Positions 1 to 64,000 of a stretch of 64,000 nucleotides of DNA are shown one piece after another. The notes beneath the pieces are model-generated. The model did no database searches. It was given only the letters and a program-made list of their open reading frames with translations, and was not told the origin of the DNA. The stretch covers positions 2,106 to 66,105 of IMG/VR virus record IMGVR_UViG_3300047496_000334. One strand, 5' to 3'. This stretch comes from a virus. Its lineage: Duplodnaviria; Caudoviricetes. The position numbers were made by a program, and so were the translations under genes. How positions within the stretch are numbered: position 1 is the stretch's first letter; each line of letters starts with the position of its first letter.

Positions 1-9
1 CAGTTTTAT

Positions 10-91
10 GGTGTGGGTGTCCAAAGTATCAGGTGGTTTGCAACCATTCGAGAAATAGCCAGAACGGTAAGCTACCGTGCCCACACCGCCA
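10..91 (+). ncRNA. tRNA-like element (non-canonical; possible pseudo-tRNA, TGC anticodon)
   Basis: GGTGTGGGT(10-18) pairs with GCCCACACC(79-87), followed by G-CCA(88-91); GGTGG-TTTGCAA-CCATT anticodon-like arm; ACGGT-AAGCT-ACCGT T-like arm; D-arm and T-loop are non-canonical. Confidence 0.35.
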
Positions 92-177
92 ACTAACAAC
101 TACCGGTACAGATAACAGGATAGATTATGGCGACACAATTATCGAGAGAGAACAAAACTAGATAGAGGATAGGGATA

Positions 178-414
178 ATGGCAAAAGTAGACTGTAGAAA
201 ATTACGAGCTGGCGACACTGTTCATTTTCGCTGTGGTGGTTCATGTTTAGTAGATGTAGCAAGCGATAGTATTGCTTATCCATTTGACGGTATATTCATA
301 AATTTTGTTGGAACAAATCATGGCATCAACGTCAAGAAGGATGGAAAACTCATTAGTCGTGCAATAAATCAGACAATTAAGAATTGTCCTTTTGACATTG
401 TAAAAGTAACTTGA
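178..414 (+). CDS. hypothetical phage protein
   Basis: 78 aa ORF with purine-rich RBS, first of a tightly packed + strand run. Confidence 0.6.
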   Translation: MAKVDCRKLRAGDTVHFRCGGSCLVDVASDSIAYPFDGIFINFVGTNHGINVKKDGKLISRAINQTIKNCPFDIVKVT

Positions 415-430
415 ACAAAGGATAGAGATA

Positions 431-658
431 ATGGCTGATGGTAAGGGATGTACCTGTTGCGCTTGGAATGCCAATGAGTGCGCTTGTGATGCTGATTGGA
501 CTCCGCAAGAAACTTATGATCTGCGTAAAGCTCTAAAAGCGGCACGGCATTTTATCCTTTATCGGCATAATATGGGTACAAAAACACGTGCTAAAAATCG
601 TATTCACGCTCTGCAATTAATAAATAAAGTTTTATCAACAAAGGGTTCAGAACAATGA
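431..658 (+). CDS. hypothetical Cys-rich phage protein
   Basis: GCTCCAWNANECAC-DADW N-terminus; stop overlaps next start (ATGA). Confidence 0.65.
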   Translation: MADGKGCTCCAWNANECACDADWTPQETYDLRKALKAARHFILYRHNMGTKTRAKNRIHALQLINKVLSTKGSEQ

Positions 659-846
659 AAGTATATCCTAATCCTCCATCAGAATTCTTGCCAGATGGTG
701 GCTTCACAGCACAAGACATTCGGCTTGGCAACCATTGGCTTAGAACGGATGTAGAATGCACAGAGTGCAAGCATGTGATGCCGCTTGCTATGGCTGGCTC
801 TACTGACAATGGCGTTTGCACCCGGTGTGGAGGAAAAACATCATGA
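655..846 (+). CDS. zinc-ribbon hypothetical protein
   Basis: CTEC...CTRC pairs; ATGA coupling on both sides. Confidence 0.65.
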   Translation: MKVYPNPPSEFLPDGGFTAQDIRLGNHWLRTDVECTECKHVMPLAMAGSTDNGVCTRCGGKTS

Positions 847-1058
847 CCAACGAATCGCTGAATCTGAAACCGTGTCCCTTTTGCGGAGAAAGCAAGATTA
901 TGATTCATCATAATGGTATTGGGGGATCTGAAACACCAGAAGATAGTTATAACGTTACCTGTCTTTATCCTGACTGTCATGGGACGATATTTGCTTTAGG
1001 GCATCATCAATTTAAGACAAAAAGCGAAGCTGTTGAAGCTTGGAACAGGAGGGTATAA
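843..1058 (+). CDS. Lar-family restriction alleviation-like protein
   Basis: LKPCPFCG ... C..C ... EAVEAWNRR signature; ATG at 843 overlaps upstream stop. Confidence 0.75.
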   Translation: MTNESLNLKPCPFCGESKIMIHHNGIGGSETPEDSYNVTCLYPDCHGTIFALGHHQFKTKSEAVEAWNRRV

Positions 1059-1633
1059 TGACTGAAACTCTTATTGATAAAATAAAATCCAGCATTTACG
1101 CGAAGCGTTTAACCCACATGATAGATCCAGGAGGCAATATGTGGATTGCTGCGCCTGAGATTTATGATCTTATCCGCCAGCACGAGCTTATGGAGACCCC
1201 TGCAATACCAGTTCCTCTGGAAACGGGGGAATTTGCCGAATATCCAAATAAGGCAAAGGCAGGGGCCTCCGCCAATCAAACATTGATTGATTTATTGCAT
1301 GAAATTACTGGGGTTGTTTTAGCTAGGAAGAACGATAGAGCATGGTCCGATAATACACCATATTACGATGGGCTGATTACACGCCTTCAAGCGGCACAAT
1401 CAACCCTTAAATCTATTGAGATTTCAGACAATGAGCCATCCGGCTATCATTACGATAATTTCAGGTATGAGAATAAATCAATACCAAGTGAGATTTCTGA
1501 TAACACGACAGAAGTGCTATGGGTAAAGCAACCCGTCACTGAAATGACTGAGGAAGAGGCCGAATATTGGCGACAGCATCAGCCAACTAATGAGCTATCC
1601 AAAGCTAAAGGCGATAAACATGATCGAGATTAG
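1058..1633 (+). CDS. hypothetical, mosaic-looking phage protein
   Basis: TAATG-coupled start; internal repeated EISDN peptide. Confidence 0.6.
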   Translation: MTETLIDKIKSSIYAKRLTHMIDPGGNMWIAAPEIYDLIRQHELMETPAIPVPLETGEFAEYPNKAKAGASANQTLIDLLHEITGVVLARKNDRAWSDNTPYYDGLITRLQAAQSTLKSIEISDNEPSGYHYDNFRYENKSIPSEISDNTTEVLWVKQPVTEMTEEEAEYWRQHQPTNELSKAKGDKHDRD

Positions 1634-1985
1634 ATGGCTTGTAAACAAAGACGGAACAAAAGTTCTTCAGTACAGCGAGTACGAGATGGACGAAGAGGGT
1701 GCGCGCAAAATCCCCGCCTTAATGCGCAGGCTTGGAGATAAGGGAATTGATATCAAAGACTTAGGCGTGCGCGCTAATAATCCTATTCAGTTTATTACGC
1801 CGTCTGGGAATATCGCGGACGGATATGATGCACGTATGTTGCCAGACTTATGTGCCGTGCTAATTGAGGCCGATAGAAAAAGGGCACTTGATAAACGTTA
1901 TACGCATTTAGCAGACCGTGCCGCGCGGCGTGGAATTCCCTGCCATAACTGTAACGAATCAACCGATGGTTCACAGAATGCCTGA
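1620..1985 (+). CDS. chimeric ORF containing a fragment of a P63C-family phage protein
   Basis: PIQFITPSGNIADGYDARMLPDLCAVLIEA resembles the region N-terminal to P63C domains; flanked by unrelated-looking ends. Confidence 0.5.
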   Translation: MIEIRWLVNKDGTKVLQYSEYEMDEEGARKIPALMRRLGDKGIDIKDLGVRANNPIQFITPSGNIADGYDARMLPDLCAVLIEADRKRALDKRYTHLADRAARRGIPCHNCNESTDGSQNA

Positions 1986-2169
1986 TTTTAGCATGTGCCA
2001 AGACATTCAATGTCCCGATGCTCGACGCTGCAAGCGTAGCATCATGATAACAAAAGCATCTGGATGGCAGTCTTTTACAGATTTCAAGCGCGAGCATGGA
2101 ATGGTGAACTGTTCCTATTTCTGGGACATCGCCCCACCATACGAGTATTCAGACGTGAAAACTAAATAG
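1978..2169 (+). CDS. small Cys-rich phage protein
   Basis: MPDFSMC....CP....CKR...CSYFW pattern common in phage early genes. Confidence 0.6.
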   Translation: MPDFSMCQDIQCPDARRCKRSIMITKASGWQSFTDFKREHGMVNCSYFWDIAPPYEYSDVKTK

Positions 2170-2204
2170 TTGACATTGTAAACCAAACATATTACACATA
2201 AGGC

Positions 2205-2402
2205 GTGAAAACAGATGAAGACCTACAAGCCGAGCTTTACGAGCTATGCAAAGACCGCCAAGGCAAATGGGCGAAAGAGCATGGATTCACCCGTGAGTAC
2301 ATCAATCAGGTGTGCAACGGTAAAAAGCCTATGACGAACGCGCTGGCGAAGATTCTTGGGTACAAGCGTGCCGAAGGCTGGGTAAAGAGAAAACCGAAGT
2401 AA
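2205..2402 (+). CDS. Cro/XRE-like HTH protein
   Basis: QGKWAKEHGFTREYINQVCNGKKP helix-turn-helix pattern; TTGACA at 2170-2175 upstream. Confidence 0.65.
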   Translation: MKTDEDLQAELYELCKDRQGKWAKEHGFTREYINQVCNGKKPMTNALAKILGYKRAEGWVKRKPK

Positions 2403-2614
2403 TGATATGGACGACAAAGATGGGGAAAGCAATGTGGGGTAAAATCAAATCATGCTGGATGATACTTAGGGGCCAAGGCGTTGTTATTCCTTACGCCACG
2501 CCTCATCAATACCGCGTATGGTACAATGAGAATAAGCAACAGATTGAAGCCATGAATATTCCTAACAAAGATTTCTATATAGCAGAGTTAACAAAGGCGA
2601 AGGAAAATTTATGA
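2402..2614 (+). CDS. hypothetical protein
   Basis: TAATG-coupled ORF. Confidence 0.5.
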   Translation: MIWTTKMGKAMWGKIKSCWMILRGQGVVIPYATPHQYRVWYNENKQQIEAMNIPNKDFYIAELTKAKENL

Positions 2615-2828
2615 ACGGTACAGATTTGAATGATATTACGCCCTGCTGCAATTATAAAATTGACTATGCTGGCGGGGATAGGGGCCGATATTTTGGAATG
2701 GCTTCAATAATGTTGTGCAATGCCACAATTGCGGGCATGTTTTTGATATGCGAAAGGCAAAAGATAAGAGGATTATGATTGAATATACCATGCCTATCCG
2801 CTTAACACCCAACCAGACTAGGGATTGA
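2611..2828 (+). pseudogene. frameshifted zinc-finger-type phage gene
   Basis: MNGTDLNDITPCC..GDRG joins PIFWNGFNNVVQCHNCGHVF...MPIRLTPNQTRD* if one base is added at the G run 2681-2684. Confidence 0.5.
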
Positions 2829-2829
2829 T
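2787..2829 (+). repeat. right-half copy of dispersed inverted-repeat element
   Basis: 39/43 nt identical to 61066-61108. Confidence 0.9.
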
Positions 2830-3147
2830 ATGCAGGTTGCTGCTTTATTCGTACAAACTGATGGATGCTATTTCGGATTGTCTGGTGTTGACCCTTGGGA
2901 CGAGAAACGCGATGCGCGTAAATATCCAGGCCCACACCCTGTAATTGCCCACCCTCCATGCCAACGATGGGGTAAAATGTGGATGGGTTCGCCTTCTTAC
3001 GTTGCCAAAACAGGCATAAGGAAAAAGAAGGGCGATGACAACGGGTGCTTTGGCTCCCCTAGAGAGTTTCGGTATATGCATCCTCCCGCAAAGATGAATG
3101 CATATATGACGCAGATGTGTTCGATCTGCCTGTGGTCACCAACCTGA
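2830..3147 (+). pseudogene. truncated DNA cytosine-methyltransferase-like protein
   Basis: VAALFV..DG.Y...VDPWD..RDAR.Y.GP.PVIAHPPCQRWG with PC motif; similarity appears to stop after GDDNGCF. Confidence 0.5.
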
Positions 3148-3160
3148 TAATTTGGAGTAG

Positions 3161-3418
3161 ATGATGGAATGGCAACCGATAGAAACAATACCGCATGGTG
3201 AAGCCGTGCTAGTTCACCGACCGGGGATGAGGGATGGAGTGGATGTAGCTTCGTTCTACCCTGCTGAAGATGGTATGGAAGAACATTGGTGGACATCTGG
3301 TGGCCCTAATGCTGGGAGCGATTACACCCTCTCACCAGAAGAGAAATACACCCATTGGATGCCCCTGCCTGAATTACCAGTAACCGAAGCAAAGCATGGA
3401 GTGAAGTATGACAATTAG
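3161..3418 (+). CDS. DUF551-like phage protein
   Basis: WQPIETIP ... THWMPLPELP signature. Confidence 0.75.
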   Translation: MMEWQPIETIPHGEAVLVHRPGMRDGVDVASFYPAEDGMEEHWWTSGGPNAGSDYTLSPEEKYTHWMPLPELPVTEAKHGVKYDN

Positions 3419-3530
3419 AGAGTGTTTTATATTTGCATTTGGCGCGGCATTAACAGGCTTCGGGGTTATTTTCGGAATCGGCGCAGCGGCGGTTGCTCTT
3501 GTTAGTATAATCAGATTCATTAACGGATAA
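3408..3530 (+). CDS. small single-pass membrane protein
   Basis: 40 aa hydrophobic ORF (MTIRECFIFAFGAALTGFGVIFGIGAAAVALVSIIRFING), read manually. Confidence 0.5.
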   Translation: MTIRECFIFAFGAALTGFGVIFGIGAAAVALVSIIRFING

Positions 3531-3542
3531 CTGGTAGGGAAC

Positions 3543-3875
3543 ATGCCACAGCAGAAACCGATTAAACCCGAATATCAGGCATGGCGCAGGCGCGTTGAAG
3601 GCCAAATAAGGCATACTATTAACGAGCATCCAGAATGGTTCAACCTTCCGAATGAAAAAATCTATGATCGTTGCGTTCGCTCTATGGCGAAACGTATAAT
3701 AGGAGAGATTGTTGCTGGAACTAATCCTGGCGACAAATCCAAGGGAAATGCAATAACGAGTGTCTTTCTTTGGACAAGATTACTGTGCAACTTTTGGAGT
3801 GCAGTAACACGGGCGGTTGGTGGAACTCCGACTGCTGACCGTCCGTCTTCAACCAACAACGGGGAAAGCAAATGA
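3543..3875 (+). CDS. hypothetical protein
   Basis: 110 aa ORF with RBS. Confidence 0.55.
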   Translation: MPQQKPIKPEYQAWRRRVEGQIRHTINEHPEWFNLPNEKIYDRCVRSMAKRIIGEIVAGTNPGDKSKGNAITSVFLWTRLLCNFWSAVTRAVGGTPTADRPSSTNNGESK

Positions 3876-4036
3876 ACTGGCAAACAAAAGAAATCCTCGA
3901 AAAAGCCGTGAAGACAATAGCCGATGAAGGGGTTTTTACCCTTGATCAGATAACCCTTTTGTCAAAAATGTTATCTTGTATAGCCGCTGCCATTGAGAAA
4001 GAGGCAGATATGAACAAGCCATCAGTAACACTCTAA
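3872..4036 (+). CDS. hypothetical protein
   Basis: 54 aa ORF (MNWQTKEILEK...), ATGA coupled, read manually. Confidence 0.5.
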   Translation: MNWQTKEILEKAVKTIADEGVFTLDQITLLSKMLSCIAAAIEKEADMNKPSVTL

Positions 4037-4048
4037 CCGCGTGGTAAT

Positions 4049-4270
4049 ATGATGACCGAATGGTATTTAAAGCAAAGATGGTTCGCAGTGATACCCGATA
4101 AGGGATTTATTCATGAGATGATGCCTATGCAAAAAGAGGGCAAGATGATGGATTTATTAAACGACCCAGTTACCTATAATATCCGTGGCATACCGTCATA
4201 CTATGACGAAAAAGGACGCGTTTGGCCGCTTCCCTGCAATGACGTTATAATCACAAAAACAGATCAATAG
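4049..4270 (+). CDS. hypothetical protein
   Basis: 73 aa ORF converging on the primase stop. Confidence 0.5.
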   Translation: MMTEWYLKQRWFAVIPDKGFIHEMMPMQKEGKMMDLLNDPVTYNIRGIPSYYDEKGRVWPLPCNDVIITKTDQ

Positions 4271-4271
4271 C

Positions 4272-6518
4272 CTAAGATGCCAGACTAATATCCTGTATTA
4301 TTTTATAATATGTTTTAGGTCTGCCGCCTTCTGATAATTTTTCCACATCCAGCACTTCCTGTTCGATTAGACTATTCAGTATTTCATCGAGCTCGCGCTT
4401 TTTAAGTTTTCTGAATTTGCGCATAATATCCCTGCGCCCCATCTTTCCGCCTTCTGCGATAATGGCGTTGACAATATCGTTGTTGCTTTCTTCCTGCTGG
4501 TTTTCGCTCATATGATTGCCGGCAAGCGAGGTAAGATATTCAACAGATGATTCCACTATCATCTGCGCTATGTCAAAATCCTCTTTTTCAAATTGCGGCG
4601 AGTCCATGTTCCTTGCAATGGCAAAAATCATGGCAATCTTTACAGTATTTTCAAAAAGACGACCCCATAAGTGGCGCAGCGGTGAATTTCCAGAAACCTT
4701 GTCTACCTGCCTGCATTGAATGGCATATTGGATATCGTCGCATTTGCCCCAGGGGATTAAAATGGGATCTGGCGCTATTTGAGAATTGTTTATCATTACA
4801 CCTATGCTATCTCCCAATTTAGCAGAAAATGCCCCCCATCTATCAAGCAAATTCTGATCTATTTCATATTCCGGCATTTTACGATCCGGATATTCCTTAT
4901 CCGGGCGACCTCGAATGGTTATGAATCTGTTTAACTCTCCGCTTTCTATTGCAGATTTTTTAAGAGACTTGGCATATTTCTCTTCTGTAGAAGTTCCATA
5001 AATACATAAATTCGGATAATGGATTATAATAGGCTCTGCTTTTGCATCTGCATAATCGCCATGATTATAAATACTGTTAGAAGAGCTGTATAGCTTCAAA
5101 AGAATCTTGGCTTGTGACCGGATATAATGCGGGGATTTTTCATCAGAAATGCCTTGTAAAAAATGCCCAAATTCGTCCAGCATCATAATCTGACTGGAAT
5201 TGTTCATAAGCCCGCGCAGCATACCTGAATCAGAGCGAATGTCATCCGCTCCAATCCGTGCGTCCAGCCCGCAGGCATGTGCAAGGTCTTTTATAGATTT
5301 GCGCGAGTGATCTTTTCCGTCGCCTGTATTTGCTATGCCAACCGCATATAAATTAGTGCGCGTGTTAAGCGGGGACTTATATCTGCGTCCGAATACAGCG
5401 CCTGCAAAGGCAAGTGTGTTTATCAAGGCAAGTTCCGGCTGCTTTCTTATTGCATACTTGGTAATCCATCTTACGGTATCGCCAATAAGACCTGGCGTTT
5501 CTATAGCATTGAAGCATAAAGACAGGGCAGATGATTTTTTTTCTGCAGGATTTAATATAGCCTGAGCTTTTCGGACTAAAGGCTCTACATTTGACGTATC
5601 GACAGCAGGTCGCTCTTTAAGCGATGGCTTCCATCCATTCAGGGTTGCGCGATTAACCAGTGTGCCCATGGTAATGCCGTGATTGGCTGTAAATCCATGC
5701 CAGCGTTTTTCGCAATCCCCGTTTTCAAATTTTTCGCCCGTGCGGCTCCATGAATCCCATATACTGAGTGGAAAGCCGCCTGAATGAAGCGCCATGCCTG
5801 TTTTAAGCCATTCATCGTAAGGCGTGTCAGGATCTATGGTGTCCAGCATTTTCTGGACATCCTCAATGCTCCATTCCGATCGAGCACCTGTTGAATGATC
5901 TCTGGACAGCGGCTTTCTATCTTCTTTTTTAGGAGCCTGAATTATATCCAGCAGCCATTGAGAAGCATCTGCTGTTTTTGACGTGCTGGTTTCAGTGAAT
6001 TTGTATACCTTGCCAGATACATGATTTGAAGGGGGCGCTACGACATAGCCATTTTGCCCCCTGATATCGAGGCCTGGCATAAATTCAGTGCGGTTTTTTA
6101 TCTCAATGTCTTTGGGATAATTAAACCACAAATGCACTCCTGAATTAGTTTCCACTATAACAGTTGGAGGCAAGTCACCGTAAGTATTTATAAGCTTATC
6201 GAGCGATTCAAATCCACCTTTATTGCCATCCACATCCAGTGCAAAAAATCCTGATACAGAGCCGGTCACAACGCCAATGTTTAAATCTGCGCGATACTGA
6301 AAAAGAGCGGCTATTTCTTCAATATTGGTACTGGCGTCCTTAAGTCCGTTTTTAGTAAACGGATGCTTACCGGCAGATTTGGAACAATCTGACTTTTTGC
6401 AGGTGCATTTGCCATTCACGATGCCATGCAGAGGGATAATGGCACAGCCCTTATAAGCTGCAGCATATTGCCCAATAGGTGAAGCAAGCCACGCAACCAG
6501 CGCGTCATCCATAAGCAC
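4272..6518 (-). CDS. bifunctional primase-polymerase (Prim-Pol) + PriCT-2 + DUF3987-like helicase/ATPase
   Basis: GKHP, NIGVVTG..FFALDVD, GVHLWF, LDIRG..GYVVAPPS; YDEWLKTGMALH...WDSWS (PriCT-2); Walker A-like TGDGK and LDEFG. Confidence 0.9.
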   Translation of the reverse strand: MLMDDALVAWLASPIGQYAAAYKGCAIIPLHGIVNGKCTCKKSDCSKSAGKHPFTKNGLKDASTNIEEIAALFQYRADLNIGVVTGSVSGFFALDVDGNKGGFESLDKLINTYGDLPPTVIVETNSGVHLWFNYPKDIEIKNRTEFMPGLDIRGQNGYVVAPPSNHVSGKVYKFTETSTSKTADASQWLLDIIQAPKKEDRKPLSRDHSTGARSEWSIEDVQKMLDTIDPDTPYDEWLKTGMALHSGGFPLSIWDSWSRTGEKFENGDCEKRWHGFTANHGITMGTLVNRATLNGWKPSLKERPAVDTSNVEPLVRKAQAILNPAEKKSSALSLCFNAIETPGLIGDTVRWITKYAIRKQPELALINTLAFAGAVFGRRYKSPLNTRTNLYAVGIANTGDGKDHSRKSIKDLAHACGLDARIGADDIRSDSGMLRGLMNNSSQIMMLDEFGHFLQGISDEKSPHYIRSQAKILLKLYSSSNSIYNHGDYADAKAEPIIIHYPNLCIYGTSTEEKYAKSLKKSAIESGELNRFITIRGRPDKEYPDRKMPEYEIDQNLLDRWGAFSAKLGDSIGVMINNSQIAPDPILIPWGKCDDIQYAIQCRQVDKVSGNSPLRHLWGRLFENTVKIAMIFAIARNMDSPQFEKEDFDIAQMIVESSVEYLTSLAGNHMSENQQEESNNDIVNAIIAEGGKMGRRDIMRKFRKLKKRELDEILNSLIEQEVLDVEKLSEGGRPKTYYKIIQDISLAS

Positions 6519-6535
6519 GCTCCCCGGTAGTCTTA

Positions 6536-6688
6536 TTATTTTTTAGTCGTGGTGTTATTCTGCTTGGTTTCCAGGAGCAGCTCCGTCAATATGCTGCTTG
6601 CAGAACGCCGCTTCTTTTTGGCTATGGCATCCAGCCATTTTACGATATCATGCGGAAGGCAGTAGCACTTTGAAATAACCTGTCTCAT
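6536..6688 (-). CDS. ribbon-helix-helix (CopG-like) regulator
   Basis: 50 aa; CYCLPHDIVKWLDAIAKKKRRSASSILTELL beta-alpha-alpha pattern. Confidence 0.65.
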   Translation of the reverse strand: MRQVISKCYCLPHDIVKWLDAIAKKKRRSASSILTELLLETKQNNTTTKK

Positions 6689-6717
6689 CTTTTTTCCCGT
6701 TGCTGTTAAAATTATTA

Positions 6718-6746
6718 TTGACATTCCATAACGACTACATTATAGT
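6718..6746 (+). promoter_or_regulatory. sigma70-type promoter for the recombination/replication operon
   Basis: TTGACA-17 nt-TATAGT; overlapped by a divergent TTGACT(6765-6760)-17 nt-TAATGT on the minus strand. Confidence 0.75.
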
Positions 6747-6798
6747 CTTCAAACAAATTAGTCAATAACTTTTTCAAACCCAAACAAGGAAATATGCT

Positions 6799-7242
6799 AT
6801 GCCATGCCAATCCCCCGATTTAACCAAACTTAGTGATGCAGAAATCATTGAACATTTATTAGAAGCAGAAACAGATAAGACTGCTGCCGATTTAGCAATG
6901 AAAAAGCTAAAAAACGAGATTCTGAACCGTCATGCTGTCTTAATCAAAGCAGCTTACAGTAACAAATCTGAGCCATTTGGTGTAATTAATCTTCCTGTTG
7001 GTGGAAAGATTGTTAAATTTGACACTCCCAAAAAGGTAAAATGGGCGCAAGACAAGCTTGAGTCTCTGTGGAAACAAATGGAAGCAGATGGCGCCGACCC
7101 CAAATCTTATATCAAAGTCGAGTATAGCGTCAGTGAAACTGCATTCAAGGAATGGGGCAATAATTTGAAATCATATTTTACTGCGGCGCGAACTGTCGAG
7201 GCGGGGAATGTGTCTATTAAAATCGAAGAGGAAAAAGCATAA
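6799..7242 (+). CDS. hypothetical protein of the recombination module
   Basis: 147 aa, directly upstream of the AAA_24-like gene, TAATG coupled. Confidence 0.75.
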   Translation: MPCQSPDLTKLSDAEIIEHLLEAETDKTAADLAMKKLKNEILNRHAVLIKAAYSNKSEPFGVINLPVGGKIVKFDTPKKVKWAQDKLESLWKQMEADGADPKSYIKVEYSVSETAFKEWGNNLKSYFTAARTVEAGNVSIKIEEEKA

Positions 7243-8126
7243 TGGCCATATCGTTAAAATCTATTCAAACCGGCATTACGGCAGATCCGCCTGTAATTAC
7301 GATTCATTCAGACGAGGGAATAGGCAAGTCTACCTTTGCTGCCAATGCTCCAAATCCTGTTTTTATCCCTACGGAAAACAGTTTGGGAAATCTTAATGTT
7401 TCAAGGTTTCCACTGGCAAAGACATATGAAGATGTCATGATGAGCATTCAGGCGCTTTTATCGGAGGAGCATGATTATAAATGCGCCGTATTTGATACGC
7501 TGGACTGGTTTGAGCCCATGGTATGGAATTACCTAATGCGCCAGCAGCCAACCAATGAGAAGGGTATGCCGGTCAAAAATGTGGAAGATTATGGCTATGG
7601 GAAGGGCTATAAGCTGGCTATTGATTACTGGAATGATTTTATTGCATTTACCGATCGCCTGCGTTTTGAAAAAGATATGATGATTATCTATGTTATTCAT
7701 TCTGCTATTCGTAAGGTAACGCCTCCCGATATGGACAGCTTCGATTGTTATATGCCCAAGCTCCAGGACGCAGAAAAAACCAGCGCCAAGGATAAGCTGG
7801 TAGAGCATAGCGATATTGTTATGTTCGCTAACTGGCGTACCGCTTTAACGGGTGAAAAGCTAGGGTTTGGCGCTTCACGCAATCGCGCTGTAGGCTCTGG
7901 AGAGCGTATCGTATACACAGAGGCGCGCCCTGCATGGTCAGCAAAGAACCGTTACAGCTTGCCGCCGCAGATTGAAGTAAAAGACCCTAATTGGCAGGAT
8001 GTCTGGGGAGTGCTGGCCGCCAATATCCCTTGGTTCAAGCAATTCATGCCGCCTGCCATTGCCGTGCCTACGCCTGAACAGACCGCTAATATCGTAGAAT
8101 TAACCAATCAATCAAAAGGACAATAA
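7242..8126 (+). CDS. Sak4-like AAA_24 ATPase (ssDNA annealing)
   Basis: EGIGKSTFA Walker A, VFDTLDW Walker B, YGYGKGY, AKNRY motifs. Confidence 0.85.
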   Translation: MAISLKSIQTGITADPPVITIHSDEGIGKSTFAANAPNPVFIPTENSLGNLNVSRFPLAKTYEDVMMSIQALLSEEHDYKCAVFDTLDWFEPMVWNYLMRQQPTNEKGMPVKNVEDYGYGKGYKLAIDYWNDFIAFTDRLRFEKDMMIIYVIHSAIRKVTPPDMDSFDCYMPKLQDAEKTSAKDKLVEHSDIVMFANWRTALTGEKLGFGASRNRAVGSGERIVYTEARPAWSAKNRYSLPPQIEVKDPNWQDVWGVLAANIPWFKQFMPPAIAVPTPEQTANIVELTNQSKGQ

Positions 8127-8127
8127 C

Positions 8128-8694
8128 ATGGCCTATATCGGAATTGACAGCACACAATATGAACGTACCGCACCGCAGGGCGGTCCACTGCCTCCCGGCG
8201 TGTATACCATGACTGTTGTGCGTGTTCAGCAGAAGGAAACAAATGACAAGACCGGGGTATACGAGGAAGTAGAGTTCGATATTTCGCAACCTACCCAATT
8301 CAGCAATCGTAAATTCTGGGATCGCTTTAATATTATCAATAAAAGTGTAGTGGCTACGCGCATTGGCAAAGAAGCGATTGCTGATTTGGCCAAGGCTTGT
8401 GGCATTCACGGCCTTCTTAACTATGAGGGGGAATTGCTTGGCAAGACAGTTCAGGCACGGCTTATTGTAAAGCCTTCTAACAATCTCAAATATCCTAAGC
8501 CAAAAAATGAGTGCCGTAAATACTATCCGGTAGGCGTGGATGCTGATGCTGAGGATAAAAAGGGTAAGGGCGCTGTAGTAACGGTACAGGCTACTGCCAC
8601 GGCAAATCCAAGTTGGAATACAGCCGGGACTCCGCCAGTTCAGGCAGAAACAGTTGCGACACCATCTTCTGCAGCGCCATGGCTGAAAAAGTAG
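8128..8694 (+). CDS. DUF669-like ssDNA-binding protein
   Basis: PLPPGVY N-terminus, RKFWDRFN, low-complexity tail ending APWLKK; follows the Sak4-like gene. Confidence 0.75.
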   Translation: MAYIGIDSTQYERTAPQGGPLPPGVYTMTVVRVQQKETNDKTGVYEEVEFDISQPTQFSNRKFWDRFNIINKSVVATRIGKEAIADLAKACGIHGLLNYEGELLGKTVQARLIVKPSNNLKYPKPKNECRKYYPVGVDADAEDKKGKGAVVTVQATATANPSWNTAGTPPVQAETVATPSSAAPWLKK

Positions 8695-8719
8695 ATTAAT
8701 AGATTCCGCCCCATAACTT

Positions 8720-8773
8720 GGCAAAGGAAGTGGGGATGCAAACGGAAATGAGGTTGCACTCTATTCCTTTGCC
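8720..8773 (+). terminator. long intergenic hairpin (terminator or RNase III-type site)
   Basis: GGCAAAGGAAGTGGGGATGCAA ... TTGCACTCTATTCCTTTGCC imperfect stem followed by a T-rich tract. Confidence 0.5.
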
Positions 8774-8796
8774 GTATTTATTTTGAGGAAAATTTC

Positions 8797-9189
8797 ATGA
8801 GCATCCATTCAACGATTAAATCTCTTTATGCCATTATGTGCGAAGCACAGGCGCAGCCGGAAAAGTCTAGCAATATGTATGCGCTACTTCGCACCATATC
8901 TGACGAAGAGGTTAATATATCTATCAATCAGCTAGAACATTTGCTTGGGATGCTTAATGAGGTGAGCGATAATTTAAAAAAAATGTATATACTTCATTAT
9001 ACGACTGGCACTGACAGGGAAAATAAGTGCGTTCTTTTTCAGACTGAAGTGGTTTTTGGCAATAGCACGGTAAAATTCACTACTCAATTTGATAAGAAGG
9101 CAACGCAAAGTCTTATTGATGCTTTAAGCATGTCACTGAGCATGGTCAAAGCAGGCGATAAGCTGAGTCGGAAAGAGGGGAATGCGTGA
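8797..9189 (+). CDS. hypothetical protein
   Basis: 130 aa with GAGG RBS, coupled to next gene. Confidence 0.65.
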   Translation: MSIHSTIKSLYAIMCEAQAQPEKSSNMYALLRTISDEEVNISINQLEHLLGMLNEVSDNLKKMYILHYTTGTDRENKCVLFQTEVVFGNSTVKFTTQFDKKATQSLIDALSMSLSMVKAGDKLSRKEGNA

Positions 9190-10139
9190 CCGCCATTCCT
9201 GTTAACGACCCTACCCTTGAAGCTGCCGATGCTGCGCTTTGCGCTAAAGCGGCGCAAGAGAAGCCGCGTGAGTATGTCGGCATGTCGTCCATCGGGGAAT
9301 CTTGCCTGCGAAAGACGTGGTACAGGTTTCGTTTTGCAGCGCGTGAAACATTTGATGCGGCCACTCTCAAACGCTTTGCAGACGGCCATGCTTCGGAAGC
9401 TGTGCAGGCTGACAGATTGCGTCTTGTTCAGGGGGTATCGCTTAAAACCCATATGGCAGACGGCAATCAGTTTCGCTATGTGGATCATAATGGGCATTTT
9501 TCAGGGCATTGCGATGGTAAAATAACAGGCATATTACAAGCGCCAAAAGTTTTACATATATGGGAGCATAAGTCAGTTGGGGAGAAAAAATTCAATGAGT
9601 TTAAGAAAATCAAAGCCGAAATCGGTGAAAAGCAAGCGCTCAGAAAGTGGAATTTCCAGTACTGGATACAAGGTATCCTGTATATGTTTTACGAAGGGGC
9701 AAGTAGACACTATCTTACGGTTTCTACCCCAGGTGTGCGAGATACAGCTAGCTGCCGTACAGAATCTGACAGCGCAACAGCTATTAAATATATTGCGAAA
9801 GGCAAAGAGGTCATAAATTCAGATAAGCCGTTTGACAGGCTAAGCAATGATTCATCGTATTTCGAGTGCCGATATTGCTCTTTTGCCGGTATCTGCCATG
9901 GCAGCGATATGCCAGAGCGCAACTGCAGGACATGTGTCCACGCTTCTCCCATAGAAAACGGGATCTGGCATTGTAGCAGATGGGGTAAAAAACTGACTCT
10001 GGATGAGCAATTGGCAGGATGTCCGGCTCAGCTTTTGCTACCGGGGCTCGTTCCGGGCGAGGTAATTGAGGCTACGGAAAGCTCCATTACATATCGTCTG
10101 AAAAACGGAAATATGTGGACGGATAGTGAAGTAAAATGA
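9186..10139 (+). CDS. Cas4-like PD-(D/E)XK exonuclease
   Basis: YVGMSSIGESC.RK.WY, GHCDG, WEHK, Q...YM, C-terminal CRYC...C plus CRTC. Confidence 0.85.
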   Translation: MTAIPVNDPTLEAADAALCAKAAQEKPREYVGMSSIGESCLRKTWYRFRFAARETFDAATLKRFADGHASEAVQADRLRLVQGVSLKTHMADGNQFRYVDHNGHFSGHCDGKITGILQAPKVLHIWEHKSVGEKKFNEFKKIKAEIGEKQALRKWNFQYWIQGILYMFYEGASRHYLTVSTPGVRDTASCRTESDSATAIKYIAKGKEVINSDKPFDRLSNDSSYFECRYCSFAGICHGSDMPERNCRTCVHASPIENGIWHCSRWGKKLTLDEQLAGCPAQLLLPGLVPGEVIEATESSITYRLKNGNMWTDSEVK

Positions 10140-11743
10140 TGTCCAATCTTTTCTCTCCGGTTCCGGTTCGCAAACAGCTTCGTGACTATCAGTGTGAAGC
10201 TGTTGTCTCTATCTTTGCTTATTTCAAAAAGAAAAAGGGAAATCCACTTGTAGTTATCCCCACGGCTGGGGGCAAAAGCCTTGTACTGGCCGATTTCATA
10301 GGACAGGCGATTGATTTGTATCCTGGCACACGTATAACACTTGTTTCGCATGTTTCAGAGCTTATTGTCCAGAATGCACAGGAATTGGCTGAACACTGTC
10401 CACATCTACGCATTTCATTTTGCAGCGACAAGCTTGGCAGCAAGGATTTGTCTGGCGATGTAGTCATGGGAACTATTCAAAGCATGTATAAACGCGCCCT
10501 TCAATACCCTGTCGCGCCAGAACTTCTTCTAATCGATGAGGCGCATTTGCTCAGCCCCACGGACAGCACCATGTACCGAAGATTCATTGAGGATCTCAAA
10601 ATCATTAATCCTTATTTAAAGGTAGTGGGATTCACAGCAACTCCATTCAGAGCCAATACCGGATATTTGCATAAGGGAAAAAACAGGCTTTTTACCGATA
10701 TATGCTATGAAATAGGAATTATTGATCTTATCAATCGTGGATATCTTGTGCCGCTCGTTACCCCTCAAATTCAGACGCGAATGGACGTACATGGTGTAAA
10801 AATGAGCGGTGGCGATTATGCTGGTGGCGAATTAGAGCGTGCCGTTGATGTGGATATGCTAACGCGGTCATGCGTAAGAGAGCTTATCGAATTTGGGCAG
10901 GATCGAAACAAATGGCTGGTCTTTACTGCTGGTCTGAATCATTGCCTGCATGTACGCGATGAAATAAGAAAATATGGGATAGTATGCGAAATGGTGACAG
11001 GCGATACTCCGACTCCTGAGCGCAATTCTATTCTGTCCCGGTTTAAAAGCGGTGATATAAAATGTGTTGTTAATGTGGGCGTAATGACAACAGGCTTTAA
11101 TAACCCTGCCATTGATTTAATGGCATTTATGCGCCCTACGCGCTCACCAGTGCTATATGTACAAATGGCCGGACGCGGAATGCGTCTGTCTCCTAATAAG
11201 CATGACTGTCTGCTTCTGGATTTTGGCCAAGTGGTAGAAACTTTGGGCCCGATTGATCAGGTGCATATTAAAGAGAAGAAAAAAAGCAAGGGTGATGCGC
11301 CGGTTAAATATTGCCCGGAATGCGGAGCGGAATGTCATGCTGCAGTAGCAAGATGCGGGGATTGCGGTTTTGAATTTCCTACAAACGAACTGGAAATTGA
11401 CAAAGAGGCGTCTGGCGCTGCCGTCCTCTCTACCCAGCTTCAAACGGAAACCTATGATGTCAGCACTGTGTTATATTATCGCCATGTCAAAGAAGGTCGC
11501 CCTGATTCTTTGCGCATAGAATACCTTTGTGGCCCCACCAAGTCTTTTAGGCAATGGATGCTATTTGAAGCAACCGGAGGACTGCGAGAGCAGGCTTGCA
11601 ACTGGTGGCGCACTCATGCCAGCACTACGCCACCCAATACCGTTACCGATGCCTTAGCGCGGTCACATGAGCTTAAAAAGCCTTCAAAGATAGATGTTCG
11701 CCGATCAGGAAAATATTATCCCGTGGTAAGAGAGTATTTATGA
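10136..11743 (+). CDS. SF2 DEAH helicase (YejH/RadD-like) with zinc ribbon
   Basis: LRDYQ, PTAGGKS, DEAH, TATP, QMAGRGMR, CPEC..C.DC. Confidence 0.92.
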   Translation: MMSNLFSPVPVRKQLRDYQCEAVVSIFAYFKKKKGNPLVVIPTAGGKSLVLADFIGQAIDLYPGTRITLVSHVSELIVQNAQELAEHCPHLRISFCSDKLGSKDLSGDVVMGTIQSMYKRALQYPVAPELLLIDEAHLLSPTDSTMYRRFIEDLKIINPYLKVVGFTATPFRANTGYLHKGKNRLFTDICYEIGIIDLINRGYLVPLVTPQIQTRMDVHGVKMSGGDYAGGELERAVDVDMLTRSCVRELIEFGQDRNKWLVFTAGLNHCLHVRDEIRKYGIVCEMVTGDTPTPERNSILSRFKSGDIKCVVNVGVMTTGFNNPAIDLMAFMRPTRSPVLYVQMAGRGMRLSPNKHDCLLLDFGQVVETLGPIDQVHIKEKKKSKGDAPVKYCPECGAECHAAVARCGDCGFEFPTNELEIDKEASGAAVLSTQLQTETYDVSTVLYYRHVKEGRPDSLRIEYLCGPTKSFRQWMLFEATGGLREQACNWWRTHASTTPPNTVTDALARSHELKKPSKIDVRRSGKYYPVVREYL

Positions 11744-11949
11744 CGCCTCATGAAAAATACAGCGCCCTTAAATACCTTGAGATGGCATGGGAGGAAGTTA
11801 ACAAAATAGCAACCCCCACGCCATGCACAGCCTGCGTCAATTGGGAGTTTCCAGGACTTTGTAAATTGTGTAAAATGGCTATACCGGCAGATATTCTTTA
11901 TGAAGGATGCAAGTCATGGAAGTTCGACCCAACCAGCCCGCCTTTTTAA
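11740..11949 (+). CDS. small Cys-rich protein
   Basis: CTAC...C...IP......GC..W; ATGA coupled to helicase. Confidence 0.65.
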   Translation: MTPHEKYSALKYLEMAWEEVNKIATPTPCTACVNWEFPGLCKLCKMAIPADILYEGCKSWKFDPTSPPF

Positions 11950-12102
11950 AGACATGGCAACGCGACAGGCTGTTTGTGAGAATGGCAACTGATAGTTGCA
12001 CAGAATTTCCGCATATTATGCTTTACCCGTGCGGCTTGGGGAGTACTCAGAATATTAAAGATTTGATTGGGATGCGGGCCATAAAAATAGGGGCACTTCT
12101 GG

Positions 12103-12465
12103 CTACGTTGAATGCCTTACACGCGCTTCTGGCAGAGGGGTGACAACCACATGAGCGCCAGTCACATCAGCCCATTCCATCGTTATTTTGTGAATCCAGC
12201 AGTCGTCTGCAATAACGTTCATATGTACTAAAAAATCGCTAATAGCTTTTTCCAGATTGGCTAAGTCACGGGTTCGCATATCGGGCCTGCCGAACTGATA
12301 ATGCGCTTCTAATGGGATTTTTCCCAAAGGAGTAAACGACTGGCTTCTTAGCGCGTTTTGGGCTGTTGTTTCCCAGTATTTATAGCGGCTGCTTTTATAG
12401 CGCCTTCCCTTGCCAGCATAAAGCGCATTGACTGACGGAGGCATGGGAAGAATAAGGTAAATCAC
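12103..12465 (-). CDS. rusA: RusA-like Holliday junction resolvase
   Basis: LPMPPSVN, PD.R.RDLANLEKA.SD, IADD motifs. Confidence 0.85.
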   Translation of the reverse strand: MIYLILPMPPSVNALYAGKGRRYKSSRYKYWETTAQNALRSQSFTPLGKIPLEAHYQFGRPDMRTRDLANLEKAISDFLVHMNVIADDCWIHKITMEWADVTGAHVVVTPLPEARVRHST

Positions 12466-12468
12466 TTG

Positions 12469-12612
12469 TCAACCCTCATCCTCTTTATTGGCCATAGCGC
12501 GCAAGGCCCGTATATCGCACTGCAATATTTCTATAATTTTTTCCAGTTTGGAAACCCGGTTTTCTATGGTGGGAAGCGGGATAACTGACGTTTCTTCATC
12601 TAATGGGCGCAT
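12469..12612 (-). CDS. small coiled-coil hypothetical protein
   Basis: 47 aa (MRPLDEETS...IENRVSKLEKII), GGAG RBS, read manually. Confidence 0.5.
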   Translation of the reverse strand: MRPLDEETSVIPLPTIENRVSKLEKIIEILQCDIRALRAMANKEDEG

Positions 12613-12635
12613 AACATCTCCTTTTTATTTTATGC

Positions 12636-12682
12636 TTGACTTTTTATGGGTTTTTTATATCATCATAGTTATGAACTGTCAA
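12636..12682. promoter_or_regulatory. overlapping divergent sigma70-type promoters
   Basis: minus: TTGACA(12682-12677)-17-TATAAA; plus: TTGACT(12636)-16-TATCAT. Confidence 0.55.
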
Positions 12683-12694
12683 TAGAAAAAGCCA

Positions 12695-12862
12695 ATGGCG
12701 AGAAAGCCAAAACAATCTGCTGAAGATGCAGAAGATACGGCGCCTGAATGGCCCGTAATTGATTCCTACACTACAAAAGAAGGTCTTTTTGTGAAGATAT
12801 ACAAAGAGGCATATTGCGTCCCGACCAGCAACCCATTCAGCGCGCGCGGACGACACCTTTAG
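12695..12862 (+). CDS. hypothetical protein
   Basis: 55 aa (MARKPKQSAEDAED...) downstream of the + promoter, read manually. Confidence 0.45.
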   Translation: MARKPKQSAEDAEDTAPEWPVIDSYTTKEGLFVKIYKEAYCVPTSNPFSARGRHL

Positions 12863-13248
12863 CCGGATAATTCCATGTGATCCCAGTCCCGGAATCCTTC
12901 GGTCCAGTCTCCTCCCCAATTTAAGCCCAATGCCTTGCCTATTGCAGCAAAATCAGCATAATAAGGATGTTCTCCATTTGCTATATAATGCCCGTCATCC
13001 GTAAAAACAGCAAAGTCAAAGGCGCGGGAAGCCGGTTTCCCGTCTATAGTGACGTTGTGCTTCCCTTCACCTGATTTGCACCTGGACAAGCCTGCGTCAT
13101 AGGCAGCCTGCTGGTCGGCATCTGAGCGCCATGTAACTATTATAGCGGCAGTTCTTCGTTCCGGGTAAGTAGATTTATAGGTATCAAGGCAGTCCTGGGC
13201 AATAGGCTGAAGCACGGGGTCTAAATCTGATAAATTTCTATCTGCCAT
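12859..13248 (-). CDS. endolysin, M15-family (L-Ala-D-Glu type) peptidase
   Basis: R....Q...Y..G, G.HN, AFD, WGGDW...DWDH.E motifs. Confidence 0.85.
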   Translation of the reverse strand: MADRNLSDLDPVLQPIAQDCLDTYKSTYPERRTAAIIVTWRSDADQQAAYDAGLSRCKSGEGKHNVTIDGKPASRAFDFAVFTDDGHYIANGEHPYYADFAAIGKALGLNWGGDWTEGFRDWDHMELSG

Positions 13249-13285
13249 ATGGATCCTTTATACTGAGTATGACACGGTAACGTTC

Positions 13286-13468
13286 ATGGACTTGATTCAG
13301 CTTATCCTCATTTTAGCAGTACTTGGCTTCGTGTGGTATTTAGTTACCACTTTTATTCCGATGCCAGCTCCCATAAAAACAGTAATCACCGTTATTGCTG
13401 TTCTGGCACTTTGTCTTGTACTTCTTAATTTATCGGGGATAGGAAACTATCGAATCGGGCATTTTTAA
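13286..13468 (+). CDS. small two-TM membrane protein (Thivi_2564-like)
   Basis: LILILAVLGFVWYLV..IPMPAPIK.VI.VI pattern; opposite strand to neighbours. Confidence 0.65.
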   Translation: MDLIQLILILAVLGFVWYLVTTFIPMPAPIKTVITVIAVLALCLVLLNLSGIGNYRIGHF

Positions 13469-13773
13469 TGGTGCATAAAATTCAATATACCGTTGATTCC
13501 AATCAAAATGCCCATGCCAATATACACATTTTTTTGCAATGATTTTATGTTGGCGTTAATTTCTGACTTTATTGTTTCCTGCGCTTCTGTATTATCATCT
13601 CTGGTCTTTTCCATAATTTCAAATAGCCGTGGGATTCCGGCAAGCCGGTCTTTAATGTTGGTATATCGCTCTGCGCATACGAGTTCATGTGAGCTGATGC
13701 CAGTCATTGCCTGATCCGCCATTTTTTGTGCTGCCATTGCCATATCGCGTACCGCTAAAATCTCATTGTCCAT
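13465..13773 (-). CDS. coiled-coil protein with C-terminal TM (holin-like candidate)
   Basis: HELVCAERY motif, hydrophobic C-terminus, near endolysin. Confidence 0.55.
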   Translation of the reverse strand: MDNEILAVRDMAMAAQKMADQAMTGISSHELVCAERYTNIKDRLAGIPRLFEIMEKTRDDNTEAQETIKSEINANIKSLQKNVYIGMGILIGINGILNFMHH

Positions 13774-13801
13774 CACATCACCTAAAATCTCTATCGTTTT
13801 T

Positions 13802-15682
13802 TTAAGCTGCTCTGCCAGCTTGTGTTTTTTTAACCAGTTTATTAACACTTACTCTTTGTCTGGGTGTAATGACAGCGCCGCCACGCTTTTTTCCGCTAGC
13901 CAGATTTTGCAAAGTGCTGACTGCTGCATCATATTCAGGGTTATGCACCTTGCTGCCAACTTGCTCCATGGATGTTGCATTTTGAAACTGCTTAATGGGA
14001 ACCCCGGCATTCTGGGCTGCAAATTGGCCAAGTTCAGATCCGCCACGCATTTGGGATCCGCGCACATCAACACCGCCACTGTCTGGCGCGCCTATACCAG
14101 CAACGGGGGATTTGACCTCAGATATGGGGCTGACAGAATTAGGTATAGGCGCGGGAGCAGTAGTTCCCACTTTATTGGTATAATAATTAGGGGGAGCTGG
14201 AAGTAGCTTTTGAGAGGGGACCGGCGAGAAACCCTTATTTCCAAGGGTAGGATCAACAGGCTGCACGGGAACGCTCTTGCTTTCAATGTCTTTCAAAATA
14301 TTATCAGCCATGCCTCGGACAACTTGCGCACGAATAGCATTTGCAGCAGTCCCGGCCACAACGGGGGCAGCAATAGCTGCGGCGGTAATAGGATTGCCCA
14401 ATGCCAGTGCAGTTAAAGATGAACCAGATTCAAAAACAGGGACTGTGGTTCCACTCCCCATAAAACCTGCTTTTCCGACAGTCTCCAATGCCTTATTTAT
14501 TCCGGTAGGATGGGCTAAAATCTTAATAGCGTTTTGCTGATCAGGGGTAAATCTACTTAGAGAATCCGTGTCGTCAAAAAGATCTTTAAATTTAGATTGT
14601 ATGGCGTTGGGATTGCCATTGGCCTGTCTTAGCATCTCTGCTATATCACTATGATTTTGCTCTAACGCGCTGGCAGCTCTGGCAGCTTTTATAGCTGGCA
14701 CTGCATCTGCTGTTCCGCCTGTTAATGCAGCAGGATTGGATTCAATGCCGTCAAGCATTTTATCTATACTTTTAATACCTTGTTTTGCAGCGTAAATATC
14801 TTCTGCCCCTGCATTAGAGTCATATGCAATACGGCCAAGTTGTTTTCGTGTATTATCTATAGATTCAAGATTAAGACCGCTCTCAGCTTTTTTATCAAAT
14901 ATGTTTAATGCGCCGATAGTCTTTGGATGTAAGCCTGGATCTACAGTCCCCACATCATTGCGCAGGGTTTGCGCAGCCGCATCACTGGCATCAGGCGATA
15001 GTACAACGCCTAATTGGTGGGCCTTTTCATAGGCAGACGAAGTATTAGAAGACAATGCATTGTTTGCCGATTTTATATCATCATAGGGGCGTGGCTTTAA
15101 GGGAAAATTATCACCAGACTGGTTGTTGGCAAATATATTTCTGGAAGCATTTTCTTCGCCAAGACTAGCAGCAGCATTTGCACCTTTTCCAATTAAAGAT
15201 GCGCCATCCACTGCACCGGCTATTGTCCCGGAGCCTGCAATAATATTGCCAATATCCTGAGCGCCCTTAACTATATTGGGATGATTCTGATTAAGAGAAT
15301 TTCCCACTTGCCCTGCATCAATTGCGGCTTGCTCTGTTGCAGGACTGTCTATGGCATTAGCAATTTTCTGTGCACCCGATTGAGCAGCATTTCCCGCTGC
15401 ATTCGCTGCTGTTGAATATCCAGGTATTTTTTGAATTACATCGCTAGTAATATCAGCGGGAATTTTATATAGAGAGCCCACAGTGTCAAGACCAGCCATT
15501 AATGGATTGGAATCTTGCAATCCAGATTTTGCAGAATTCCAATCTTTACTCACATCACTTTTTATTTGAGAACCCAGTGAAGGAGTAAGATAAGATTTGA
15601 TAGCATCATCTACTACGCCATCTGGCGTGCCATCCGGAAATTCATGGATTGTACCATCAGGGGTTTGAGCTTGAATGGTCAT
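13802..15682 (-). CDS. internal virion / DNA ejection protein
   Basis: 626 aa, Ala/Gly-rich helical; N-terminal PDGT.HEFPDGTP; last of the ejection-gene block. Confidence 0.7.
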   Translation of the reverse strand: MTIQAQTPDGTIHEFPDGTPDGVVDDAIKSYLTPSLGSQIKSDVSKDWNSAKSGLQDSNPLMAGLDTVGSLYKIPADITSDVIQKIPGYSTAANAAGNAAQSGAQKIANAIDSPATEQAAIDAGQVGNSLNQNHPNIVKGAQDIGNIIAGSGTIAGAVDGASLIGKGANAAASLGEENASRNIFANNQSGDNFPLKPRPYDDIKSANNALSSNTSSAYEKAHQLGVVLSPDASDAAAQTLRNDVGTVDPGLHPKTIGALNIFDKKAESGLNLESIDNTRKQLGRIAYDSNAGAEDIYAAKQGIKSIDKMLDGIESNPAALTGGTADAVPAIKAARAASALEQNHSDIAEMLRQANGNPNAIQSKFKDLFDDTDSLSRFTPDQQNAIKILAHPTGINKALETVGKAGFMGSGTTVPVFESGSSLTALALGNPITAAAIAAPVVAGTAANAIRAQVVRGMADNILKDIESKSVPVQPVDPTLGNKGFSPVPSQKLLPAPPNYYTNKVGTTAPAPIPNSVSPISEVKSPVAGIGAPDSGGVDVRGSQMRGGSELGQFAAQNAGVPIKQFQNATSMEQVGSKVHNPEYDAAVSTLQNLASGKKRGGAVITPRQRVSVNKLVKKTQAGRAA

Positions 15683-18600
15683 TGGATGCGATTCCCATTT
15701 GCATCATAACGAATAACAGTTGATGGCGCCGAAGCTGCTGATGATGATTGTGTGGGTATCTTGGCCAACCTTTGTTGCTCAGGAGATTGATAGGACGGCA
15801 GGTATGCCTTGCCAGAATGGATATCCTGCGCGCGCTGTGTTTCATTTTGGATAAGGTCATTAAGTTTGGATTGAATATGGGCGACAACAACTGCTTTCTG
15901 CTCAGGAGAGGCCGATTTATTGACGCTCAGCTCATTTTGCAGCCCTTCAAATTCTTTAGACAAAACGCGGCCAGTTCCGCCGAATGTTGAACGTATGTTA
16001 TCCAGCACATTGCCCATAGAATCATAGTTTTGCAAAACAGTAGCCTTAGCACGATCAGGGTCTGAAAAAACAGGCAACTGGTTTCTGTCGGCAAAATCTT
16101 TAAGTGTGTGCATATCGCCGCTGGATGCGGTGGGAATCTGATTCACAAGGTCATCCACCTTTGATTTTTGATCAATTAAACTGGGCAATACCATATTTTC
16201 TGCAGCAATATCTTTTGGTTGCTGCTTAGTTATCAAATTTTTATATGCATACATCTGAAACGGAGTAAGCGGCGTTCCATCAACATCTTTAGGAGCGCTA
16301 TTGCTCTGCGCGCCCTGCGCCCCAGCACCCCCGGAATTTCCTGTAAAATCCATGGGGATGAATTTTCCAGTTGTTTTGTTGAACGTCCCTGTTGGATTGC
16401 CAAACATATCTTTGATAACTTCATTGCGGTTTTGCTGAAGCTCCTGTTGGCGAACGCCAAGCTCACCTTGTTGATACTGCGCCTGATTAGCATCCTTTAA
16501 TTTCTCTTCGCCAAACTGGTTCTTGGTATTTTCAGCTTCATCCATCAGTTTTTGCGCATTCTGGTGAAATGACCCCTGCTGATAATTTTCCTGATCAGCA
16601 TTTTTTTGCTGTTCAGCATAATTATTAATGCCAATCAATCCACCTTGGCCAATATCAACAAGGGGATTGCGCGAGCGACCCGCCAGTGTGCCAAGAACGC
16701 CTGCGGCAACGGAAAGCCATGGATTAGCCTGATGCGGCTGAGGCATGTCTTCAAGGTATCCGGATGTATTGGCAGGATGGTCAGGAGCATTGGTAGGGGG
16801 AGTGGGGGGCGGCATATTATCATTTTTTGCTGAAGTCTGACCATCGCCCATTGCGGCCATTACCTTGTCTGGGTATGCCTGTGTCTCAGATGGCAAGTCA
16901 GAGACTGATGAATTGCCGTTAGCGACATTATCGAGTCTTCCTGGGCCGCCATTATAAGCCATTAAGGCCATATTTTCATCGCCGTTAAAATGATTAAGCA
17001 TGGCATTATGGTAATCGCTGGCAAATCGCCTTTCATCTCCTGGACCCTGATACGGAGTCACACCATACCCAGGGTCTGCTGCCGTTGCTGGCATAATTCC
17101 ATAAGCGCTGAACGCACCTGCGGGAGAAACTGCATCAGGATTATTACCACTTTCTACTTGAGCGATAGCTGGCATAATGCCCCCGCTATTGCTATCATCG
17201 CTGCCGCCTGCGTCAAAATGTTTAGGCACAATGCCGCCGCGCGCCATAGCGCCGCTGCCAACGTTTGGCATATATTCTTTTTGCTTAAGCGCAGCCTGCA
17301 CGGCCTGTCCCTGCGGAGTGCCGGGCGGCAGACGTTGAGCAAGTTGCTGGAGTTGCTGCAGAGTCATTTGTGAATAATTGCTTGTTTGGTTATTTTGCAG
17401 CGGATTGGTTGTCTGGGTAAAAGGGGTGACACCTCCGGCATCTCTCTTTGGTATAATGCCGCCGCCTTTTGCAGCTTTTGCGCTATAGATATTGTTCAAA
17501 TCAGCCTGATTTGCTGAATTTAACCCAGCAACAATCCCTCCGGTATATGCTTTGCCTGAATTGCCCGCTCCACTTGCCAGAAATTGAGCATAGGTTGGCG
17601 CAGTTGGCATCGATATCGAAGCTGGTGCAGCCGCAGCTGTAGGCGCAGTTGCTGCTGCCTGCGGCTGTAAATCTGCGGGCAAGTCCCCGGACCAGCCTAC
17701 GCCGTTAGGGGTGTTTACCGTAGCGCCAGAAGGAATATCGCCTGCACTATAAACACCTACAGAGCCCGGCGAAGCATTGTTAAAGTAGGTTCCGCTTTCC
17801 GGGTCATAGGTGTAAGATGCCGCGCCTCCGGAGTCATAATGCTTCTTGCCAGTGATTCCGCCGCCACGTTTAAATAATCCCTCTGAAGGCTGAGTAGTGG
17901 AGCTTGTGCTGGAGCCGCCCTCATTGCTTCCGATGCCTTCAGCGATATTGCCAAGCCATCCTGTAGTCTGGAAGGGATAAGCCTGCTCCTGCAGGAACTG
18001 CTCATAGGGGACATTAAGCTCAGCCTGAGCCTGCTGTTGCTGCAATTGACCGGCATTTAACTGGGCGCTTGCTCCGGTGAGGCCATTGCTGAGGGCTGAA
18101 GTTCCAAGCTGGTTTTCTCCAAGTCCGGCGCTTTCCTGCAAATACTGGCTAGCTTCCTGAGCGCCAAGGCCAGCTTGCTGCTCAGTATTGGCTTCCTGCT
18201 CTGCTGTAGTATAGCCTGCATTTTCAATACCGGCATTAGTAGCATTATTTGCAAGCGCCTGTTGGCCGCCTAAGATGCCCTGCGCGACAGCAGAACGATC
18301 GCCGCCCCACGCGCCGCTGGATATAGCATTGCCCTGAAGCTGTGCTTGTTGTTGCGCATCCTGGTTGTTTTCAGCGGCCATCGTTGTATTGAGCACGCTT
18401 TGAGTATAGGGACTTTCATAGCTCTGTATTTGCGATCCGGTGACAGTCTGCGGATTGATAGTCTGGCTTGCCTGCCCCAGCAGATTGCTGGCCTGCTGAG
18501 TATAGGGCGCAGTAATGCCCTGCATATTGTCAATAGTATTGTATGCACTCTGTTCTTCAGGAGTAGTGCCCGCGACAATTTGACCGCCATATTGATTGAG

Positions 18601-18714
18601 CGGTTGACTGGCAACCTGATTGGCCTGCTGAGTTACTTGATTGTACTCAGCCAACACGTCCGGAGGGACTGTGCTGCTAGTATTTGAGGTTGTAGTTCCA
18701 CCGCCGCCTGACAA
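15679..18714 (-). CDS. ejection protein with lytic transglycosylase (SLT) domain
   Basis: Gln-rich N-terminal region with GAWGGDR; QVESG.NP.AVSPAGA...GIMPAT and ALMAYNGGPG SLT motifs; TTG start. Confidence 0.85.
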   Translation of the reverse strand: MSGGGGTTTSNTSSTVPPDVLAEYNQVTQQANQVASQPLNQYGGQIVAGTTPEEQSAYNTIDNMQGITAPYTQQASNLLGQASQTINPQTVTGSQIQSYESPYTQSVLNTTMAAENNQDAQQQAQLQGNAISSGAWGGDRSAVAQGILGGQQALANNATNAGIENAGYTTAEQEANTEQQAGLGAQEASQYLQESAGLGENQLGTSALSNGLTGASAQLNAGQLQQQQAQAELNVPYEQFLQEQAYPFQTTGWLGNIAEGIGSNEGGSSTSSTTQPSEGLFKRGGGITGKKHYDSGGAASYTYDPESGTYFNNASPGSVGVYSAGDIPSGATVNTPNGVGWSGDLPADLQPQAAATAPTAAAAPASISMPTAPTYAQFLASGAGNSGKAYTGGIVAGLNSANQADLNNIYSAKAAKGGGIIPKRDAGGVTPFTQTTNPLQNNQTSNYSQMTLQQLQQLAQRLPPGTPQGQAVQAALKQKEYMPNVGSGAMARGGIVPKHFDAGGSDDSNSGGIMPAIAQVESGNNPDAVSPAGAFSAYGIMPATAADPGYGVTPYQGPGDERRFASDYHNAMLNHFNGDENMALMAYNGGPGRLDNVANGNSSVSDLPSETQAYPDKVMAAMGDGQTSAKNDNMPPPTPPTNAPDHPANTSGYLEDMPQPHQANPWLSVAAGVLGTLAGRSRNPLVDIGQGGLIGINNYAEQQKNADQENYQQGSFHQNAQKLMDEAENTKNQFGEEKLKDANQAQYQQGELGVRQQELQQNRNEVIKDMFGNPTGTFNKTTGKFIPMDFTGNSGGAGAQGAQSNSAPKDVDGTPLTPFQMYAYKNLITKQQPKDIAAENMVLPSLIDQKSKVDDLVNQIPTASSGDMHTLKDFADRNQLPVFSDPDRAKATVLQNYDSMGNVLDNIRSTFGGTGRVLSKEFEGLQNELSVNKSASPEQKAVVVAHIQSKLNDLIQNETQRAQDIHSGKAYLPSYQSPEQQRLAKIPTQSSSAASAPSTVIRYDANGNRIQ

Positions 18715-18719
18715 ATTTT

Positions 18720-19244
18720 CTACTCCTTATTAATTGCAGGCCCGCCTGCTAAATGCATATTATACACGAAAAGCGCCCCGACTTGCGGCATTTTTCTACG
18801 ATACAATTCTATCTTCGGCGTAAGACGCTCTGTCGTGTAAATCTGCATACCAAGCGGGCGCTGCGTGGAATCGGACACCCATTTGCCAAATTTGATTAAA
18901 TCCTGGGCATAGGTAGATTTGCGGTAATCTTTATGAACATTATTCCAAAGTTCATAGAGAACCCAGTCATCGCTGTACCATGGCTGGGTATATTCCACTG
19001 CAAGACTTGCAGCTATCCCCTTGTTATCAGGCGCGTCAATAATGCCAATCATAACCAGATGGACAACGCTGCCATTGCCATCTCTGGGTGGATTTATTCC
19101 ATGGTCAATAACACGTCTGACCTTTTCATCGCTAAGAGTGAACATGGCGCTTTCATCATGGCCAGCGCGAACAAAAGCCAAAAGATTATCCCTGTCGCCT
19201 TCATTGCAGAATCTGACATTGGAAACGGGGCTAGGGAATGTCAT
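18720..19244 (-). CDS. GNAT-fold acyltransferase-like virion assembly protein
   Basis: PWYSDD..L.ELW..VH..YRKS..A..L..F pattern; position before ejection genes as for T7 gp13 / P22 gp14. Confidence 0.65.
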   Translation of the reverse strand: MTFPSPVSNVRFCNEGDRDNLLAFVRAGHDESAMFTLSDEKVRRVIDHGINPPRDGNGSVVHLVMIGIIDAPDNKGIAASLAVEYTQPWYSDDWVLYELWNNVHKDYRKSTYAQDLIKFGKWVSDSTQRPLGMQIYTTERLTPKIELYRRKMPQVGALFVYNMHLAGGPAINKE

Positions 19245-20545
19245 ATTTTTACCTTGCTGCCCACAGGATGGGCCAATGATAGCATTTCTTTGGCTATTTT
19301 CTGCCTTTGCAATACTACCCAGTGGTCAAGGATTTTATGCCCTCTTTTTAAGCTGCCAAACTTGTTGATAATCTGCTGAGGCGAGAGCACGTGTTCGCCG
19401 CCCGCAACCACGACAGGAGCCTTGCCATCGTCAGTCTTGCCACCCTTTGCATAGGTTCCGGCACTATTAATGGCCGCAGTATTCACTGTTGGGCCAGATT
19501 GCACACCTGTGGGAGGTTGCCTAGGTTCAGAAGACGGGGGATTGGGAATTTTTACACCGCGGCCTTCACGAATGTTCGGCGCTTTGACGCCATGCGGTTG
19601 AGAGCTAAACATACGATCAATTACAGCAGACCCGGCAAGCGTATTTCCTTCGCCAAGACCAGAAACCACATCTGCAGGGATGACATACGCACCTGTTGGA
19701 ACATTAGTATTTATGGTATCAGTGCGTCCCGGCCCCGCGCTATTAAGCAGGCCGCCGGGATGATAAGTCTCACCTGCTTCACGGCGCATGAGGGAGTTGG
19801 TTAAATCATTTACCTCGCCGCCATCTGCGCGTTCAGTAATTGCACCTCCTTTAGCTGCAAGCATAAATAAGGTTTCCAAAGCCTCTGCGCCTCCGTCTGC
19901 TGCCGCCGCATCTGTAGTGGCCGCCGCTGCAGTTTCTGCCGCAGCAGGAAGAGCAGCATCTGCAGCAGCAGAGCTGCTTCCAAGAGTATCAAGAGACATG
20001 CCGGGTGCGAAGCTGTTCGTGCTCATAAATGGGTCAGCAGACTGAGCATTTGCCCCGCTTAATACCCCGCCATAGCCATTGCCAGCTAATCCACTCTGAA
20101 TGCTTCCTGCCAAACTGGGGTTAGCTCCTGAAAAGAACTGGCCGATTCCGCCATACGCAGATTTAGCTGCGTCCGATAGACCGCTTCCTGCATTAACAAG
20201 GCTGTTAGCTGCTGCGCCTGTCTGCGCAATATCCTGTATGCCGCTTGATTGCTTTTGCGGTTGCGGAGATTGCTCCTTAGGAGGCCCTTGACCGACACTA
20301 AGTTGTGGCGACGTTATAAAACTAACATCAGCATTCGGGATTGCGCTATTGGCGCCGATAGGCTGGAACATATTGGCGCCAATGTTTTCAGCGTTGGCTA
20401 TGCCGCCGCCTGCCAGATGCATACGCGGTGCGGCAATGCCGGTCTTTGCGCCCATTACCTTGCCAATGGCAGAAGGATGGGGAACAAGGCTTCCTAGCGT
20501 TCGCTTGACGTTTAACGGGGCATCTCCAGGTATTGCTATTGGCAT
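19241..20545 (-). CDS. internal virion protein with AxGG repeats and GPG.TD.I...GEHV domain
   Basis: GPGRTDTINTNVPTGAYVIPADVVS.LG.G and VAGGEHVLSP segments. Confidence 0.7.
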   Translation of the reverse strand: MPIAIPGDAPLNVKRTLGSLVPHPSAIGKVMGAKTGIAAPRMHLAGGGIANAENIGANMFQPIGANSAIPNADVSFITSPQLSVGQGPPKEQSPQPQKQSSGIQDIAQTGAAANSLVNAGSGLSDAAKSAYGGIGQFFSGANPSLAGSIQSGLAGNGYGGVLSGANAQSADPFMSTNSFAPGMSLDTLGSSSAAADAALPAAAETAAAATTDAAAADGGAEALETLFMLAAKGGAITERADGGEVNDLTNSLMRREAGETYHPGGLLNSAGPGRTDTINTNVPTGAYVIPADVVSGLGEGNTLAGSAVIDRMFSSQPHGVKAPNIREGRGVKIPNPPSSEPRQPPTGVQSGPTVNTAAINSAGTYAKGGKTDDGKAPVVVAGGEHVLSPQQIINKFGSLKRGHKILDHWVVLQRQKIAKEMLSLAHPVGSKVKI

Positions 20546-20554
20546 GTCAATGTC

Positions 20555-22027
20555 CTAGTCAAAAACAGCAAAATTTACACCAGCAGGGTCCGTTCCTGCG
20601 CTATTTGTCACAATTACCGTTGTAATAGTAAATTGGGAAGAACTGCTTCTGCTAGTGGCATAACTTACTATGGCAGCAGTGGCGCCTGCATCGGGCGACA
20701 CCAGAACCGCATAATTAGAATCTGACAATGGATTGGTCATAGTCACCACATAAATGCCAGGGCCGCTGCGAATTATAGATGTTATGTTTAAGCTCTTTAT
20801 TACACTTAATGAGCTGCCGTTCCATGTAAAATACCCCCATGCTTTTGGAGAGACAAAAGCAGTGGTGGCAACTTTTGTGGAGCTGTCTGCAGCAGTTTGG
20901 GTAACAGCTGTAGATCCGCTGGCAAGCGTAAGAGCCGTGCTATTCACAAAAGCGGTAGTAGCAAGCAAATTAGTGCTTGTTCCTGCTGGCGCGGTTAATC
21001 CATACATTGAAGATGTGGATAGCGAAGAAAGGTTGTTGTTGATGACAGAAAGATAAATATTGCCATTAGCATCCGTGACAAAATAAGAAACAGAACCCTT
21101 GGGCTGAACATAACTTCCGCCTGCTGGCAATGCAAACCCGTTAATCCATATAACGTCAGTACTGTATGGTATCCACGTGACAGGCCCCCCTCCCGCCGTG
21201 ACACTGCAGGAAAAATAATAAGCCAGATTGATTGAAACCTGCGGCAGCGTTATATTAATTGCAGAAGTTGCGATTATTGGCTCAAAGAGATTCGCAAAAC
21301 TCAAAGAAACATTAGCAGATGTCTGAGTCGGAGTTCCGTAGAAAATAACGTTTAAAAGCACCCAGACGGAGCCATTCCAATAAGCTAAATTGGGAGTTCC
21401 TGCAAATATCTGATTGGCGACAAGATTAACCAACCCTACCGCCCCAAGAGTTTGTAGCGGATATGCAGTTCCGCCATTAATAGCAAGTGTAGCGGAACCT
21501 GTATTGTCTGCAGTAGGGGTAAACGTTATAAGAGTTCCGGGGTTTAGCTGAAAATTGGATGGGTAGGTAACGCTACAGGCTAAGGCGTTCGCAGTTCCTG
21601 CGATAGTTCCAAGCGAATATACATACTGCGTGCCTGTCAACCCTCCAACAGTAGGCGGCCCAGATGAGTTATCTACATAAACAGGCGATTGCGTTCCCTG
21701 CGGGACAACAAGTCCTGCAGTGCTGTTGCCAGCCTGTATAGTAATCGTATAGCTTCCTGTAGTCTGATTGTTGATAAAATAAAATCCACCCTGCGCAGGA
21801 AATATGACATTAATGTTTCCAGTCAACGCTCCGGTAAAATTATAAATAAGATTTTGCGCCTGTGAGGTGGTAAGCGTTACATTGGAACTGCCAGCAACAC
21901 TAAGAGACAATGTTCCGCCTAAATTGCTGTCAATAGCAGATAGAATACTGTTGAGGACAACCCCCCATGTGCCGGAATTGGTTCCGGTCTGTTGCAGTGT
22001 ATACCCCTTATTTGGTGTGCTCGTCAT
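20555..22027 (-). CDS. tail fiber protein
   Basis: N-terminal TG.NSGTWG attachment motif, two ATTAFV repeats, C-terminal AW..F..NG...S.NI.SI.R...G.Y domain. Confidence 0.75.
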   Translation of the reverse strand: MTSTPNKGYTLQQTGTNSGTWGVVLNSILSAIDSNLGGTLSLSVAGSSNVTLTTSQAQNLIYNFTGALTGNINVIFPAQGGFYFINNQTTGSYTITIQAGNSTAGLVVPQGTQSPVYVDNSSGPPTVGGLTGTQYVYSLGTIAGTANALACSVTYPSNFQLNPGTLITFTPTADNTGSATLAINGGTAYPLQTLGAVGLVNLVANQIFAGTPNLAYWNGSVWVLLNVIFYGTPTQTSANVSLSFANLFEPIIATSAINITLPQVSINLAYYFSCSVTAGGGPVTWIPYSTDVIWINGFALPAGGSYVQPKGSVSYFVTDANGNIYLSVINNNLSSLSTSSMYGLTAPAGTSTNLLATTAFVNSTALTLASGSTAVTQTAADSSTKVATTAFVSPKAWGYFTWNGSSLSVIKSLNITSIIRSGPGIYVVTMTNPLSDSNYAVLVSPDAGATAAIVSYATSRSSSSQFTITTVIVTNSAGTDPAGVNFAVFD

Positions 22028-22045
22028 GCGCGTATAGCCCTATAT

Positions 22046-22264
22046 TCAATCGCCATAATATCCTAATTTTACCGTGCCGATTCCCGGTAAATTCACTGTT
22101 GCATATCCCTTTAAATTTAAGGGTATTATGCCGCCTGACGTCACGCTGGCAGCCGTGCCTATAAATTGCGGGAATACATTGTTTATCGTTTTTGTTTGCT
22201 GCGCTAATTGCAATGAAATCTGGTTGAGGGCGTTTACCGCATTTTGATTAGGATTGTCTGTCAT
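22046..22264 (-). CDS. small structural protein
   Basis: MTDNPNQNAVNALNQI...; lies between nozzle and fiber genes. Confidence 0.55.
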   Translation of the reverse strand: MTDNPNQNAVNALNQISLQLAQQTKTINNVFPQFIGTAASVTSGGIIPLNLKGYATVNLPGIGTVKLGYYGD

Positions 22265-22265
22265 G

Positions 22266-24293
22266 TTACGGGCGTCTTCCAGATCCGGTTCCAATCCATA
22301 AAAACTCTCCCAGCCTCCAAAAGCTTCCCGAATCACTGCTGCTCATGCTGATTTGGGCAAATCGCCCGCGTCCACGCACAATAATATATTCAGTCGTTCC
22401 GGCTATCCATGTAAAAGTCTTGGAAAACAGAGGAGTATCGTCAGGATAGTTTACCATATTAACTGTTATCTGTATAGAGGCTCCGGTCGTAGCCACAAAG
22501 TCAGGAATCATGCGCTCAAGAAAGATGATAACCAGACCTTCCGCCAGCTTAAAAAAACCGGTCGTTATAGATGATGTCATGGGCGAGCCATCAGCATCAT
22601 TGGTGTTTTCATGCTGCTGAATCAGAGCATTGCCGTCAACCCCGATGGGATTATTGGACAATACGTCATTCTGGTCAAACCACGCAGTCCTTATCAACGT
22701 TCCATAATCCCACGCGCTATCCACCTGATTGAATTTGATATAAGAATCTATTTCCCCGCTTCCCGATAAAGAAACAAAGAAGTAAAAGAATTCATTAAAG
22801 TGGCTATTGGGGGCAAGTAAAAACTTATCCTGTTCGGAAAAATTTGCATTCTGGAAAAAGAAATCCCATACGGCGCAGGATAACGGGGAAACAGCAGCGC
22901 CATTAAATAAATAAAACTGGTTAATTGAGCACCAGTAGACAACGCCGCCAAGCACACCAGCCGACCGCATGGAAATAAGGCCGCACCCCTGCGCTATTTC
23001 ATTAAATCCATAAACAAGCGGAAATCCGATATACTGCTGCAGCCATACACCAAGATCAGTCCAGTGCATTGCATATTGCGGACCTTGCAATGCGCCGACA
23101 ATACGACTCCCCCTTGAAAGCCGGAACGTGCCAGCCTGATTGGTAGCTGTGGCTGTCCAGCTATTGAAATTAGCCACGTCGCACCAGCCGATAAGCATAG
23201 GGTCCTGTGCCATGGTATTGGGATCTATAATTCCATAGGCGATAATCTGCTGTTGGGCCATGGCAACAAAAATTCCGGTGGCTATGGCGGGAGCCCCAGA
23301 TAAAATAACAGCTTGATTTTCAAAGAAGCCAGAAGCTGGATTCCATTCGTAAATAGATCCGCCAATGGGGCAGGCAATTAATATCTGGCCAAACTGGCCA
23401 AAAGTCCATTGTCGCAGTTGCGTTCCTATATTGGATGATGCTCCTATGCCGTAGGGGCCAAGGCCATACCCTCCCTCTCCCCATCCCATAGCTGGAGTGC
23501 TGGACACTGCTCCCGTCTGTAAGAGATATTGAATTCTTACATAGCCACCGTTTTCATATCCAATAGTAGTGGAGTTGGCGGCAACCACCTGAGATATGGT
23601 AAAAGTGCTGGAATTCAGCACAGACTGAACAATATAAGGTCCGCTTAATGTAATACCTGCAATTGTAGTGGAAACATAGACTGTATATATCGAAGTAGTT
23701 GCCGTATAGCCATGATTTGCAAGGGTAACGACAATTGTGCTTTGGCCGTTGTACGTATGAAATTGCGATGTCACGCCACCCGCTATCACATGCGAGGTAG
23801 CGGCAGATGCTGCAGTGATAGTGTAATGAGTGCCATCAATGACACTTTGCACCTGATAGAGTCCCTGCAGGACAATGCCACCAATAGCCACATCGGATGC
23901 AATATTTACCCAATCGCCAGATGACGGGCTGGTATTGGGGTCATAAACAATTATCGTCGCCTGGCCGCTATAAGTGGAGAAAGGCGCAGGATAACCTAAA
24001 TTATTAGTCGCATAAATAGGAGTAATATCGTAAATCGCGCCTTCATTCCAGACTTCTAAACGCTGCTCAGTACCTGCTGCTATATAGCCATCGCCGTTAA
24101 GGGATGCCCATGCGAATAATCCCCGGCAAGTTCCTATAAGGGCGGTGGATGAAAGACGTGACCACCCGCCTAATTTCTGAGCCATCTTTTGAAAAAAGCG
24201 TATAAGCTGCGATGATGAAAAGCCTGCCTCATTCAAGGTTTTTGATTTTTCCGCATTAACCCCTGGGAGCATATTTAACGGTGTTTGCGGCAT
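22266..24293 (-). CDS. tail nozzle / DNA stabilisation protein (P22 gp10-like position)
   Basis: PGVN.E, RF....QKLGGW, QAG.FRL..GS.I, CGLI, RTAW.D, WRLG...GRR C-terminus. Confidence 0.75.
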   Translation of the reverse strand: MPQTPLNMLPGVNAEKSKTLNEAGFSSSQLIRFFQKMAQKLGGWSRLSSTALIGTCRGLFAWASLNGDGYIAAGTEQRLEVWNEGAIYDITPIYATNNLGYPAPFSTYSGQATIIVYDPNTSPSSGDWVNIASDVAIGGIVLQGLYQVQSVIDGTHYTITAASAATSHVIAGGVTSQFHTYNGQSTIVVTLANHGYTATTSIYTVYVSTTIAGITLSGPYIVQSVLNSSTFTISQVVAANSTTIGYENGGYVRIQYLLQTGAVSSTPAMGWGEGGYGLGPYGIGASSNIGTQLRQWTFGQFGQILIACPIGGSIYEWNPASGFFENQAVILSGAPAIATGIFVAMAQQQIIAYGIIDPNTMAQDPMLIGWCDVANFNSWTATATNQAGTFRLSRGSRIVGALQGPQYAMHWTDLGVWLQQYIGFPLVYGFNEIAQGCGLISMRSAGVLGGVVYWCSINQFYLFNGAAVSPLSCAVWDFFFQNANFSEQDKFLLAPNSHFNEFFYFFVSLSGSGEIDSYIKFNQVDSAWDYGTLIRTAWFDQNDVLSNNPIGVDGNALIQQHENTNDADGSPMTSSITTGFFKLAEGLVIIFLERMIPDFVATTGASIQITVNMVNYPDDTPLFSKTFTWIAGTTEYIIVRGRGRFAQISMSSSDSGSFWRLGEFLWIGTGSGRRP

Positions 24294-25048
24294 CAGGGTC
24301 TCGGAGGCTGACTCTCCGGTGCAGGAGAATAGTTGGACCAGTTCTGGCCTTGATTTTTCTGGCGTTGAATTTCACTGAGCACAGAAGCTTTAACTTTTTG
24401 ATATTCCGTTTCCCACTTCGTCACGTCTGCGCCTGCAGGCGCCCCTTGTGGCAAATCAGCATCTTTCTGATACAGCATACCAAATACCATGCAGGCATTG
24501 AGAAACAGATCGGGATAGGTAGTGCCAAGGTAAGTAGTTGTATTGGTAGACGACATGGCAGGTGGACGCGTAATTCCTGTATATTCCAACACATAGTTAG
24601 CATTGGGAGTCGGGGCGACCAGAAGCGTATTCGTATTTAAAAGGCATCCATAAGTAGGTATGGCATTATACGTTGCGCCGCCCTGCTCAACGGGCCAGAT
24701 AATGTCCATCACATCTTTAGAAATCATTTCCAGTCGATTGCGACTTCCGGATGAAGGCTGGGCACCGGCAGGAGTAATAACGTTTACCCCTTGCACCACA
24801 ACGAAGGTGTTTGCAGTAGGTAGCGCCATAGAACGACTGTTGGACTGCAGGGATGTGCTGGAATCTGTAGTGCGGTCGTAGAGGAAATCCAGTTCGCGGT
24901 AGATACGCTGCTCTGCCGCTTCAATAATGCGTGGGAGAATATTGTTGAAATTAGTATCATTAGATGGCGTGGCTGAAGCTGAGTTGGTAATTGTCACTAC
25001 CATCAGCTCACCCAGTGCAGTCGTTAAATCCGAATATGCTATGCTCAT
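24293..25048 (-). CDS. head-tail adaptor protein
   Basis: Y.DL, I..AEQRIYRELD, APTP..NY, YPDL motifs. Confidence 0.7.
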   Translation of the reverse strand: MSIAYSDLTTALGELMVVTITNSASATPSNDTNFNNILPRIIEAAEQRIYRELDFLYDRTTDSSTSLQSNSRSMALPTANTFVVVQGVNVITPAGAQPSSGSRNRLEMISKDVMDIIWPVEQGGATYNAIPTYGCLLNTNTLLVAPTPNANYVLEYTGITRPPAMSSTNTTTYLGTTYPDLFLNACMVFGMLYQKDADLPQGAPAGADVTKWETEYQKVKASVLSEIQRQKNQGQNWSNYSPAPESQPPRP

Positions 25049-25057
25049 TTTCTGTCC

Positions 25058-28006
25058 CTATGGCTCCAGCCATTCAAGTGTATATCCTTCGAGGGTAATT
25101 GTATCTGTTCCCGATGCCAGCACCCCATCAATGTTGAAATACATTGCCTGCGTTGAAGTATTATAGCTCGTTGTAACGTTTGCAGCACCAGAATTACTAA
25201 AGCCAGAATTAGGCGATCCGGCCCCCACCTGAGAACTTACTGAATTTCTATTGCTTATTTGCTGCTGGAATCTCCCGCTGGCAATGGCAGTTACGGTAGT
25301 CCCAAGGAATAAGCTGCCCTGTCCGGCACCTGAAACATTGCCAAAGCGTATATTAATGGTTTTATTATCTGCATTATTGGTTACCGTCCATATGCTGGTC
25401 AGTCGCAATGATCCATTGGCAGATAATAATGCAGCGGGAATAGTAACGTTGGCAAGAGATACTTCGGCAGTAGTTCCTGTAAGGCTATTGCTCACATAGT
25501 TTTGCGCAATAACCGCTTCTCCGGTTGCTGGCTTCCATAAAGAGCCGTTAGAGATAAGAAGTACTCCGGAAGTGCCGAGATCTGTAGCATAGTAGATTTG
25601 CGCATTGGAAGCAGAAGGCTTGGCGGCAAATGTGCCGCTGGGCACCAATCCGCTTTTTTGTGAAGTCCATAACGGACTTGCCGCTGTTCCTGTATTAATA
25701 TATTTTATGCCAGCATTGCTATCAGTGTATTCACTCCCGGTTCCAGCCTTAAGATATCCTGTGCCGTAGGAGCCGCTCGATGGAGCGCCGCTGCCCGTTA
25801 TTTTATACACCCCCCCGGAAATAAGCGTCCCGCCTGAAATGCTGCCACTCATTGCCCCTGAGTTGGAAACTGTAATTGTTTCAGTCCCTGCTCCCACTAC
25901 AGACCCGGCAAAAGTAGTGTTATTGGCATCAGCCCCAAATTGCTGGATAGTAATAATAGCTCCGGAATTTGAAGCGGTCATGCCGGTAGAAGTCACCATC
26001 GAATCAGAATTTATCGCAGCAACCAATGCAGCAGCCATATTTGCCGTAGTTGCCCCGGATGTAACCGTTGAAGTTATTGTGCGTGGGTAATTATAGGTAT
26101 AGGATAGCACCGGATTGCTGATAATCAATTTCAGCACGTCATTATTAGTTGCTGTGCCGCCAATAGTGACTGTGATGCTTCCCGGCGTTATATTCACATC
26201 AGAGTCCCAGACATCCAGTTCACAGGTGGATGGTATGACGCCGGACGTAATGGAATTATATGTCAGCTCAATAGACCCCTTTACCCTTCCATAGCCAACG
26301 CCAGATCCGAAAGTCGCTATTTTATTTATTACCGAAAATACGCTTCCATAACCAGCATCACGATTGCTTGCGGGGATGTCAATGTCATAGCAACTTACGT
26401 AAGCAAGCGAAATAGCAGGGGCTCCAATACTTGAAACATGGCTTGCATCTCCACCGCTGCCTGCAGAAAGCATACTGAAACTTAGTCGTATATTCTCGCT
26501 TACAGTTGTAAGAATACTGCCTATAGCAATCGCCGCAGGCCCCTGAGATCCTAAATTCGACAAACTATGAAAAAATATAGTGCCACGCAAATCTATTAAC
26601 GAACTTGCGTCAATTAACATCGCCGAAGACGCGCCCGTTGGCGTATCTATAATTACCTGGGGGCAGTGAATATTTGAGCTATTTTCCATATACACCCCGG
26701 CCTCACATTGCACCGGATTAAGCTTGGTAATATGAAGATCAGAGCAAAAGTTAAATATGAATCCATAAAAAGCCAACTGAACCTCAAACTCACCCAATTT
26801 TCCATTCAATCCGTAAAATTGGCAATTAAATGTCGGGCCATAGGTAGAGTCAAAACTGCGCGCTGACTGAACGATATTTACATGATCAATAATATAATCG
26901 GAAATGACGCTGCCATACCCCATAAGGTAGGTTTTTCCTCCAGAGACAGTCCAGTCAGCCACCCATGTATTGGAAATAGAAGCCCCGGATCCAGTTCCGC
27001 CTGTAACACTAATATTCCCATTAGCGTCAAAGACCGAGAACCCATTGGCCGCTGTCCATTGGTATGCCTGGAGAACCGGAGGAAGCGCATAAGCCCCAGC
27101 GACAGTTAGGTTTATTCCTGTTATCGTCCCGCTTCCATTAACACTTGCTACTGTTGCAGTGGCAGCTACATAGGGTGCAACTGATGGCCGGCTAAACGTC
27201 AGAACGTCATTCACTGAGTACCCAGTTCCTCCGCTCGTAATTCCAAGTGCTGCCATGGTCCAGTTCTTGCCCACCGCCATGCCTGAACCCCGATCACTAC
27301 CATTGCTGTTGCAGATAATATTAAGTCTTCGAGCGTGCGAACGGGGGACGAGAATGACAGTGGGCTGGTAAAGATTTGCCAATGCTTTGGTAGTTGTGTC
27401 TCCAGTGTAAAAGCCAGTAACCGTTCCGCTCGAACCGGTGCGGACCCAAAAACCATCCATAACCATATTGACATATTCAGGAATGATAACAGGACAGGAA
27501 ACCGGATAAGAACCACGTGGGAAATAGGCATTGACCGAAGCGCGTTGAATCAATCCGTCCGTACCGCTCCCTGCTTTCATAGTTAACGCGACAAGCTGGC
27601 AGTATAAAAGAAACTGCTGGACGGAAGTGGTTACATCCGAAGACGTGATTTTACTTATATTCGCCCATGTAAAATAGTTTATGGAATCTGTATAAGTCGG
27701 ATAACTTGGAAAAACATTTGCAGGCAAAACATTTGTACCGCTATTGCCAACAACATTCTGGGCATTTACAGACGGAACCTGTGGGTAGTATTGCGAGCCA
27801 TTGTAAGCCAATATCTGACCGGTCAATGGAACAGTTGACGACACAGGGATATTCTGTATAGCAGTAGCATTGCCGGAGGTATTGGCAATGCTGGCGCCAA
27901 GTGCATTAATATCATTAAATGCTGCTAAAAAATTATTACGTATGACGCTGGATGAAACCGGATTACCGGGCAACGGGACGTTTGGATTTATAGTGCTGGT
28001 ACTCAC
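25058..28006 (-). CDS. large tail spike/fiber (probable beta-helix receptor-binding protein)
   Basis: ~980 aa Ser/Thr/Gly-rich; S.INP..P..G......R.NF.AA..DI..L N-terminus; GTG start overlaps upstream TGA (ORF track start 28015). Confidence 0.7.
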   Translation of the reverse strand: MSTSTINPNVPLPGNPVSSSVIRNNFLAAFNDINALGASIANTSGNATAIQNIPVSSTVPLTGQILAYNGSQYYPQVPSVNAQNVVGNSGTNVLPANVFPSYPTYTDSINYFTWANISKITSSDVTTSVQQFLLYCQLVALTMKAGSGTDGLIQRASVNAYFPRGSYPVSCPVIIPEYVNMVMDGFWVRTGSSGTVTGFYTGDTTTKALANLYQPTVILVPRSHARRLNIICNSNGSDRGSGMAVGKNWTMAALGITSGGTGYSVNDVLTFSRPSVAPYVAATATVASVNGSGTITGINLTVAGAYALPPVLQAYQWTAANGFSVFDANGNISVTGGTGSGASISNTWVADWTVSGGKTYLMGYGSVISDYIIDHVNIVQSARSFDSTYGPTFNCQFYGLNGKLGEFEVQLAFYGFIFNFCSDLHITKLNPVQCEAGVYMENSSNIHCPQVIIDTPTGASSAMLIDASSLIDLRGTIFFHSLSNLGSQGPAAIAIGSILTTVSENIRLSFSMLSAGSGGDASHVSSIGAPAISLAYVSCYDIDIPASNRDAGYGSVFSVINKIATFGSGVGYGRVKGSIELTYNSITSGVIPSTCELDVWDSDVNITPGSITVTIGGTATNNDVLKLIISNPVLSYTYNYPRTITSTVTSGATTANMAAALVAAINSDSMVTSTGMTASNSGAIITIQQFGADANNTTFAGSVVGAGTETITVSNSGAMSGSISGGTLISGGVYKITGSGAPSSGSYGTGYLKAGTGSEYTDSNAGIKYINTGTAASPLWTSQKSGLVPSGTFAAKPSASNAQIYYATDLGTSGVLLISNGSLWKPATGEAVIAQNYVSNSLTGTTAEVSLANVTIPAALLSANGSLRLTSIWTVTNNADNKTINIRFGNVSGAGQGSLFLGTTVTAIASGRFQQQISNRNSVSSQVGAGSPNSGFSNSGAANVTTSYNTSTQAMYFNIDGVLASGTDTITLEGYTLEWLEP

Positions 28007-28344
28007 GGTTCCCACTCCGCATCACCCTCATCCCAATAAAGTCCTGGCTGATTATAAACCGGAGTAGGTCCGCCCGCGTTTTCTTCAATGGCAAAGGGTT
28101 CCACACGAGGATCTAAAACCGGCACCGGGTCGGGAGGCAGCTTAACAGGGCGATAGCCCTCATACGGTTTATCCATGCAAGGCGGGCATACGCGGAAGCG
28201 CGTATTGGTCAGGGTATCGCCACGATACTCATATTGATATTGAAGCTTGCTGAGCTCCCATTGCTGAGTACAGCGATCACATGAGCCATGGGCTCTGCCC
28301 GCATATGGATCGGGCGAATAGGAACCGTGATAGCGCCATGCCAT
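28003..28344 (-). CDS. conserved Cys-containing virion-module protein
   Basis: CDRC....L...Y.......VCPPC.D.P......PPDP.P..DPR pattern. Confidence 0.7.
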   Translation of the reverse strand: MAWRYHGSYSPDPYAGRAHGSCDRCTQQWELSKLQYQYEYRGDTLTNTRFRVCPPCMDKPYEGYRPVKLPPDPVPVLDPRVEPFAIEENAGGPTPVYNQPGLYWDEGDAEWEP

Positions 28345-28345
28345 G

Positions 28346-29545
28346 CTATCCTCCTATATTCCAAAATGGGCTCAAATTTGGCGCCAAAAAAACTTCTGCG
28401 CGCTCTCTGTTCTCTTCAATGAAGTTGTCCCACGCTTCTTTAGCCAGTGGCTGCAATACTGGCAACATCGCTTTAGCATATTTTACTGCAAGTCTTGCTG
28501 CCATACGCGCGCATATTGCATCCAATGCAAGAAAATGGATATCAGGTATCTCCCCCATACCAACACCCGCATTCTGAATGCGGCGCATCAGATAAGTGCA
28601 AAGCACGTATGGCCCATTGCCATCGGGGACCTGATAAAGTGTGACCGTAGGATTCACATTGCGCATGAATAAATATTGCGAGGGGATGGTCTGTGTAAAC
28701 TTGTCGGGAAACTGCGCATAGTCCGTTCGGCCAATCGGCGTCAATATCCTGTCAATGGGATCTACGCTGTAAGACTGCGCCTGCACTTGCAAAAGGCCGC
28801 CATTCTCAGATGCAAAGGTGCTGGACGATGCCGGAGTATAGGTTTGTATGGTAAAATTATTAAGATCTATAACACTAGTAATATTATATGCGCCATAAAG
28901 TGTCAGACCATCTACCGATGTTGTGGCGCCGACATTAAATATCTGTCCTGCAGCATAGCCATGGTTATTGAGTGTAACCAGTACACTTGAGCTTGCAGAG
29001 GTGGTCGTAAATACGGCAAGCGTGCCACCGCCTGTTACGCCATAAGTCGCATTTCCTGAGGCCTGAAAAGTGAATGTATTGGCATTGTAGACATCAATGA
29101 CCTGATAATATCCAAACAGTAAAAGCCCATCTATATAGACAGGAGTGACGATCTGGAACCAGTATCCCGGTAAGAGGCCACTGCTGCTTATTACAGCAGT
29201 GATAATATTGCTGCCTGCGGTTGTGGTAAAATAAGGAGCAACATTAAACTGATTGGAAAGCTGAAAGGTGCGGATATATGTGTCCAGCATGGTCACGGTA
29301 TCGGTCGGGAGATTATAGACTGACACACCTTGCTGAAGCGGTATAAGAGTTGGCGTGGAATCCACTTTCCACAAAAGAGGAACGTCCGAACCCCATGATG
29401 CCATTTCAAGGTTGAGCGAGCGGCGACCGGATATAATATGTTCACCCGTCAGCGCAGGTGGGCGAAGTTCAATTCGGTCAAAACTTTCAATGAGGATATC
29501 CGCATTAGAAAGAAAGTAATTGCTGGATCCACTGGTGCTTGCCAT
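28346..29545 (-). CDS. head-tail connector/adaptor with two inserted beta domains
   Basis: MASTSG...F....I..E.F.R...R..LNL....W N-terminus and R..Y...P.K.....P C-terminal half, separated by two T-rich repeats. Confidence 0.7.
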   Translation of the reverse strand: MASTSGSSNYFLSNADILIESFDRIELRPPALTGEHIISGRRSLNLEMASWGSDVPLLWKVDSTPTLIPLQQGVSVYNLPTDTVTMLDTYIRTFQLSNQFNVAPYFTTTAGSNIITAVISSSGLLPGYWFQIVTPVYIDGLLLFGYYQVIDVYNANTFTFQASGNATYGVTGGGTLAVFTTTSASSSVLVTLNNHGYAAGQIFNVGATTSVDGLTLYGAYNITSVIDLNNFTIQTYTPASSSTFASENGGLLQVQAQSYSVDPIDRILTPIGRTDYAQFPDKFTQTIPSQYLFMRNVNPTVTLYQVPDGNGPYVLCTYLMRRIQNAGVGMGEIPDIHFLALDAICARMAARLAVKYAKAMLPVLQPLAKEAWDNFIEENRERAEVFLAPNLSPFWNIGG

Positions 29546-29586
29546 TGCGCTCTCTCAGTTTGCGGCCTCGCCGCCGAGGCGCAATG

Positions 29587-29895
29587 TTATTTTTTCCATT
29601 TAGCTGCATTGGCAGCAAAATTGGCTTCCTTGCCCAGAGTGCCGCCAGCATCTTTCTTTTCTTCAGCATATTCATGCACAGTCTTGCCAGCCGCCTTCGC
29701 CTTCGCGGTAAACTTGCCTTTATTCTCCGGCTTAATATGAATACTTCCGCCACGCGCCTTTTTATCTAGCCTGTGCTTAGGCTTTTCGCCATGAACCTTG
29801 CCGCCTTTTTTCTTTTTCTGTGGCGGTTTTTTATCGGCATCAATACCTTCATCGTCAGGCTCACTGCTACCGATATCATCAGGTTCATCGGCCAT
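29587..29895 (-). CDS. Lys-rich small protein (HIKPENKGKFT motif)
   Basis: acidic N-terminus, KKKGGKV, KHRLDKKARGG, IHIKPENKGKFT. Confidence 0.7.
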   Translation of the reverse strand: MADEPDDIGSSEPDDEGIDADKKPPQKKKKGGKVHGEKPKHRLDKKARGGSIHIKPENKGKFTAKAKAAGKTVHEYAEEKKDAGGTLGKEANFAANAAKWKK

Positions 29896-29896
29896 G

Positions 29897-30193
29897 TTAA
29901 TCGTTCTGTTTGCCAATCTTTTGCTTTTCGCTAAAACCGCTGCGCATTTTCGTTGGAGCTGCGCCAGAAAGAGGATGGCTGGGCGAAGTTACCTTGCCAC
30001 CGCGCGCACGCTTATCAAGACGATGTTTTGCAGCGCCGCCATGAGCGTGATGAGCTTTTTTTACTTTGCCACCTTTTTTTAGCGGTTCATCAGGAGTTTC
30101 GCCATCTTCACCGGTATCAATTTTTTTCTTATCTTCTTTTTCTTCATGATAATCATGTTCTTCTACTTTTCCGCCCTTTTTGCACGCTTTCAT
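29897..30193 (-). CDS. Lys-rich small protein with four xxxGG motifs
   Basis: strong AAGGAG RBS; CKKGGKV, LKKGGKV, HAHGG, RARGGKV. Confidence 0.7.
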   Translation of the reverse strand: MKACKKGGKVEEHDYHEEKEDKKKIDTGEDGETPDEPLKKGGKVKKAHHAHGGAAKHRLDKRARGGKVTSPSHPLSGAAPTKMRSGFSEKQKIGKQND

Positions 30194-30264
30194 CGCAATT
30201 CTCCTTAAGAATTATAGACTAAATAATATGCTATTTTAACACTGTTTCCCGCTATTTGCATTAT

Positions 30265-30762
30265 CTAATTTATGCCGCCAAAGCTTGGCATATTAGCCAT
30301 TTTTCCCACCCAACCCGCACTTGCACTGCGATTGACAGTTAAAACAGGGATGCCATGGGCCTGCAAATGGTTATTAACTTCCTCGAAAAATTTCGGCTCC
30401 ATTTCTGAGGTTTTTATCTTTCCCAAAGCTACCATCTGATGGGCTATTCTGGCCGATTTAGCCAGCGTATCGGGGTAGGTTATTATCACAGTAGGAGTCT
30501 TGCCGGACTGCATAATCTTTAGCGGAACATGGGGGAGGCAGGAAAGCGACAAAAATATTTCACCGTCCTTATTTTCTTCCGGACCGATAGAAACATGCGT
30601 CATAACAAATTCAGAATTTTCCAGCACTTCAGGAAATTTTAATTGTATATACAATGACCCAATTTCGCAGTCTGCCGGAATACGACAGTACCCCTCATAT
30701 TCCACCTCATTGTCGGATTGAGAGGAAGGCCTGGCGCTGTGAATTGATGCAAATGCCTTCAT
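30265..30762 (-). CDS. hypothetical protein, N-half a diverged paralog of 30957-31382
   Basis: SIHSARP...EVEYEGYCR...FP...HVSIG aligns by eye with SLHTADP...EAQYVSYSR...FP...YAGIG. Confidence 0.55.
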   Translation of the reverse strand: MKAFASIHSARPSSQSDNEVEYEGYCRIPADCEIGSLYIQLKFPEVLENSEFVMTHVSIGPEENKDGEIFLSLSCLPHVPLKIMQSGKTPTVIITYPDTLAKSARIAHQMVALGKIKTSEMEPKFFEEVNNHLQAHGIPVLTVNRSASAGWVGKMANMPSFGGIN

Positions 30763-30953
30763 AATACCACTTCCCAGTCTTCTGCAAAAATATCATTATG
30801 CATAGGATGGTAATGCTGCGAGGCATGATCCCGTGATTGCCAGAGCAAATCTCCATTGCCAAAGCTTACGCACGCATGATTTTCGTGCCATATTTTTCGC
30901 CTGACACTTTCGCCTTCATTTTTCGCTATAACCATAGATTCAAGAAAGTTCAT
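30759..30953 (-). CDS. DUF2829 / Tad2-like small protein
   Basis: MNF.E......G..VRR..W ... P...DI.AEDWEVV signature. Confidence 0.65.
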   Translation of the reverse strand: MNFLESMVIAKNEGESVRRKIWHENHACVSFGNGDLLWQSRDHASQHYHPMHNDIFAEDWEVVL

Positions 30954-30956
30954 TGT

Positions 30957-31382
30957 TCAGCTCAAGGTCAAAATTGAGGCGGTTGTGATAGACGGAGTTA
31001 CCCCGCTTGACACGGCGATGGTCGGAGATATGGAGCCTGCAAAGAATAAAAGTCCGTTACCGCTGGAAACTGCTCCAATTCCAGCATAGGCCTCTGTTTC
31101 GCTTCCGCCGGTAGCAGCAGGAAAGTTGATATTGGCCACTGGAATAGCTGTGTTGGTGCTGACAGTCCATCCGCCCGCTGAGCGCGCCACTGCTTGCCGG
31201 GAATAGCTTACATACTGAGCTTCGCTTGTGCTCTGAGTCCCCGAAGTAGGATCTGCTGTATGCAGGGAAATATAAAGATTGGTAATGGGAGCCGCAGCAT
31301 TTTGCGCCACGCCTGCTATTGCAGTTCCTTCAAATATCAAATTAAGTATATCATTAGCAAAAGTAGTGTTAGTGCCGGTCAT
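30957..31382 (-). CDS. minor structural/tail protein
   Basis: LYISLHTADP....Q..SE..Y..Y.R.AV.R...GW, FP.ATGG motifs. Confidence 0.7.
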   Translation of the reverse strand: MTGTNTTFANDILNLIFEGTAIAGVAQNAAAPITNLYISLHTADPTSGTQSTSEAQYVSYSRQAVARSAGGWTVSTNTAIPVANINFPAATGGSETEAYAGIGAVSSGNGLLFFAGSISPTIAVSSGVTPSITTASILTLS

Positions 31383-31392
31383 TTATTAGCAC

Positions 31393-31743
31393 CTATGTTG
31401 GTCCGCCAGCACTGCCAGCCTGGATGGAAGTCATTTTTACAGATTCGGCTCCGGAAGTGCCAATAGAATTTACAAAAATTCTTGATGCAGACACAGGGAA
31501 AGTAAAGTTATCATTCTGGCTGGTCGTTGCGTTTACCAAATCACTATTATCATGCGGGAACCATGTGCAGGCTACAGCGCCAATATTGGTAATGTCATCG
31601 CCGGTATGCTGTATGGTGTAGTTAATATTCCCCGTTCCTACGACGCAAAACAAGCTGACATTAAATGGGCTGTGGAAGATGTCATAAACAACAGGAATAC
31701 TGGCTCCTGAAGCAAGACTCATGCTTGTAATCTGAGGGCGCAT
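31393..31743 (-). CDS. structural protein
   Basis: MRP, PFNVSL...G..NYTIQHT.DD, WF.H, FPV.A.R pattern. Confidence 0.65.
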   Translation of the reverse strand: MRPQITSMSLASGASIPVVYDIFHSPFNVSLFCVVGTGNINYTIQHTGDDITNIGAVACTWFPHDNSDLVNATTSQNDNFTFPVSASRIFVNSIGTSGAESVKMTSIQAGSAGGPT

Positions 31744-31844
31744 TGCTTGTCTCTTTTAATAAATTATTTATCAATAATACAGCATTATATAAAGAATGTC
31801 CAATATCACTATCCTGCTCAGTAAAGACATTTCAAACCCTTAAA

Positions 31845-32084
31845 TTAAGCCCATACGCCCAGCACCAGCGGGCCATTAATATCATCTTCCGCCACGCCGG
31901 TTGGAAGGGTTATCACGCTGCCGTCGGTTATCCGTATAGCCACATACCAAAGGTTGTTTGCCTGCATGGGGCCGATAACATTCTGATAGGCGAGCTGTAT
32001 GAAACCGCCCTGTACGGTGGTGAGCATCCCTGCCAGCAGGTCATAGCTTGCAGCGCATAGGTAGTAATCCGTTCCATTTATCAT
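31845..32084 (-). CDS. hypothetical protein
   Basis: ATGA-coupled to the spike gene. Confidence 0.55.
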   Translation of the reverse strand: MINGTDYYLCAASYDLLAGMLTTVQGGFIQLAYQNVIGPMQANNLWYVAIRITDGSVITLPTGVAEDDINGPLVLGVWA

Positions 32085-33427
32085 GTCGTTATACTCGCTA
32101 ATTGTGAGGGGGTTAGCTGATAATTCCAGTAGCTGGCCTTGCGAATCCACATATTGGGCAGAGTCTGGTAATGCATTGCGCCGGAAGCGATATTGAACTG
32201 CACTATAGTAGGGGTGGCTGATACTGTAGAAGAGCCTGTATAATTAGTGGCGTTTACCGCAAAATTAATGACCTGCCCCACTGCCCATGAAGAAGCCATT
32301 TTATAGACTTTTCCGGTGACAACGGATAAGGGTGATGAACCGCTGCTTGTAGTGACCCCCGCTACCGCAACCCCTGCCGCCGATATAGATGGATTCTGGC
32401 CTGCCGGGATACTAAACTCGCCGCCGTCGATAAAATCCGTTCCTGTGCTTGAACCGACAAAGCAGGCGGTGCTGGGAAAGGCATTGACAGTGCCTTCCAT
32501 GATCCATTCGGTCTGAAGCGTGCCTTTGGTGGTATTATAGAAAGACAGGTTTGTCGTATAAAGGCTATCCGCCGCCCGCGTGACGGTGCTGCCGGTCGTA
32601 GGCAGGTAAGAACTTGCAGAGGGGGCGGCCTCGCATTGCACGCCGAAAACATAGACACCGGTTCCCGTGCCACCGGAATAAACCGCAAGCCGCGCCGCAC
32701 TGGTAACATTGTTGACAAGCCCTAGTGCCACCACAGCGGCAGCGCTTGCGTTGGCCGTAGCCGTCAGCGAGCAGCGATACCAGCCATTGGAAAGCGCCTG
32801 TATGCTTTGCGCAACGTTTGTGCTTCCCGTACCCCCTACCGTGCCGTTGGCGAGGTTGAAGTTGGCATACTGCGTAGAAGCAAAGCCGCTCACGCCATAG
32901 GTAAGCTGGACTACGCTTTGCCCATTAGCTTTTGCAAAACAGGATAAAGTATAGGTAGTGCCCGAAGCAAAGCTCGTGCCCGGCGTATACTGGGTGTAAT
33001 GGCGATCGTTTGCGGCGTTATCGATAAGCGAAGTGGCGTCCATCAGGCCATCAGGTGAAATCGTTGCCGCCGTGGTTGCGCTCGCAGAGTTGAACGACCA
33101 GTAAGTGCCGCTGTCCGGAATGGAATGCTCCACCAGATTAGTGGTTGCATTGGGTTCCATCAGCAGGCCATTGAGCACCAGCGTGGACGGGTTATAATCA
33201 AAGCGCGGTACATTATTTGCCGCACTTACCAACACTCCCGCAGAATTATAATAAGTGGCATTGGAAGCACGGGAATACGTCAAAGAGGGGGGAATGGAAC
33301 TTAACAAAAAATTATAATTAATGACAGGTGAATATGCACTTACCCCCAAAGAGCCGCTTACGCCCTTGGGGACACTGGACAATCCCTTGTACCCCGAAAC
33401 GCCTTTTAGGGGTTGCGAGACTGCCAT
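32081..33427 (-). CDS. head spike/fiber protein with lectin-like domains
   Basis: RASNATYYNSAG.L..A..N.PRFDY.P......GLL.E...TNL; NGWYRCS; G.Q.E....SSY.PT......RAAD. Confidence 0.75.
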   Translation of the reverse strand: MAVSQPLKGVSGYKGLSSVPKGVSGSLGVSAYSPVINYNFLLSSIPPSLTYSRASNATYYNSAGVLVSAANNVPRFDYNPSTLVLNGLLMEPNATTNLVEHSIPDSGTYWSFNSASATTAATISPDGLMDATSLIDNAANDRHYTQYTPGTSFASGTTYTLSCFAKANGQSVVQLTYGVSGFASTQYANFNLANGTVGGTGSTNVAQSIQALSNGWYRCSLTATANASAAAVVALGLVNNVTSAARLAVYSGGTGTGVYVFGVQCEAAPSASSYLPTTGSTVTRAADSLYTTNLSFYNTTKGTLQTEWIMEGTVNAFPSTACFVGSSTGTDFIDGGEFSIPAGQNPSISAAGVAVAGVTTSSGSSPLSVVTGKVYKMASSWAVGQVINFAVNATNYTGSSTVSATPTIVQFNIASGAMHYQTLPNMWIRKASYWNYQLTPSQLASITT

Positions 33428-33438
33428 TGCATTTTACC

Positions 33439-34656
33439 TTATACCGGAGTTGTGCCGTAGAGGTACTGCGGAGTCTGCGGCGATGCTTTTCCAGAATTGC
33501 TAAACGGAAGCGTTTGATAAAAGGCAAGCCTGTTAATCCCCTGCGAAGAAGTCTGAAGCGCATAGGTTCCGCGCGGATCGCCAGTTGACGTAGTGGCGGG
33601 ACTGGTCTGGTCGCCCGCGGTCCAGCCTACGTTTGAAATAATAAAGCTTCCGGCATAGAAAATAGAAAGATTTTCCCATAAATCCGAGCGGAACATGAAG
33701 CCAAACAAGTCTTGCGTAGTCACAGAATAAGTATGGGTGCTATCCACAAAGCCGGGAGTTACCGAATTAATAATCTTATAGCATTTCTTTGATTTACCCG
33801 TTGTCGCGCCAGATGCAATGGTGATTATTTCACTCTGCGTCTGGCCGTAAATGTCAGCACCTCTTACCGTGAAAGATCCGCCCGTTGCTGCCACCGTCCC
33901 CGTCACGGCAATGCCACGCTCCAAAGCCTGCGTTTCATCCCAGATAAGGGCAGCGCCACCTGCAACATAAGGAGCGTAAAAAGTGGGGCGGATAGCAGGA
34001 GTAGCGCCATTAAGATTGGCCCATCCAGGCAATCCAGAACAGATACGAGCGGTCGTAGAATTGCTGGCAAGCGGAGAGTCTGCAATGGTAATAGTCGTGG
34101 GGGTCGGCGTGCCGGTAACATAAGTAAACAAATGAGTGGTGCCAGCAGCGTTACCCACATTGGTTATAATAATCGGCTGGCCATTGCGGTAAATAGAGCT
34201 ATTGGCGACAGTTACCGTCTTATTGGCAGAAGTAACAGTCGGAGTCTCAATTCCCAGATCCATGGCAAGCGCACCCGTCTGCACAAGACCGGTCGCAAAA
34301 TTGCGGTAAGGAACATTCAACGTTATGCCGACCGAAGCATTGGTGGCAAGCGTCATTGCCGTGCCGTTAATAGCGGGCTGCGGACTCGCCACATTCGCCG
34401 GACCGCCTGCAGTGCCAACTGTAGATGGAATGCAATTCACCGAAAGAATTTCAGGCGTATTAAAAAATGTCGGTATTACTCCGGGATTATCGAGCGCATC
34501 TTTAGGCATGGGATAATAGCGAACGTCGGGAAATCCATCAGCCTGATAAGTAATATCAGGGCCAGCAAGAGGGTCTGTATTTTGCGGCGCACCTGATAAA
34601 GCGTCCAGCATATTGCCAGCGCTAATCATCGGTCCTGCATTTACTGTGGCTGACAT
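33439..34656 (-). CDS. minor capsid / decoration protein
   Basis: Thr/Ala-rich; G.DIYGQ..SE.I, T.D.FG, ATT.TGD.RGTY; directly after major capsid. Confidence 0.7.
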   Translation of the reverse strand: MSATVNAGPMISAGNMLDALSGAPQNTDPLAGPDITYQADGFPDVRYYPMPKDALDNPGVIPTFFNTPEILSVNCIPSTVGTAGGPANVASPQPAINGTAMTLATNASVGITLNVPYRNFATGLVQTGALAMDLGIETPTVTSANKTVTVANSSIYRNGQPIIITNVGNAAGTTHLFTYVTGTPTPTTITIADSPLASNSTTARICSGLPGWANLNGATPAIRPTFYAPYVAGGAALIWDETQALERGIAVTGTVAATGGSFTVRGADIYGQTQSEIITIASGATTGKSKKCYKIINSVTPGFVDSTHTYSVTTQDLFGFMFRSDLWENLSIFYAGSFIISNVGWTAGDQTSPATTSTGDPRGTYALQTSSQGINRLAFYQTLPFSNSGKASPQTPQYLYGTTPV

Positions 34657-34689
34657 GGGCTATTTCCTAATTTTAATATACACAAAACC

Positions 34690-35598
34690 TTAGAGAAGCG
34701 GCGCAGTGCCCCAGAGTGCGCGCCAGTCATTGTACCCGAATGAATAACGCTGATAACCTTTCACCAGAACGTTGTCAGTCGTGTCGTCCGTCCAGATGGA
34801 AGTTTCAAACGGAATGCGCTCAAGATAAATGAGCCCCTTAATATTGGAGAGTACAAACCATGCGTAATTGGACGTAAAGAAGTCCATCACCTCATAGCCT
34901 TCGGGAAGCTGACCGGTGGCAATAAGTGCATTCACATCGTTATCTGCCGTACCGGGGCGAAGCTCTGTTTTGGTGAGGCGCGATGCCACATATTCCAAAG
35001 AAGGCGGCACCAGAAGCTTACGGCCACGCGCAAAGATTTTGAGGTTAGCGTTGTTACGGAAAGCGCGAATGGCAATAAGGGCATTATAAAGCGATGTCTC
35101 GTTAAGATCTACATCAGTCGTAGGCTGATTGGCAACCGTGCCGCCGTCAACTGGATGAGCCGTATTGATGAGCGATACGCCATCTCCGCCAATCTGAGTC
35201 TGATAGGTGGTCGCCGTATTAAACAGGTTGGCGCCAAGGATTTCCTGACCCTGCTGGAATGATTCCAGAAGACCAAGATTCATCGGGTCAAAGGCAGTTT
35301 TGTAAAGGTTGTCATCAATAGATTTGCGCGTCAGTGAGTAACCAAGCGCAATTTCCAGATGTTCCTGCGTATAAACATAACGCTGACCGGAATTGTTGTC
35401 AAAGGTGGTTGCCTGACCCTCTGCTTTGATGTACGGCAGACCGACATAGCGCATACTGACCGAGCGCTCGACCGCCATCTGCGATGTGCCTTTGCTGTAG
35501 ACTTTCGACCACTGCATCGGAATCTGTTCATACATGCCCGGAAGTTCCATGACGCCCGGCAGGAGGAGATCTTTAATATAGGCAAGTGATATGGCCAT
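34690..35598 (-). CDS. major capsid protein
   Basis: MAI......LLPG, K.EG....D, ALGY..T...I.DNLY, GGDGVSL..TAHP, L.VPP.L, AD.D.N, RYSFG..DWR..WG. Confidence 0.88.
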   Translation of the reverse strand: MAISLAYIKDLLLPGVMELPGMYEQIPMQWSKVYSKGTSQMAVERSVSMRYVGLPYIKAEGQATTFDNNSGQRYVYTQEHLEIALGYSLTRKSIDDNLYKTAFDPMNLGLLESFQQGQEILGANLFNTATTYQTQIGGDGVSLINTAHPVDGGTVANQPTTDVDLNETSLYNALIAIRAFRNNANLKIFARGRKLLVPPSLEYVASRLTKTELRPGTADNDVNALIATGQLPEGYEVMDFFTSNYAWFVLSNIKGLIYLERIPFETSIWTDDTTDNVLVKGYQRYSFGYNDWRALWGTAPLL

Positions 35599-35613
35599 AG
35601 GTCTCTATTCCCC

Positions 35614-36228
35614 TTATACGCCGGTTGCGTTAGTTGCCGACCAAGCAGTAGGATTGGCAATAACTTCGATAGTGTTGTTAGCCTGTGTATTGTCATAACC
35701 AAGGTTCCCAATGGGGCCGAGGTAATTGTTATAACCGATACCCAGAATGCGGAACGGATAAGTGCTGGCTGTAGAAACAGTAGCAAAATCTACATAGGCC
35801 GTGCTGAGTCCGGTCGTTGTATTGGGAGCCGCATTGGCTGCAAAGTTAATATTCAGGCCAACGTTTGCCTGAACCACCGGGCCGCCATCGCCTGACTGGA
35901 CAGCGAACACTGCCTGTGGATCGGTAATAACTGAAGCAAAAACACTGTTTGCAAGGGCAGTGCCAGGAGCAAGCCATGCGAGTGTGCGAATTTTTTTCTG
36001 CTGGACGGTGTCGTAATACTCGACCCAGTCAATAACGCCAAAAACGGGGTTATCCGTGGTAAGCGCGCGGTCAATAAAACCAGTATTGAGAAGTTTTACT
36101 ACATCGCCCTTGCCAAAGGAATTGGCATTGGTGCTGGCAATTTCAGCGATCGTAGTCTGATAAGTAGGGGCACCGCTATAATAGTTGCGAACGAAGCTAA
36201 AGCCGTTCGGAGCGAAAGTATTAGCCAT
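35614..36228 (-). CDS. capsid cement/minor head protein
   Basis: MAN..AP.GF, I..GD.V, DP...F.VQ, TG.S, P.RI.G; directly upstream of major capsid. Confidence 0.75.
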   Translation of the reverse strand: MANTFAPNGFSFVRNYYSGAPTYQTTIAEIASTNANSFGKGDVVKLLNTGFIDRALTTDNPVFGVIDWVEYYDTVQQKKIRTLAWLAPGTALANSVFASVITDPQAVFAVQSGDGGPVVQANVGLNINFAANAAPNTTTGLSTAYVDFATVSTASTYPFRILGIGYNNYLGPIGNLGYDNTQANNTIEVIANPTAWSATNATGV

Positions 36229-36261
36229 ATGAACAAACTCTTTTGTTCTATGAGTAACACA

Positions 36262-36313
36262 TCCGGCGCGGAGGGTTGGTCTCGTTCAATTTACCACTTG
36301 CGGCGCGCAAGTG
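36262..36313 (-). promoter_or_regulatory. two hairpins with identical GCGCC loops in the capsid-operon leader
   Basis: mRNA: CACTTGC-GCGCC-GCAAGTG and TCC-GCGCC-GGA; possible promoter TTGCCT(36357)-16-TATTAT upstream. Confidence 0.5.
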
Positions 36314-36372
36314 AACTTCATTAATGGTTATAATAACATTTTATGCCATTAAGGCAAAGATTTTTTTATGGT

Positions 36373-36480
36373 CTATTTATTAGGCGGGATGTGCAGAGGT
36401 GTATAGCGGAACCATAGCGCATCCCATTTATCGTCTTCGGCGCATCCTGATAGCAAAAGAATCAGGATGACTATCCTCAT
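36373..36480 (-). CDS. small lipoprotein
   Basis: MRIVILILLLSGC lipobox; ATGA coupled. Confidence 0.55.
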   Translation of the reverse strand: MRIVILILLLSGCAEDDKWDALWFRYTPLHIPPNK

Positions 36481-36692
36481 TTTGGAGGTGCCCATCCGCA
36501 ATGCGATATCCCATAAACATCGACTATCTTTAATTTGCGCGCATTCATATCGCTCAAAAACTCGGAAGAATCTAAATAAACAGGGCTGGCGACTAAACAA
36601 AAATCATTATTATTGCTTTGTTTCGTGCAGCCACTTATTTGCATCGCCATCAGGCTCAGACATAATCTTATCACGAATTGTTTTTGCATCAC
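36477..36692 (-). CDS. o-spanin (Rz1-like lipoprotein)
   Basis: ISGC lipobox, DFC....P, C-terminal CGW; overlaps the upstream gene in another frame. Confidence 0.7.
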   Translation of the reverse strand: MMQKQFVIRLCLSLMAMQISGCTKQSNNNDFCLVASPVYLDSSEFLSDMNARKLKIVDVYGISHCGWAPPK

Positions 36693-36834
36693 AAGCTGCC
36701 CTTAAAGACTGTTCGCTATCAGAATTCTGCTGTTTTAATTCACCCATTTCCTGCATCTGATCATCATGAGTCTTTTGCTTCTCTTTTACAAAAAAACTAA
36801 TTACCCATTCGATAACAGATGCAAGAAATGACAT
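36610..36834 (-). CDS. i-spanin (Rz-like)
   Basis: short N-terminal hydrophobic anchor plus coiled coil, overlapped by the lipoprotein gene. Confidence 0.6.
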   Translation of the reverse strand: MSFLASVIEWVISFFVKEKQKTHDDQMQEMGELKQQNSDSEQSLRAACDAKTIRDKIMSEPDGDANKWLHETKQ

Positions 36835-36838
36835 AAAA

Positions 36839-37207
36839 TTAAGATGCAGCCGTTACGGAAGCAGCGGTGCCATTGACAGCCGCCTGCGCGGCTGAAATCT
36901 TGGCAGACACCATCGCAGATAGCGTTACAGCCGCTTCCTGCGATAGCGAAACTCCCTGTGAAGCAAGGACTGGCAAAAGAGATTCGGCACCAGCTACAAT
37001 GCCTGCAATAGGATCCCCCCCAGTCGTGATTGCCGTTGTGATTCCAGTCAGCAACGCAGATCCATCGGCAAGTAAATCTTTTTCAAACACAGGCGAAAGT
37101 TCGTCAATAATACTTTTTGCATTTGACACAACAACAGCGGCAGATGTGCCAAACCAGTTTAGAAAACCTGCCCAGCCGTTCTTAAAGAAAATAAAGATAG
37201 CGTTCAT
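36839..37207 (-). CDS. hydrophobic Ala-rich protein (lysis-associated candidate)
   Basis: GGAG RBS; precedes the spanin pair. Confidence 0.5.
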   Translation of the reverse strand: MNAIFIFFKNGWAGFLNWFGTSAAVVVSNAKSIIDELSPVFEKDLLADGSALLTGITTAITTGGDPIAGIVAGAESLLPVLASQGVSLSQEAAVTLSAMVSAKISAAQAAVNGTAASVTAAS

Positions 37208-37231
37208 TTTAATCTCCATTAAATAGTTAAT

Positions 37232-37825
37232 TTATTCAGGCACGGACACAGCAGCAGGATTGCCGCCTTGTAGTTTTTCCTCAAAGCCACGTTCAAGCAC
37301 AAATCTTTTTCCGGGAATATCCTTATGTTCCGACGTCATTCCCATTTCAGCCATCTTGTCCTGGACAAGAGCGCCAGCCTTGCGACCTTCTTCTTTTTTA
37401 GCCGCATCGCTCATAGTTTTGGGCCGATACATGAGAACCAGACCTTCATATTCAAATATGTCGCCCGTGACAAAAGAGGCAAAATGCTCTGCAAATCCAT
37501 CAGAATTGCTGGGAAGAAAACGCCACCCGGCGCGCCATACTTCCGCGCTATGCTTTTTATCGGCTTTATTTAAAACGCTGGAGCGCTTCCATTCAATGGC
37601 AATGCCATCGGGGATAAGCTCTTTAGGGACATATAAAAAGTCCTTAGCCTCATCCACTTCACGTTTAATTCCAGAAAAATCCGCAAGTGAAATAGCCTTA
37701 CGCGGCACAGAAGCTGTGCTTATTTCTGCCTCCGGAAGCGGTTTGCCGCGATGGACTGCCAGCGCATCAGGCGCTTGTGTTGCTTGCTGACCCCAAGGCT
37801 TGGCTGCTGTCGGAATATCTACCAT
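37232..37825 (-). CDS. conserved head-module protein
   Basis: IPDG...EWKR, GW, GLVLM.RP motifs; follows scaffold. Confidence 0.7.
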   Translation of the reverse strand: MVDIPTAAKPWGQQATQAPDALAVHRGKPLPEAEISTASVPRKAISLADFSGIKREVDEAKDFLYVPKELIPDGIAIEWKRSSVLNKADKKHSAEVWRAGWRFLPSNSDGFAEHFASFVTGDIFEYEGLVLMYRPKTMSDAAKKEEGRKAGALVQDKMAEMGMTSEHKDIPGKRFVLERGFEEKLQGGNPAAVSVPE

Positions 37826-38853
37826 TATATTTTCTCCCCGTTAGCGCGTTTATCTTTAATTTCTAACTGACGAGCTGCATAGCGCTTGTACGCCTCTCCA
37901 TCAGAAAGCTTGAACATTGAATTTTTGCCGTAAATCTTAATAGCCTGTTCACGCATATTGCCGTCAAGCTTAAAGGTTCTTCGCCCTGTGCGCTGTTCCT
38001 CGGCAGCATTACCGCCGCGCGCACCAGCTCCGGTCGAATCATGGCTGGCAGGGGCTGCCATCGAAGTCCCGGAGGCGGTTTTACGCACGGATGCAACAAC
38101 GGTGGAAGAAGAATTTTCATCGTCATATCCAGCTTCAGCTAAAGCTGAATTTATGCGGCGAAAATACTCGGAACTATCCGCAGGAACCCCATCTTCAATA
38201 GCATCTTCATGGGCTGCCACTGCAATGCGCTTATATTTTTTATCCGTATTAAATTTAGGATGGGAGTCGACCCATTCACGCGCTTTTGGACTCATGTCAT
38301 CATTGGCAGTCTTAACTTGCGGCTTATTTTTCTCTTTTTCTTTCCAGTTGTCAAAATGGGCCTTGGCTCCCTCTGCGCCTTTTTGCTTATAGACAGCTTC
38401 AGCCAGCTTCTTTTGCAGTGCAATTTGCTCTTTAGCGGGTTTGCCCGTATCAATGGCCTCTTCAAGCGCGCGTTCCGCATTTTCCACTTCAGCTTTGGCG
38501 GTTTCTACGCGATTTAAAATAGCAGCTTCCTGCGCCACCACTTTTTCGCTTTCAGCTTTTGTCAGCGTGTCCCTCGTGGCATTAACCTGAGCGCGGGCAG
38601 TATCACGCTCCCGTTCTGCCGCTAAGCGACGCTCTTTTTCGTCTGCCAATGCCCTTTCGGCAGATTCCTGATTTTTGCGCAATTCTGCAATCGGATCATC
38701 CTTGGGCTTTCTGGCAGTATTCGCGCCAATAGGCGTACCTTCCGGCTCACCGGCATGTTCAATAACAACATCTTCAGGCTTAACCTGTGGCGATGACATT
38801 ATGACAGTATTGTTTTCAGCTAATTTAGACTCGTCTTTGGGAACTTCTACCAT
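37825..38853 (-). CDS. capsid scaffolding protein
   Basis: long acidic coiled coil, A.EW...HP.F, A...H......G....S.EYF..I, C-terminal YA. Confidence 0.75.
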   Translation of the reverse strand: MVEVPKDESKLAENNTVIMSSPQVKPEDVVIEHAGEPEGTPIGANTARKPKDDPIAELRKNQESAERALADEKERRLAAERERDTARAQVNATRDTLTKAESEKVVAQEAAILNRVETAKAEVENAERALEEAIDTGKPAKEQIALQKKLAEAVYKQKGAEGAKAHFDNWKEKEKNKPQVKTANDDMSPKAREWVDSHPKFNTDKKYKRIAVAAHEDAIEDGVPADSSEYFRRINSALAEAGYDDENSSSTVVASVRKTASGTSMAAPASHDSTGAGARGGNAAEEQRTGRRTFKLDGNMREQAIKIYGKNSMFKLSDGEAYKRYAARQLEIKDKRANGEKI

Positions 38854-38857
38854 TTTC

Positions 38858-39298
38858 TTACCATACTAAAGTTGGATCTTCGATGACCGCGTCGATATGA
38901 ATGTCCTGTAGAAATCTGCAATGAAGACCGGCAATCTCACGAGCAGAGCCATGCACCGGCCTATAGGTAATCCACTCAAGCGGCTCAGCCTTAAATCCTG
39001 CAAAGCTAGTGCTTGCATCGTCTTTAAATGCAGCAGCGCCAATTTTTAACACTAAGCCAGCCGCTCCTTGAAATTTATCCTCTTCCATGGACGCATCGGT
39101 ACGATAAAGACCGCCTTCAGTCTTTTCAGGCTGACGATAAGTTGCAACCAGCATTTTATCAGCCGATAAGCGGACACTATCCAGATATGGAGATATAAAA
39201 TCAAGAATAGCCTTATGTGGATTGGCTGAGTATTCATTGGTTTTATGAATATTCTTCCCATAATTATCACGCTCACGTCGATTGGCAAAGTCAGGCAT
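38858..39298 (-). CDS. GroES-like co-chaperonin
   Basis: mobile-loop-like EKTEGGLY, G.VL..G..AFKD, R.L.D..I.AVI. Confidence 0.75.
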   Translation of the reverse strand: MPDFANRRERDNYGKNIHKTNEYSANPHKAILDFISPYLDSVRLSADKMLVATYRQPEKTEGGLYRTDASMEEDKFQGAAGLVLKIGAAAFKDDASTSFAGFKAEPLEWITYRPVHGSAREIAGLHCRFLQDIHIDAVIEDPTLVW

Positions 39299-39479
39299 CG
39301 TTTAATTTCCTTTCAATTTCCTGAGACCATGTAAGAACTTCTTTTAACGCCATAAGAAATCCGCGCTGAATTCCGTTTTCATGCGGATCGCCATTACGCA
39401 TATTGACAAAATTGTCACCACGCTCAAGAGCCTCTTCCTTGATGCGGTTTTCCAGAATATCTCTAAATTTAGAACTCAT
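39291..39479 (-). CDS. hypothetical protein
   Basis: 62 aa helical ORF upstream of GroES-like gene. Confidence 0.65.
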   Translation of the reverse strand: MSSKFRDILENRIKEEALERGDNFVNMRNGDPHENGIQRGFLMALKEVLTWSQEIERKLNDA

Positions 39480-39620
39480 TCATCTCCATTCGGAGATATC
39501 AAAATTCATCAACATTGCATTGATGAAACCGGGCCAGCCGGGCGATTATCGCTTTAATATCTCTACTTTATGCTTTGCAGTATGCAGTTCGTAGAAAAAT
39601 CTTAGCCCTTTACATTAATA

Positions 39621-40229
39621 TTAAGGAGCAGCCTCAGCATTGTTACGTTTTTCCAGCCTTCCCTTACCGCCGCCAGCGCCAAATTGCATTTTAGAGACCT
39701 TACCGCCCTTGGCGCGCATCGGCATACCAGCACCCGGAGGCAATGGAGTGCCTGGCCCCATCGGAGGCGGACCGCCTGCACCCGGAGGCGGCATTGCAGG
39801 GCGCGGAGCTGGCATCGGAGCAGCCATAGCAGGCGCAGGGGCTGCAATTGGACCGCCAGAAGCAGGCTGTGGACCATGGCCTCCCACAATAACATTAATC
39901 TGAGTCTTGCCCTTAGCTTTCACCTTGCCGCCCTTGGCAAATTTTTCTTTGCCAGCAGGGAATGGCTGCGTTGTATTGGCGTCACCCTTAGCAGTCTGAC
40001 GGCTGATTTTATCAAGACGCTTTTTGGGCATTCCGCCATGGACAAAGCCACCTTCAGCCTTCTTTTCCTTCAAATCCTTTTTTTTTACCATTTTTTTGAT
40101 GAGCTTTTTGTCTTCTGCCTCATCCTTATGAACGGCGCCACCTTTTGCATAGGTGCCAATTTTAGTGGAATATCCAGCCTGCTTCAAAATGCGATGTGCA
40201 TTTTCCCGCTTATGTTCATCATGTTTCAT
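39621..40229 (-). CDS. Lys/Pro/Gly-rich protein with AKGG repeats
   Basis: YAKGGAV, H.DEAEDKKLIKKM, AEGG, FAKGGKV, RAKGGKV, GAGGG.GRLEK. Confidence 0.75.
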   Translation of the reverse strand: MKHDEHKRENAHRILKQAGYSTKIGTYAKGGAVHKDEAEDKKLIKKMVKKKDLKEKKAEGGFVHGGMPKKRLDKISRQTAKGDANTTQPFPAGKEKFAKGGKVKAKGKTQINVIVGGHGPQPASGGPIAAPAPAMAAPMPAPRPAMPPPGAGGPPPMGPGTPLPPGAGMPMRAKGGKVSKMQFGAGGGKGRLEKRNNAEAAP

Positions 40230-40657
40230 AAGCAAAGCCTTTTAATAATAGTTTTCATTTTCAAAGCATATGACTCGCATTCAGAAACAAGTTCCTGATT
40301 GTCTTCTTTAGATCCATAGTGCGCCAGAAGAACAAGAATCGAATTGGCAATATGAATTTTTTCCCTGATTTTATCTTCTTTATGAGAGCGCAGACTGTCC
40401 ACTGTCTGTAACGGCGGTAAATCCGCAATATCAAGAAAGGAAAAAGAAAGATTGAGCGCCCAATTTAAAAAATCACCGCTGGAAACTGCCTCTGCAACAG
40501 CAGGGGGCAAAATATAAGATACAGCCTCAGAAGAAACGGTCACTGAGGCCGAAGATTGAGGTTCAGAAAGGCCCTGTATCTCTTGCTCAAGATTATTAGC
40601 AGCAACATGAGCAGATGATAGTGCATCGTCTTCTGAATTGAGATTTTCATTTTTCAT
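40226..40657 (-). CDS. hypothetical protein
   Basis: 143 aa ORF between portal and AKGG protein. Confidence 0.55.
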   Translation of the reverse strand: MKNENLNSEDDALSSAHVAANNLEQEIQGLSEPQSSASVTVSSEAVSYILPPAVAEAVSSGDFLNWALNLSFSFLDIADLPPLQTVDSLRSHKEDKIREKIHIANSILVLLAHYGSKEDNQELVSECESYALKMKTIIKRLCL

Positions 40658-40674
40658 ATTTCAATATAATACCA

Positions 40675-42816
40675 TTATTCTGCTGGAGCCTCAAGCGGCT
40701 TTTGCGCCTGCTGAACCCTGTCCTGCTCTGCATTATGCAAATCAGCGCCCACTTTCAGCTTCGCCTCTTCAAGCTTCATCTGTTCAATTCTTTCGCGTGA
40801 ATCGCGGTCAGCCTGAGCACTCTGATCTTCCATTTGCTGCTCATTTTCACGCGCCTGCGTTTCCATAATCGCTGTTGCCGCCTCACGCTGCTCTTGCTTG
40901 GCCTTAACCTGAACAAGCGCCATTTTAGACGGGTCGGGAGGAGGGGGCGGAGGAGGTTGTGGGGGCGGAGCGGGCGGATTAATAGCGCCTTGAGAAGGAT
41001 AGCCAAGGGTAGAAAGAATAATCTCCAAAGCCCATGTTTTATTAAGCTCAGGTTCAAAGATATTAACCAGCTGAGAAAGAGCAGTCGCCATCATCACGCG
41101 ATGGACATGAGACGGAACATTGGGATCTGAAACTGGCACCAAGTCCAAGTCGTTAAACTCTTCGGCTTCTTCCCATTTACGACGCGGATTTTTAGCATAG
41201 CGCGAAAGAGCGGTCGGATCTTCAGCAAACAATTCCTTGAGCTTCTCAAATTCTTCCTGCTGCGAAGAATGGTTCTGCTTATGAAGCGCGGCCATGGGCT
41301 TAGTAGCCTGCTCAATTAACGCCATCATAGTTCCCACCGGGACATCCGCGCGACCTTCACCCACTTGCACCTGAGCCGTCATGGCAAGGCGACGCGCATT
41401 ATCAGATACATTCTTAGCTAGTGTCATCAAAACCTGACTAGGTTCCTTGTAGGGAAGCGCCATCACCACATCAGTAATTTTCATGCCACCGGTTTTTATG
41501 GTTTTCATGCCGCCCGGATTTACCCGGATTTGCGTAGTCTCTTGCCGCCCTCCAACATCAGATGACAGCAATCCCGGAAAGTTGGCGAATTGTCCGGCAT
41601 CAAGTAGCTGTCGGCCAAGAGCTGTAAGGGCTCGCGCAGTATTTCCAAGAATGTGTATGAAACCATAGTGGTAAAATCCGAGCCCAGGAATGAACCCGTA
41701 ATGGACAAAGCGGATGATGGGAGTAAAATCTTCATCATCTTCCCTCCAGTTGCGCCTGATTTCCAAGATTTCACGGCTATCCTTGTCAATAGTTATGCGA
41801 TAAGGCAATGGCAAGCCGTCCGGCGCGCCGGGCTCATAAAAGCCATATTCAGATAAATCAACTTCAACATAGCTTTCATAGACTGTATGTCGCTCGTCCT
41901 CATAACGAGGCTGAGGCATAATGCCTTCAATCTTCTTAATCTTGCGTTCAGTTGTGGTCGGCTGCTCATGCGGATGAACCAGGTCTACGTCACGATACAC
42001 ACCGGCAAGCATCATGCGCTTCATAACCGAAGGCCGCAGGGCGGTTTTATGTGTCATGCGCCCGCAATTGGCAAGACTTACTGTGTCATTCGATACAATA
42101 AAATCCTGCATTGATACATAATCTGAAACGGGAGCCTTGCGAATAGGACAACGATATATCTTTTTAAAACCATTCCCGCAAAAACCCTGAGCAAATAACA
42201 TACGACGTGTATCGGGGTAATATTCCTTGCGCACCGATGTAAGATAGTAATTCATGTCGTTTTCAAGATCATCCGCAAGGCGAAGGCGATCATCCGTTAT
42301 GTCACGCGTATAATCCTTAACCTTGACTGGCCCGGTAGATGGCAATAATTCGGCGCTGGTAGTGCATTGGTAATTAATAACCGCCTCAAGAAGAGTGGAG
42401 TCGTAAGTTTTGGACACCGTCCCCTCAGCAGTTGCCTCACTTGAGGCCTCTTCAAGCGTCAGGCCAAGCAGATCAATGCCGCGATCATACGTCTTTTCAA
42501 GCTGAGCGCGTGTTTCAATATCATTATTGATACCGCGAAGAATATCATCGCATAAACCGGACAATTCATAGTCATTGACCTTTTCAGCAAGATTGGCAGA
42601 AAAAGATGTGTCTTTCGCAGCCATTTTTTTTCTGGCATCAAAGTCCACCTCGACATCACCATTTTCAGACACAGTAATGCTTATACCTGTCAATGGATCG
42701 TAGGATGATTTTTCAGCATCCGCCGCCTCGCCATCGTCAAGCACAACATCAATGCCTGAAACAGGCGACGCAGCGGGCTCCTGATTATCAGGCAATGTAG
42801 CGGGAGAAATCGGCAT
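40675..42816 (-). CDS. portal protein
   Basis: F.ANLAE, ELLP..GPVK, G..FKKIY, LPY..TID, IRRNW, PGLGFY..G.IH..G, QLLDAG...N.P, LPYKEPS, PVGT..AL.E; start may be 42816 or 42831. Confidence 0.88.
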   Translation of the reverse strand: MPISPATLPDNQEPAASPVSGIDVVLDDGEAADAEKSSYDPLTGISITVSENGDVEVDFDARKKMAAKDTSFSANLAEKVNDYELSGLCDDILRGINNDIETRAQLEKTYDRGIDLLGLTLEEASSEATAEGTVSKTYDSTLLEAVINYQCTTSAELLPSTGPVKVKDYTRDITDDRLRLADDLENDMNYYLTSVRKEYYPDTRRMLFAQGFCGNGFKKIYRCPIRKAPVSDYVSMQDFIVSNDTVSLANCGRMTHKTALRPSVMKRMMLAGVYRDVDLVHPHEQPTTTERKIKKIEGIMPQPRYEDERHTVYESYVEVDLSEYGFYEPGAPDGLPLPYRITIDKDSREILEIRRNWREDDEDFTPIIRFVHYGFIPGLGFYHYGFIHILGNTARALTALGRQLLDAGQFANFPGLLSSDVGGRQETTQIRVNPGGMKTIKTGGMKITDVVMALPYKEPSQVLMTLAKNVSDNARRLAMTAQVQVGEGRADVPVGTMMALIEQATKPMAALHKQNHSSQQEEFEKLKELFAEDPTALSRYAKNPRRKWEEAEEFNDLDLVPVSDPNVPSHVHRVMMATALSQLVNIFEPELNKTWALEIILSTLGYPSQGAINPPAPPPQPPPPPPPDPSKMALVQVKAKQEQREAATAIMETQARENEQQMEDQSAQADRDSRERIEQMKLEEAKLKVGADLHNAEQDRVQQAQKPLEAPAE

Positions 42817-42874
42817 TTTCTCATTATACATGATTTTAGTGCCTTTTCCAGTGAAAGGACGTATAATTGGCTGC

Positions 42875-43921
42875 ATGGCAATTTCCTTCTATGACAGGGT
42901 AAAAGAGACCTCTGCAACCACTGGACTTGCCTCCATAGCTCTTGGAGGCGCCGTAACTCAGTTTCGCTCCTTTGCAAGCGTCTATTCCAATGCTGTTCAA
43001 TCTTATTACTGTGCCGCAGATCAATCCGGACCCAACTGGGAGGTGGGGATTGGGACATACCTAAGCTCAGGAAATGTCCTTGGGCGCACCTCTATTCTGG
43101 CTTCCAGCAATTCAGGCAATATCGTTAACTTTACCTCTGGCTCTCTGTTCGTATTTAACACGATTCCAGCTATAAGCGCCCCCAATTCGATAGCGGGAAG
43201 TGGCAGGAATATAGTAGTAAGGCAAGCGAGCACAACAACTGCAACAGTAACGGCTGATGAATTTATAGTAGAAAATTCGCTTGGAAGCGGAGCTGTAAAA
43301 CTAGCCAATATAAATCTTACTTTAAACGCAGGCACCAATGGAGCAAATGGGCTTGATACTGGCGCGTTGGCGGCAACTCAATTTTACTGGGTATACATTA
43401 TATACAATCCTTCTTCCAATACCCAGGCCGGATTGCTGCAAGTTGCATCTGGGTCGCCCCCTACGGTTTATAGCGGAGCACATATGCCATCCGGATATCA
43501 AATGTCAGCATTAGTAGGAATTTTAGCAACAAATGGTTCATCGCAATTTATTGTCACAACGCAAATTGACAGAGAAGTATTTTATCAATCCGCTCAAGTT
43601 GTATTCAGCAATCAGGCTAATTCAACAGGGTTCACCGCTCAAACAATTACGCAAATACCCAATGGAGCTAAAAATGCCAGCGGGTATTATGATTGCGCAC
43701 CAATACTCAGCACATTATTAGAATTAGGGGTCGCAGCAGATGCAACTGGCACAGGGGCGCAATATTCCAATCAGACCACTTCGGTGGTAACAGGATTATC
43801 ATTACTATTGCTTAATTTTAGGCAAGTGCCAGTTATTACCTCTCAATTGCTGTATATATTGGCAAGTGATTCTACCGCCTCCCCCACTAATTCATTAGCA
43901 ATACAAAGTTTTACTTTTTAA
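42875..43921 (+). CDS. tail fiber-like protein (inverted orientation)
   Basis: DRVKETS.TTG, WEVG.GTY, L.R...L.SSN N-terminal domain; G.NGLDTGAL....Y..Y.I.NP domain. Confidence 0.75.
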   Translation: MAISFYDRVKETSATTGLASIALGGAVTQFRSFASVYSNAVQSYYCAADQSGPNWEVGIGTYLSSGNVLGRTSILASSNSGNIVNFTSGSLFVFNTIPAISAPNSIAGSGRNIVVRQASTTTATVTADEFIVENSLGSGAVKLANINLTLNAGTNGANGLDTGALAATQFYWVYIIYNPSSNTQAGLLQVASGSPPTVYSGAHMPSGYQMSALVGILATNGSSQFIVTTQIDREVFYQSAQVVFSNQANSTGFTAQTITQIPNGAKNASGYYDCAPILSTLLELGVAADATGTGAQYSNQTTSVVTGLSLLLLNFRQVPVITSQLLYILASDSTASPTNSLAIQSFTF

Positions 43922-43927
43922 TATAAA

Positions 43928-44383
43928 ATGCTTGGCTTCACCGCAATATCGGAAGATCCCATTGATGCTCTGAATGCGAACATTCAGCAATCTATAGCTA
44001 CATGGATGGCATCAGCTTCATTTTCTGCCGCAGGAAAGCTTACAGAAAAAACCATTGCAACATGGTCCGGACACTCTGCATTCTCTGCGCAAGGAAAGGC
44101 ACTGGAAAAAGGCGTGGCAGCGTGGACAGCGTCCGGAACATTTAATCCCAAGGGGGCAATCGCAAGAAAGTCTCAAGCCACATGGCTTGCCCATACAACT
44201 TTTTTAAGTAAAAGCCCCTCACTCAGGGCAAGCAAAGTAAACTGGAAGTCTGGCATCGTCTTTCAGGCTGTCGGATCTTCCAAAATGGGGAAAATAGGCT
44301 ATCCATTCCCCGCTCAACATCTTCTTGGCGATCCATTTCCTAAAAAAATACGTCCACTTTACCAAAGAATGCGAATTCAATAA
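43928..44383 (+). CDS. structural protein with short internal repeats
   Basis: MLGF.AIS..PI N-terminus; repeated A.W.....F...G units. Confidence 0.65.
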   Translation: MLGFTAISEDPIDALNANIQQSIATWMASASFSAAGKLTEKTIATWSGHSAFSAQGKALEKGVAAWTASGTFNPKGAIARKSQATWLAHTTFLSKSPSLRASKVNWKSGIVFQAVGSSKMGKIGYPFPAQHLLGDPFPKKIRPLYQRMRIQ

Positions 44384-44616
44384 CCTGAAAGCACCTGGAC
44401 AAGAAAATTACGCTGATCCCGGCTTGCATGGCACCTGTTTTCATCATGTTGAAGCAATATTTCCAACTCAGACAAACGCTTTTTACATGCGACAACCTGC
44501 TCTGGGTCATTTTTTAAACGATCCATAAGGTCGCTACGCCCGAAAGGAGTTGTTAGGTAGAATTTCTGGTACAAATCCGACTTTTGATCGGGAACATTTA
44601 ATTTATTATATGCCAT
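44377..44616 (-). CDS. hypothetical protein
   Basis: 79 aa ORF. Confidence 0.45.
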   Translation of the reverse strand: MAYNKLNVPDQKSDLYQKFYLTTPFGRSDLMDRLKNDPEQVVACKKRLSELEILLQHDENRCHASRDQRNFLVQVLSGY

Positions 44617-44785
44617 AGTCAATCTTAGCTATAATTTTACCATCAACTTTTACTTTGTGGTTTTTATCAATATCATCTGACCACACTTCTATCTCGGCAG
44701 GAAGGGGATATTTCTCCCTATATTGTATAGCCAAGGTCAGTCGCATAATCTTTCTATCCTTTTCTTCACATTTGCTACACGTCAT
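44606..44785 (-). CDS. hypothetical protein
   Basis: 59 aa (MTCSKCEEKDRKIMRL...), overlaps terL stop, read manually. Confidence 0.45.
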   Translation of the reverse strand: MTCSKCEEKDRKIMRLTLAIQYREKYPLPAEIEVWSDDIDKNHKVKVDGKIIAKIDYGI

Positions 44786-46403
44786 AAATCGCCCCTTCCC
44801 TTGGTCTAAACTCTTTTATCTCTGTTTCTTCCTCATATTCATTTGTTCGCAATGCCCATCCGGTGTCACGCAGGAATTTAACTCCCTGGGTAAGCGCATC
44901 TGGCAGATCGTCATGCTTACCACGAGGGAAAATACTCATCTCATCAATACAAAGCTGCGCCCACCACCTGTCTGGTGCCGCTATTATACCATTTTCAAAT
45001 AAATTTGAAACAGCATGTACACGTGCGATCTTGTCGCCCTTCGGAGTAATACCCTGAACACCAAATTTTTCATTGCTATAAAGGCGTATTAGCTCCTGAA
45101 TAAGCGGTATGCCTGAAGCCGTCTTCTCCACAATAACCTTGTCAGCATGCATCTCGTGAGCCGTATAGGCGACAAGTTCGACAAGCCCCCATTCTTCACG
45201 GTCAAGATAATCCCTGCGCGATTCTCCCTTACGCCTTTCAGGAACTGCGCCATGAAAGCTCATTCGTTTTTGCCACGCATCCATAAGGATAATGCGCGGT
45301 TGCCCATCATCGCGGTACAGCCCCAGTACTACGCAGGCGGAATAGTCATTCGCACGCTTCTCAGTAAATGCCGGGTCAACTGATGCAATAATAAAATCCA
45401 TGACCGGATACTCAAGGGCGCGAAGCGGGTTGCCAGACTCATCAAATGCTTCACCCTGCTTAGGCCACATCTTCCACCACGATGATTTTATAATTCCGCC
45501 ACCACGCGGAGCAGGAGATTGCATATATTGTCCGGCATATGCATAACTGGACATTTCCTTATCAGATTTTAGCTTATCTACTGCAATCTGATTATAAACT
45601 TCTGGCCAAAGAAGTTCACCATCCTCTTCGCGCCAGTCTTCCCACCCTATTGATGTGATACATTTACGCCCTGAATCATATTCCATAGGGAGGCAAAGAT
45701 GCTCATACCCCATATCGCGTGACAATATAAGCCCGGAAACATCATCCTCATTGGAGCGCTGCTGAATGTTTACAAAAACAGATTCATTAGGATCAATAAC
45801 GCGGCTGGGAAGAACCTCCATATACCAGCGGTTTGTTTCATCACGCGTAGTTTTTGATTCGACATCTTTAATATTGTTAGCGTCATCAATTATAAGGCGG
45901 TTTCCGCGTTCGCCTGTGCCTGTACCGCCTACAGACGATGCAATTTTCCATCCTGTCCGGCTATTTTCCAGTTTTACCTGGTTATCTTTGGTAATTTCAA
46001 AAGAAGTACCCCAAAGCGTGCGATACAGATCTGATTTAACAAGTGTGCCAAAGCGCCCATTATCACGCTCTGTCAGGCTGGATGCATATGAAAATGTAAG
46101 ATAGCGTAAATGCGGTTTTTCTATCCACTCCCATGCAGGCCAGAAAACATTAACCACGATACTTTTGGCAAAGCCGGGGGGAATATTAATAAGCAATTTT
46201 CGTATCTCGCCGCGAGATACCGCTTCGAGATGTTCGCACATTGCGCGGATGTGGCGCGCCTCCCGAAACTCACGCCCCGGCTCCAGATACTCCCACATAA
46301 GTTTGATAAAATCATACAAGCTGCGCTCAGCACTTGCCTGATAAATAAGCCCCTTGGCAAGCATAGGATTCTGTTTAAACAGCGTTTCAATCGCTTTTGG
46401 CAT
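44775..46403 (-). CDS. terL: terminase large subunit
   Basis: INIPPGFAKS Walker A, TGERG..LIIDD Walker B, QQR...D, GQY.Q.P, S.D.A, DYSA, IVEK, FP.GKHDD..DA..Q. Confidence 0.93.
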   Translation of the reverse strand: MPKAIETLFKQNPMLAKGLIYQASAERSLYDFIKLMWEYLEPGREFREARHIRAMCEHLEAVSRGEIRKLLINIPPGFAKSIVVNVFWPAWEWIEKPHLRYLTFSYASSLTERDNGRFGTLVKSDLYRTLWGTSFEITKDNQVKLENSRTGWKIASSVGGTGTGERGNRLIIDDANNIKDVESKTTRDETNRWYMEVLPSRVIDPNESVFVNIQQRSNEDDVSGLILSRDMGYEHLCLPMEYDSGRKCITSIGWEDWREEDGELLWPEVYNQIAVDKLKSDKEMSSYAYAGQYMQSPAPRGGGIIKSSWWKMWPKQGEAFDESGNPLRALEYPVMDFIIASVDPAFTEKRANDYSACVVLGLYRDDGQPRIILMDAWQKRMSFHGAVPERRKGESRRDYLDREEWGLVELVAYTAHEMHADKVIVEKTASGIPLIQELIRLYSNEKFGVQGITPKGDKIARVHAVSNLFENGIIAAPDRWWAQLCIDEMSIFPRGKHDDLPDALTQGVKFLRDTGWALRTNEYEEETEIKEFRPREGAIYDV

Positions 46404-47148
46404 CCATGAATTCCTTGGCAGATTTCTTTGCCGCTATATAGGTTTCATCGGGTTCGGATTTGTCACCCATAACAGATTCCCAGTTACGCCATTCCTTATC
46501 CCACAGATCCTCATTGAGTCTAAACCAGTGATTGATTGGCCCCATGTCTGGCTCAGGCAAGCCTAATATTCCGCGTATTTTTTCAGCATGTGCAATACGC
46601 TCTGGACGCTTGGCAATAAAAAAATCCATCCAGAACCGCAAATCGCGCATACGCTTTGTCATTGGGTTTTTCTTTGCTATAAAACATGCAGCCTGAATGC
46701 CATAAATCGGCAAACCATGAACCAATGCAGATAATTCCTGCAGCCATGTATCGTCAAACCAGAATGGAAAATAATCTGTGTATAGCTGACCCGCGGCCGC
46801 CAGCCATTTGCGCGGGACGATAGGTATAACAGGGCCGATATTGGTGTTCCACCATACTACCCGCTCATCATCTTTGCTGTAAACATCTGCGATATGTAAA
46901 TCCCAGTGAGGGGTAATGCACACAGAGCGGTCAGTAACAAGCGCATAAATTTCTGACGGCTTAGCCTCATCTGCTATCGCATTCCAGATGGCGCCAAGGC
47001 TAGGGCGCAATTCATCGCTATGCAAAAACTCAATATCATTCTTACCGCTCGCCAACGCATCCAGAACGCTAAGGGCCGCCTGAAATCCAGTCGGGTTTCC
47101 GCGAGAAGCGCAAAGAACTGCTATCTTAAGTCGTCTTTTTTCTTCCAC
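46387..47148 (-). CDS. GT-A fold glycosyltransferase-like protein
   Basis: IAVLCASRGNP, WD, PIVPRKW....G, FPFWFDDTWL; resembles 54909-55661. Confidence 0.6.
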   Translation of the reverse strand: MEEKRRLKIAVLCASRGNPTGFQAALSVLDALASGKNDIEFLHSDELRPSLGAIWNAIADEAKPSEIYALVTDRSVCITPHWDLHIADVYSKDDERVVWWNTNIGPVIPIVPRKWLAAAGQLYTDYFPFWFDDTWLQELSALVHGLPIYGIQAACFIAKKNPMTKRMRDLRFWMDFFIAKRPERIAHAEKIRGILGLPEPDMGPINHWFRLNEDLWDKEWRNWESVMGDKSEPDETYIAAKKSAKEFMDAKSD

Positions 47149-48163
47149 TGCTCATTTCCCTGTCATTAAAGGCAATATAACGTTTTCCAGCAGATTCCCT
47201 ATTGGCTGCATACCACTCAATTGTCTCCTTAATGCCTTTTTCCAAATCATAAATCGGCTGATATCCATAATTTTGTGCACGGCTTATATCCATAAGGCGT
47301 CTTGCATCACCCTTTGGCTTATTTTTATCCCAAATAATCTCAACAGGACCGCCAGGCGCATTGCGCGCTACAATCTCCGCCACCTCTTTTATTGTCACCG
47401 GCTTTCCAGACGCAATATTAAGTGGTTTGGTTATACCCTGCTCAACAGCCATCATCATACCGCGCGCCACATCTTTCGCATGCACAAAATCACGTATTGC
47501 AGAGCCATCGCCCCATACAGTCAAAGGATTTTCCCCATTCACCACGCGCGCTATGAGTGATGGCAGCACCATGGCAGTGCTGGAATCAAACCAGTCATAT
47601 GGTCCGTATACATTAGCCGGTCGCACAATGGAGCATTTCCAATCATATTCTACCGCATAAGCATCTGCCTGCAATTCAGCCATGCGCTTTGCCCATCCCG
47701 CGAACCAGTCATTTGGCGATGGATTTCCTTTCCACATATCATCTTCATGAAAAACTTCTGCCGGAGGATAGACCCCAACAGTGCTGGTATGCAGATAATG
47801 CTTTACCCCGGCGCGCCGGGCCGCCTCCATCATATTGATAGAAGTCTGTATAGTTGGAACAAAAAAGGAGGCGGGATATTTTAATGTAGCAGATGGCGAT
47901 CCCTTGACCCCCACAAGATTAAAAACGATATCCATGCTTTTACACATATCCTCGCAGTTATTAAAGTAACGCAAATCACGGACAAAACTATCCCCCTCAC
48001 TGCCGCTTTTGTATCTAATCTTCATATCGGAATGAGAGCCATATTTATCCATCGAAATTATTCTCACTGAAGCCCCCTTATCAGCAAGCATTTCCACTAG
48101 CGGAGTTCCTATTAATCCGCTCCCCCCCGCAACCAAAACTTTTTTACCCCTATAGAAACTCAT
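47126..48163 (-). CDS. NAD(P)-dependent epimerase/reductase (GDP-fucose synthase/ColC-like)
   Basis: GGSGLIG, W.KR at the YxxxK position, RPANVYGPYD, WGDGS..RDF. Confidence 0.85.
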   Translation of the reverse strand: MSFYRGKKVLVAGGSGLIGTPLVEMLADKGASVRIISMDKYGSHSDMKIRYKSGSEGDSFVRDLRYFNNCEDMCKSMDIVFNLVGVKGSPSATLKYPASFFVPTIQTSINMMEAARRAGVKHYLHTSTVGVYPPAEVFHEDDMWKGNPSPNDWFAGWAKRMAELQADAYAVEYDWKCSIVRPANVYGPYDWFDSSTAMVLPSLIARVVNGENPLTVWGDGSAIRDFVHAKDVARGMMMAVEQGITKPLNIASGKPVTIKEVAEIVARNAPGGPVEIIWDKNKPKGDARRLMDISRAQNYGYQPIYDLEKGIKETIEWYAANRESAGKRYIAFNDREMSSGRKKTT

Positions 48164-49206
48164 ATACCCTCCTGAAGATGGTGAAAATCGCGCCTGTCGA
48201 ACTTGCCATAAAGATAATGTGCCGGATCTGAAAAAATTATGCCGGACCCTGCATTTTCAAACTTAAACGGAACCCAGAGAAGTTCTTTCAGCTCTTCAAG
48301 AATTCTGCCGTGATCTTCCAGTCGGGCAAAAATAAGAATAAATCCGCCGCCGCCCGCTCCTAATAATTTGCCGCCCTGCGCACCAGCTTTCAATGCGCGC
48401 TCATAAATGTCATCTACAAATGCAGGCGATATATTTTTAGCAAGTGTGCGTTTAATTTTCCACGATTCATGCAACAATTTTCCAAAATCATCAAGACTGC
48501 CGTTATGCAATAGCCTCAAAGCGTCATCCACCAGCGACTGCATCTCTTTAAGTTCAGCCTTTTTCTCTCCGCGCTCCTGAGATTTTATTTGTTCAGACGC
48601 AATATCAGAAGCTGTGCGGGAAACGCCTGTAAAAAAAAGAAGGCAGCGACGCTGTAGCTTATCAAGACGCGATGCGGGTAGCATTACCGGTTGCACGGAA
48701 AAATCACCATCTGGCGAAATGGTAGTCTTATTAAAGCCGCCATAAGAGGCTGCAATCTGATCCTGAATGCCGACATTCTCTTTTAAAACCTCTCGCTCAA
48801 TATAGATAGCCTCTTTAGCCAAATCATATTTATTCGTCATCCTGTCCTTCAACCCATGCAGAGCATTAAGCAGTCCCACTGTGAAGGTGGAACTTGAGCC
48901 AAGGCCTGACCGGGCAGGCAGATCGCCTGTATGATGAATTTCTACGCCATGATCGATATTAAGATGTTTAAGCACTTCACGAACTGAGGCGTGCTGAATA
49001 TCGCCGTGGCTAAGAACAGATTCAATTTGCGACCATACAATGCGGGATTTTTCAGGGAAAAAAGGAGGAAGATAGCGTACCGTTATATAGCAGTAATGAT
49101 TTATAGTCGTTGAAAGAACGCAGCCGCCATTTTCCTGATACCATGGGGCATAATCTGTGCCTCCTCCAAAAAAGGAAATACGGAATGGAGTCCTAGAAAT
49201 TATCAC
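48160..49206 (-). CDS. hddA: GHMP kinase, D-glycero-D-manno-heptose-7-phosphate kinase-like
   Basis: SRTPFRISFFGGGTD, DLPARSGLGSSS, G.QDQ.AA.YGG, GGKLLGAGGGGF; GTG start at 49206. Confidence 0.85.
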   Translation of the reverse strand: MIISRTPFRISFFGGGTDYAPWYQENGGCVLSTTINHYCYITVRYLPPFFPEKSRIVWSQIESVLSHGDIQHASVREVLKHLNIDHGVEIHHTGDLPARSGLGSSSTFTVGLLNALHGLKDRMTNKYDLAKEAIYIEREVLKENVGIQDQIAASYGGFNKTTISPDGDFSVQPVMLPASRLDKLQRRCLLFFTGVSRTASDIASEQIKSQERGEKKAELKEMQSLVDDALRLLHNGSLDDFGKLLHESWKIKRTLAKNISPAFVDDIYERALKAGAQGGKLLGAGGGGFILIFARLEDHGRILEELKELLWVPFKFENAGSGIIFSDPAHYLYGKFDRRDFHHLQEGI

Positions 49207-50125
49207 TATACCATCCCAAAGTTTTCTTGATACCATCAACCAATGATGTTTTTGGAGTCCACCCCAGATCAGATTCCGCCCGCTTGCAATCAAGCGATGT
49301 GCTGACCTGAATAGAGGGCTTGCTGGTATCGTAATTTATAGCAAGAGACTTGCCAGAGGCCACCACTATCTCCGTTACAATTTCCCTGATAGTAAAAGAC
49401 GTTCCATATCCGCAATTATACAGGCCAAATTTCGATTCCTGTTTATCAAGCGCACATTCTACAAAATCTACAAGGTCGTCAATATAACAAATGTCACGCG
49501 CTTCCGATCCATTGCCCCAGACATCAATATGATCCCCCGCCAGCTTCACCTTAGTTACAGTGGCTCCAAAAACATGGGCGCGGTCAAGCGCATATTTATC
49601 CCATGGGCCATAAAAATTGCTTCCGCGAATGGCCGTGAATTTTGTTTCGCCCTGATCCGCAAAAAAAGCTGCCATTTTTTCAAGATATAGTTTGGTACTT
49701 ACCATGCCGAAATAGCGTGAATTCGGATTAACAGGCGTTTCCTCGCTACAATGGCCGCCGCCATACATCGTCGAGCAACTGAACCAGATAACATGCTTCA
49801 CCTTACGCAGCATCGCCGCACGGAAAATGTAAGAATTCATCACCGCGTTGTCCGTAACATGCAGCCACGGGCGCTCAAAGGTGTCCTTGCACCCGGAAGT
49901 AACTGCCGCCGCCTGCACAACAATGTCCATGCCGTTAATCAGCGAATCCACCATAGCGTCATTGCAGGAATCAACATTGTACCATTCAATATGAGGATGG
50001 TCCCATGGCTGCCGCGTAAAAAAAGTAGCATAGACCTGATATTCAGGATTATCCGCAAAACGCTGTGCAATATTGCGACCTACAAAACCCGTTCCGCCAA
50101 ATATTAAAACCTTTTTCTTTTTCAT
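49193..50125 (-). CDS. second NAD(P)-dependent epimerase/reductase
   Basis: GGTGFVG, N.YGPWD, VWGNGSEARD. Confidence 0.85.
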   Translation of the reverse strand: MKKKKVLIFGGTGFVGRNIAQRFADNPEYQVYATFFTRQPWDHPHIEWYNVDSCNDAMVDSLINGMDIVVQAAAVTSGCKDTFERPWLHVTDNAVMNSYIFRAAMLRKVKHVIWFSCSTMYGGGHCSEETPVNPNSRYFGMVSTKLYLEKMAAFFADQGETKFTAIRGSNFYGPWDKYALDRAHVFGATVTKVKLAGDHIDVWGNGSEARDICYIDDLVDFVECALDKQESKFGLYNCGYGTSFTIREIVTEIVVASGKSLAINYDTSKPSIQVSTSLDCKRAESDLGWTPKTSLVDGIKKTLGWYSDNF

Positions 50126-50635
50126 TTAATAAACTTCCACTAAAATTGTTGATTCTTCGCAATCAAGTGCCGCCCTGTACTCCGGTAAAATCTGATCCGC
50201 TTTTTCGAGTTTTACCACTTTCACGGCAGATAGCATGGCACGCACAGCATCCGTATAATCACCAAGATGTTGAATGCCTGGATCAAGCGGGACAGGTGTC
50301 GCAATCGCGGTGCGGATGATGACCTTCGGCCTGTAATCGCTGAAAAGAGGTATTTTGTCCAGATGCTGCACAAGTTGCGACATGGCTTCCAGCATAAAAT
50401 TAATACGGGGAAAGATTGTGCACACTTTTCCGCCTGCCATCGCAATGCCTGTTGCCATGCCCATCTGCATATTTTCTGCGACAGGGATCTCCATGCGCTG
50501 ATTAATGGGAATGTCCGCAAGAGTTTTGCTCATAAATGTGCCATCGCAGGCCACGGCCTGCCCCATAAAAATATATCCATCATCGGCAAGAAGCTTCATT
50601 GCATCACATAATGCTTTCTCATATTCTGGTGTCAA
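50126..50635 (-). CDS. TPP-enzyme beta-like subunit (pyrimidine-binding domain only)
   Basis: F.GQ.V...G, E.PVAEN.Q.G.A.G.A..G, P..QH; 169 aa. Confidence 0.8.
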   Translation of the reverse strand: MTPEYEKALCDAMKLLADDGYIFMGQAVACDGTFMSKTLADIPINQRMEIPVAENMQMGMATGIAMAGGKVCTIFPRINFMLEAMSQLVQHLDKIPLFSDYRPKVIIRTAIATPVPLDPGIQHLGDYTDAVRAMLSAVKVVKLEKADQILPEYRAALDCEESTILVEVY

Positions 50636-51219
50636 AATTGAATTCGCCTCCCCGCGCCGCTATGGGGAAATGGCAAATCATATTTAAAATAATATTTCTC
50701 ACCCAGAGAATGGCAGAATGGCCGACCCCACACATCTGCTGTTTTAGTGCAAACACTTTTACCATTGTCTTCAATTACAATTTGCATGGGAAGCTTATTC
50801 CAATAAGCATAATTAGCACATTCATGCGCAAGTCCAGACATTCCCGCCATATCGCCAAGAAATAACCAAACCTTCTCACTTCCGCCACTTCGCTTAATCT
50901 GCCATGCCACCCCAAGCGCAATCGGACAACACCCTGCAAATATGGCGGAAGAAAAAAACCGGTGGTCCGGCCAGCATAACGTCATTGAGCGGCCAGCCAT
51001 AATAGCAATTTTGACCTTTTGAGCGGGTACGCCAGCCAGAAGCGCATGGTAATGAGAGCGCCAAGTAGAGAATACCCAATCACCTGGTTTAAAATCTTTA
51101 AAGATATTTATTAGTACATCCTCATTGTTTCCAGAAAGGTGAATGGGGGCTTTAATTTTTCCCGCGTTAAATTCTTCTGCTATGTCTTTTTCAAAGGCAA
51201 TCAGGTCTTTTTTATTCAT
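50632..51219 (-). CDS. TPP-enzyme alpha-like subunit (E1 dehydrogenase/transketolase family)
   Basis: PIHLS.N.E, TWRSHYH, GD.....G...E..N.A....LP...VIEDN TPP-binding motif, PH.GAG. Confidence 0.85.
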   Translation of the reverse strand: MNKKDLIAFEKDIAEEFNAGKIKAPIHLSGNNEDVLINIFKDFKPGDWVFSTWRSHYHALLAGVPAQKVKIAIMAGRSMTLCWPDHRFFSSAIFAGCCPIALGVAWQIKRSGGSEKVWLFLGDMAGMSGLAHECANYAYWNKLPMQIVIEDNGKSVCTKTADVWGRPFCHSLGEKYYFKYDLPFPHSGAGRRIQF

Positions 51220-51637
51220 ATGCCAACTTCCTTGCTACAGCCCATGCCATCTCTGTGCTGGATGCCCTTTTGCCGCCGCCGACATTGAACAATTCCGTTA
51301 TCCCTAAATCTTTGCACAATCCGGATTCAGAATTATTTTTAGTCTTGTCTGAGCGATCGCCGCCATTGGCAAAATAATCTGGCTTTATGGCACGTATCGC
51401 CTCGCACACCGAATCATCTTTATCGTCAACCGGCCATACTTCAGAAACAGAGCGCATCTCGCGCAGAATATCCGCGCGCTGCTTCCAGCCCATAAAGAAA
51501 AAATTCTTCTTGCGTATAAGCCAGTCATCAGAATTAAGTATAACGTAGACACGTCCATATTGCGCTGCTTCCCTGATATAATCCAGATGACCGGAATGAA
51601 CAGGATCGAACCCGCCGCTCACACATACTATTGCCAT
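51212..51637 (-). CDS. HxGH cytidylyl/adenylyltransferase
   Basis: SGGFDPVHSGH, LNSD.WL.RKK, FANGGDR, GG.K..SS. Confidence 0.85.
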   Translation of the reverse strand: MAIVCVSGGFDPVHSGHLDYIREAAQYGRVYVILNSDDWLIRKKNFFFMGWKQRADILREMRSVSEVWPVDDKDDSVCEAIRAIKPDYFANGGDRSDKTKNNSESGLCKDLGITELFNVGGGKRASSTEMAWAVARKLAYE

Positions 51638-52821
51638 GATGTCTCCGCCATGAAATCATCAAAACATTGTTCCACATACTCAACGGCAGTCTTGCCCATA
51701 TCCTGATGGCATCCAATGGCGAACCCATTACGCATTATCCTGTCGCAATTTTCAAGGCTGCCGTGAACCTCATGCCGGAACATTTTAAGCGCAGGCTGCC
51801 TTGCCATATTACCGGCAATAACAGGACGGGTTTCTACACCTTTTTTTTGCAAGAATGAGGTGATGGATTTTACAGTAAATTTGCAATTATCTTTAAGCAC
51901 AATTCCGAATCCGAACCAGCTACTATGGCCTAACTCAGTTTCTTCCTGAAATTGAAAAAATGCACTGTATTTATCCAGCGCATGGCGAAGCATCATCTGT
52001 GCATCGCGGCGCCTGTGCACAAAGCGGTCAAGTTTTGGCAATTGCTTCATACCAATAACCGCCTGCACCTCGGTAGGGCGAAGATTATAGCCGATATTGA
52101 CAAACAGAAAGCGCGGGTCGATATTACTGTGCTCCTGTTCATAAGCCTTGGGATTGTTTGATTCCCTTGACCAGCCATGCGCGCGCAAAATCCGCATCAG
52201 ATCGGCCATTTCATAACTATTGGTCAGGCAAATGCCACCCTCAAAAGTGGTGATGTGATGGGAAAAGTAAAAGCTCATAGTGTTGACAAGGCCAAAGCCT
52301 CCAACAAACTTATTATGATATTTAGCACCCATCGCTTCACAGCAGTCCTCAATGATAATAAGCCCGCGCCTGAGCGCAATCATGCGTATAGTATCCATGT
52401 CGCAGGGATTGCCGTACACATGCACCAGCATTATCGCTTTGGTTTTTGAAGTAATAGAATCTTCCAGCTTCTGAACATCGATATTGTAAGTTGCCAGATC
52501 GCAATCCACAAACACCGGAACCAGACCGCACTGGATAATAGGCCAGACCGTCGTGGCCCATGACAGGGCCGGAACAATTACATCATCGCCAGCCTTCAGA
52601 TTCCTGTTCCATGCCGGGTTAGTAATTGCTGCCAAGGCAAGTAAATTGGCAGAAGACCCCGAATTGCACATCACTGCGTATTTAACGCCAAAATACCTGG
52701 CGCATTGTTCCTCGAACTCGCGCACCTTTGGACCCATGGTCACGTGGGTCGTGCGCATCTGTTCGCAGGCAGCCTGAATTTCCTCTTCGCCAAACGTAGG
52801 TTCGTGGAGCCTTACCTTCAT
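51628..52821 (-). CDS. PLP-dependent DegT family, ColD-like 4-keto-6-deoxy sugar 3-dehydratase
   Basis: NSGSSANL, EDCCE, SFYFSHHITT.EGG (His where aminotransferases have Lys), GYNLRP. Confidence 0.8.
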   Translation of the reverse strand: MKVRLHEPTFGEEEIQAACEQMRTTHVTMGPKVREFEEQCARYFGVKYAVMCNSGSSANLLALAAITNPAWNRNLKAGDDVIVPALSWATTVWPIIQCGLVPVFVDCDLATYNIDVQKLEDSITSKTKAIMLVHVYGNPCDMDTIRMIALRRGLIIIEDCCEAMGAKYHNKFVGGFGLVNTMSFYFSHHITTFEGGICLTNSYEMADLMRILRAHGWSRESNNPKAYEQEHSNIDPRFLFVNIGYNLRPTEVQAVIGMKQLPKLDRFVHRRRDAQMMLRHALDKYSAFFQFQEETELGHSSWFGFGIVLKDNCKFTVKSITSFLQKKGVETRPVIAGNMARQPALKMFRHEVHGSLENCDRIMRNGFAIGCHQDMGKTAVEYVEQCFDDFMAETSWQ

Positions 52822-53837
52822 CGCGTTAAAAACCTTTCACCACTCATGGCTCTTTTCCTCCAGTATTCCAATAAATCTTGCATTGTTTGAGTAAAATGTA
52901 TTTCAGGCTTCCATCCTGTGTGATGAACAAATTTTTCAACGCATGGCACCTGATTGTCTGCATCAATGGGGCGTAGCCTATCTTTATCGACTTCAAATCT
53001 TAATGGAAGTCTTGCAAATCGCTTAGCAGATAATGATGTAAGATACTGTAGCATTTCTTCGATAGAGCAAGTGTAGTTTCCACCAATATTATACACTTCT
53101 CCGGCTTTTGGATTGACAGTAAGAAGCATATGATAAGCACGAACAGCATCACGCACGTCTGCATAAGTGCGTGTAGAATAAAGATTGCCCCCTTTTATGA
53201 CCGGATCAATTTGTCCAGATTCAATCATGGCAATCTGCTTGGCAAAGGAAGATTCGGCAAAGACATCGCCGCGACGGGGGCCGGTATGGGTAAACATACG
53301 CGTGACCATCACCGTCATGCCATACGCCTCAGCGTAATGACGGCCAATGAGGTCTGTTCCTACTTTAGAAATGGCGTAAGGACTGGCAGGATGAAAGTTG
53401 CAATCTTCCATTATCGGAGTCTTTTCCTTCGGAACTCTACCATACACTTCCGATGAACTGCACACATGGATAATCGCATCTTTTTTATACTGTCTCAGCG
53501 CTTCGAGAACGCGGTGCGTGCCGTTAATGTTAGTATCATACGTATCAAGTGCAGACGTGAAACTCGTTTTGGGATAACTCTGCGCAGCCAGATGGAATAC
53601 ATAATCAGGCTGAGAAGCCTTGACCACTTCGTTAATGGAATCCGAGTCGCGTAATTCACCGTAGACGAGTTTAATTCGTCCACCACTATTAATTTCGGGC
53701 AAAAGGTGCGAGATGTTGTCAAGGGGACTTCTCCATCTGCAGAGTCCATAAATATCCCAATCGGTGTGCTCTAAGAGGTAATCGGCTAAGTGGCTGCCGA
53801 CAAAGCCAGTGATGCCCGTAATTAAGCAGCGCGTCAT
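52818..53837 (-). CDS. GDP-sugar 4,6-dehydratase, WcbK/DmhA (heptose-type)-like
   Basis: LITGITGFVGSHLAD.LLE.TDW.IYGLCRWRSPLDN, LAAQSYPKTSF, YAISK, RMFTHTGPRRGDVF. Confidence 0.88.
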   Translation of the reverse strand: MTRCLITGITGFVGSHLADYLLEHTDWDIYGLCRWRSPLDNISHLLPEINSGGRIKLVYGELRDSDSINEVVKASQPDYVFHLAAQSYPKTSFTSALDTYDTNINGTHRVLEALRQYKKDAIIHVCSSSEVYGRVPKEKTPIMEDCNFHPASPYAISKVGTDLIGRHYAEAYGMTVMVTRMFTHTGPRRGDVFAESSFAKQIAMIESGQIDPVIKGGNLYSTRTYADVRDAVRAYHMLLTVNPKAGEVYNIGGNYTCSIEEMLQYLTSLSAKRFARLPLRFEVDKDRLRPIDADNQVPCVEKFVHHTGWKPEIHFTQTMQDLLEYWRKRAMSGERFLTR

Positions 53838-53992
53838 TTCCGCACCTCAGTAACCTGCGCCAAAAAGTCTTTCTGCTCCTGCGGCGTCAGAAGTTTACCC
53901 GTCCATATATTCCAGAGCAGCGTTGCAAAGACCAGCATGAGAACAAAAGTGGCGGAATTAAAGATGATAATCGCCGTCCTGATATGATTCAT
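53834..53992 (-). CDS. small membrane protein
   Basis: 52 aa with one TM (AIIIFNSATFVLMLVFATLLWNIW), ATGA coupled, read manually. Confidence 0.5.
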   Translation of the reverse strand: MNHIRTAIIIFNSATFVLMLVFATLLWNIWTGKLLTPQEQKDFLAQVTEVRK

Positions 53993-54012
53993 ATATTCAC
54001 CACTTTGCCCGA

Positions 54013-54912
54013 TTATTGTATATACAACTTCCGCTTCAGAAAATCAACCGTCATTTTACCGTTGTTCCGCGCTTCCTGAACTTCATCCATTAATTTGTCA
54101 AAAACAGGTTTTTCGGCGGTATAGTGATAAAATCCACCTTCGCCAATCCACACATCAACGCCGTTATGGTGGTATACCCATGCGCGCGGGCACAGGCGCA
54201 TCTTTCCACCCATGGCTTCTGCCATGTAGTAAAGGAATGATTCGGTAAAGCAGTTTCTGAATAAATCCATGTAGCCGCCATATTCCAGAAAGAAGTCATA
54301 ACGGAAGATAATGGCGTAAGCGTTCAGGCAGGGGGCGCGCGCCGCAGCCATACCAACACAATCCATGTAATCAGCGGGATCTATTAAGTCCCTGTTGTCC
54401 GGCCCTGCCGCCACCTGTATGGGGATAGCCATGTCGCCGCGATTGACCGTTGGAAAGAGAATCTGCAGTTTGGGGTCTTTTTCAAATTCCTTAACGGCCT
54501 CTGCCACCCAGTCCATCGGCCAGATGATATCGGATGACGTATAAACAATATACCGGGTGTCTCCCGCGGCGTAACGGCGGAGAATATCATTCATCAGTTC
54601 CCATTGAGACATTTTATCAGGATAAAAACAAAGTTCATAACCGCCCGCATTTTTATGGTGCCGCGCTAACGTGGAGCGCACAATGTCAGAAGATTTTGCA
54701 TCGCCAACGACCAGCTGAATGTCAGGGCGCGAACCAATGATCGAATCAATCGCGTCCATATAAACATAAGGCCTGGTCCTGCTTCCCTCTCCCAGTGTGT
54801 TGATGCGATCAGATATCTGCTGAAGCGTAAGTCTGTCAGGCGGCCTTCCGTTTGAGGGCTCTTCTGCAGCATCAGGAGCATAGGTTGGCATGAATGCTAA
54901 TATTTTACTCAC
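54013..54912 (-). CDS. GT2-like glycosyltransferase
   Basis: AFMPTY, VVGD..S, YIVYTSSD, GGY...F.....E, V.H; GTG start coupled to upstream stop. Confidence 0.7.
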   Translation of the reverse strand: MSKILAFMPTYAPDAAEEPSNGRPPDRLTLQQISDRINTLGEGSRTRPYVYMDAIDSIIGSRPDIQLVVGDAKSSDIVRSTLARHHKNAGGYELCFYPDKMSQWELMNDILRRYAAGDTRYIVYTSSDIIWPMDWVAEAVKEFEKDPKLQILFPTVNRGDMAIPIQVAAGPDNRDLIDPADYMDCVGMAAARAPCLNAYAIIFRYDFFLEYGGYMDLFRNCFTESFLYYMAEAMGGKMRLCPRAWVYHHNGVDVWIGEGGFYHYTAEKPVFDKLMDEVQEARNNGKMTVDFLKRKLYIQ

Positions 54913-55661
54913 CTGTTCCCCCTTATGGCCAGAGCCAGCGCTCCGGAATTCATCCATGCCATGTTCTGCATATGATCGCTGAACAGCGCAGATTCCATAC
55001 GGCGAATCTGCCATTTCCTTGTCCCGTTCCACCGCTCGTCATCTCCCTGTTCATCGGGGCCGCGTTTTATATCCAGCGGGCAAAAGGTGCGGTACTCCGC
55101 TTTATTTATTTTAAATCCGCGCTCCAGGTTATAACACAACAGCCCCGTCCATCCGTCCGTATTAAAACTATAGCCGAATCCGGCGACAGATATCCATTCG
55201 CGGTTCCATGCCGGATAGGTATCCACATGCCCTATACATGAACCATTCGACAGGGTTGCCGTATCGATGTCAGACACGGTATTGATAATATGCGGCCATC
55301 CCTTGTGTCTGACCGCTATGTTCAGAAGTTTTTCATCCCACCCTTTCGTGCCGATAATGGCGTCATCCGACATCACCATAAATAATCCGGACTCCTGCGA
55401 TGCCTCACGCATTAAATCCATGTATGCCTTATGCAGGTCAGCATATCCTCCCGCGCGCGGCGTAACTATCGTTTTTACTGAAACAGGGTAATCAATTCCG
55501 CCCCTGGCGAGCGGGTGATCCTTATCATCATCGTCCGTCTTAACCAGTATTTCAATACTGCGTGGACAGGATGAATTCTCAAGCAGCGAATCCATAAATT
55601 CCATAAACTTCATGTTAAGATTCCCCCTGAGTCTGCTGGCCATGAGAACAGATAATTTCAT
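54909..55661 (-). CDS. GT-A fold glycosyltransferase-like protein
   Basis: LSVLMASR, EILVK.DDDD, MSDD......GWD, D.W. Confidence 0.7.
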   Translation of the reverse strand: MKLSVLMASRLRGNLNMKFMEFMDSLLENSSCPRSIEILVKTDDDDKDHPLARGGIDYPVSVKTIVTPRAGGYADLHKAYMDLMREASQESGLFMVMSDDAIIGTKGWDEKLLNIAVRHKGWPHIINTVSDIDTATLSNGSCIGHVDTYPAWNREWISVAGFGYSFNTDGWTGLLCYNLERGFKINKAEYRTFCPLDIKRGPDEQGDDERWNGTRKWQIRRMESALFSDHMQNMAWMNSGALALAIRGNR

Positions 55662-56374
55662 TCCGCATGCCTCTGCCTTGGCAGCGCATCCGGCAACTGG
55701 GCGTAAGGCTCACGGTTCCACAGCCGGAAATTATACCCCAGATCGCCCCAATGCTGCGTGTTGTTGGAAATCCCGTGGTCCACAAAGATGCGAACGCCTG
55801 CCGCGCGTATCTTATCGGTAAAGTAACGGTCCTCACCCTGATAGGCACGGTGAACGTCGTTCCATACGATTTCAAAATGCGGCGATGGCAATCCGCGCAG
55901 CTTATCCAGCTTTACCAGCATCAGTCCCATCCCCACCTTCGCCACTTCCTCCAGACCAATCTTCCCCGCCGAATGCGTCATATGACCGTCCAGGCCTTCC
56001 GCCGTATATTGCAGCGTATCCTGCTTGCGGCAGTAATTGGCCGCGATAGCATCGATTTCAGGATGCTCCTTCATCGCCTGCAACATGCGAAGCACGCAAT
56101 CCGACGGCATCTCGATATCATCATCCCACCAGAGTTGGTGCGTACATTCATCCGCCAGAGCCTCATCCAGACATTCCTGCCGCGCCTGGGGCAGAAGGCT
56201 TGCCTGCAGCCTGCAGATAAGGCCAAAGGGGACTCCAAAGGCAGTGAGATGGTGCACCATCATCGACAGGCCCAGTGAGCAGCGCGGGGTTATGGGGCGG
56301 TTGGAACAAACCGAAATTGCCAGCTTTAACCCTTTAGCGCCCTCATACTGCTTTATTGCTATCGGCTCTTTCAT
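55658..56374 (-). CDS. GT-A fold glycosyltransferase-like protein
   Basis: SLLP.AR, TH.LWWDDDI (DxD), G.G.ML, F.........GED.YF, I.VD. Confidence 0.75.
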   Translation of the reverse strand: MKEPIAIKQYEGAKGLKLAISVCSNRPITPRCSLGLSMMVHHLTAFGVPFGLICRLQASLLPQARQECLDEALADECTHQLWWDDDIEMPSDCVLRMLQAMKEHPEIDAIAANYCRKQDTLQYTAEGLDGHMTHSAGKIGLEEVAKVGMGLMLVKLDKLRGLPSPHFEIVWNDVHRAYQGEDRYFTDKIRAAGVRIFVDHGISNNTQHWGDLGYNFRLWNREPYAQLPDALPRQRHAE

Positions 56375-56437
56375 CAAAAATCCTTCATCTCGTAAACCAC
56401 ATAAAAACGGCGATTAAAATACACAGGACTATTATGG

Positions 56438-56638
56438 TCATTTCCATATCCTGGTGCGCCATTCCCCGCACCATTCTTTTTCGTCCATATTGGGGCTCGC
56501 CGACACCGGCCTTGGCGCAGGAGGATTGCCGATGGGTGCGATGATAACTACCGGGGGGAAGCGACGGCAGAAGCCTTCGGTCACGTTCTGCAGGTGACGG
56601 CGGAAGTAAGTGCAGGTGGCACAGGATTCGGTGGTCAT
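56438..56638 (-). CDS. small Cys-rich phage protein
   Basis: CATC.YF....G.CRR.PP ... WCGEW. Confidence 0.7.
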   Translation of the reverse strand: MTTESCATCTYFRRHLQNVTEGFCRRFPPVVIIAPIGNPPAPRPVSASPNMDEKEWCGEWRTRIWK

Positions 56639-56823
56639 TTTAAGGCATCTTCCGCTTTTTTTATTTCCTCTTTGGCAAATTGCTTCCAATCCTCGCCATT
56701 ACTAGCCTTCACATGGATATTGGAAATCATCGTATCAAACCCTTTCTTATTCGCCGTAGTATCGGGGATTTTAGAGAGATACCATGGGAGAAGCAAATCG
56801 CGTATATATCCTTTTTTTATCAT
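56635..56823 (-). CDS. hypothetical protein
   Basis: 62 aa, ATGA coupled on both sides. Confidence 0.55.
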   Translation of the reverse strand: MIKKGYIRDLLLPWYLSKIPDTTANKKGFDTMISNIHVKASNGEDWKQFAKEEIKKAEDALK

Positions 56824-56972
56824 TTATCCTTCTCCATGAAATCACGTAAAATCTGGTTGACGAGCGATTGCCACCCCCTTCCCTTTTTGCGAAAAAAGGC
56901 GAGGATCGCCGCGTCAATCCGTATGGATATAGCCTGCTTGCCAAACAGAATCTTAGCGGGTTTACGCGCCAT
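56820..56972 (-). CDS. BrnA-family antitoxin-like ribbon-helix-helix protein (orphan)
   Basis: 50 aa read manually: KQAISIRIDAAILAFFRKKGRGWQSLVNQILR matches the K..ISIR.D......F...G.GWQ...N..LR pattern. Confidence 0.75.
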   Translation of the reverse strand: MARKPAKILFGKQAISIRIDAAILAFFRKKGRGWQSLVNQILRDFMEKDK

Positions 56973-57145
56973 TATTTCTTTTTTTGCCCCGGCTTTTTCT
57001 GCTCTGGCTTTTTCTTCGCAGCCTTCGCGGTTTTCACAATGGAAGCCTTCACCGAAACCACCGGCCTGGCCGCTTTTGCCTTACCCTTTTCCGACGCCGG
57101 ACTTTTTTTCTTTTCCCTTGCCGGTTTATCTTTCGCCTTACCCAT
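56972..57145 (-). CDS. very basic Lys/Ala-rich histone-H1-like peptide
   Basis: 57 aa read manually (MGKAKDKPAREKKKSPASEKGKAKAARP...KKPGQKKK), AGGAG RBS, TAATG coupled. Confidence 0.65.
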   Translation of the reverse strand: MGKAKDKPAREKKKSPASEKGKAKAARPVVSVKASIVKTAKAAKKKPEQKKPGQKKK

Positions 57146-57161
57146 AACTATCTCCTGTCCG

Positions 57162-57200
57162 ATTGTTAAATAAAATTGTTAAATAAAATTGTTAAATAAA
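57162..57200. repeat. 13-bp tandem repeat x3
   Basis: ATTGTTAAATAAA three perfect copies, intergenic. Confidence 0.95.
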
Positions 57201-57203
57201 ATA

Positions 57204-57392
57204 TTACTCAGCATCTTTTTTAACTCGTGAAGAGTCAGAGGCTTTGTAATTCCTGAAAGGGTTATCAGTCCTGTAATCCGCCCTGCCGCGCTCGTAAGCT
57301 TCTCGCAGGGATTTGTGATATGCCACAAGCAGGGAGTCCGGTTTAGAATCCGGCGCGGATTCCATGTCAGAGTCCGGTTTATCCATTTTCAA
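57204..57392 (-). CDS. hypothetical protein
   Basis: 62 aa; internal KPDS repeat. Confidence 0.5.
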   Translation of the reverse strand: MKMDKPDSDMESAPDSKPDSLLVAYHKSLREAYERGRADYRTDNPFRNYKASDSSRVKKDAE

Positions 57393-57583
57393 ACCTTCCT
57401 GCGCTCATGAGCCGGGAACCTTTCAAGCTCCTCCATGGCGGCCTGCGCTATTTCCATCGCTTTCCTTACAAGAGGGGCCGCCTGCGTATCATGGCGCGTT
57501 GCCGCCGTTGCCGCCGACCCCACCAGGGAAGCACTTACCAGCTTAATAAACAAAGAACGGTACTCCGCCGCGTCAATATCCAT
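57389..57583 (-). CDS. hypothetical protein
   Basis: 64 aa with GAGGA RBS. Confidence 0.55.
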   Translation of the reverse strand: MDIDAAEYRSLFIKLVSASLVGSAATAATRHDTQAAPLVRKAMEIAQAAMEELERFPAHERRKV

Positions 57584-57929
57584 TTTATCCTCATGCTTAA
57601 AAGGTAATTATACTTTAATGTATATACACGGATGCATGGATTTGCAAGCAAAAAAATATGCGCGGCTTATGCGCTTGTATATATACACGTTTAGTTTTTT
57701 TATATTTTTAAAAATAATGTGCCCCATTATTACCCCCAAAAGGCAACGGCCGGAGAAATGGATTATGCATAAGCAATACTGGTCTAAAAAGAATACGGAC
57801 AAGAAGATGGATTATAATGAAGTGCTCAGGCGCGAGCTGGAGCGGTTCCGGCGCGAACGCGATATTCAGGTGCGCTCATGGCGCGGGCTTGAAGGGCGTG
57901 GGCCTGAAGAGAACTGCCCCGATGACTGA

Positions 57930-57969
57930 TGTATATACAAATGTATATACAGTGTGGTTTGTATATACA
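57930..57969. promoter_or_regulatory. cluster of TGTATATACA palindromes (putative operators)
   Basis: copies at 57930, 57942 and 57960; also 57619-57628 and variant TGTATATATACA at 57676-57687. Confidence 0.55.
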
Positions 57970-58324
57970 GTGTGGTTTTGAGTTGCGGTTGGGTGAAATG
58001 TATTATGCCAAATCCACCGACGCGGCCCAAATCTAGCCCCCTACCCCCGCCGCCCCTCTTGCGCCGGTATAATCCTGCCCAGCTCCACCATCAGCTCGCG
58101 CGTTCATCGCTTCATCGTTTGCATTTAGTTATTGACAGCTCATGACTCTTGTGCAATTATCACCCGCATGATAGCCACATGCGACCATTGCCATACGCCG
58201 GTCAACACGGACAATGAGCCGCGCGCCTTACAGCGCAGCACGGTCTATGTGATATGTGATTTGTGTCACAGCCTGAGCGAGGCTCAGTTACTAGCGTTGC
58301 CGGATATCCAGCGCTGCGAGCGCG

Positions 58325-58849
58325 TTACTCGTTGTCAATAACCCCATTGTCAATAACCAATGGCTCTTGTTTGTTTTCCAATATCTGTTTGATTGCCAGC
58401 AGATCATTCTTACTCATGTCACGCAGCTCCTTCATGGCATTCTGCAGCACCACGTTTACCGTGGTTTCCTGTTTGCTTTCCTGCTTGTCAGACTGGCCCA
58501 AGAACTGCTTTCCAAGCCAGATGAGCATGCCGGGATGACCACTGAGCGCCAGTCTGGCTTGCTTTGAACGCAGCGAGTGTTTGAAGTCGGCAATACCATT
58601 GAGTATAGCCTCATTAATATCAAAGTAATCGGCAATGGCGACATTAAACCAATCCACGTCAACACCCAGCAAATGCGCTATTTCTTCACGGGTGCAACCC
58701 ACCTGGCTCCATGCACGTATTTTTTTGAGGTCCAAAGCATTCGCGCGTTGGGAAGTGGTGTCACGCTTTCGCTTCGCCCGGAACCTTGGATTAAGCTTCG
58801 GAACATACGGATTGCCCTTTGGTTTTATGTCTGGGATGTCTTCCATCAT
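58325..58849 (-). CDS. terS: terminase small subunit
   Basis: HTH GCTREEIAHLLGVD, then LR..Q..LAL.G...MLIWLGKQ.LGQ.D signature. Confidence 0.75.
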   Translation of the reverse strand: MMEDIPDIKPKGNPYVPKLNPRFRAKRKRDTTSQRANALDLKKIRAWSQVGCTREEIAHLLGVDVDWFNVAIADYFDINEAILNGIADFKHSLRSKQARLALSGHPGMLIWLGKQFLGQSDKQESKQETTVNVVLQNAMKELRDMSKNDLLAIKQILENKQEPLVIDNGVIDNE

Positions 58850-59104
58850 TCTAATCAGCATATTAACATCAAATAACACCTCATGCAATTATATCAATGC
58901 CAAGCCCCTTAATTTACCCGTACAGCATAGCTTACCGCCAATCATCATCAACATCATCAAAAAACATAAAAACTTCTATACGAAACCCTATCATGCTAAT
59001 TTATGTCCCTGCCTATACGTCCTTAGCAATAATGTTATAAATCAGCATATTATTATTTTGTCCACCATATGTCACAACATAAAATATGGCTAATTACAAT
59101 TTAA

Positions 59105-59117
59105 TATCAATAACTTG
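59105..59117 (+). promoter_or_regulatory. IHF-consensus site
   Basis: TATCAATAACTTG fits WATCAANNNNTTR, in the AT-rich non-coding gap upstream of terS. Confidence 0.4.
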
Positions 59118-59471
59118 ACTAAATACAGGCCATATGTCCAGTGTCCCTTTAAAGAAATACACCGACATGTGTGTATACAGCATGTGTGATATAAATACAA
59201 CAGATATATAAGTATACACACTCATAAAAGAGAATGACTATAAGAGACATATATATAAAGGACATATATATATATATATATATTAATATACTATTTTAAT
59301 TGAATATTTTCTATTCAAACTTTTGTCCATACAACCATCTTACTTCCCGGAACTAATTGCCATTCTATGGCTCATGCGCTTTCTTCACTGCCATTTAAAG
59401 AATATAATTGCTGTTTATTGTAAACTTATATATTGTTTATTGGCAACAATTAAACAATTGGAGTTTAGAAT

Positions 59472-60080
59472 ATGTCTAATAAGCTTATAAGAGTGGACGA
59501 TGATGTCCATGCAAGGATTGCGAAGTTAGCGGACGTAAACAACAAGAGCGCTGGCGAGGTGGTAGCGTATTTGTTGCGCAAGGCCGACGAGGCATTAGGT
59601 GGGGTTCCCCTTCCCGTGCTGCAGCGCAAGCGGACAAAGCCCTATGAAGAGCCAAGGTATGGCGTAAACCTTAAAACCATGCGCGATATACCTGTGCGTA
59701 TGCCCGCCGGCAGGAAAGAAGGAATTTCCCTGCCGGACGATCTCTCAGGCGGCGTGGAAGCGATGGATGAGAACGGGTTCTGGCTGGAAGCTAAAAGCCA
59801 TATGTGCAAGATTTTGGCCCACCTTGCCGGTGTAACGGGCGATATTAAAACCATGAGGATGTCGGTAGTCCCCTTCCTGCGTGAAATAAAAACCTTTATT
59901 ATTTCCGTGTCGGAGGAAAGCACGGATGTGTTTATCCCGGCGGACATCGAGGCGCAGAAGATACTGCATATCATAAGCGCGGCACCAGGCGAGTATAAGG
60001 AAAAACAGTATTACACCGCCGCCGATCTTTACCTTCTATGGCACTGCGGCTTTGAAATCCGCTATGTGGAAACTATCTAA
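59472..60080 (+). CDS. protein with N-terminal ribbon-helix-helix-like domain
   Basis: KLIRVDDDVHARIAKLA....KS...VV..LL; GGAG RBS. Confidence 0.65.
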   Translation: MSNKLIRVDDDVHARIAKLADVNNKSAGEVVAYLLRKADEALGGVPLPVLQRKRTKPYEEPRYGVNLKTMRDIPVRMPAGRKEGISLPDDLSGGVEAMDENGFWLEAKSHMCKILAHLAGVTGDIKTMRMSVVPFLREIKTFIISVSEESTDVFIPADIEAQKILHIISAAPGEYKEKQYYTAADLYLLWHCGFEIRYVETI

Positions 60081-60091
60081 TAAAATAGTTA

Positions 60092-60119
60092 TTGACAATC
60101 CATAACCAAGGCGTATGAT
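60092..60119 (+). promoter_or_regulatory. sigma70-type early promoter
   Basis: TTGACA-16-TATGAT; shares TATTGACAwTCCATAAC with the promoter at 6716-6732. Confidence 0.65.
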
Positions 60120-60160
60120 GCATGAAGTTAATCCCGAAATCAAACAAGGAGCATAAGACC

Positions 60161-60481
60161 ATGACAAAAGCACAACACACGCCGGGGCCTTGGCTTTACA
60201 TGCAAGATATGATTGTCGCAGGTGATTGCTATGGAAAGGTAGTCGCGCATACAAACGTCATGATGCAGCATCCGCCAAAGAAATATGTGATTGTCGCGGA
60301 AGATAAAGCAAATGCCCGCCTTATCGCCGCCGCGCCGGATTTGCTGGAAACATTAAAATACTGCCAATCATGGTTCGAGAAGTTTGCGCCCGTAGCTGAT
60401 TTAATCGACGGCAACAAATGTGAATTACCTATGTTGACGAGCGTGCGAGCAGCAATTAAGAAGGCTGAAGGACATGAGTAA
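60161..60481 (+). CDS. phage early protein (HTPGPW...ANARLIAAAPDLL family)
   Basis: signature motifs present; AAGGAG RBS. Confidence 0.8.
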   Translation: MTKAQHTPGPWLYMQDMIVAGDCYGKVVAHTNVMMQHPPKKYVIVAEDKANARLIAAAPDLLETLKYCQSWFEKFAPVADLIDGNKCELPMLTSVRAAIKKAEGHE

Positions 60482-60519
60482 TTAATGTCAATTCCTGTGA
60501 AACAAGAGGACTAAACTAT

Positions 60520-60810
60520 ATGACGAACGAAGTATCAAGGGAAATGCCGGTCTACAAATGCCATAAAGAGGTATGGGCGCTAAAAATCGCCGGATTGCAA
60601 TACACCAACGCCGAAGGTGACGATGCGGCGGAAAGTGATGGCAGTATGCTACTGACACCCGCAGATGATGGTTATGCGCCCTTTGTGGTTGATAAGGAAT
60701 ATGTGCAAAAGCATAAGCCGAAAGTAGGCGGCTATTATGTTGTTTATAGAGACGGATACAAATCTTTTTCGCCTGCGGAAGCGTTTGAGGAAGGATATAC
60801 GCGCTTATGA
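60520..60810 (+). CDS. conserved phage protein with GYYVVY.DGY.SFSP..AFE.GY motif
   Basis: Y.CHK.V.A.KI N-terminus and C-terminal motif. Confidence 0.8.
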   Translation: MTNEVSREMPVYKCHKEVWALKIAGLQYTNAEGDDAAESDGSMLLTPADDGYAPFVVDKEYVQKHKPKVGGYYVVYRDGYKSFSPAEAFEEGYTRL

Positions 60811-61016
60811 AAGAGGAGCTGCTAAGACCCTATCGTGCGGGTGATAATGTGCTTTGCAAGGGGTATAATATCGTCGGAAAAATTATCCTTGTGGATGGGG
60901 AGCGTTTACATGTTTCCAGCATCCTTGACGATGTGCCACTACCCCATAGAACTTTCGCGCCGGATGAGGTGGAATTTATCCCGCCAGCGAAAACCAAGGA
61001 TAGCCCCAATGGGTAA
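60807..61016 (+). CDS. hypothetical protein
   Basis: ATGA coupled. Confidence 0.55.
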   Translation: MKEELLRPYRAGDNVLCKGYNIVGKIILVDGERLHVSSILDDVPLPHRTFAPDEVEFIPPAKTKDSPNG

Positions 61017-61108
61017 CAACCGGATAGGCATGGAAAATTTATACGCAAGCCACGTGAAGGAAGAAACCATGCCTATCCGCTTAACGCCCAACAACGCTAG
61101 GGATTGAT
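61001..61108. repeat. complete copy of dispersed inverted-repeat element
   Basis: 13-bp perfect IR CGGATAGGCATGG(61021-61033)/CCATGCCTATCCG(61067-61079); halves duplicated at 62065-62099 and 2787-2829. Confidence 0.9.
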
Positions 61109-61109
61109 T

Positions 61110-61337
61110 ATGACATACATTATCGGACGAGTTTACAACAAATACGGCGCGGCTGATTACTACATGGGCAGGGATGAGAATGACATCCCCATGTTCACAG
61201 GGAAGAACAGCCCGTCACTTGTGAAATACACCAACCACAATACTGCTTACGGCATGACCATCAGGCTTAAAAAGCTACTTCCTACCATTATGGGAGGTGC
61301 GCCAGCATCTTATGAAGTTATTGAGATTGAGGGGTAA
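61110..61337 (+). CDS. hypothetical protein
   Basis: starts directly after the repeat element. Confidence 0.55.
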   Translation: MTYIIGRVYNKYGAADYYMGRDENDIPMFTGKNSPSLVKYTNHNTAYGMTIRLKKLLPTIMGGAPASYEVIEIEG

Positions 61338-61846
61338 TGATTATGGTAACGCACGAAGAATTATGCAAATCCGGTGAAATTCACGGCAGTCAATATGACC
61401 GCCGCAAACTACCCGGCAACGTTTGGAGGCCGATATTGACCTCTCCCAGAGATGGTACGCCGATAATTGTAGCCAAGTTCGGTAAGAATGAAATAGGCGA
61501 AGATTGTGGATTCTGGTGGATTTCTAAAGGGCATTTTGACGCTGAAAGACAGTGTTGGCATGACGGCATCGAAAGACTTTCCTGGCCTACTCACTGGATG
61601 CCTGTGGCTTATCCGGTATCGGAAGGATTGGATGAACTGCTTAAAGAAGATGACGCCACCAAAGCGCGGCGTTATGCGACTGAACTGCACGATTTGCAAT
61701 GTGCAATCAAAGATGTGGCGGTGGAAATGCAGGCATCTGCTTTTCCTCTCCCGCCAGAATTAATAACCGATGAACAACGTGGTTGGAATAAGGCAACGGA
61801 CTATATCATTGACCTGTTGAAAAAGCATTGCGGGGATATGGCATGA
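61337..61846 (+). CDS. DUF551-like domain fused to unrelated segments
   Basis: WRPI.T.PRDGT ... PTHWMP followed by a helical C-terminal part. Confidence 0.65.
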   Translation: MIMVTHEELCKSGEIHGSQYDRRKLPGNVWRPILTSPRDGTPIIVAKFGKNEIGEDCGFWWISKGHFDAERQCWHDGIERLSWPTHWMPVAYPVSEGLDELLKEDDATKARRYATELHDLQCAIKDVAVEMQASAFPLPPELITDEQRGWNKATDYIIDLLKKHCGDMA

Positions 61847-62055
61847 TTACCTTGGAAAAAATACAAGACGCTGTTCTGGCGCATTATGATGGCGTTTACA
61901 GCCTTGAGGCTAGAAAGCCGGAGCAACTAGCTGACTGGGTTCTTTTCCTGCTTGGATGGATAGAAAAAGTGGAAACAAACGCTACATTAAAGCAATCCTT
62001 GCCTTTACGTCCACCATGCGACTGGCAAACTGACCCAGACACGGATGAAATATGA
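61843..62055 (+). CDS. hypothetical protein
   Basis: ATGA coupled. Confidence 0.5.
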   Translation: MITLEKIQDAVLAHYDGVYSLEARKPEQLADWVLFLLGWIEKVETNATLKQSLPLRPPCDWQTDPDTDEI

Positions 62056-62064
62056 CACAACCAG

Positions 62065-62099
62065 TAGCCCAAATGGGTAACAACCGGATAGGCATGGAA
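62065..62099 (+). repeat. left-half copy of dispersed inverted-repeat element
   Basis: 34/35 nt identical to 61001-61035. Confidence 0.9.
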
Positions 62100-62257
62100 G
62101 AAACAAAAGAGAGGCGCATGACAGATCAATTAAATCAGGCGAATAGGATACGAAGTGGCCTAGAGCCTATGGGGTTCTGGCTATGGCAACGCATAAACAC
62201 TGAGCTAACTGGCGAGTGCATCGCCTTTTTACCCGCTAAACCGAAAGGATAAGCACC

Positions 62258-62476
62258 ATGGCGTATTTTAATGGATCATTGCATGGATATAACAGCCCCA
62301 AAGGCTACATAGCTCCTATTCCCATAACGCGTGTATATTGTGACAAGTGTGCTTGCGATTCAATACCCCTTGATAAATCAAAGCCGGAAGGCAGGCAACA
62401 CTGGGATACTGATTTCAGATGGGTGCCCGTGTTTGGCGGTGATCAGAAATGTGATACCTGTAATAAACCAGTTTAA
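62258..62476 (+). CDS. zinc-finger hypothetical protein
   Basis: CDKC...CDTC; AAGGA RBS. Confidence 0.6.
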   Translation: MAYFNGSLHGYNSPKGYIAPIPITRVYCDKCACDSIPLDKSKPEGRQHWDTDFRWVPVFGGDQKCDTCNKPV

Positions 62477-63355
62477 AAAGGATAAAAACCATGTGGCACG
62501 GCATAAACGATTGGGATGACTTTATACTGATCGGCGGCGCAGCAGGTGGAATGCTGGCGCTATTCTGCATGGGAATATACCTAGCATACTCGATTTCACG
62601 AAATAGTTATTGATTGTTATTAATAAGGTTGTATATACTATGGAAAAGACAGAACTGGAGCAGATGCAGGAAGATGCAATAGGCGATGATAGCCACGCTA
62701 TAACCGCCCGCCTTCACCTTGCATCGTTATTTGAGGAAATAAAGACGATCGTTAAACAACATGATGAGGAATATTATGAATGACCTTCACCCCGATTTGC
62801 AAATCAAGGCGGATGAAATAAACCGTATCCTGCGCATAAGGCATGAGACGCCAGTGGTTAGGTGGTCTGACAGTCTCCCAAACCTCAAAACTCCCACGCG
62901 CGATTATCCCCGCGTATTGAAAAGCGCGGGGATATTAAAGCAGATTGAGGATAAGGAGCACCATGACTAGAAAACTGATATTGCACCCGGCGCGGGATGA
63001 GATAGCTAAATGGGGCATATTGGCGCATGTGGACGTTATGGAAAGAAACCGGATATTAAATATGTCTTTTGGGCAGTTCCAGAAGGAAAAAAAGATTTTA
63101 ACAAAGGAGGTGGATTTAGCCAAATTTTCAAAGCGTAAAAAGAGCAACGTAACTGAGTCCTGGTATAACCCGAATCGAACCAAATTTAACAAGGAACCAA
63201 ACCATGAAAGCGATATTACACCCGATGAAACAGAGCATCTTTGAAACCCATATTCCCACGCTGGACGAATTGCAGGAGTTATGGGACCTTGATAATGATA
63301 GTGATGAAATAAAAAGAATATTGACAGTCAATAACTTTGATGATATGGATTTTTC

Positions 63356-63559
63356 ATGAACACATTTACCTGCAAATATCCGATCGGCTCTAAGGTTTAT
63401 TATATGCTGCCCAATAAGAAGATTATAGAGGCTGTAGTTTTGGGGGTTTATTTCTCAGTGAGACTTCCTCCGAAATATTCGATTAGGGAAGCAGGCACCG
63501 ATGTACTACATGCGAAATTTTTTGATATTCATGAGAATTTCCTAGAGATGGCAGAATGA
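63356..63559 (+). CDS. hypothetical protein
   Basis: KY.IG.KVY pattern. Confidence 0.55.
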   Translation: MNTFTCKYPIGSKVYYMLPNKKIIEAVVLGVYFSVRLPPKYSIREAGTDVLHAKFFDIHENFLEMAE

Positions 63560-63673
63560 AACTACTGCATTTCTTTATCATTATGCTGTGCCTATGTGCG
63601 GTTCCGCTATTGCTGATTATGCAGGTACTATTAAGGGGTTTATAAATTAACGGTTTGGATTATAGGAAAGATT

Positions 63674-64000
63674 ATGAAAAAAGAAAAATCGCAGGCGGAA
63701 CTTGAAATTGAAGCATTAGTTGATGTTTTTAACATTGCTAATAGTGGATTTAAAGAGTTTTACAAAAAGGCCAATAAAAATCAAAAAGGAGATTACTCGA
63801 CAAGCGGGTCTAGCGGAGATTACTCGACAAGCGCGTCTAGCGGATATCACTCGAAAAGCGGGTCTAGCGGAGATTACTCGAAAAGCGCATCTAGCGGAGA
63901 TTCCTCGAAAAGCGCGTCTAGCGGAGATTCCTCGACAAGCGGGTCTAACGGAGATTACTCGAAAAGCGCGTCTAGCGGAAATTACTCGACAAGCGGGTCT
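63674..64000 (+). CDS. repeat-containing phage protein, truncated by window end
   Basis: open frame MKKEKSQ... followed by 9-aa GDYS(T/K)S(G/A)SS repeats. Confidence 0.75.
   Translation, partial: MKKEKSQAELEIEALVDVFNIANSGFKEFYKKANKNQKGDYSTSGSSGDYSTSASSGYHSKSGSSGDYSKSASSGDSSKSASSGDSSTSGSNGDYSKSASSGNYSTSGS
63788..64000 (+). repeat. 27-bp coding tandem repeat (~8 units visible)
   Basis: consensus GGAGATTACTCGA(C/A)AAGCG(G/C)GTCTAGC. Confidence 0.95.

What the first reader, a model, noticed from the sequence alone, without database searches (positions are those of the whole stretch)
46387..56374. Nucleotide-sugar biosynthesis and glycosyltransferase operon between terS and terL: candidate virion glycosylation system
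Seen: twelve co-oriented, mostly overlapping genes (three GT-A, small TM, 4,6-dehydratase, PLP 3-dehydratase, HxGH nucleotidyltransferase, TPP alpha/beta pair, reductase, heptose kinase, reductase) followed by a fourth GT-like gene that overlaps the terL start. No flippase, Wzy, GtrAB or undecaprenyl-P transferase, and no base hydroxymethylase or phage polymerase. Known: serotype conversion needs membrane enzymes, DNA glycosylation usually needs a modified base, and virion glycosylation is described for some actinophages and giant viruses. Inference: a late cytoplasmic pathway that makes its own rare sugar and attaches it to Ser/Thr-rich virion proteins, as a shield or host-surface mimic.
Basis: partly seen in the sequence, partly recalled or inferred. 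Interest (0 to 1): 0.9.

Follow-up and report, generated by a model that had tools for sequence, protein, structure and literature searches.

The report
Phage head-module rare-heptose glycosylation cassette
An uncultured phage carries, just before its DNA-packaging gene, enzymes to make an unusual seven-carbon deoxy sugar plus four soluble sugar-transferring enzymes, and relatives of those transferases sit beside capsid genes in many other phages, so it probably sugar-coats its own particle, though no sugar has been measured.

Summary
Thirteen tightly packed minus-strand genes (56377 to 46387) run into terL. They encode four GT-A glycosyltransferases, a 52-aa one-helix protein, a heptose-type 4,6-dehydratase, a ColD-type PLP 3-dehydratase with the catalytic His, an HxGH nucleotidyltransferase, a miniature E1-like ThDP alpha/beta pair, two SDRs and an HddA/WcbL-like kinase. 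An independent metagenome study assembles the same junctions, so this is not a chimera.

The likely product is an NDP-3,6-dideoxyheptose, possibly C-branched. The acceptor is unproven. New indirect support for virion proteins:
- The GT next to terL belongs to an un-Pfam'd family. In 64 of 80 viral loci it lies on the same strand as recognisable head or packaging genes, and in 33 the major capsid gene is the nearest one upstream.
- Only 14 of 80 control sugar-gene loci showed such neighbours.
- All 7 loci with the same ColD+ThDP cassette lie in head or packaging regions, five of them in T7-like phages.

No polytopic membrane protein, integrase, ThyA homologue or C5-methylase was found. No acceptor motif was found either. 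Remodelling of the host envelope, the usual published reading, remains a serious rival.

This scan has noted similar capsid-linked heptose/GT cassettes on other DNA. Verdict: new variant of a known kind.

The parts
58325..58888 (-). Candidate small terminase subunit (weak call)
   Evidence: phrog_309 E 1.8e-4. A 58%-identical homologue sits upstream of GT1 in relative L166.
55658..56377 (-). GT1: GT-A fold glycosyltransferase (phrog_1574 family). The start is probably the ATG at 56374.
   Evidence: PF00535 19.6 bits, below cut-off; phrog_1574 3.9e-11. AF2 pLDDT 85.7. VIA Z 21.2 to STIV A197, 2c0n. Invariant D85 and D87. Start.
54909..55661 (-). GT2: diverged paralogue of GT4
   Evidence: No Pfam match. 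Hits a GT4-family HMM built without it at E 6.2e-10, 29 bits.
54013..55032 (-). GT3: GT2-family glycosyltransferase. The likely start is the GTG at 54912, which overlaps the GT2 stop.
   Evidence: PF00535 18.5 bits, below cut-off. The L002 orthologue (67% identity) scores 26.8 bits, above cut-off. Start analysis.
53834..53992 (-). 52-aa protein with one hydrophobic helix; function unknown
   Evidence: Translation. No Pfam or PHROG match. No homologue in the related loci.
52818..53837 (-). NDP-heptose 4,6-dehydratase
   Evidence: PF16363 254 bits. PDB 7us5, a GDP-D-glycero-D-manno-heptose 4,6-dehydratase, 321 bits; GDP-mannose dehydratases score 111-127 bits.
51628..52821 (-). PLP/PMP-dependent 3-dehydratase (ColD/RfbH type)
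   Evidence: DegT 323 bits. RfbH model 369 bits, cut-off 423. ColD 2gms 298 bits, with S-H-H aligned on the ColD catalytic His; the mutant entries 3b8x and 2r0t mark that position.
51212..51637 (-). HxGH nucleotidyltransferase (cytidylyltransferase-like, RfaE-domain-II-like)
   Evidence: PF01467 44 bits; TIGR02199 44 bits, far below cut-off. HSGH motif.
50632..51219 (-). Miniature ThDP enzyme, alpha (PP-domain) subunit
   Evidence: PF00676 38 bits; TIGR03182 72 bits. Large family of about 195-aa proteins.
50126..50635 (-). Miniature ThDP enzyme, beta (Pyr-domain) subunit
   Evidence: PF02779 19.8 bits, below cut-off. The L003 orthologue scores 30.5 bits. It follows the alpha subunit in 73 of the 80 viral loci and 78 of the 80 bacterial loci examined.
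49193..50125 (-). Extended SDR 1 (reductase or epimerase; specificity unknown)
   Evidence: PF01370 133 bits. Best PDB matches are generic, 74 bits.
48160..49293 (-). GHMP sugar-1-kinase of HddA/WcbL type. The likely start is the GTG at 49206.
   Evidence: GHMP N and C domains. HddA model 146 bits, cut-off 600. WcbL 4usk/4usm and 3k85, about 140 bits. Start.
47126..48163 (-). Extended SDR 2, GDP-fucose-synthase-like (epimerase/reductase type)
   Evidence: PF01370 159 bits. Fcl model 140 bits. PDB GDP-L-fucose synthase 112 bits.
46387..47148 (-). GT4: GT-A glycosyltransferase of a family with no Pfam model that is linked to head modules. It overlaps the terL start.
   Evidence: AF2 pLDDT 94.6. 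Foldseek finds GT-A enzymes. Family size. Synteny.
44775..46403 (-). Large terminase subunit
   Evidence: phrog_38 8.1e-85; PF17289.

Best explanation
This is a late-expressed, purely cytoplasmic glycosylation system of a probably virulent tailed phage from moss-associated metagenomes. Its most likely acceptor is a virion (head) protein.

Inferred pathway:
1. Host heptose 7-phosphate is phosphorylated at C1 by the HddA/WcbL-like kinase. A host GmhB-type phosphatase is assumed for the next step.
2. The HxGH nucleotidyltransferase activates the sugar.
3. The heptose-type 4,6-dehydratase dehydrates it.
4. The ColD-type enzyme removes the 3-OH, giving an NDP-4-keto-3,6-dideoxyheptose.
5. The miniature E1-like ThDP pair then probably adds a pyruvate-derived two-carbon branch at C4, following yersiniose/AviB logic.
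6. The two SDRs reduce or epimerise the product.

Four soluble GT-A enzymes build a short glycan. GT1, GT3 and GT4 are the lineage core. GT2 and the sugar pathway are the add-on.

Shown here: gene identities, folds, catalytic motifs, operon position, synteny across phages, and assembly integrity.
Inferred: the sugar structure, the nucleotide carrier, the timing of expression and, above all, the acceptor.
For: Enzyme assignments.

Pathway logic in print:
- The GDP-3,6-dideoxyheptose route of C. jejuni uses a 4,6-dehydratase, a PLP C3-dehydratase, an epimerase and a reductase (PMC10440746, abstract).
- ThDP branching acts on a 4-keto-3,6-dideoxy sugar (YerE; PMC9306805, passages).
- E1-like pairs AviB1/B2 and Pau11/12 are proposed to install a C4 acetyl branch (PMC4753412, passages).

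Operon: the genes overlap through to terL.

Slot conservation: L002 and L166 have GT1-GT3-GT4-terL. L003 has 3DH-TPPa-TPPb-SDR-SDR-GT4-terL.

Head-module linkage of the GT4 family:
- 64 of 80 IMG/VR loci have a head or packaging homologue in the flank of up to 6 kb, always on the same strand.
- In 33 loci the MCP is the nearest upstream head gene. In 7 the GT lies between portal and MCP, in 5 between terL and portal, and in 4 upstream of terL.
- 37 of 80 also carry a GT1-family gene.

Control: 14 of 80 ThDP-alpha loci have such neighbours. These include all 7 loci of the ColD type, against 7 of the 73 others.

T7-like context: the portal family PF12236 is present in 4 of 5 further ColD-type records. 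L009 has the cassette between portal and capsid genes.

Other points:
- No polytopic membrane ORF and no integrases.
- No ThyA homologue, C5-methylase or family-A polymerase.
- An independent study's contigs bridge GT4/terL and SDR1-to-terS at about 2-3% divergence.
- The nearest structure to GT1 is STIV A197.
Against: - No acceptor signature was found: no Ser/Thr runs, no NxS/T excess and no C-terminal Gly-Ser tails in 25 structural-region proteins.
- In this lineage GT4 is next to terL, not next to the capsid gene.
- A GT-A fold does not identify the acceptor. The top matches include teichoic-acid and polysaccharide GTs.
- 3,6-dideoxy and branched sugars are known only from LPS, capsules and antibiotics.
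- Bacterial homologues of the ThDP/kinase module sit in surface-glycan clusters with a WecA-like gene.
- Auxiliary genes can also sit in late regions of podoviruses (recalled, not tested).
- The record is 86% complete, so missing genes cannot be excluded.
- Homologues of GT1, GT4 and TPPa share a 276-kb contig that I could not open.
- The ThDP pair often neighbours a SIS isomerase in bacteria and in phage P-TIM68. It may therefore act on sugar phosphates rather than as a branching enzyme.
- The 16 of 80 GT4-family loci without a head hit could not be classified.
Confidence: 0.5

Rival explanations
1. Host-envelope remodelling. The soluble GTs add the phage-made sugar to host LPS core, O-unit or capsule intermediates at the cytoplasmic face, and host transporters export them. 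This would block superinfection or stop progeny adsorbing to debris. If relatives are temperate, it would be serotype conversion.
For: - The sugar classes involved are known from LPS and capsules (PMC10440746 abstract; PMC4753412 passages).
- The bacterial ThDP/kinase/aminotransferase module lies in a glycan cluster with a WecA-like transferase, GT2 and an EamA transporter. It is widespread in bacteria: 245 of 367 pattern-matching stretches in the genome collection encode a relative.
- Published readings of cyanophage GT and epimerase clusters favour host cell-wall modification (PMC12801897 passages).
- Cultured cyanophage P-TIM68 has a related cluster away from obvious head genes.
- A 276-kb contig holds GT1, GT4 and TPPa homologues and may be a prophage.
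Against: - No integrase, resolvase or rve transposase was found.
- No membrane protein was found.
- This reading does not explain why the GT4 and GT1 families sit on the coding strand of head modules in 64 of 80 loci, against 14 of 80 control loci.
- It also does not explain why all 7 ColD-type cassettes lie in head or packaging regions.
- GT4 has no match in 50,697 GenBank phage records, so no known seroconverting phage carries it.
Confidence: 0.25
2. DNA hypermodification. The GTs glycosylate phage DNA just before packaging, which would explain the position next to the terminase.
For: - Phage GT-A enzymes do glycosylate DNA, and group transfer happens late, leading up to packaging (PMC13326640 abstract; bioRxiv 10.1101/2023.12.21.572611, search listing and start of abstract).
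- A TET-associated GT appears among the weak BFVD fold matches (rank 37).
- The cassette adjoins terL.
Against: - Described routes need a hydroxylated base made by a ThyA homologue or by a methyltransferase plus TET.
- No PF00303 or PF00145 match was found in the record. The Tet_JBP search was blank, but its control was silent too, so that result is uninformative.
- No family-A polymerase was found. Replication genes are a primase-helicase, AAA_24, DUF669 and a helicase.
- The capsid-gene adjacency of the GT4 family is not expected for DNA GTs.
Confidence: 0.07
3. Another acceptor. The glycan goes on a host protein, or on a small molecule or soluble oligosaccharide, and the head-module position reflects only a tolerated insertion hotspot.
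For: - The slot upstream of terL is variable: L002 and L166 carry three GTs, while L003 and the window add the sugar genes.
- An independent population shows replaced segments nearby.
- No acceptor motif was found.
Against: A mere hotspot does not explain the recurrence of the same two GT families next to three different capsid-protein families (phrog_283, phrog_9953 and the T7-like PF20911 type).
Confidence: 0.12

Closest known systems
Mycobacteriophage virion glycosylation (Freeman et al. 2023). I know it only through citing passages in PMC12619734 and PMC12801897; the paper itself is not held.
   Same: Phage-encoded glycosyltransferases are thought to decorate capsid and tail proteins in the cytoplasm, without membrane machinery.
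   Different: In that system the glycans are at the C-termini of the capsid and tail-tube subunits of actinophages (passage). Here no such tails were seen. The host is unknown and probably Gram-negative. The phage also makes its own rare sugar. Homology to the Che8-type GTs was not tested.
GDP-3,6-dideoxyheptose pathway of Campylobacter jejuni HS:5/HS:11 (PMC10440746, abstract)
   Same: It has a heptose 4,6-dehydratase, a PLP C3-dehydratase and SDR reductase logic, with an HddA-type kinase supplying the heptose. The best PDB match of the dehydratase is the C. jejuni-type enzyme 7us5.
   Different: The cassette has no RmlC-type C5-epimerase gene. Its nucleotidyltransferase is of the HxGH cytidylyltransferase family, not the HddC type. 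It has an extra ThDP pair. It sits in a phage, not in a capsule locus.
ThDP-dependent C-branching of 4-keto-3,6-dideoxy sugars: YerE/YerF (yersiniose A) and the E1-like pairs AviB1/AviB2 and Pau11/Pau12 (PMC9306805, PMC4753412; passages)
   Same: A ThDP enzyme is encoded together with 4,6- and 3-dehydratases and a reductase. The two-subunit E1-like architecture resembles AviB1/B2.
   Different: YerE is a single-chain flavoprotein. The subunits here are miniature (195 and 169 aa) with no close solved structure. Direct homology to AviB1/B2 was not tested. The substrate would be a heptose.
Self-encoded glycosylation in giant viruses and STIV (A197)
   Same: These are viral GT-A enzymes, and in giant viruses also viral nucleotide-sugar pathways. 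GT1's best structural match is STIV A197, followed by mimivirus R699. GT4's best BFVD match is a mimivirus GT2.
   Different: The hosts are eukaryotic or archaeal. Sequence identity is 10-18%. That STIV's capsid protein is glycosylated is recalled, not checked here.
Cyanophage 'cell-wall synthesis and modification' clusters (e.g. P-TIM68, S-SM2; PMC12801897)
   Same: They contain a ThDP enzyme about 40% identical to TPPa, with a kinase, nucleotidyltransferases, epimerases and GTs.
   Different: The ThDP enzyme is fused. A phosphoheptose isomerase is present. There is no ColD-type dehydratase. The clusters lie in a T4-like genome island. The published interpretation is host-surface modification.

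Membership tests
GT-A fold glycosyltransferases (GT2-like) | Rossmann-like GT-A fold | tested here: met
   GT4 model has pLDDT 94.6. Foldseek matches GT-A enzymes at E 1.6e-5 in PDB and 2.7e-10 in BFVD. GT1 model has pLDDT 85.7 and matches 2c0n at Z 21.2.
GT-A fold glycosyltransferases (GT2-like) | Acidic DXD-type metal/nucleotide motif | tested here: met
   GT1 has invariant D85 and D87. GT4 has invariant D73, D83 and D133, and distant members have DD at the D73 position. GT3 and GT2 were not examined residue by residue.
GDP-3,6-dideoxyheptose pathway (C. jejuni type) | Heptose-specific 4,6-dehydratase | tested here: met
   7us5 scores 321 bits; GDP-mannose dehydratases score 111-127 bits.
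GDP-3,6-dideoxyheptose pathway (C. jejuni type) | PLP C3-dehydratase with His in place of the Schiff-base Lys | tested here: met
   S-H-H aligns with the ColD catalytic His.
GDP-3,6-dideoxyheptose pathway (C. jejuni type) | Separate C5 epimerase and HddC-type guanylyltransferase; GmhA and GmhB | tested here: not met
   None of the 13 cassette genes matches these families. The nucleotidyltransferase is of the cytidylyltransferase-like family. The rest of the record was not scanned for them.
YerE-type branching enzyme | Single-chain ThDP flavoenzyme | tested here: not met
   Two short E1-like subunits are present instead.
AviB1/AviB2-type E1-like branching pair | Alpha/beta E1-like ThDP subunits in a deoxysugar cluster | tested here: met
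   E1_dh and Transket_pyr subunits lie between the dehydratases and the SDRs. Whether E2 or E3 genes exist elsewhere in the record was not scanned for.
AviB1/AviB2-type E1-like branching pair | Sequence homology to AviB1/B2 and carboligase activity | not tested
   No AviB sequence was available from a tool. Activity needs an assay.
Gtr-type or Wzx/Wzy-dependent serotype conversion | Polytopic membrane proteins (GtrA/B/C, flippase, polymerase) and an integrase | tested here: not met
   No ORF has 4 or more hydrophobic segments. No PF00589, PF00239 or PF00665 match. The record is 86% complete.
Phage DNA glycosylation systems | Enzyme that makes a hydroxylated base (ThyA homologue, or C5-methyltransferase plus TET) | tested here: not met
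   PF00303 and PF00145 are absent. The Tet_JBP search is uninformative because its control was silent.
Phage virion glycosylation (Che8 type) | Glycans demonstrated on virion proteins | not testable with these tools
   This needs glycostaining or MS of virions.
Phage virion glycosylation (Che8 type) | Acceptor tails at the C-termini of capsid and tail-tube proteins | tested here: not met
   The C-termini of 25 structural-region proteins show no shared tail. The definition of the motif is second-hand.

The most novel reading that the evidence does not exclude
A phage-specific pair of GT-A families (GT4 type and GT1 type) forms a widespread capsid-glycosylation module in uncultured tailed phages. 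In this phage the pair installs a nine-carbon, C4-branched 3,6-dideoxyheptose that has not been described. The sugar would be made by a miniature two-subunit ThDP carboligase, and the cassette would be exchanged between unrelated phage lineages as a head-module unit.
Probability: 0.3. Interest if true: 0.85.

Novelty: new variant of a known kind. Interest (0 to 1): 0.65.

Why it matters
Virion glycosylation is documented for actinophages and for giant and archaeal viruses. Sugar genes in other phages are usually filed as host-metabolism or host-surface genes.

The linkage found here turns that question into a testable rule. Two GT families without Pfam models sit beside capsid, portal or terminase genes in most viral loci that hold them. 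A complete rare-heptose pathway travels with head modules.

If virions are the acceptor, many environmental phages would carry glycan coats of their own making. That would bear on adsorption, particle stability, predation and immune recognition.

The miniature ThDP pair would also be a compact new carboligase for branched sugars.

Tried and rejected
- Megablast of the 11.6-kb region against GenBank phages found no match. GT4 by tblastn against the same collection found no match.
- The sigma-70 promoter and terminator scans were uninformative: 41 promoter-like sites against 33.9 ± 5.5 in shuffles, and 25 terminator-like sites against 16 ± 4.
- The acceptor-motif hunt (S/T windows, NxS/T counts, C-terminal tails) found nothing.
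- I first labelled the 342-aa protein at 37825-38853 as the capsid protein. It has no Pfam or PHROG match. The Mu gpT-like protein at 34690-35598 is the better capsid call.
- GT1 and GT3 show no pairwise similarity to each other.
- The first hhalign of GT2 against A2 was circular, because A2 contained GT2. I redid it with an HMM built without GT2.
- No RNA holder was listed among the sequencing runs.
- Alignment A4 was too diverse for a locus scan. I replaced it with A5.
- The Tet_JBP search had a silent control.
- The protein Atlas gave only generic GT-like clusters.
- I did not run complex prediction. An enzyme-substrate pair with an unknown acceptor did not meet the tool's criteria.
- I did not use the listing of cluster members or a metagenome-contig scan.
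- The Freeman et al. paper is not held. Supplements were not consulted.

Full report
**What the window is.** The window is bases 2106-66105 of a 66,105-bp IMG/VR virus record. The record is classed linear and CheckV estimates it 86% complete. It has no tRNA and no near relative among 50,697 GenBank phage records. Its terL is at most 38% identical to any cultured phage. A long minus-strand unit runs from about 59.4 kb down through a weak terS candidate, small ORFs, the cassette, terL, portal (phrog_1216), a Mu gpT-like capsid protein (34690-35598, PF10124 28.3 bits) and the tail genes. The plus-strand early genes encode AAA_24, DUF669 and an SF2 helicase. A primase-helicase lies on the minus strand at 4272-6518.

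**The observation.** Thirteen minus-strand genes between 56377 and 46387 abut or overlap, and the last overlaps the terL start by 17 nt.
- The core enzymes are clear. The 4,6-dehydratase matches the GDP-D-glycero-D-manno-heptose 4,6-dehydratase 7us5 at 321 bits, while GDP-mannose dehydratases score 111-127 bits.
- The DegT-family protein matches ColD (298 bits) and E1 (274 bits). It keeps the His that replaces the Schiff-base Lys. The position is marked by the ColD mutant entries in the same output.
- The kinase is closest to the heptose kinases WcbL and HddA.
- The 141-aa nucleotidyltransferase carries H-S-G-H.
- The two ThDP subunits are a PP domain and a Pyr domain of 195 and 169 aa, with only remote E1 similarity.
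- SDR2 is GDP-fucose-synthase-like. SDR1 is generic.
- GT1 and GT4 are GT-A folds by modelling. GT3 is supported through its orthologue. GT2 is a distant paralogue of GT4.
- The negative part of the observation also holds for this record. There is no polytopic membrane ORF, and no integrase, resolvase or rve. There is no ThyA homologue, C5-methylase or family-A polymerase.

**Not an assembly artefact.** Contigs from an independent study (runs X5 and X6, 2-3% diverged) bridge 43919-47888, which spans terL, GT4 and SDR2. They also bridge 49662-58790, which runs from SDR1 through all upstream genes into terS. A 61-kb contig in a possible source run covers everything. Relatives from other metagenomes keep GT4 directly before terL.

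**What it makes.** The set reproduces the published route to GDP-3,6-dideoxyheptoses (PMC10440746, abstract). It lacks the separate epimerase, uses a different nucleotidyltransferase family and has an added ThDP pair. A 4-keto-3,6-dideoxy sugar is exactly the acceptor of the ThDP enzyme YerE in yersiniose synthesis (PMC9306805, passages). E1-like pairs are proposed to do the same job in avilamycin and paulomycin (PMC4753412, passages). I therefore favour a C4-branched 3,6-dideoxyheptose.

This step is inferred. In bacteria (80 loci examined of 245 relatives) the pair sits in a conserved GHMP-(SDR)-TPPa-TPPb-DegT module. The DegT there is only 30-36% identical to ours, and none reaches 40%. In a Pelagibacteraceae locus, and in cyanophage P-TIM68, a SIS/phosphoheptose isomerase is adjacent. 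A transketolase-like role on sugar phosphates therefore stays open.

**Where the sugar goes.** Nothing in the window names the acceptor. The structural proteins show no Ser/Thr runs, sequon excess or shared tails. The comparative data are more telling.
1. The lineage core is GT1-GT3-GT4-terL (L002, L166). The window and L003 add the sugar genes between GT3 and GT4.
2. The GT4 family has no Pfam model. A word-index search finds 51 members. An exhaustive profile search finds 297 cluster representatives at E ≤ 1e-30, 1607 at ≤ 1e-10 and 4657 at ≤ 1e-3.
3. In a first set of 22 IMG/VR loci (15 clusters at 70% identity), GT4 homologues lie directly after a major head gene in 14 loci. They lie between portal and scaffold/capsid in 1 and before terL in 3. 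Two more lie between terL and portal: L185, and L184 from the later panel search. The remaining two sit near a virion structural protein (L175) and a head-protein gene (L182).
4. In a second, wider set (146 of 170 pattern-matching stretches encode a relative; the best 80 were kept), 64 of 80 have a homologue of one of my 16 annotated head or packaging proteins in the flank of up to 6 kb. It is always on the same strand. In 33 the capsid gene is the nearest upstream head gene. 37 of 80 also hold a GT1-family gene. The 16 loci without a hit could not be classified with this limited panel.
5. As a control, the same panel hits only 14 of 80 ThDP-alpha loci, although their flanks are longer.
6. Those 14 include all 7 loci whose DegT is ColD-like (52-72% identity: L004, L005, L006, L008, L009, L045, L049), against 7 of the other 73. 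Four of five further records of that type have T7-like portals. In L009 the cassette lies between portal and scaffold/capsid genes. In L049 it lies about 4 kb after the capsid gene, and in L045 just before a tail protein.

So the same cassette (60-73% protein identity in the closest copies) has been placed in the head or packaging regions of at least two unrelated phage types.

**Weighing the readings.** These patterns are what a capsid-directed modification system would show, and a host-metabolic gene would not obviously show them. They remain circumstantial. Soluble GTs could still act on host lipid-linked intermediates. The published reading of comparable cyanophage clusters is host-surface modification (PMC12801897). 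DNA glycosylation is unlikely, because every described route starts from a base hydroxylated by a ThyA homologue or by a methyltransferase plus TET (PMC13326640 abstract; bioRxiv 2023.12.21.572611, search listing and start of abstract), and none was found. I put virion glycosylation at 0.5, host-envelope remodelling at 0.25, DNA at 0.07 and other acceptors at 0.12.

**Novelty.** Virion glycosylation, 3,6-dideoxyheptose synthesis and ThDP sugar branching are each known. Three things are new: their combination in a tailed phage, the head-module-locked GT4 and GT1 families, and the miniature ThDP pair in this context. My literature searches found no paper describing a phage-encoded dideoxy or branched heptose pathway, or these GT families. 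Earlier unchecked notes of this scan describe similar capsid-linked heptose/GT cassettes in other uncultured phages, so the theme recurs in this scan.

Noticed in passing
window 47886-49666: Contigs of two different runs (X3 and the independent X5) both break at about 47887 and about 49664, and an identical loose end is seen at 49688 in X1 and X5. The segment holds the GHMP kinase flanked by the two paralogous SDR genes. Relative L003 has SDR1 directly followed by SDR2, with neither a kinase there nor a nucleotidyltransferase between the 3-dehydratase and TPPa. This suggests presence/absence variation of the kinase within populations.
   Followed up: partly
window 42830-44383 (+ strand): A tail-fibre-like gene (phrog_11518, 2e-27) and a 151-aa gene lie on the opposite strand between terL and portal. 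In the independent run X5, 778 bases (43140-43919) are replaced by 502 other bases. This may be a swappable host-range module.
   Followed up: no
window 53417-53733 and 57586-57752: In run X5 a 315-base stretch inside the 4,6-dehydratase gene has the same length but is diverged. A 165-base stretch among the small ORFs between terS and GT1 is replaced by 632 bases. Both point to mosaic exchange within the cassette region.
   Followed up: no
L174 9728-9988 and homologues in about 20 loci (e.g. L188-L190, L193-L195, L199, L204): A conserved Ala/Thr/Gly/Ser-rich protein of about 86 aa is encoded between the major head gene and the GT4-family gene in one large group of phages, and is duplicated in L169. 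It is a candidate decoration protein or glycan acceptor. It is absent from the window.
   Followed up: partly
L084-L163 (bacterial genomes), e.g. L085 9416-13307: A conserved bacterial module, (SIS)-TPPa-TPPb-GHMP kinase-DegT aminotransferase, often with an SDR, occurs in Pelagibacteraceae, Nitrospira, Verrucomicrobiota, Burkholderiales and Prochlorococcus surface-glycan regions. Its product is apparently uncharacterised.
   Followed up: partly
L186 (Prochlorococcus phage P-TIM68, record 159.7-176.3 kb): This cultured cyanomyophage has a cluster of GTs, a fused ThDP enzyme about 41% identical to TPPa, a sugar kinase, two nucleotidyltransferases, a phosphoheptose isomerase and epimerases. It is a culturable system in which to test what such modules do.
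   Followed up: no
window 37825-38853: A 342-aa head-module protein is conserved (62-67%) in all three relatives but has no Pfam or PHROG match. It is not the capsid protein, and its role is unknown.
   Followed up: no
L182 9647-11254: Here the GT4-family domain is part of a 535-aa protein next to a 2113-aa protein and a head protein/endolysin-like 831-aa protein. This is a fused form of the family.
   Followed up: no
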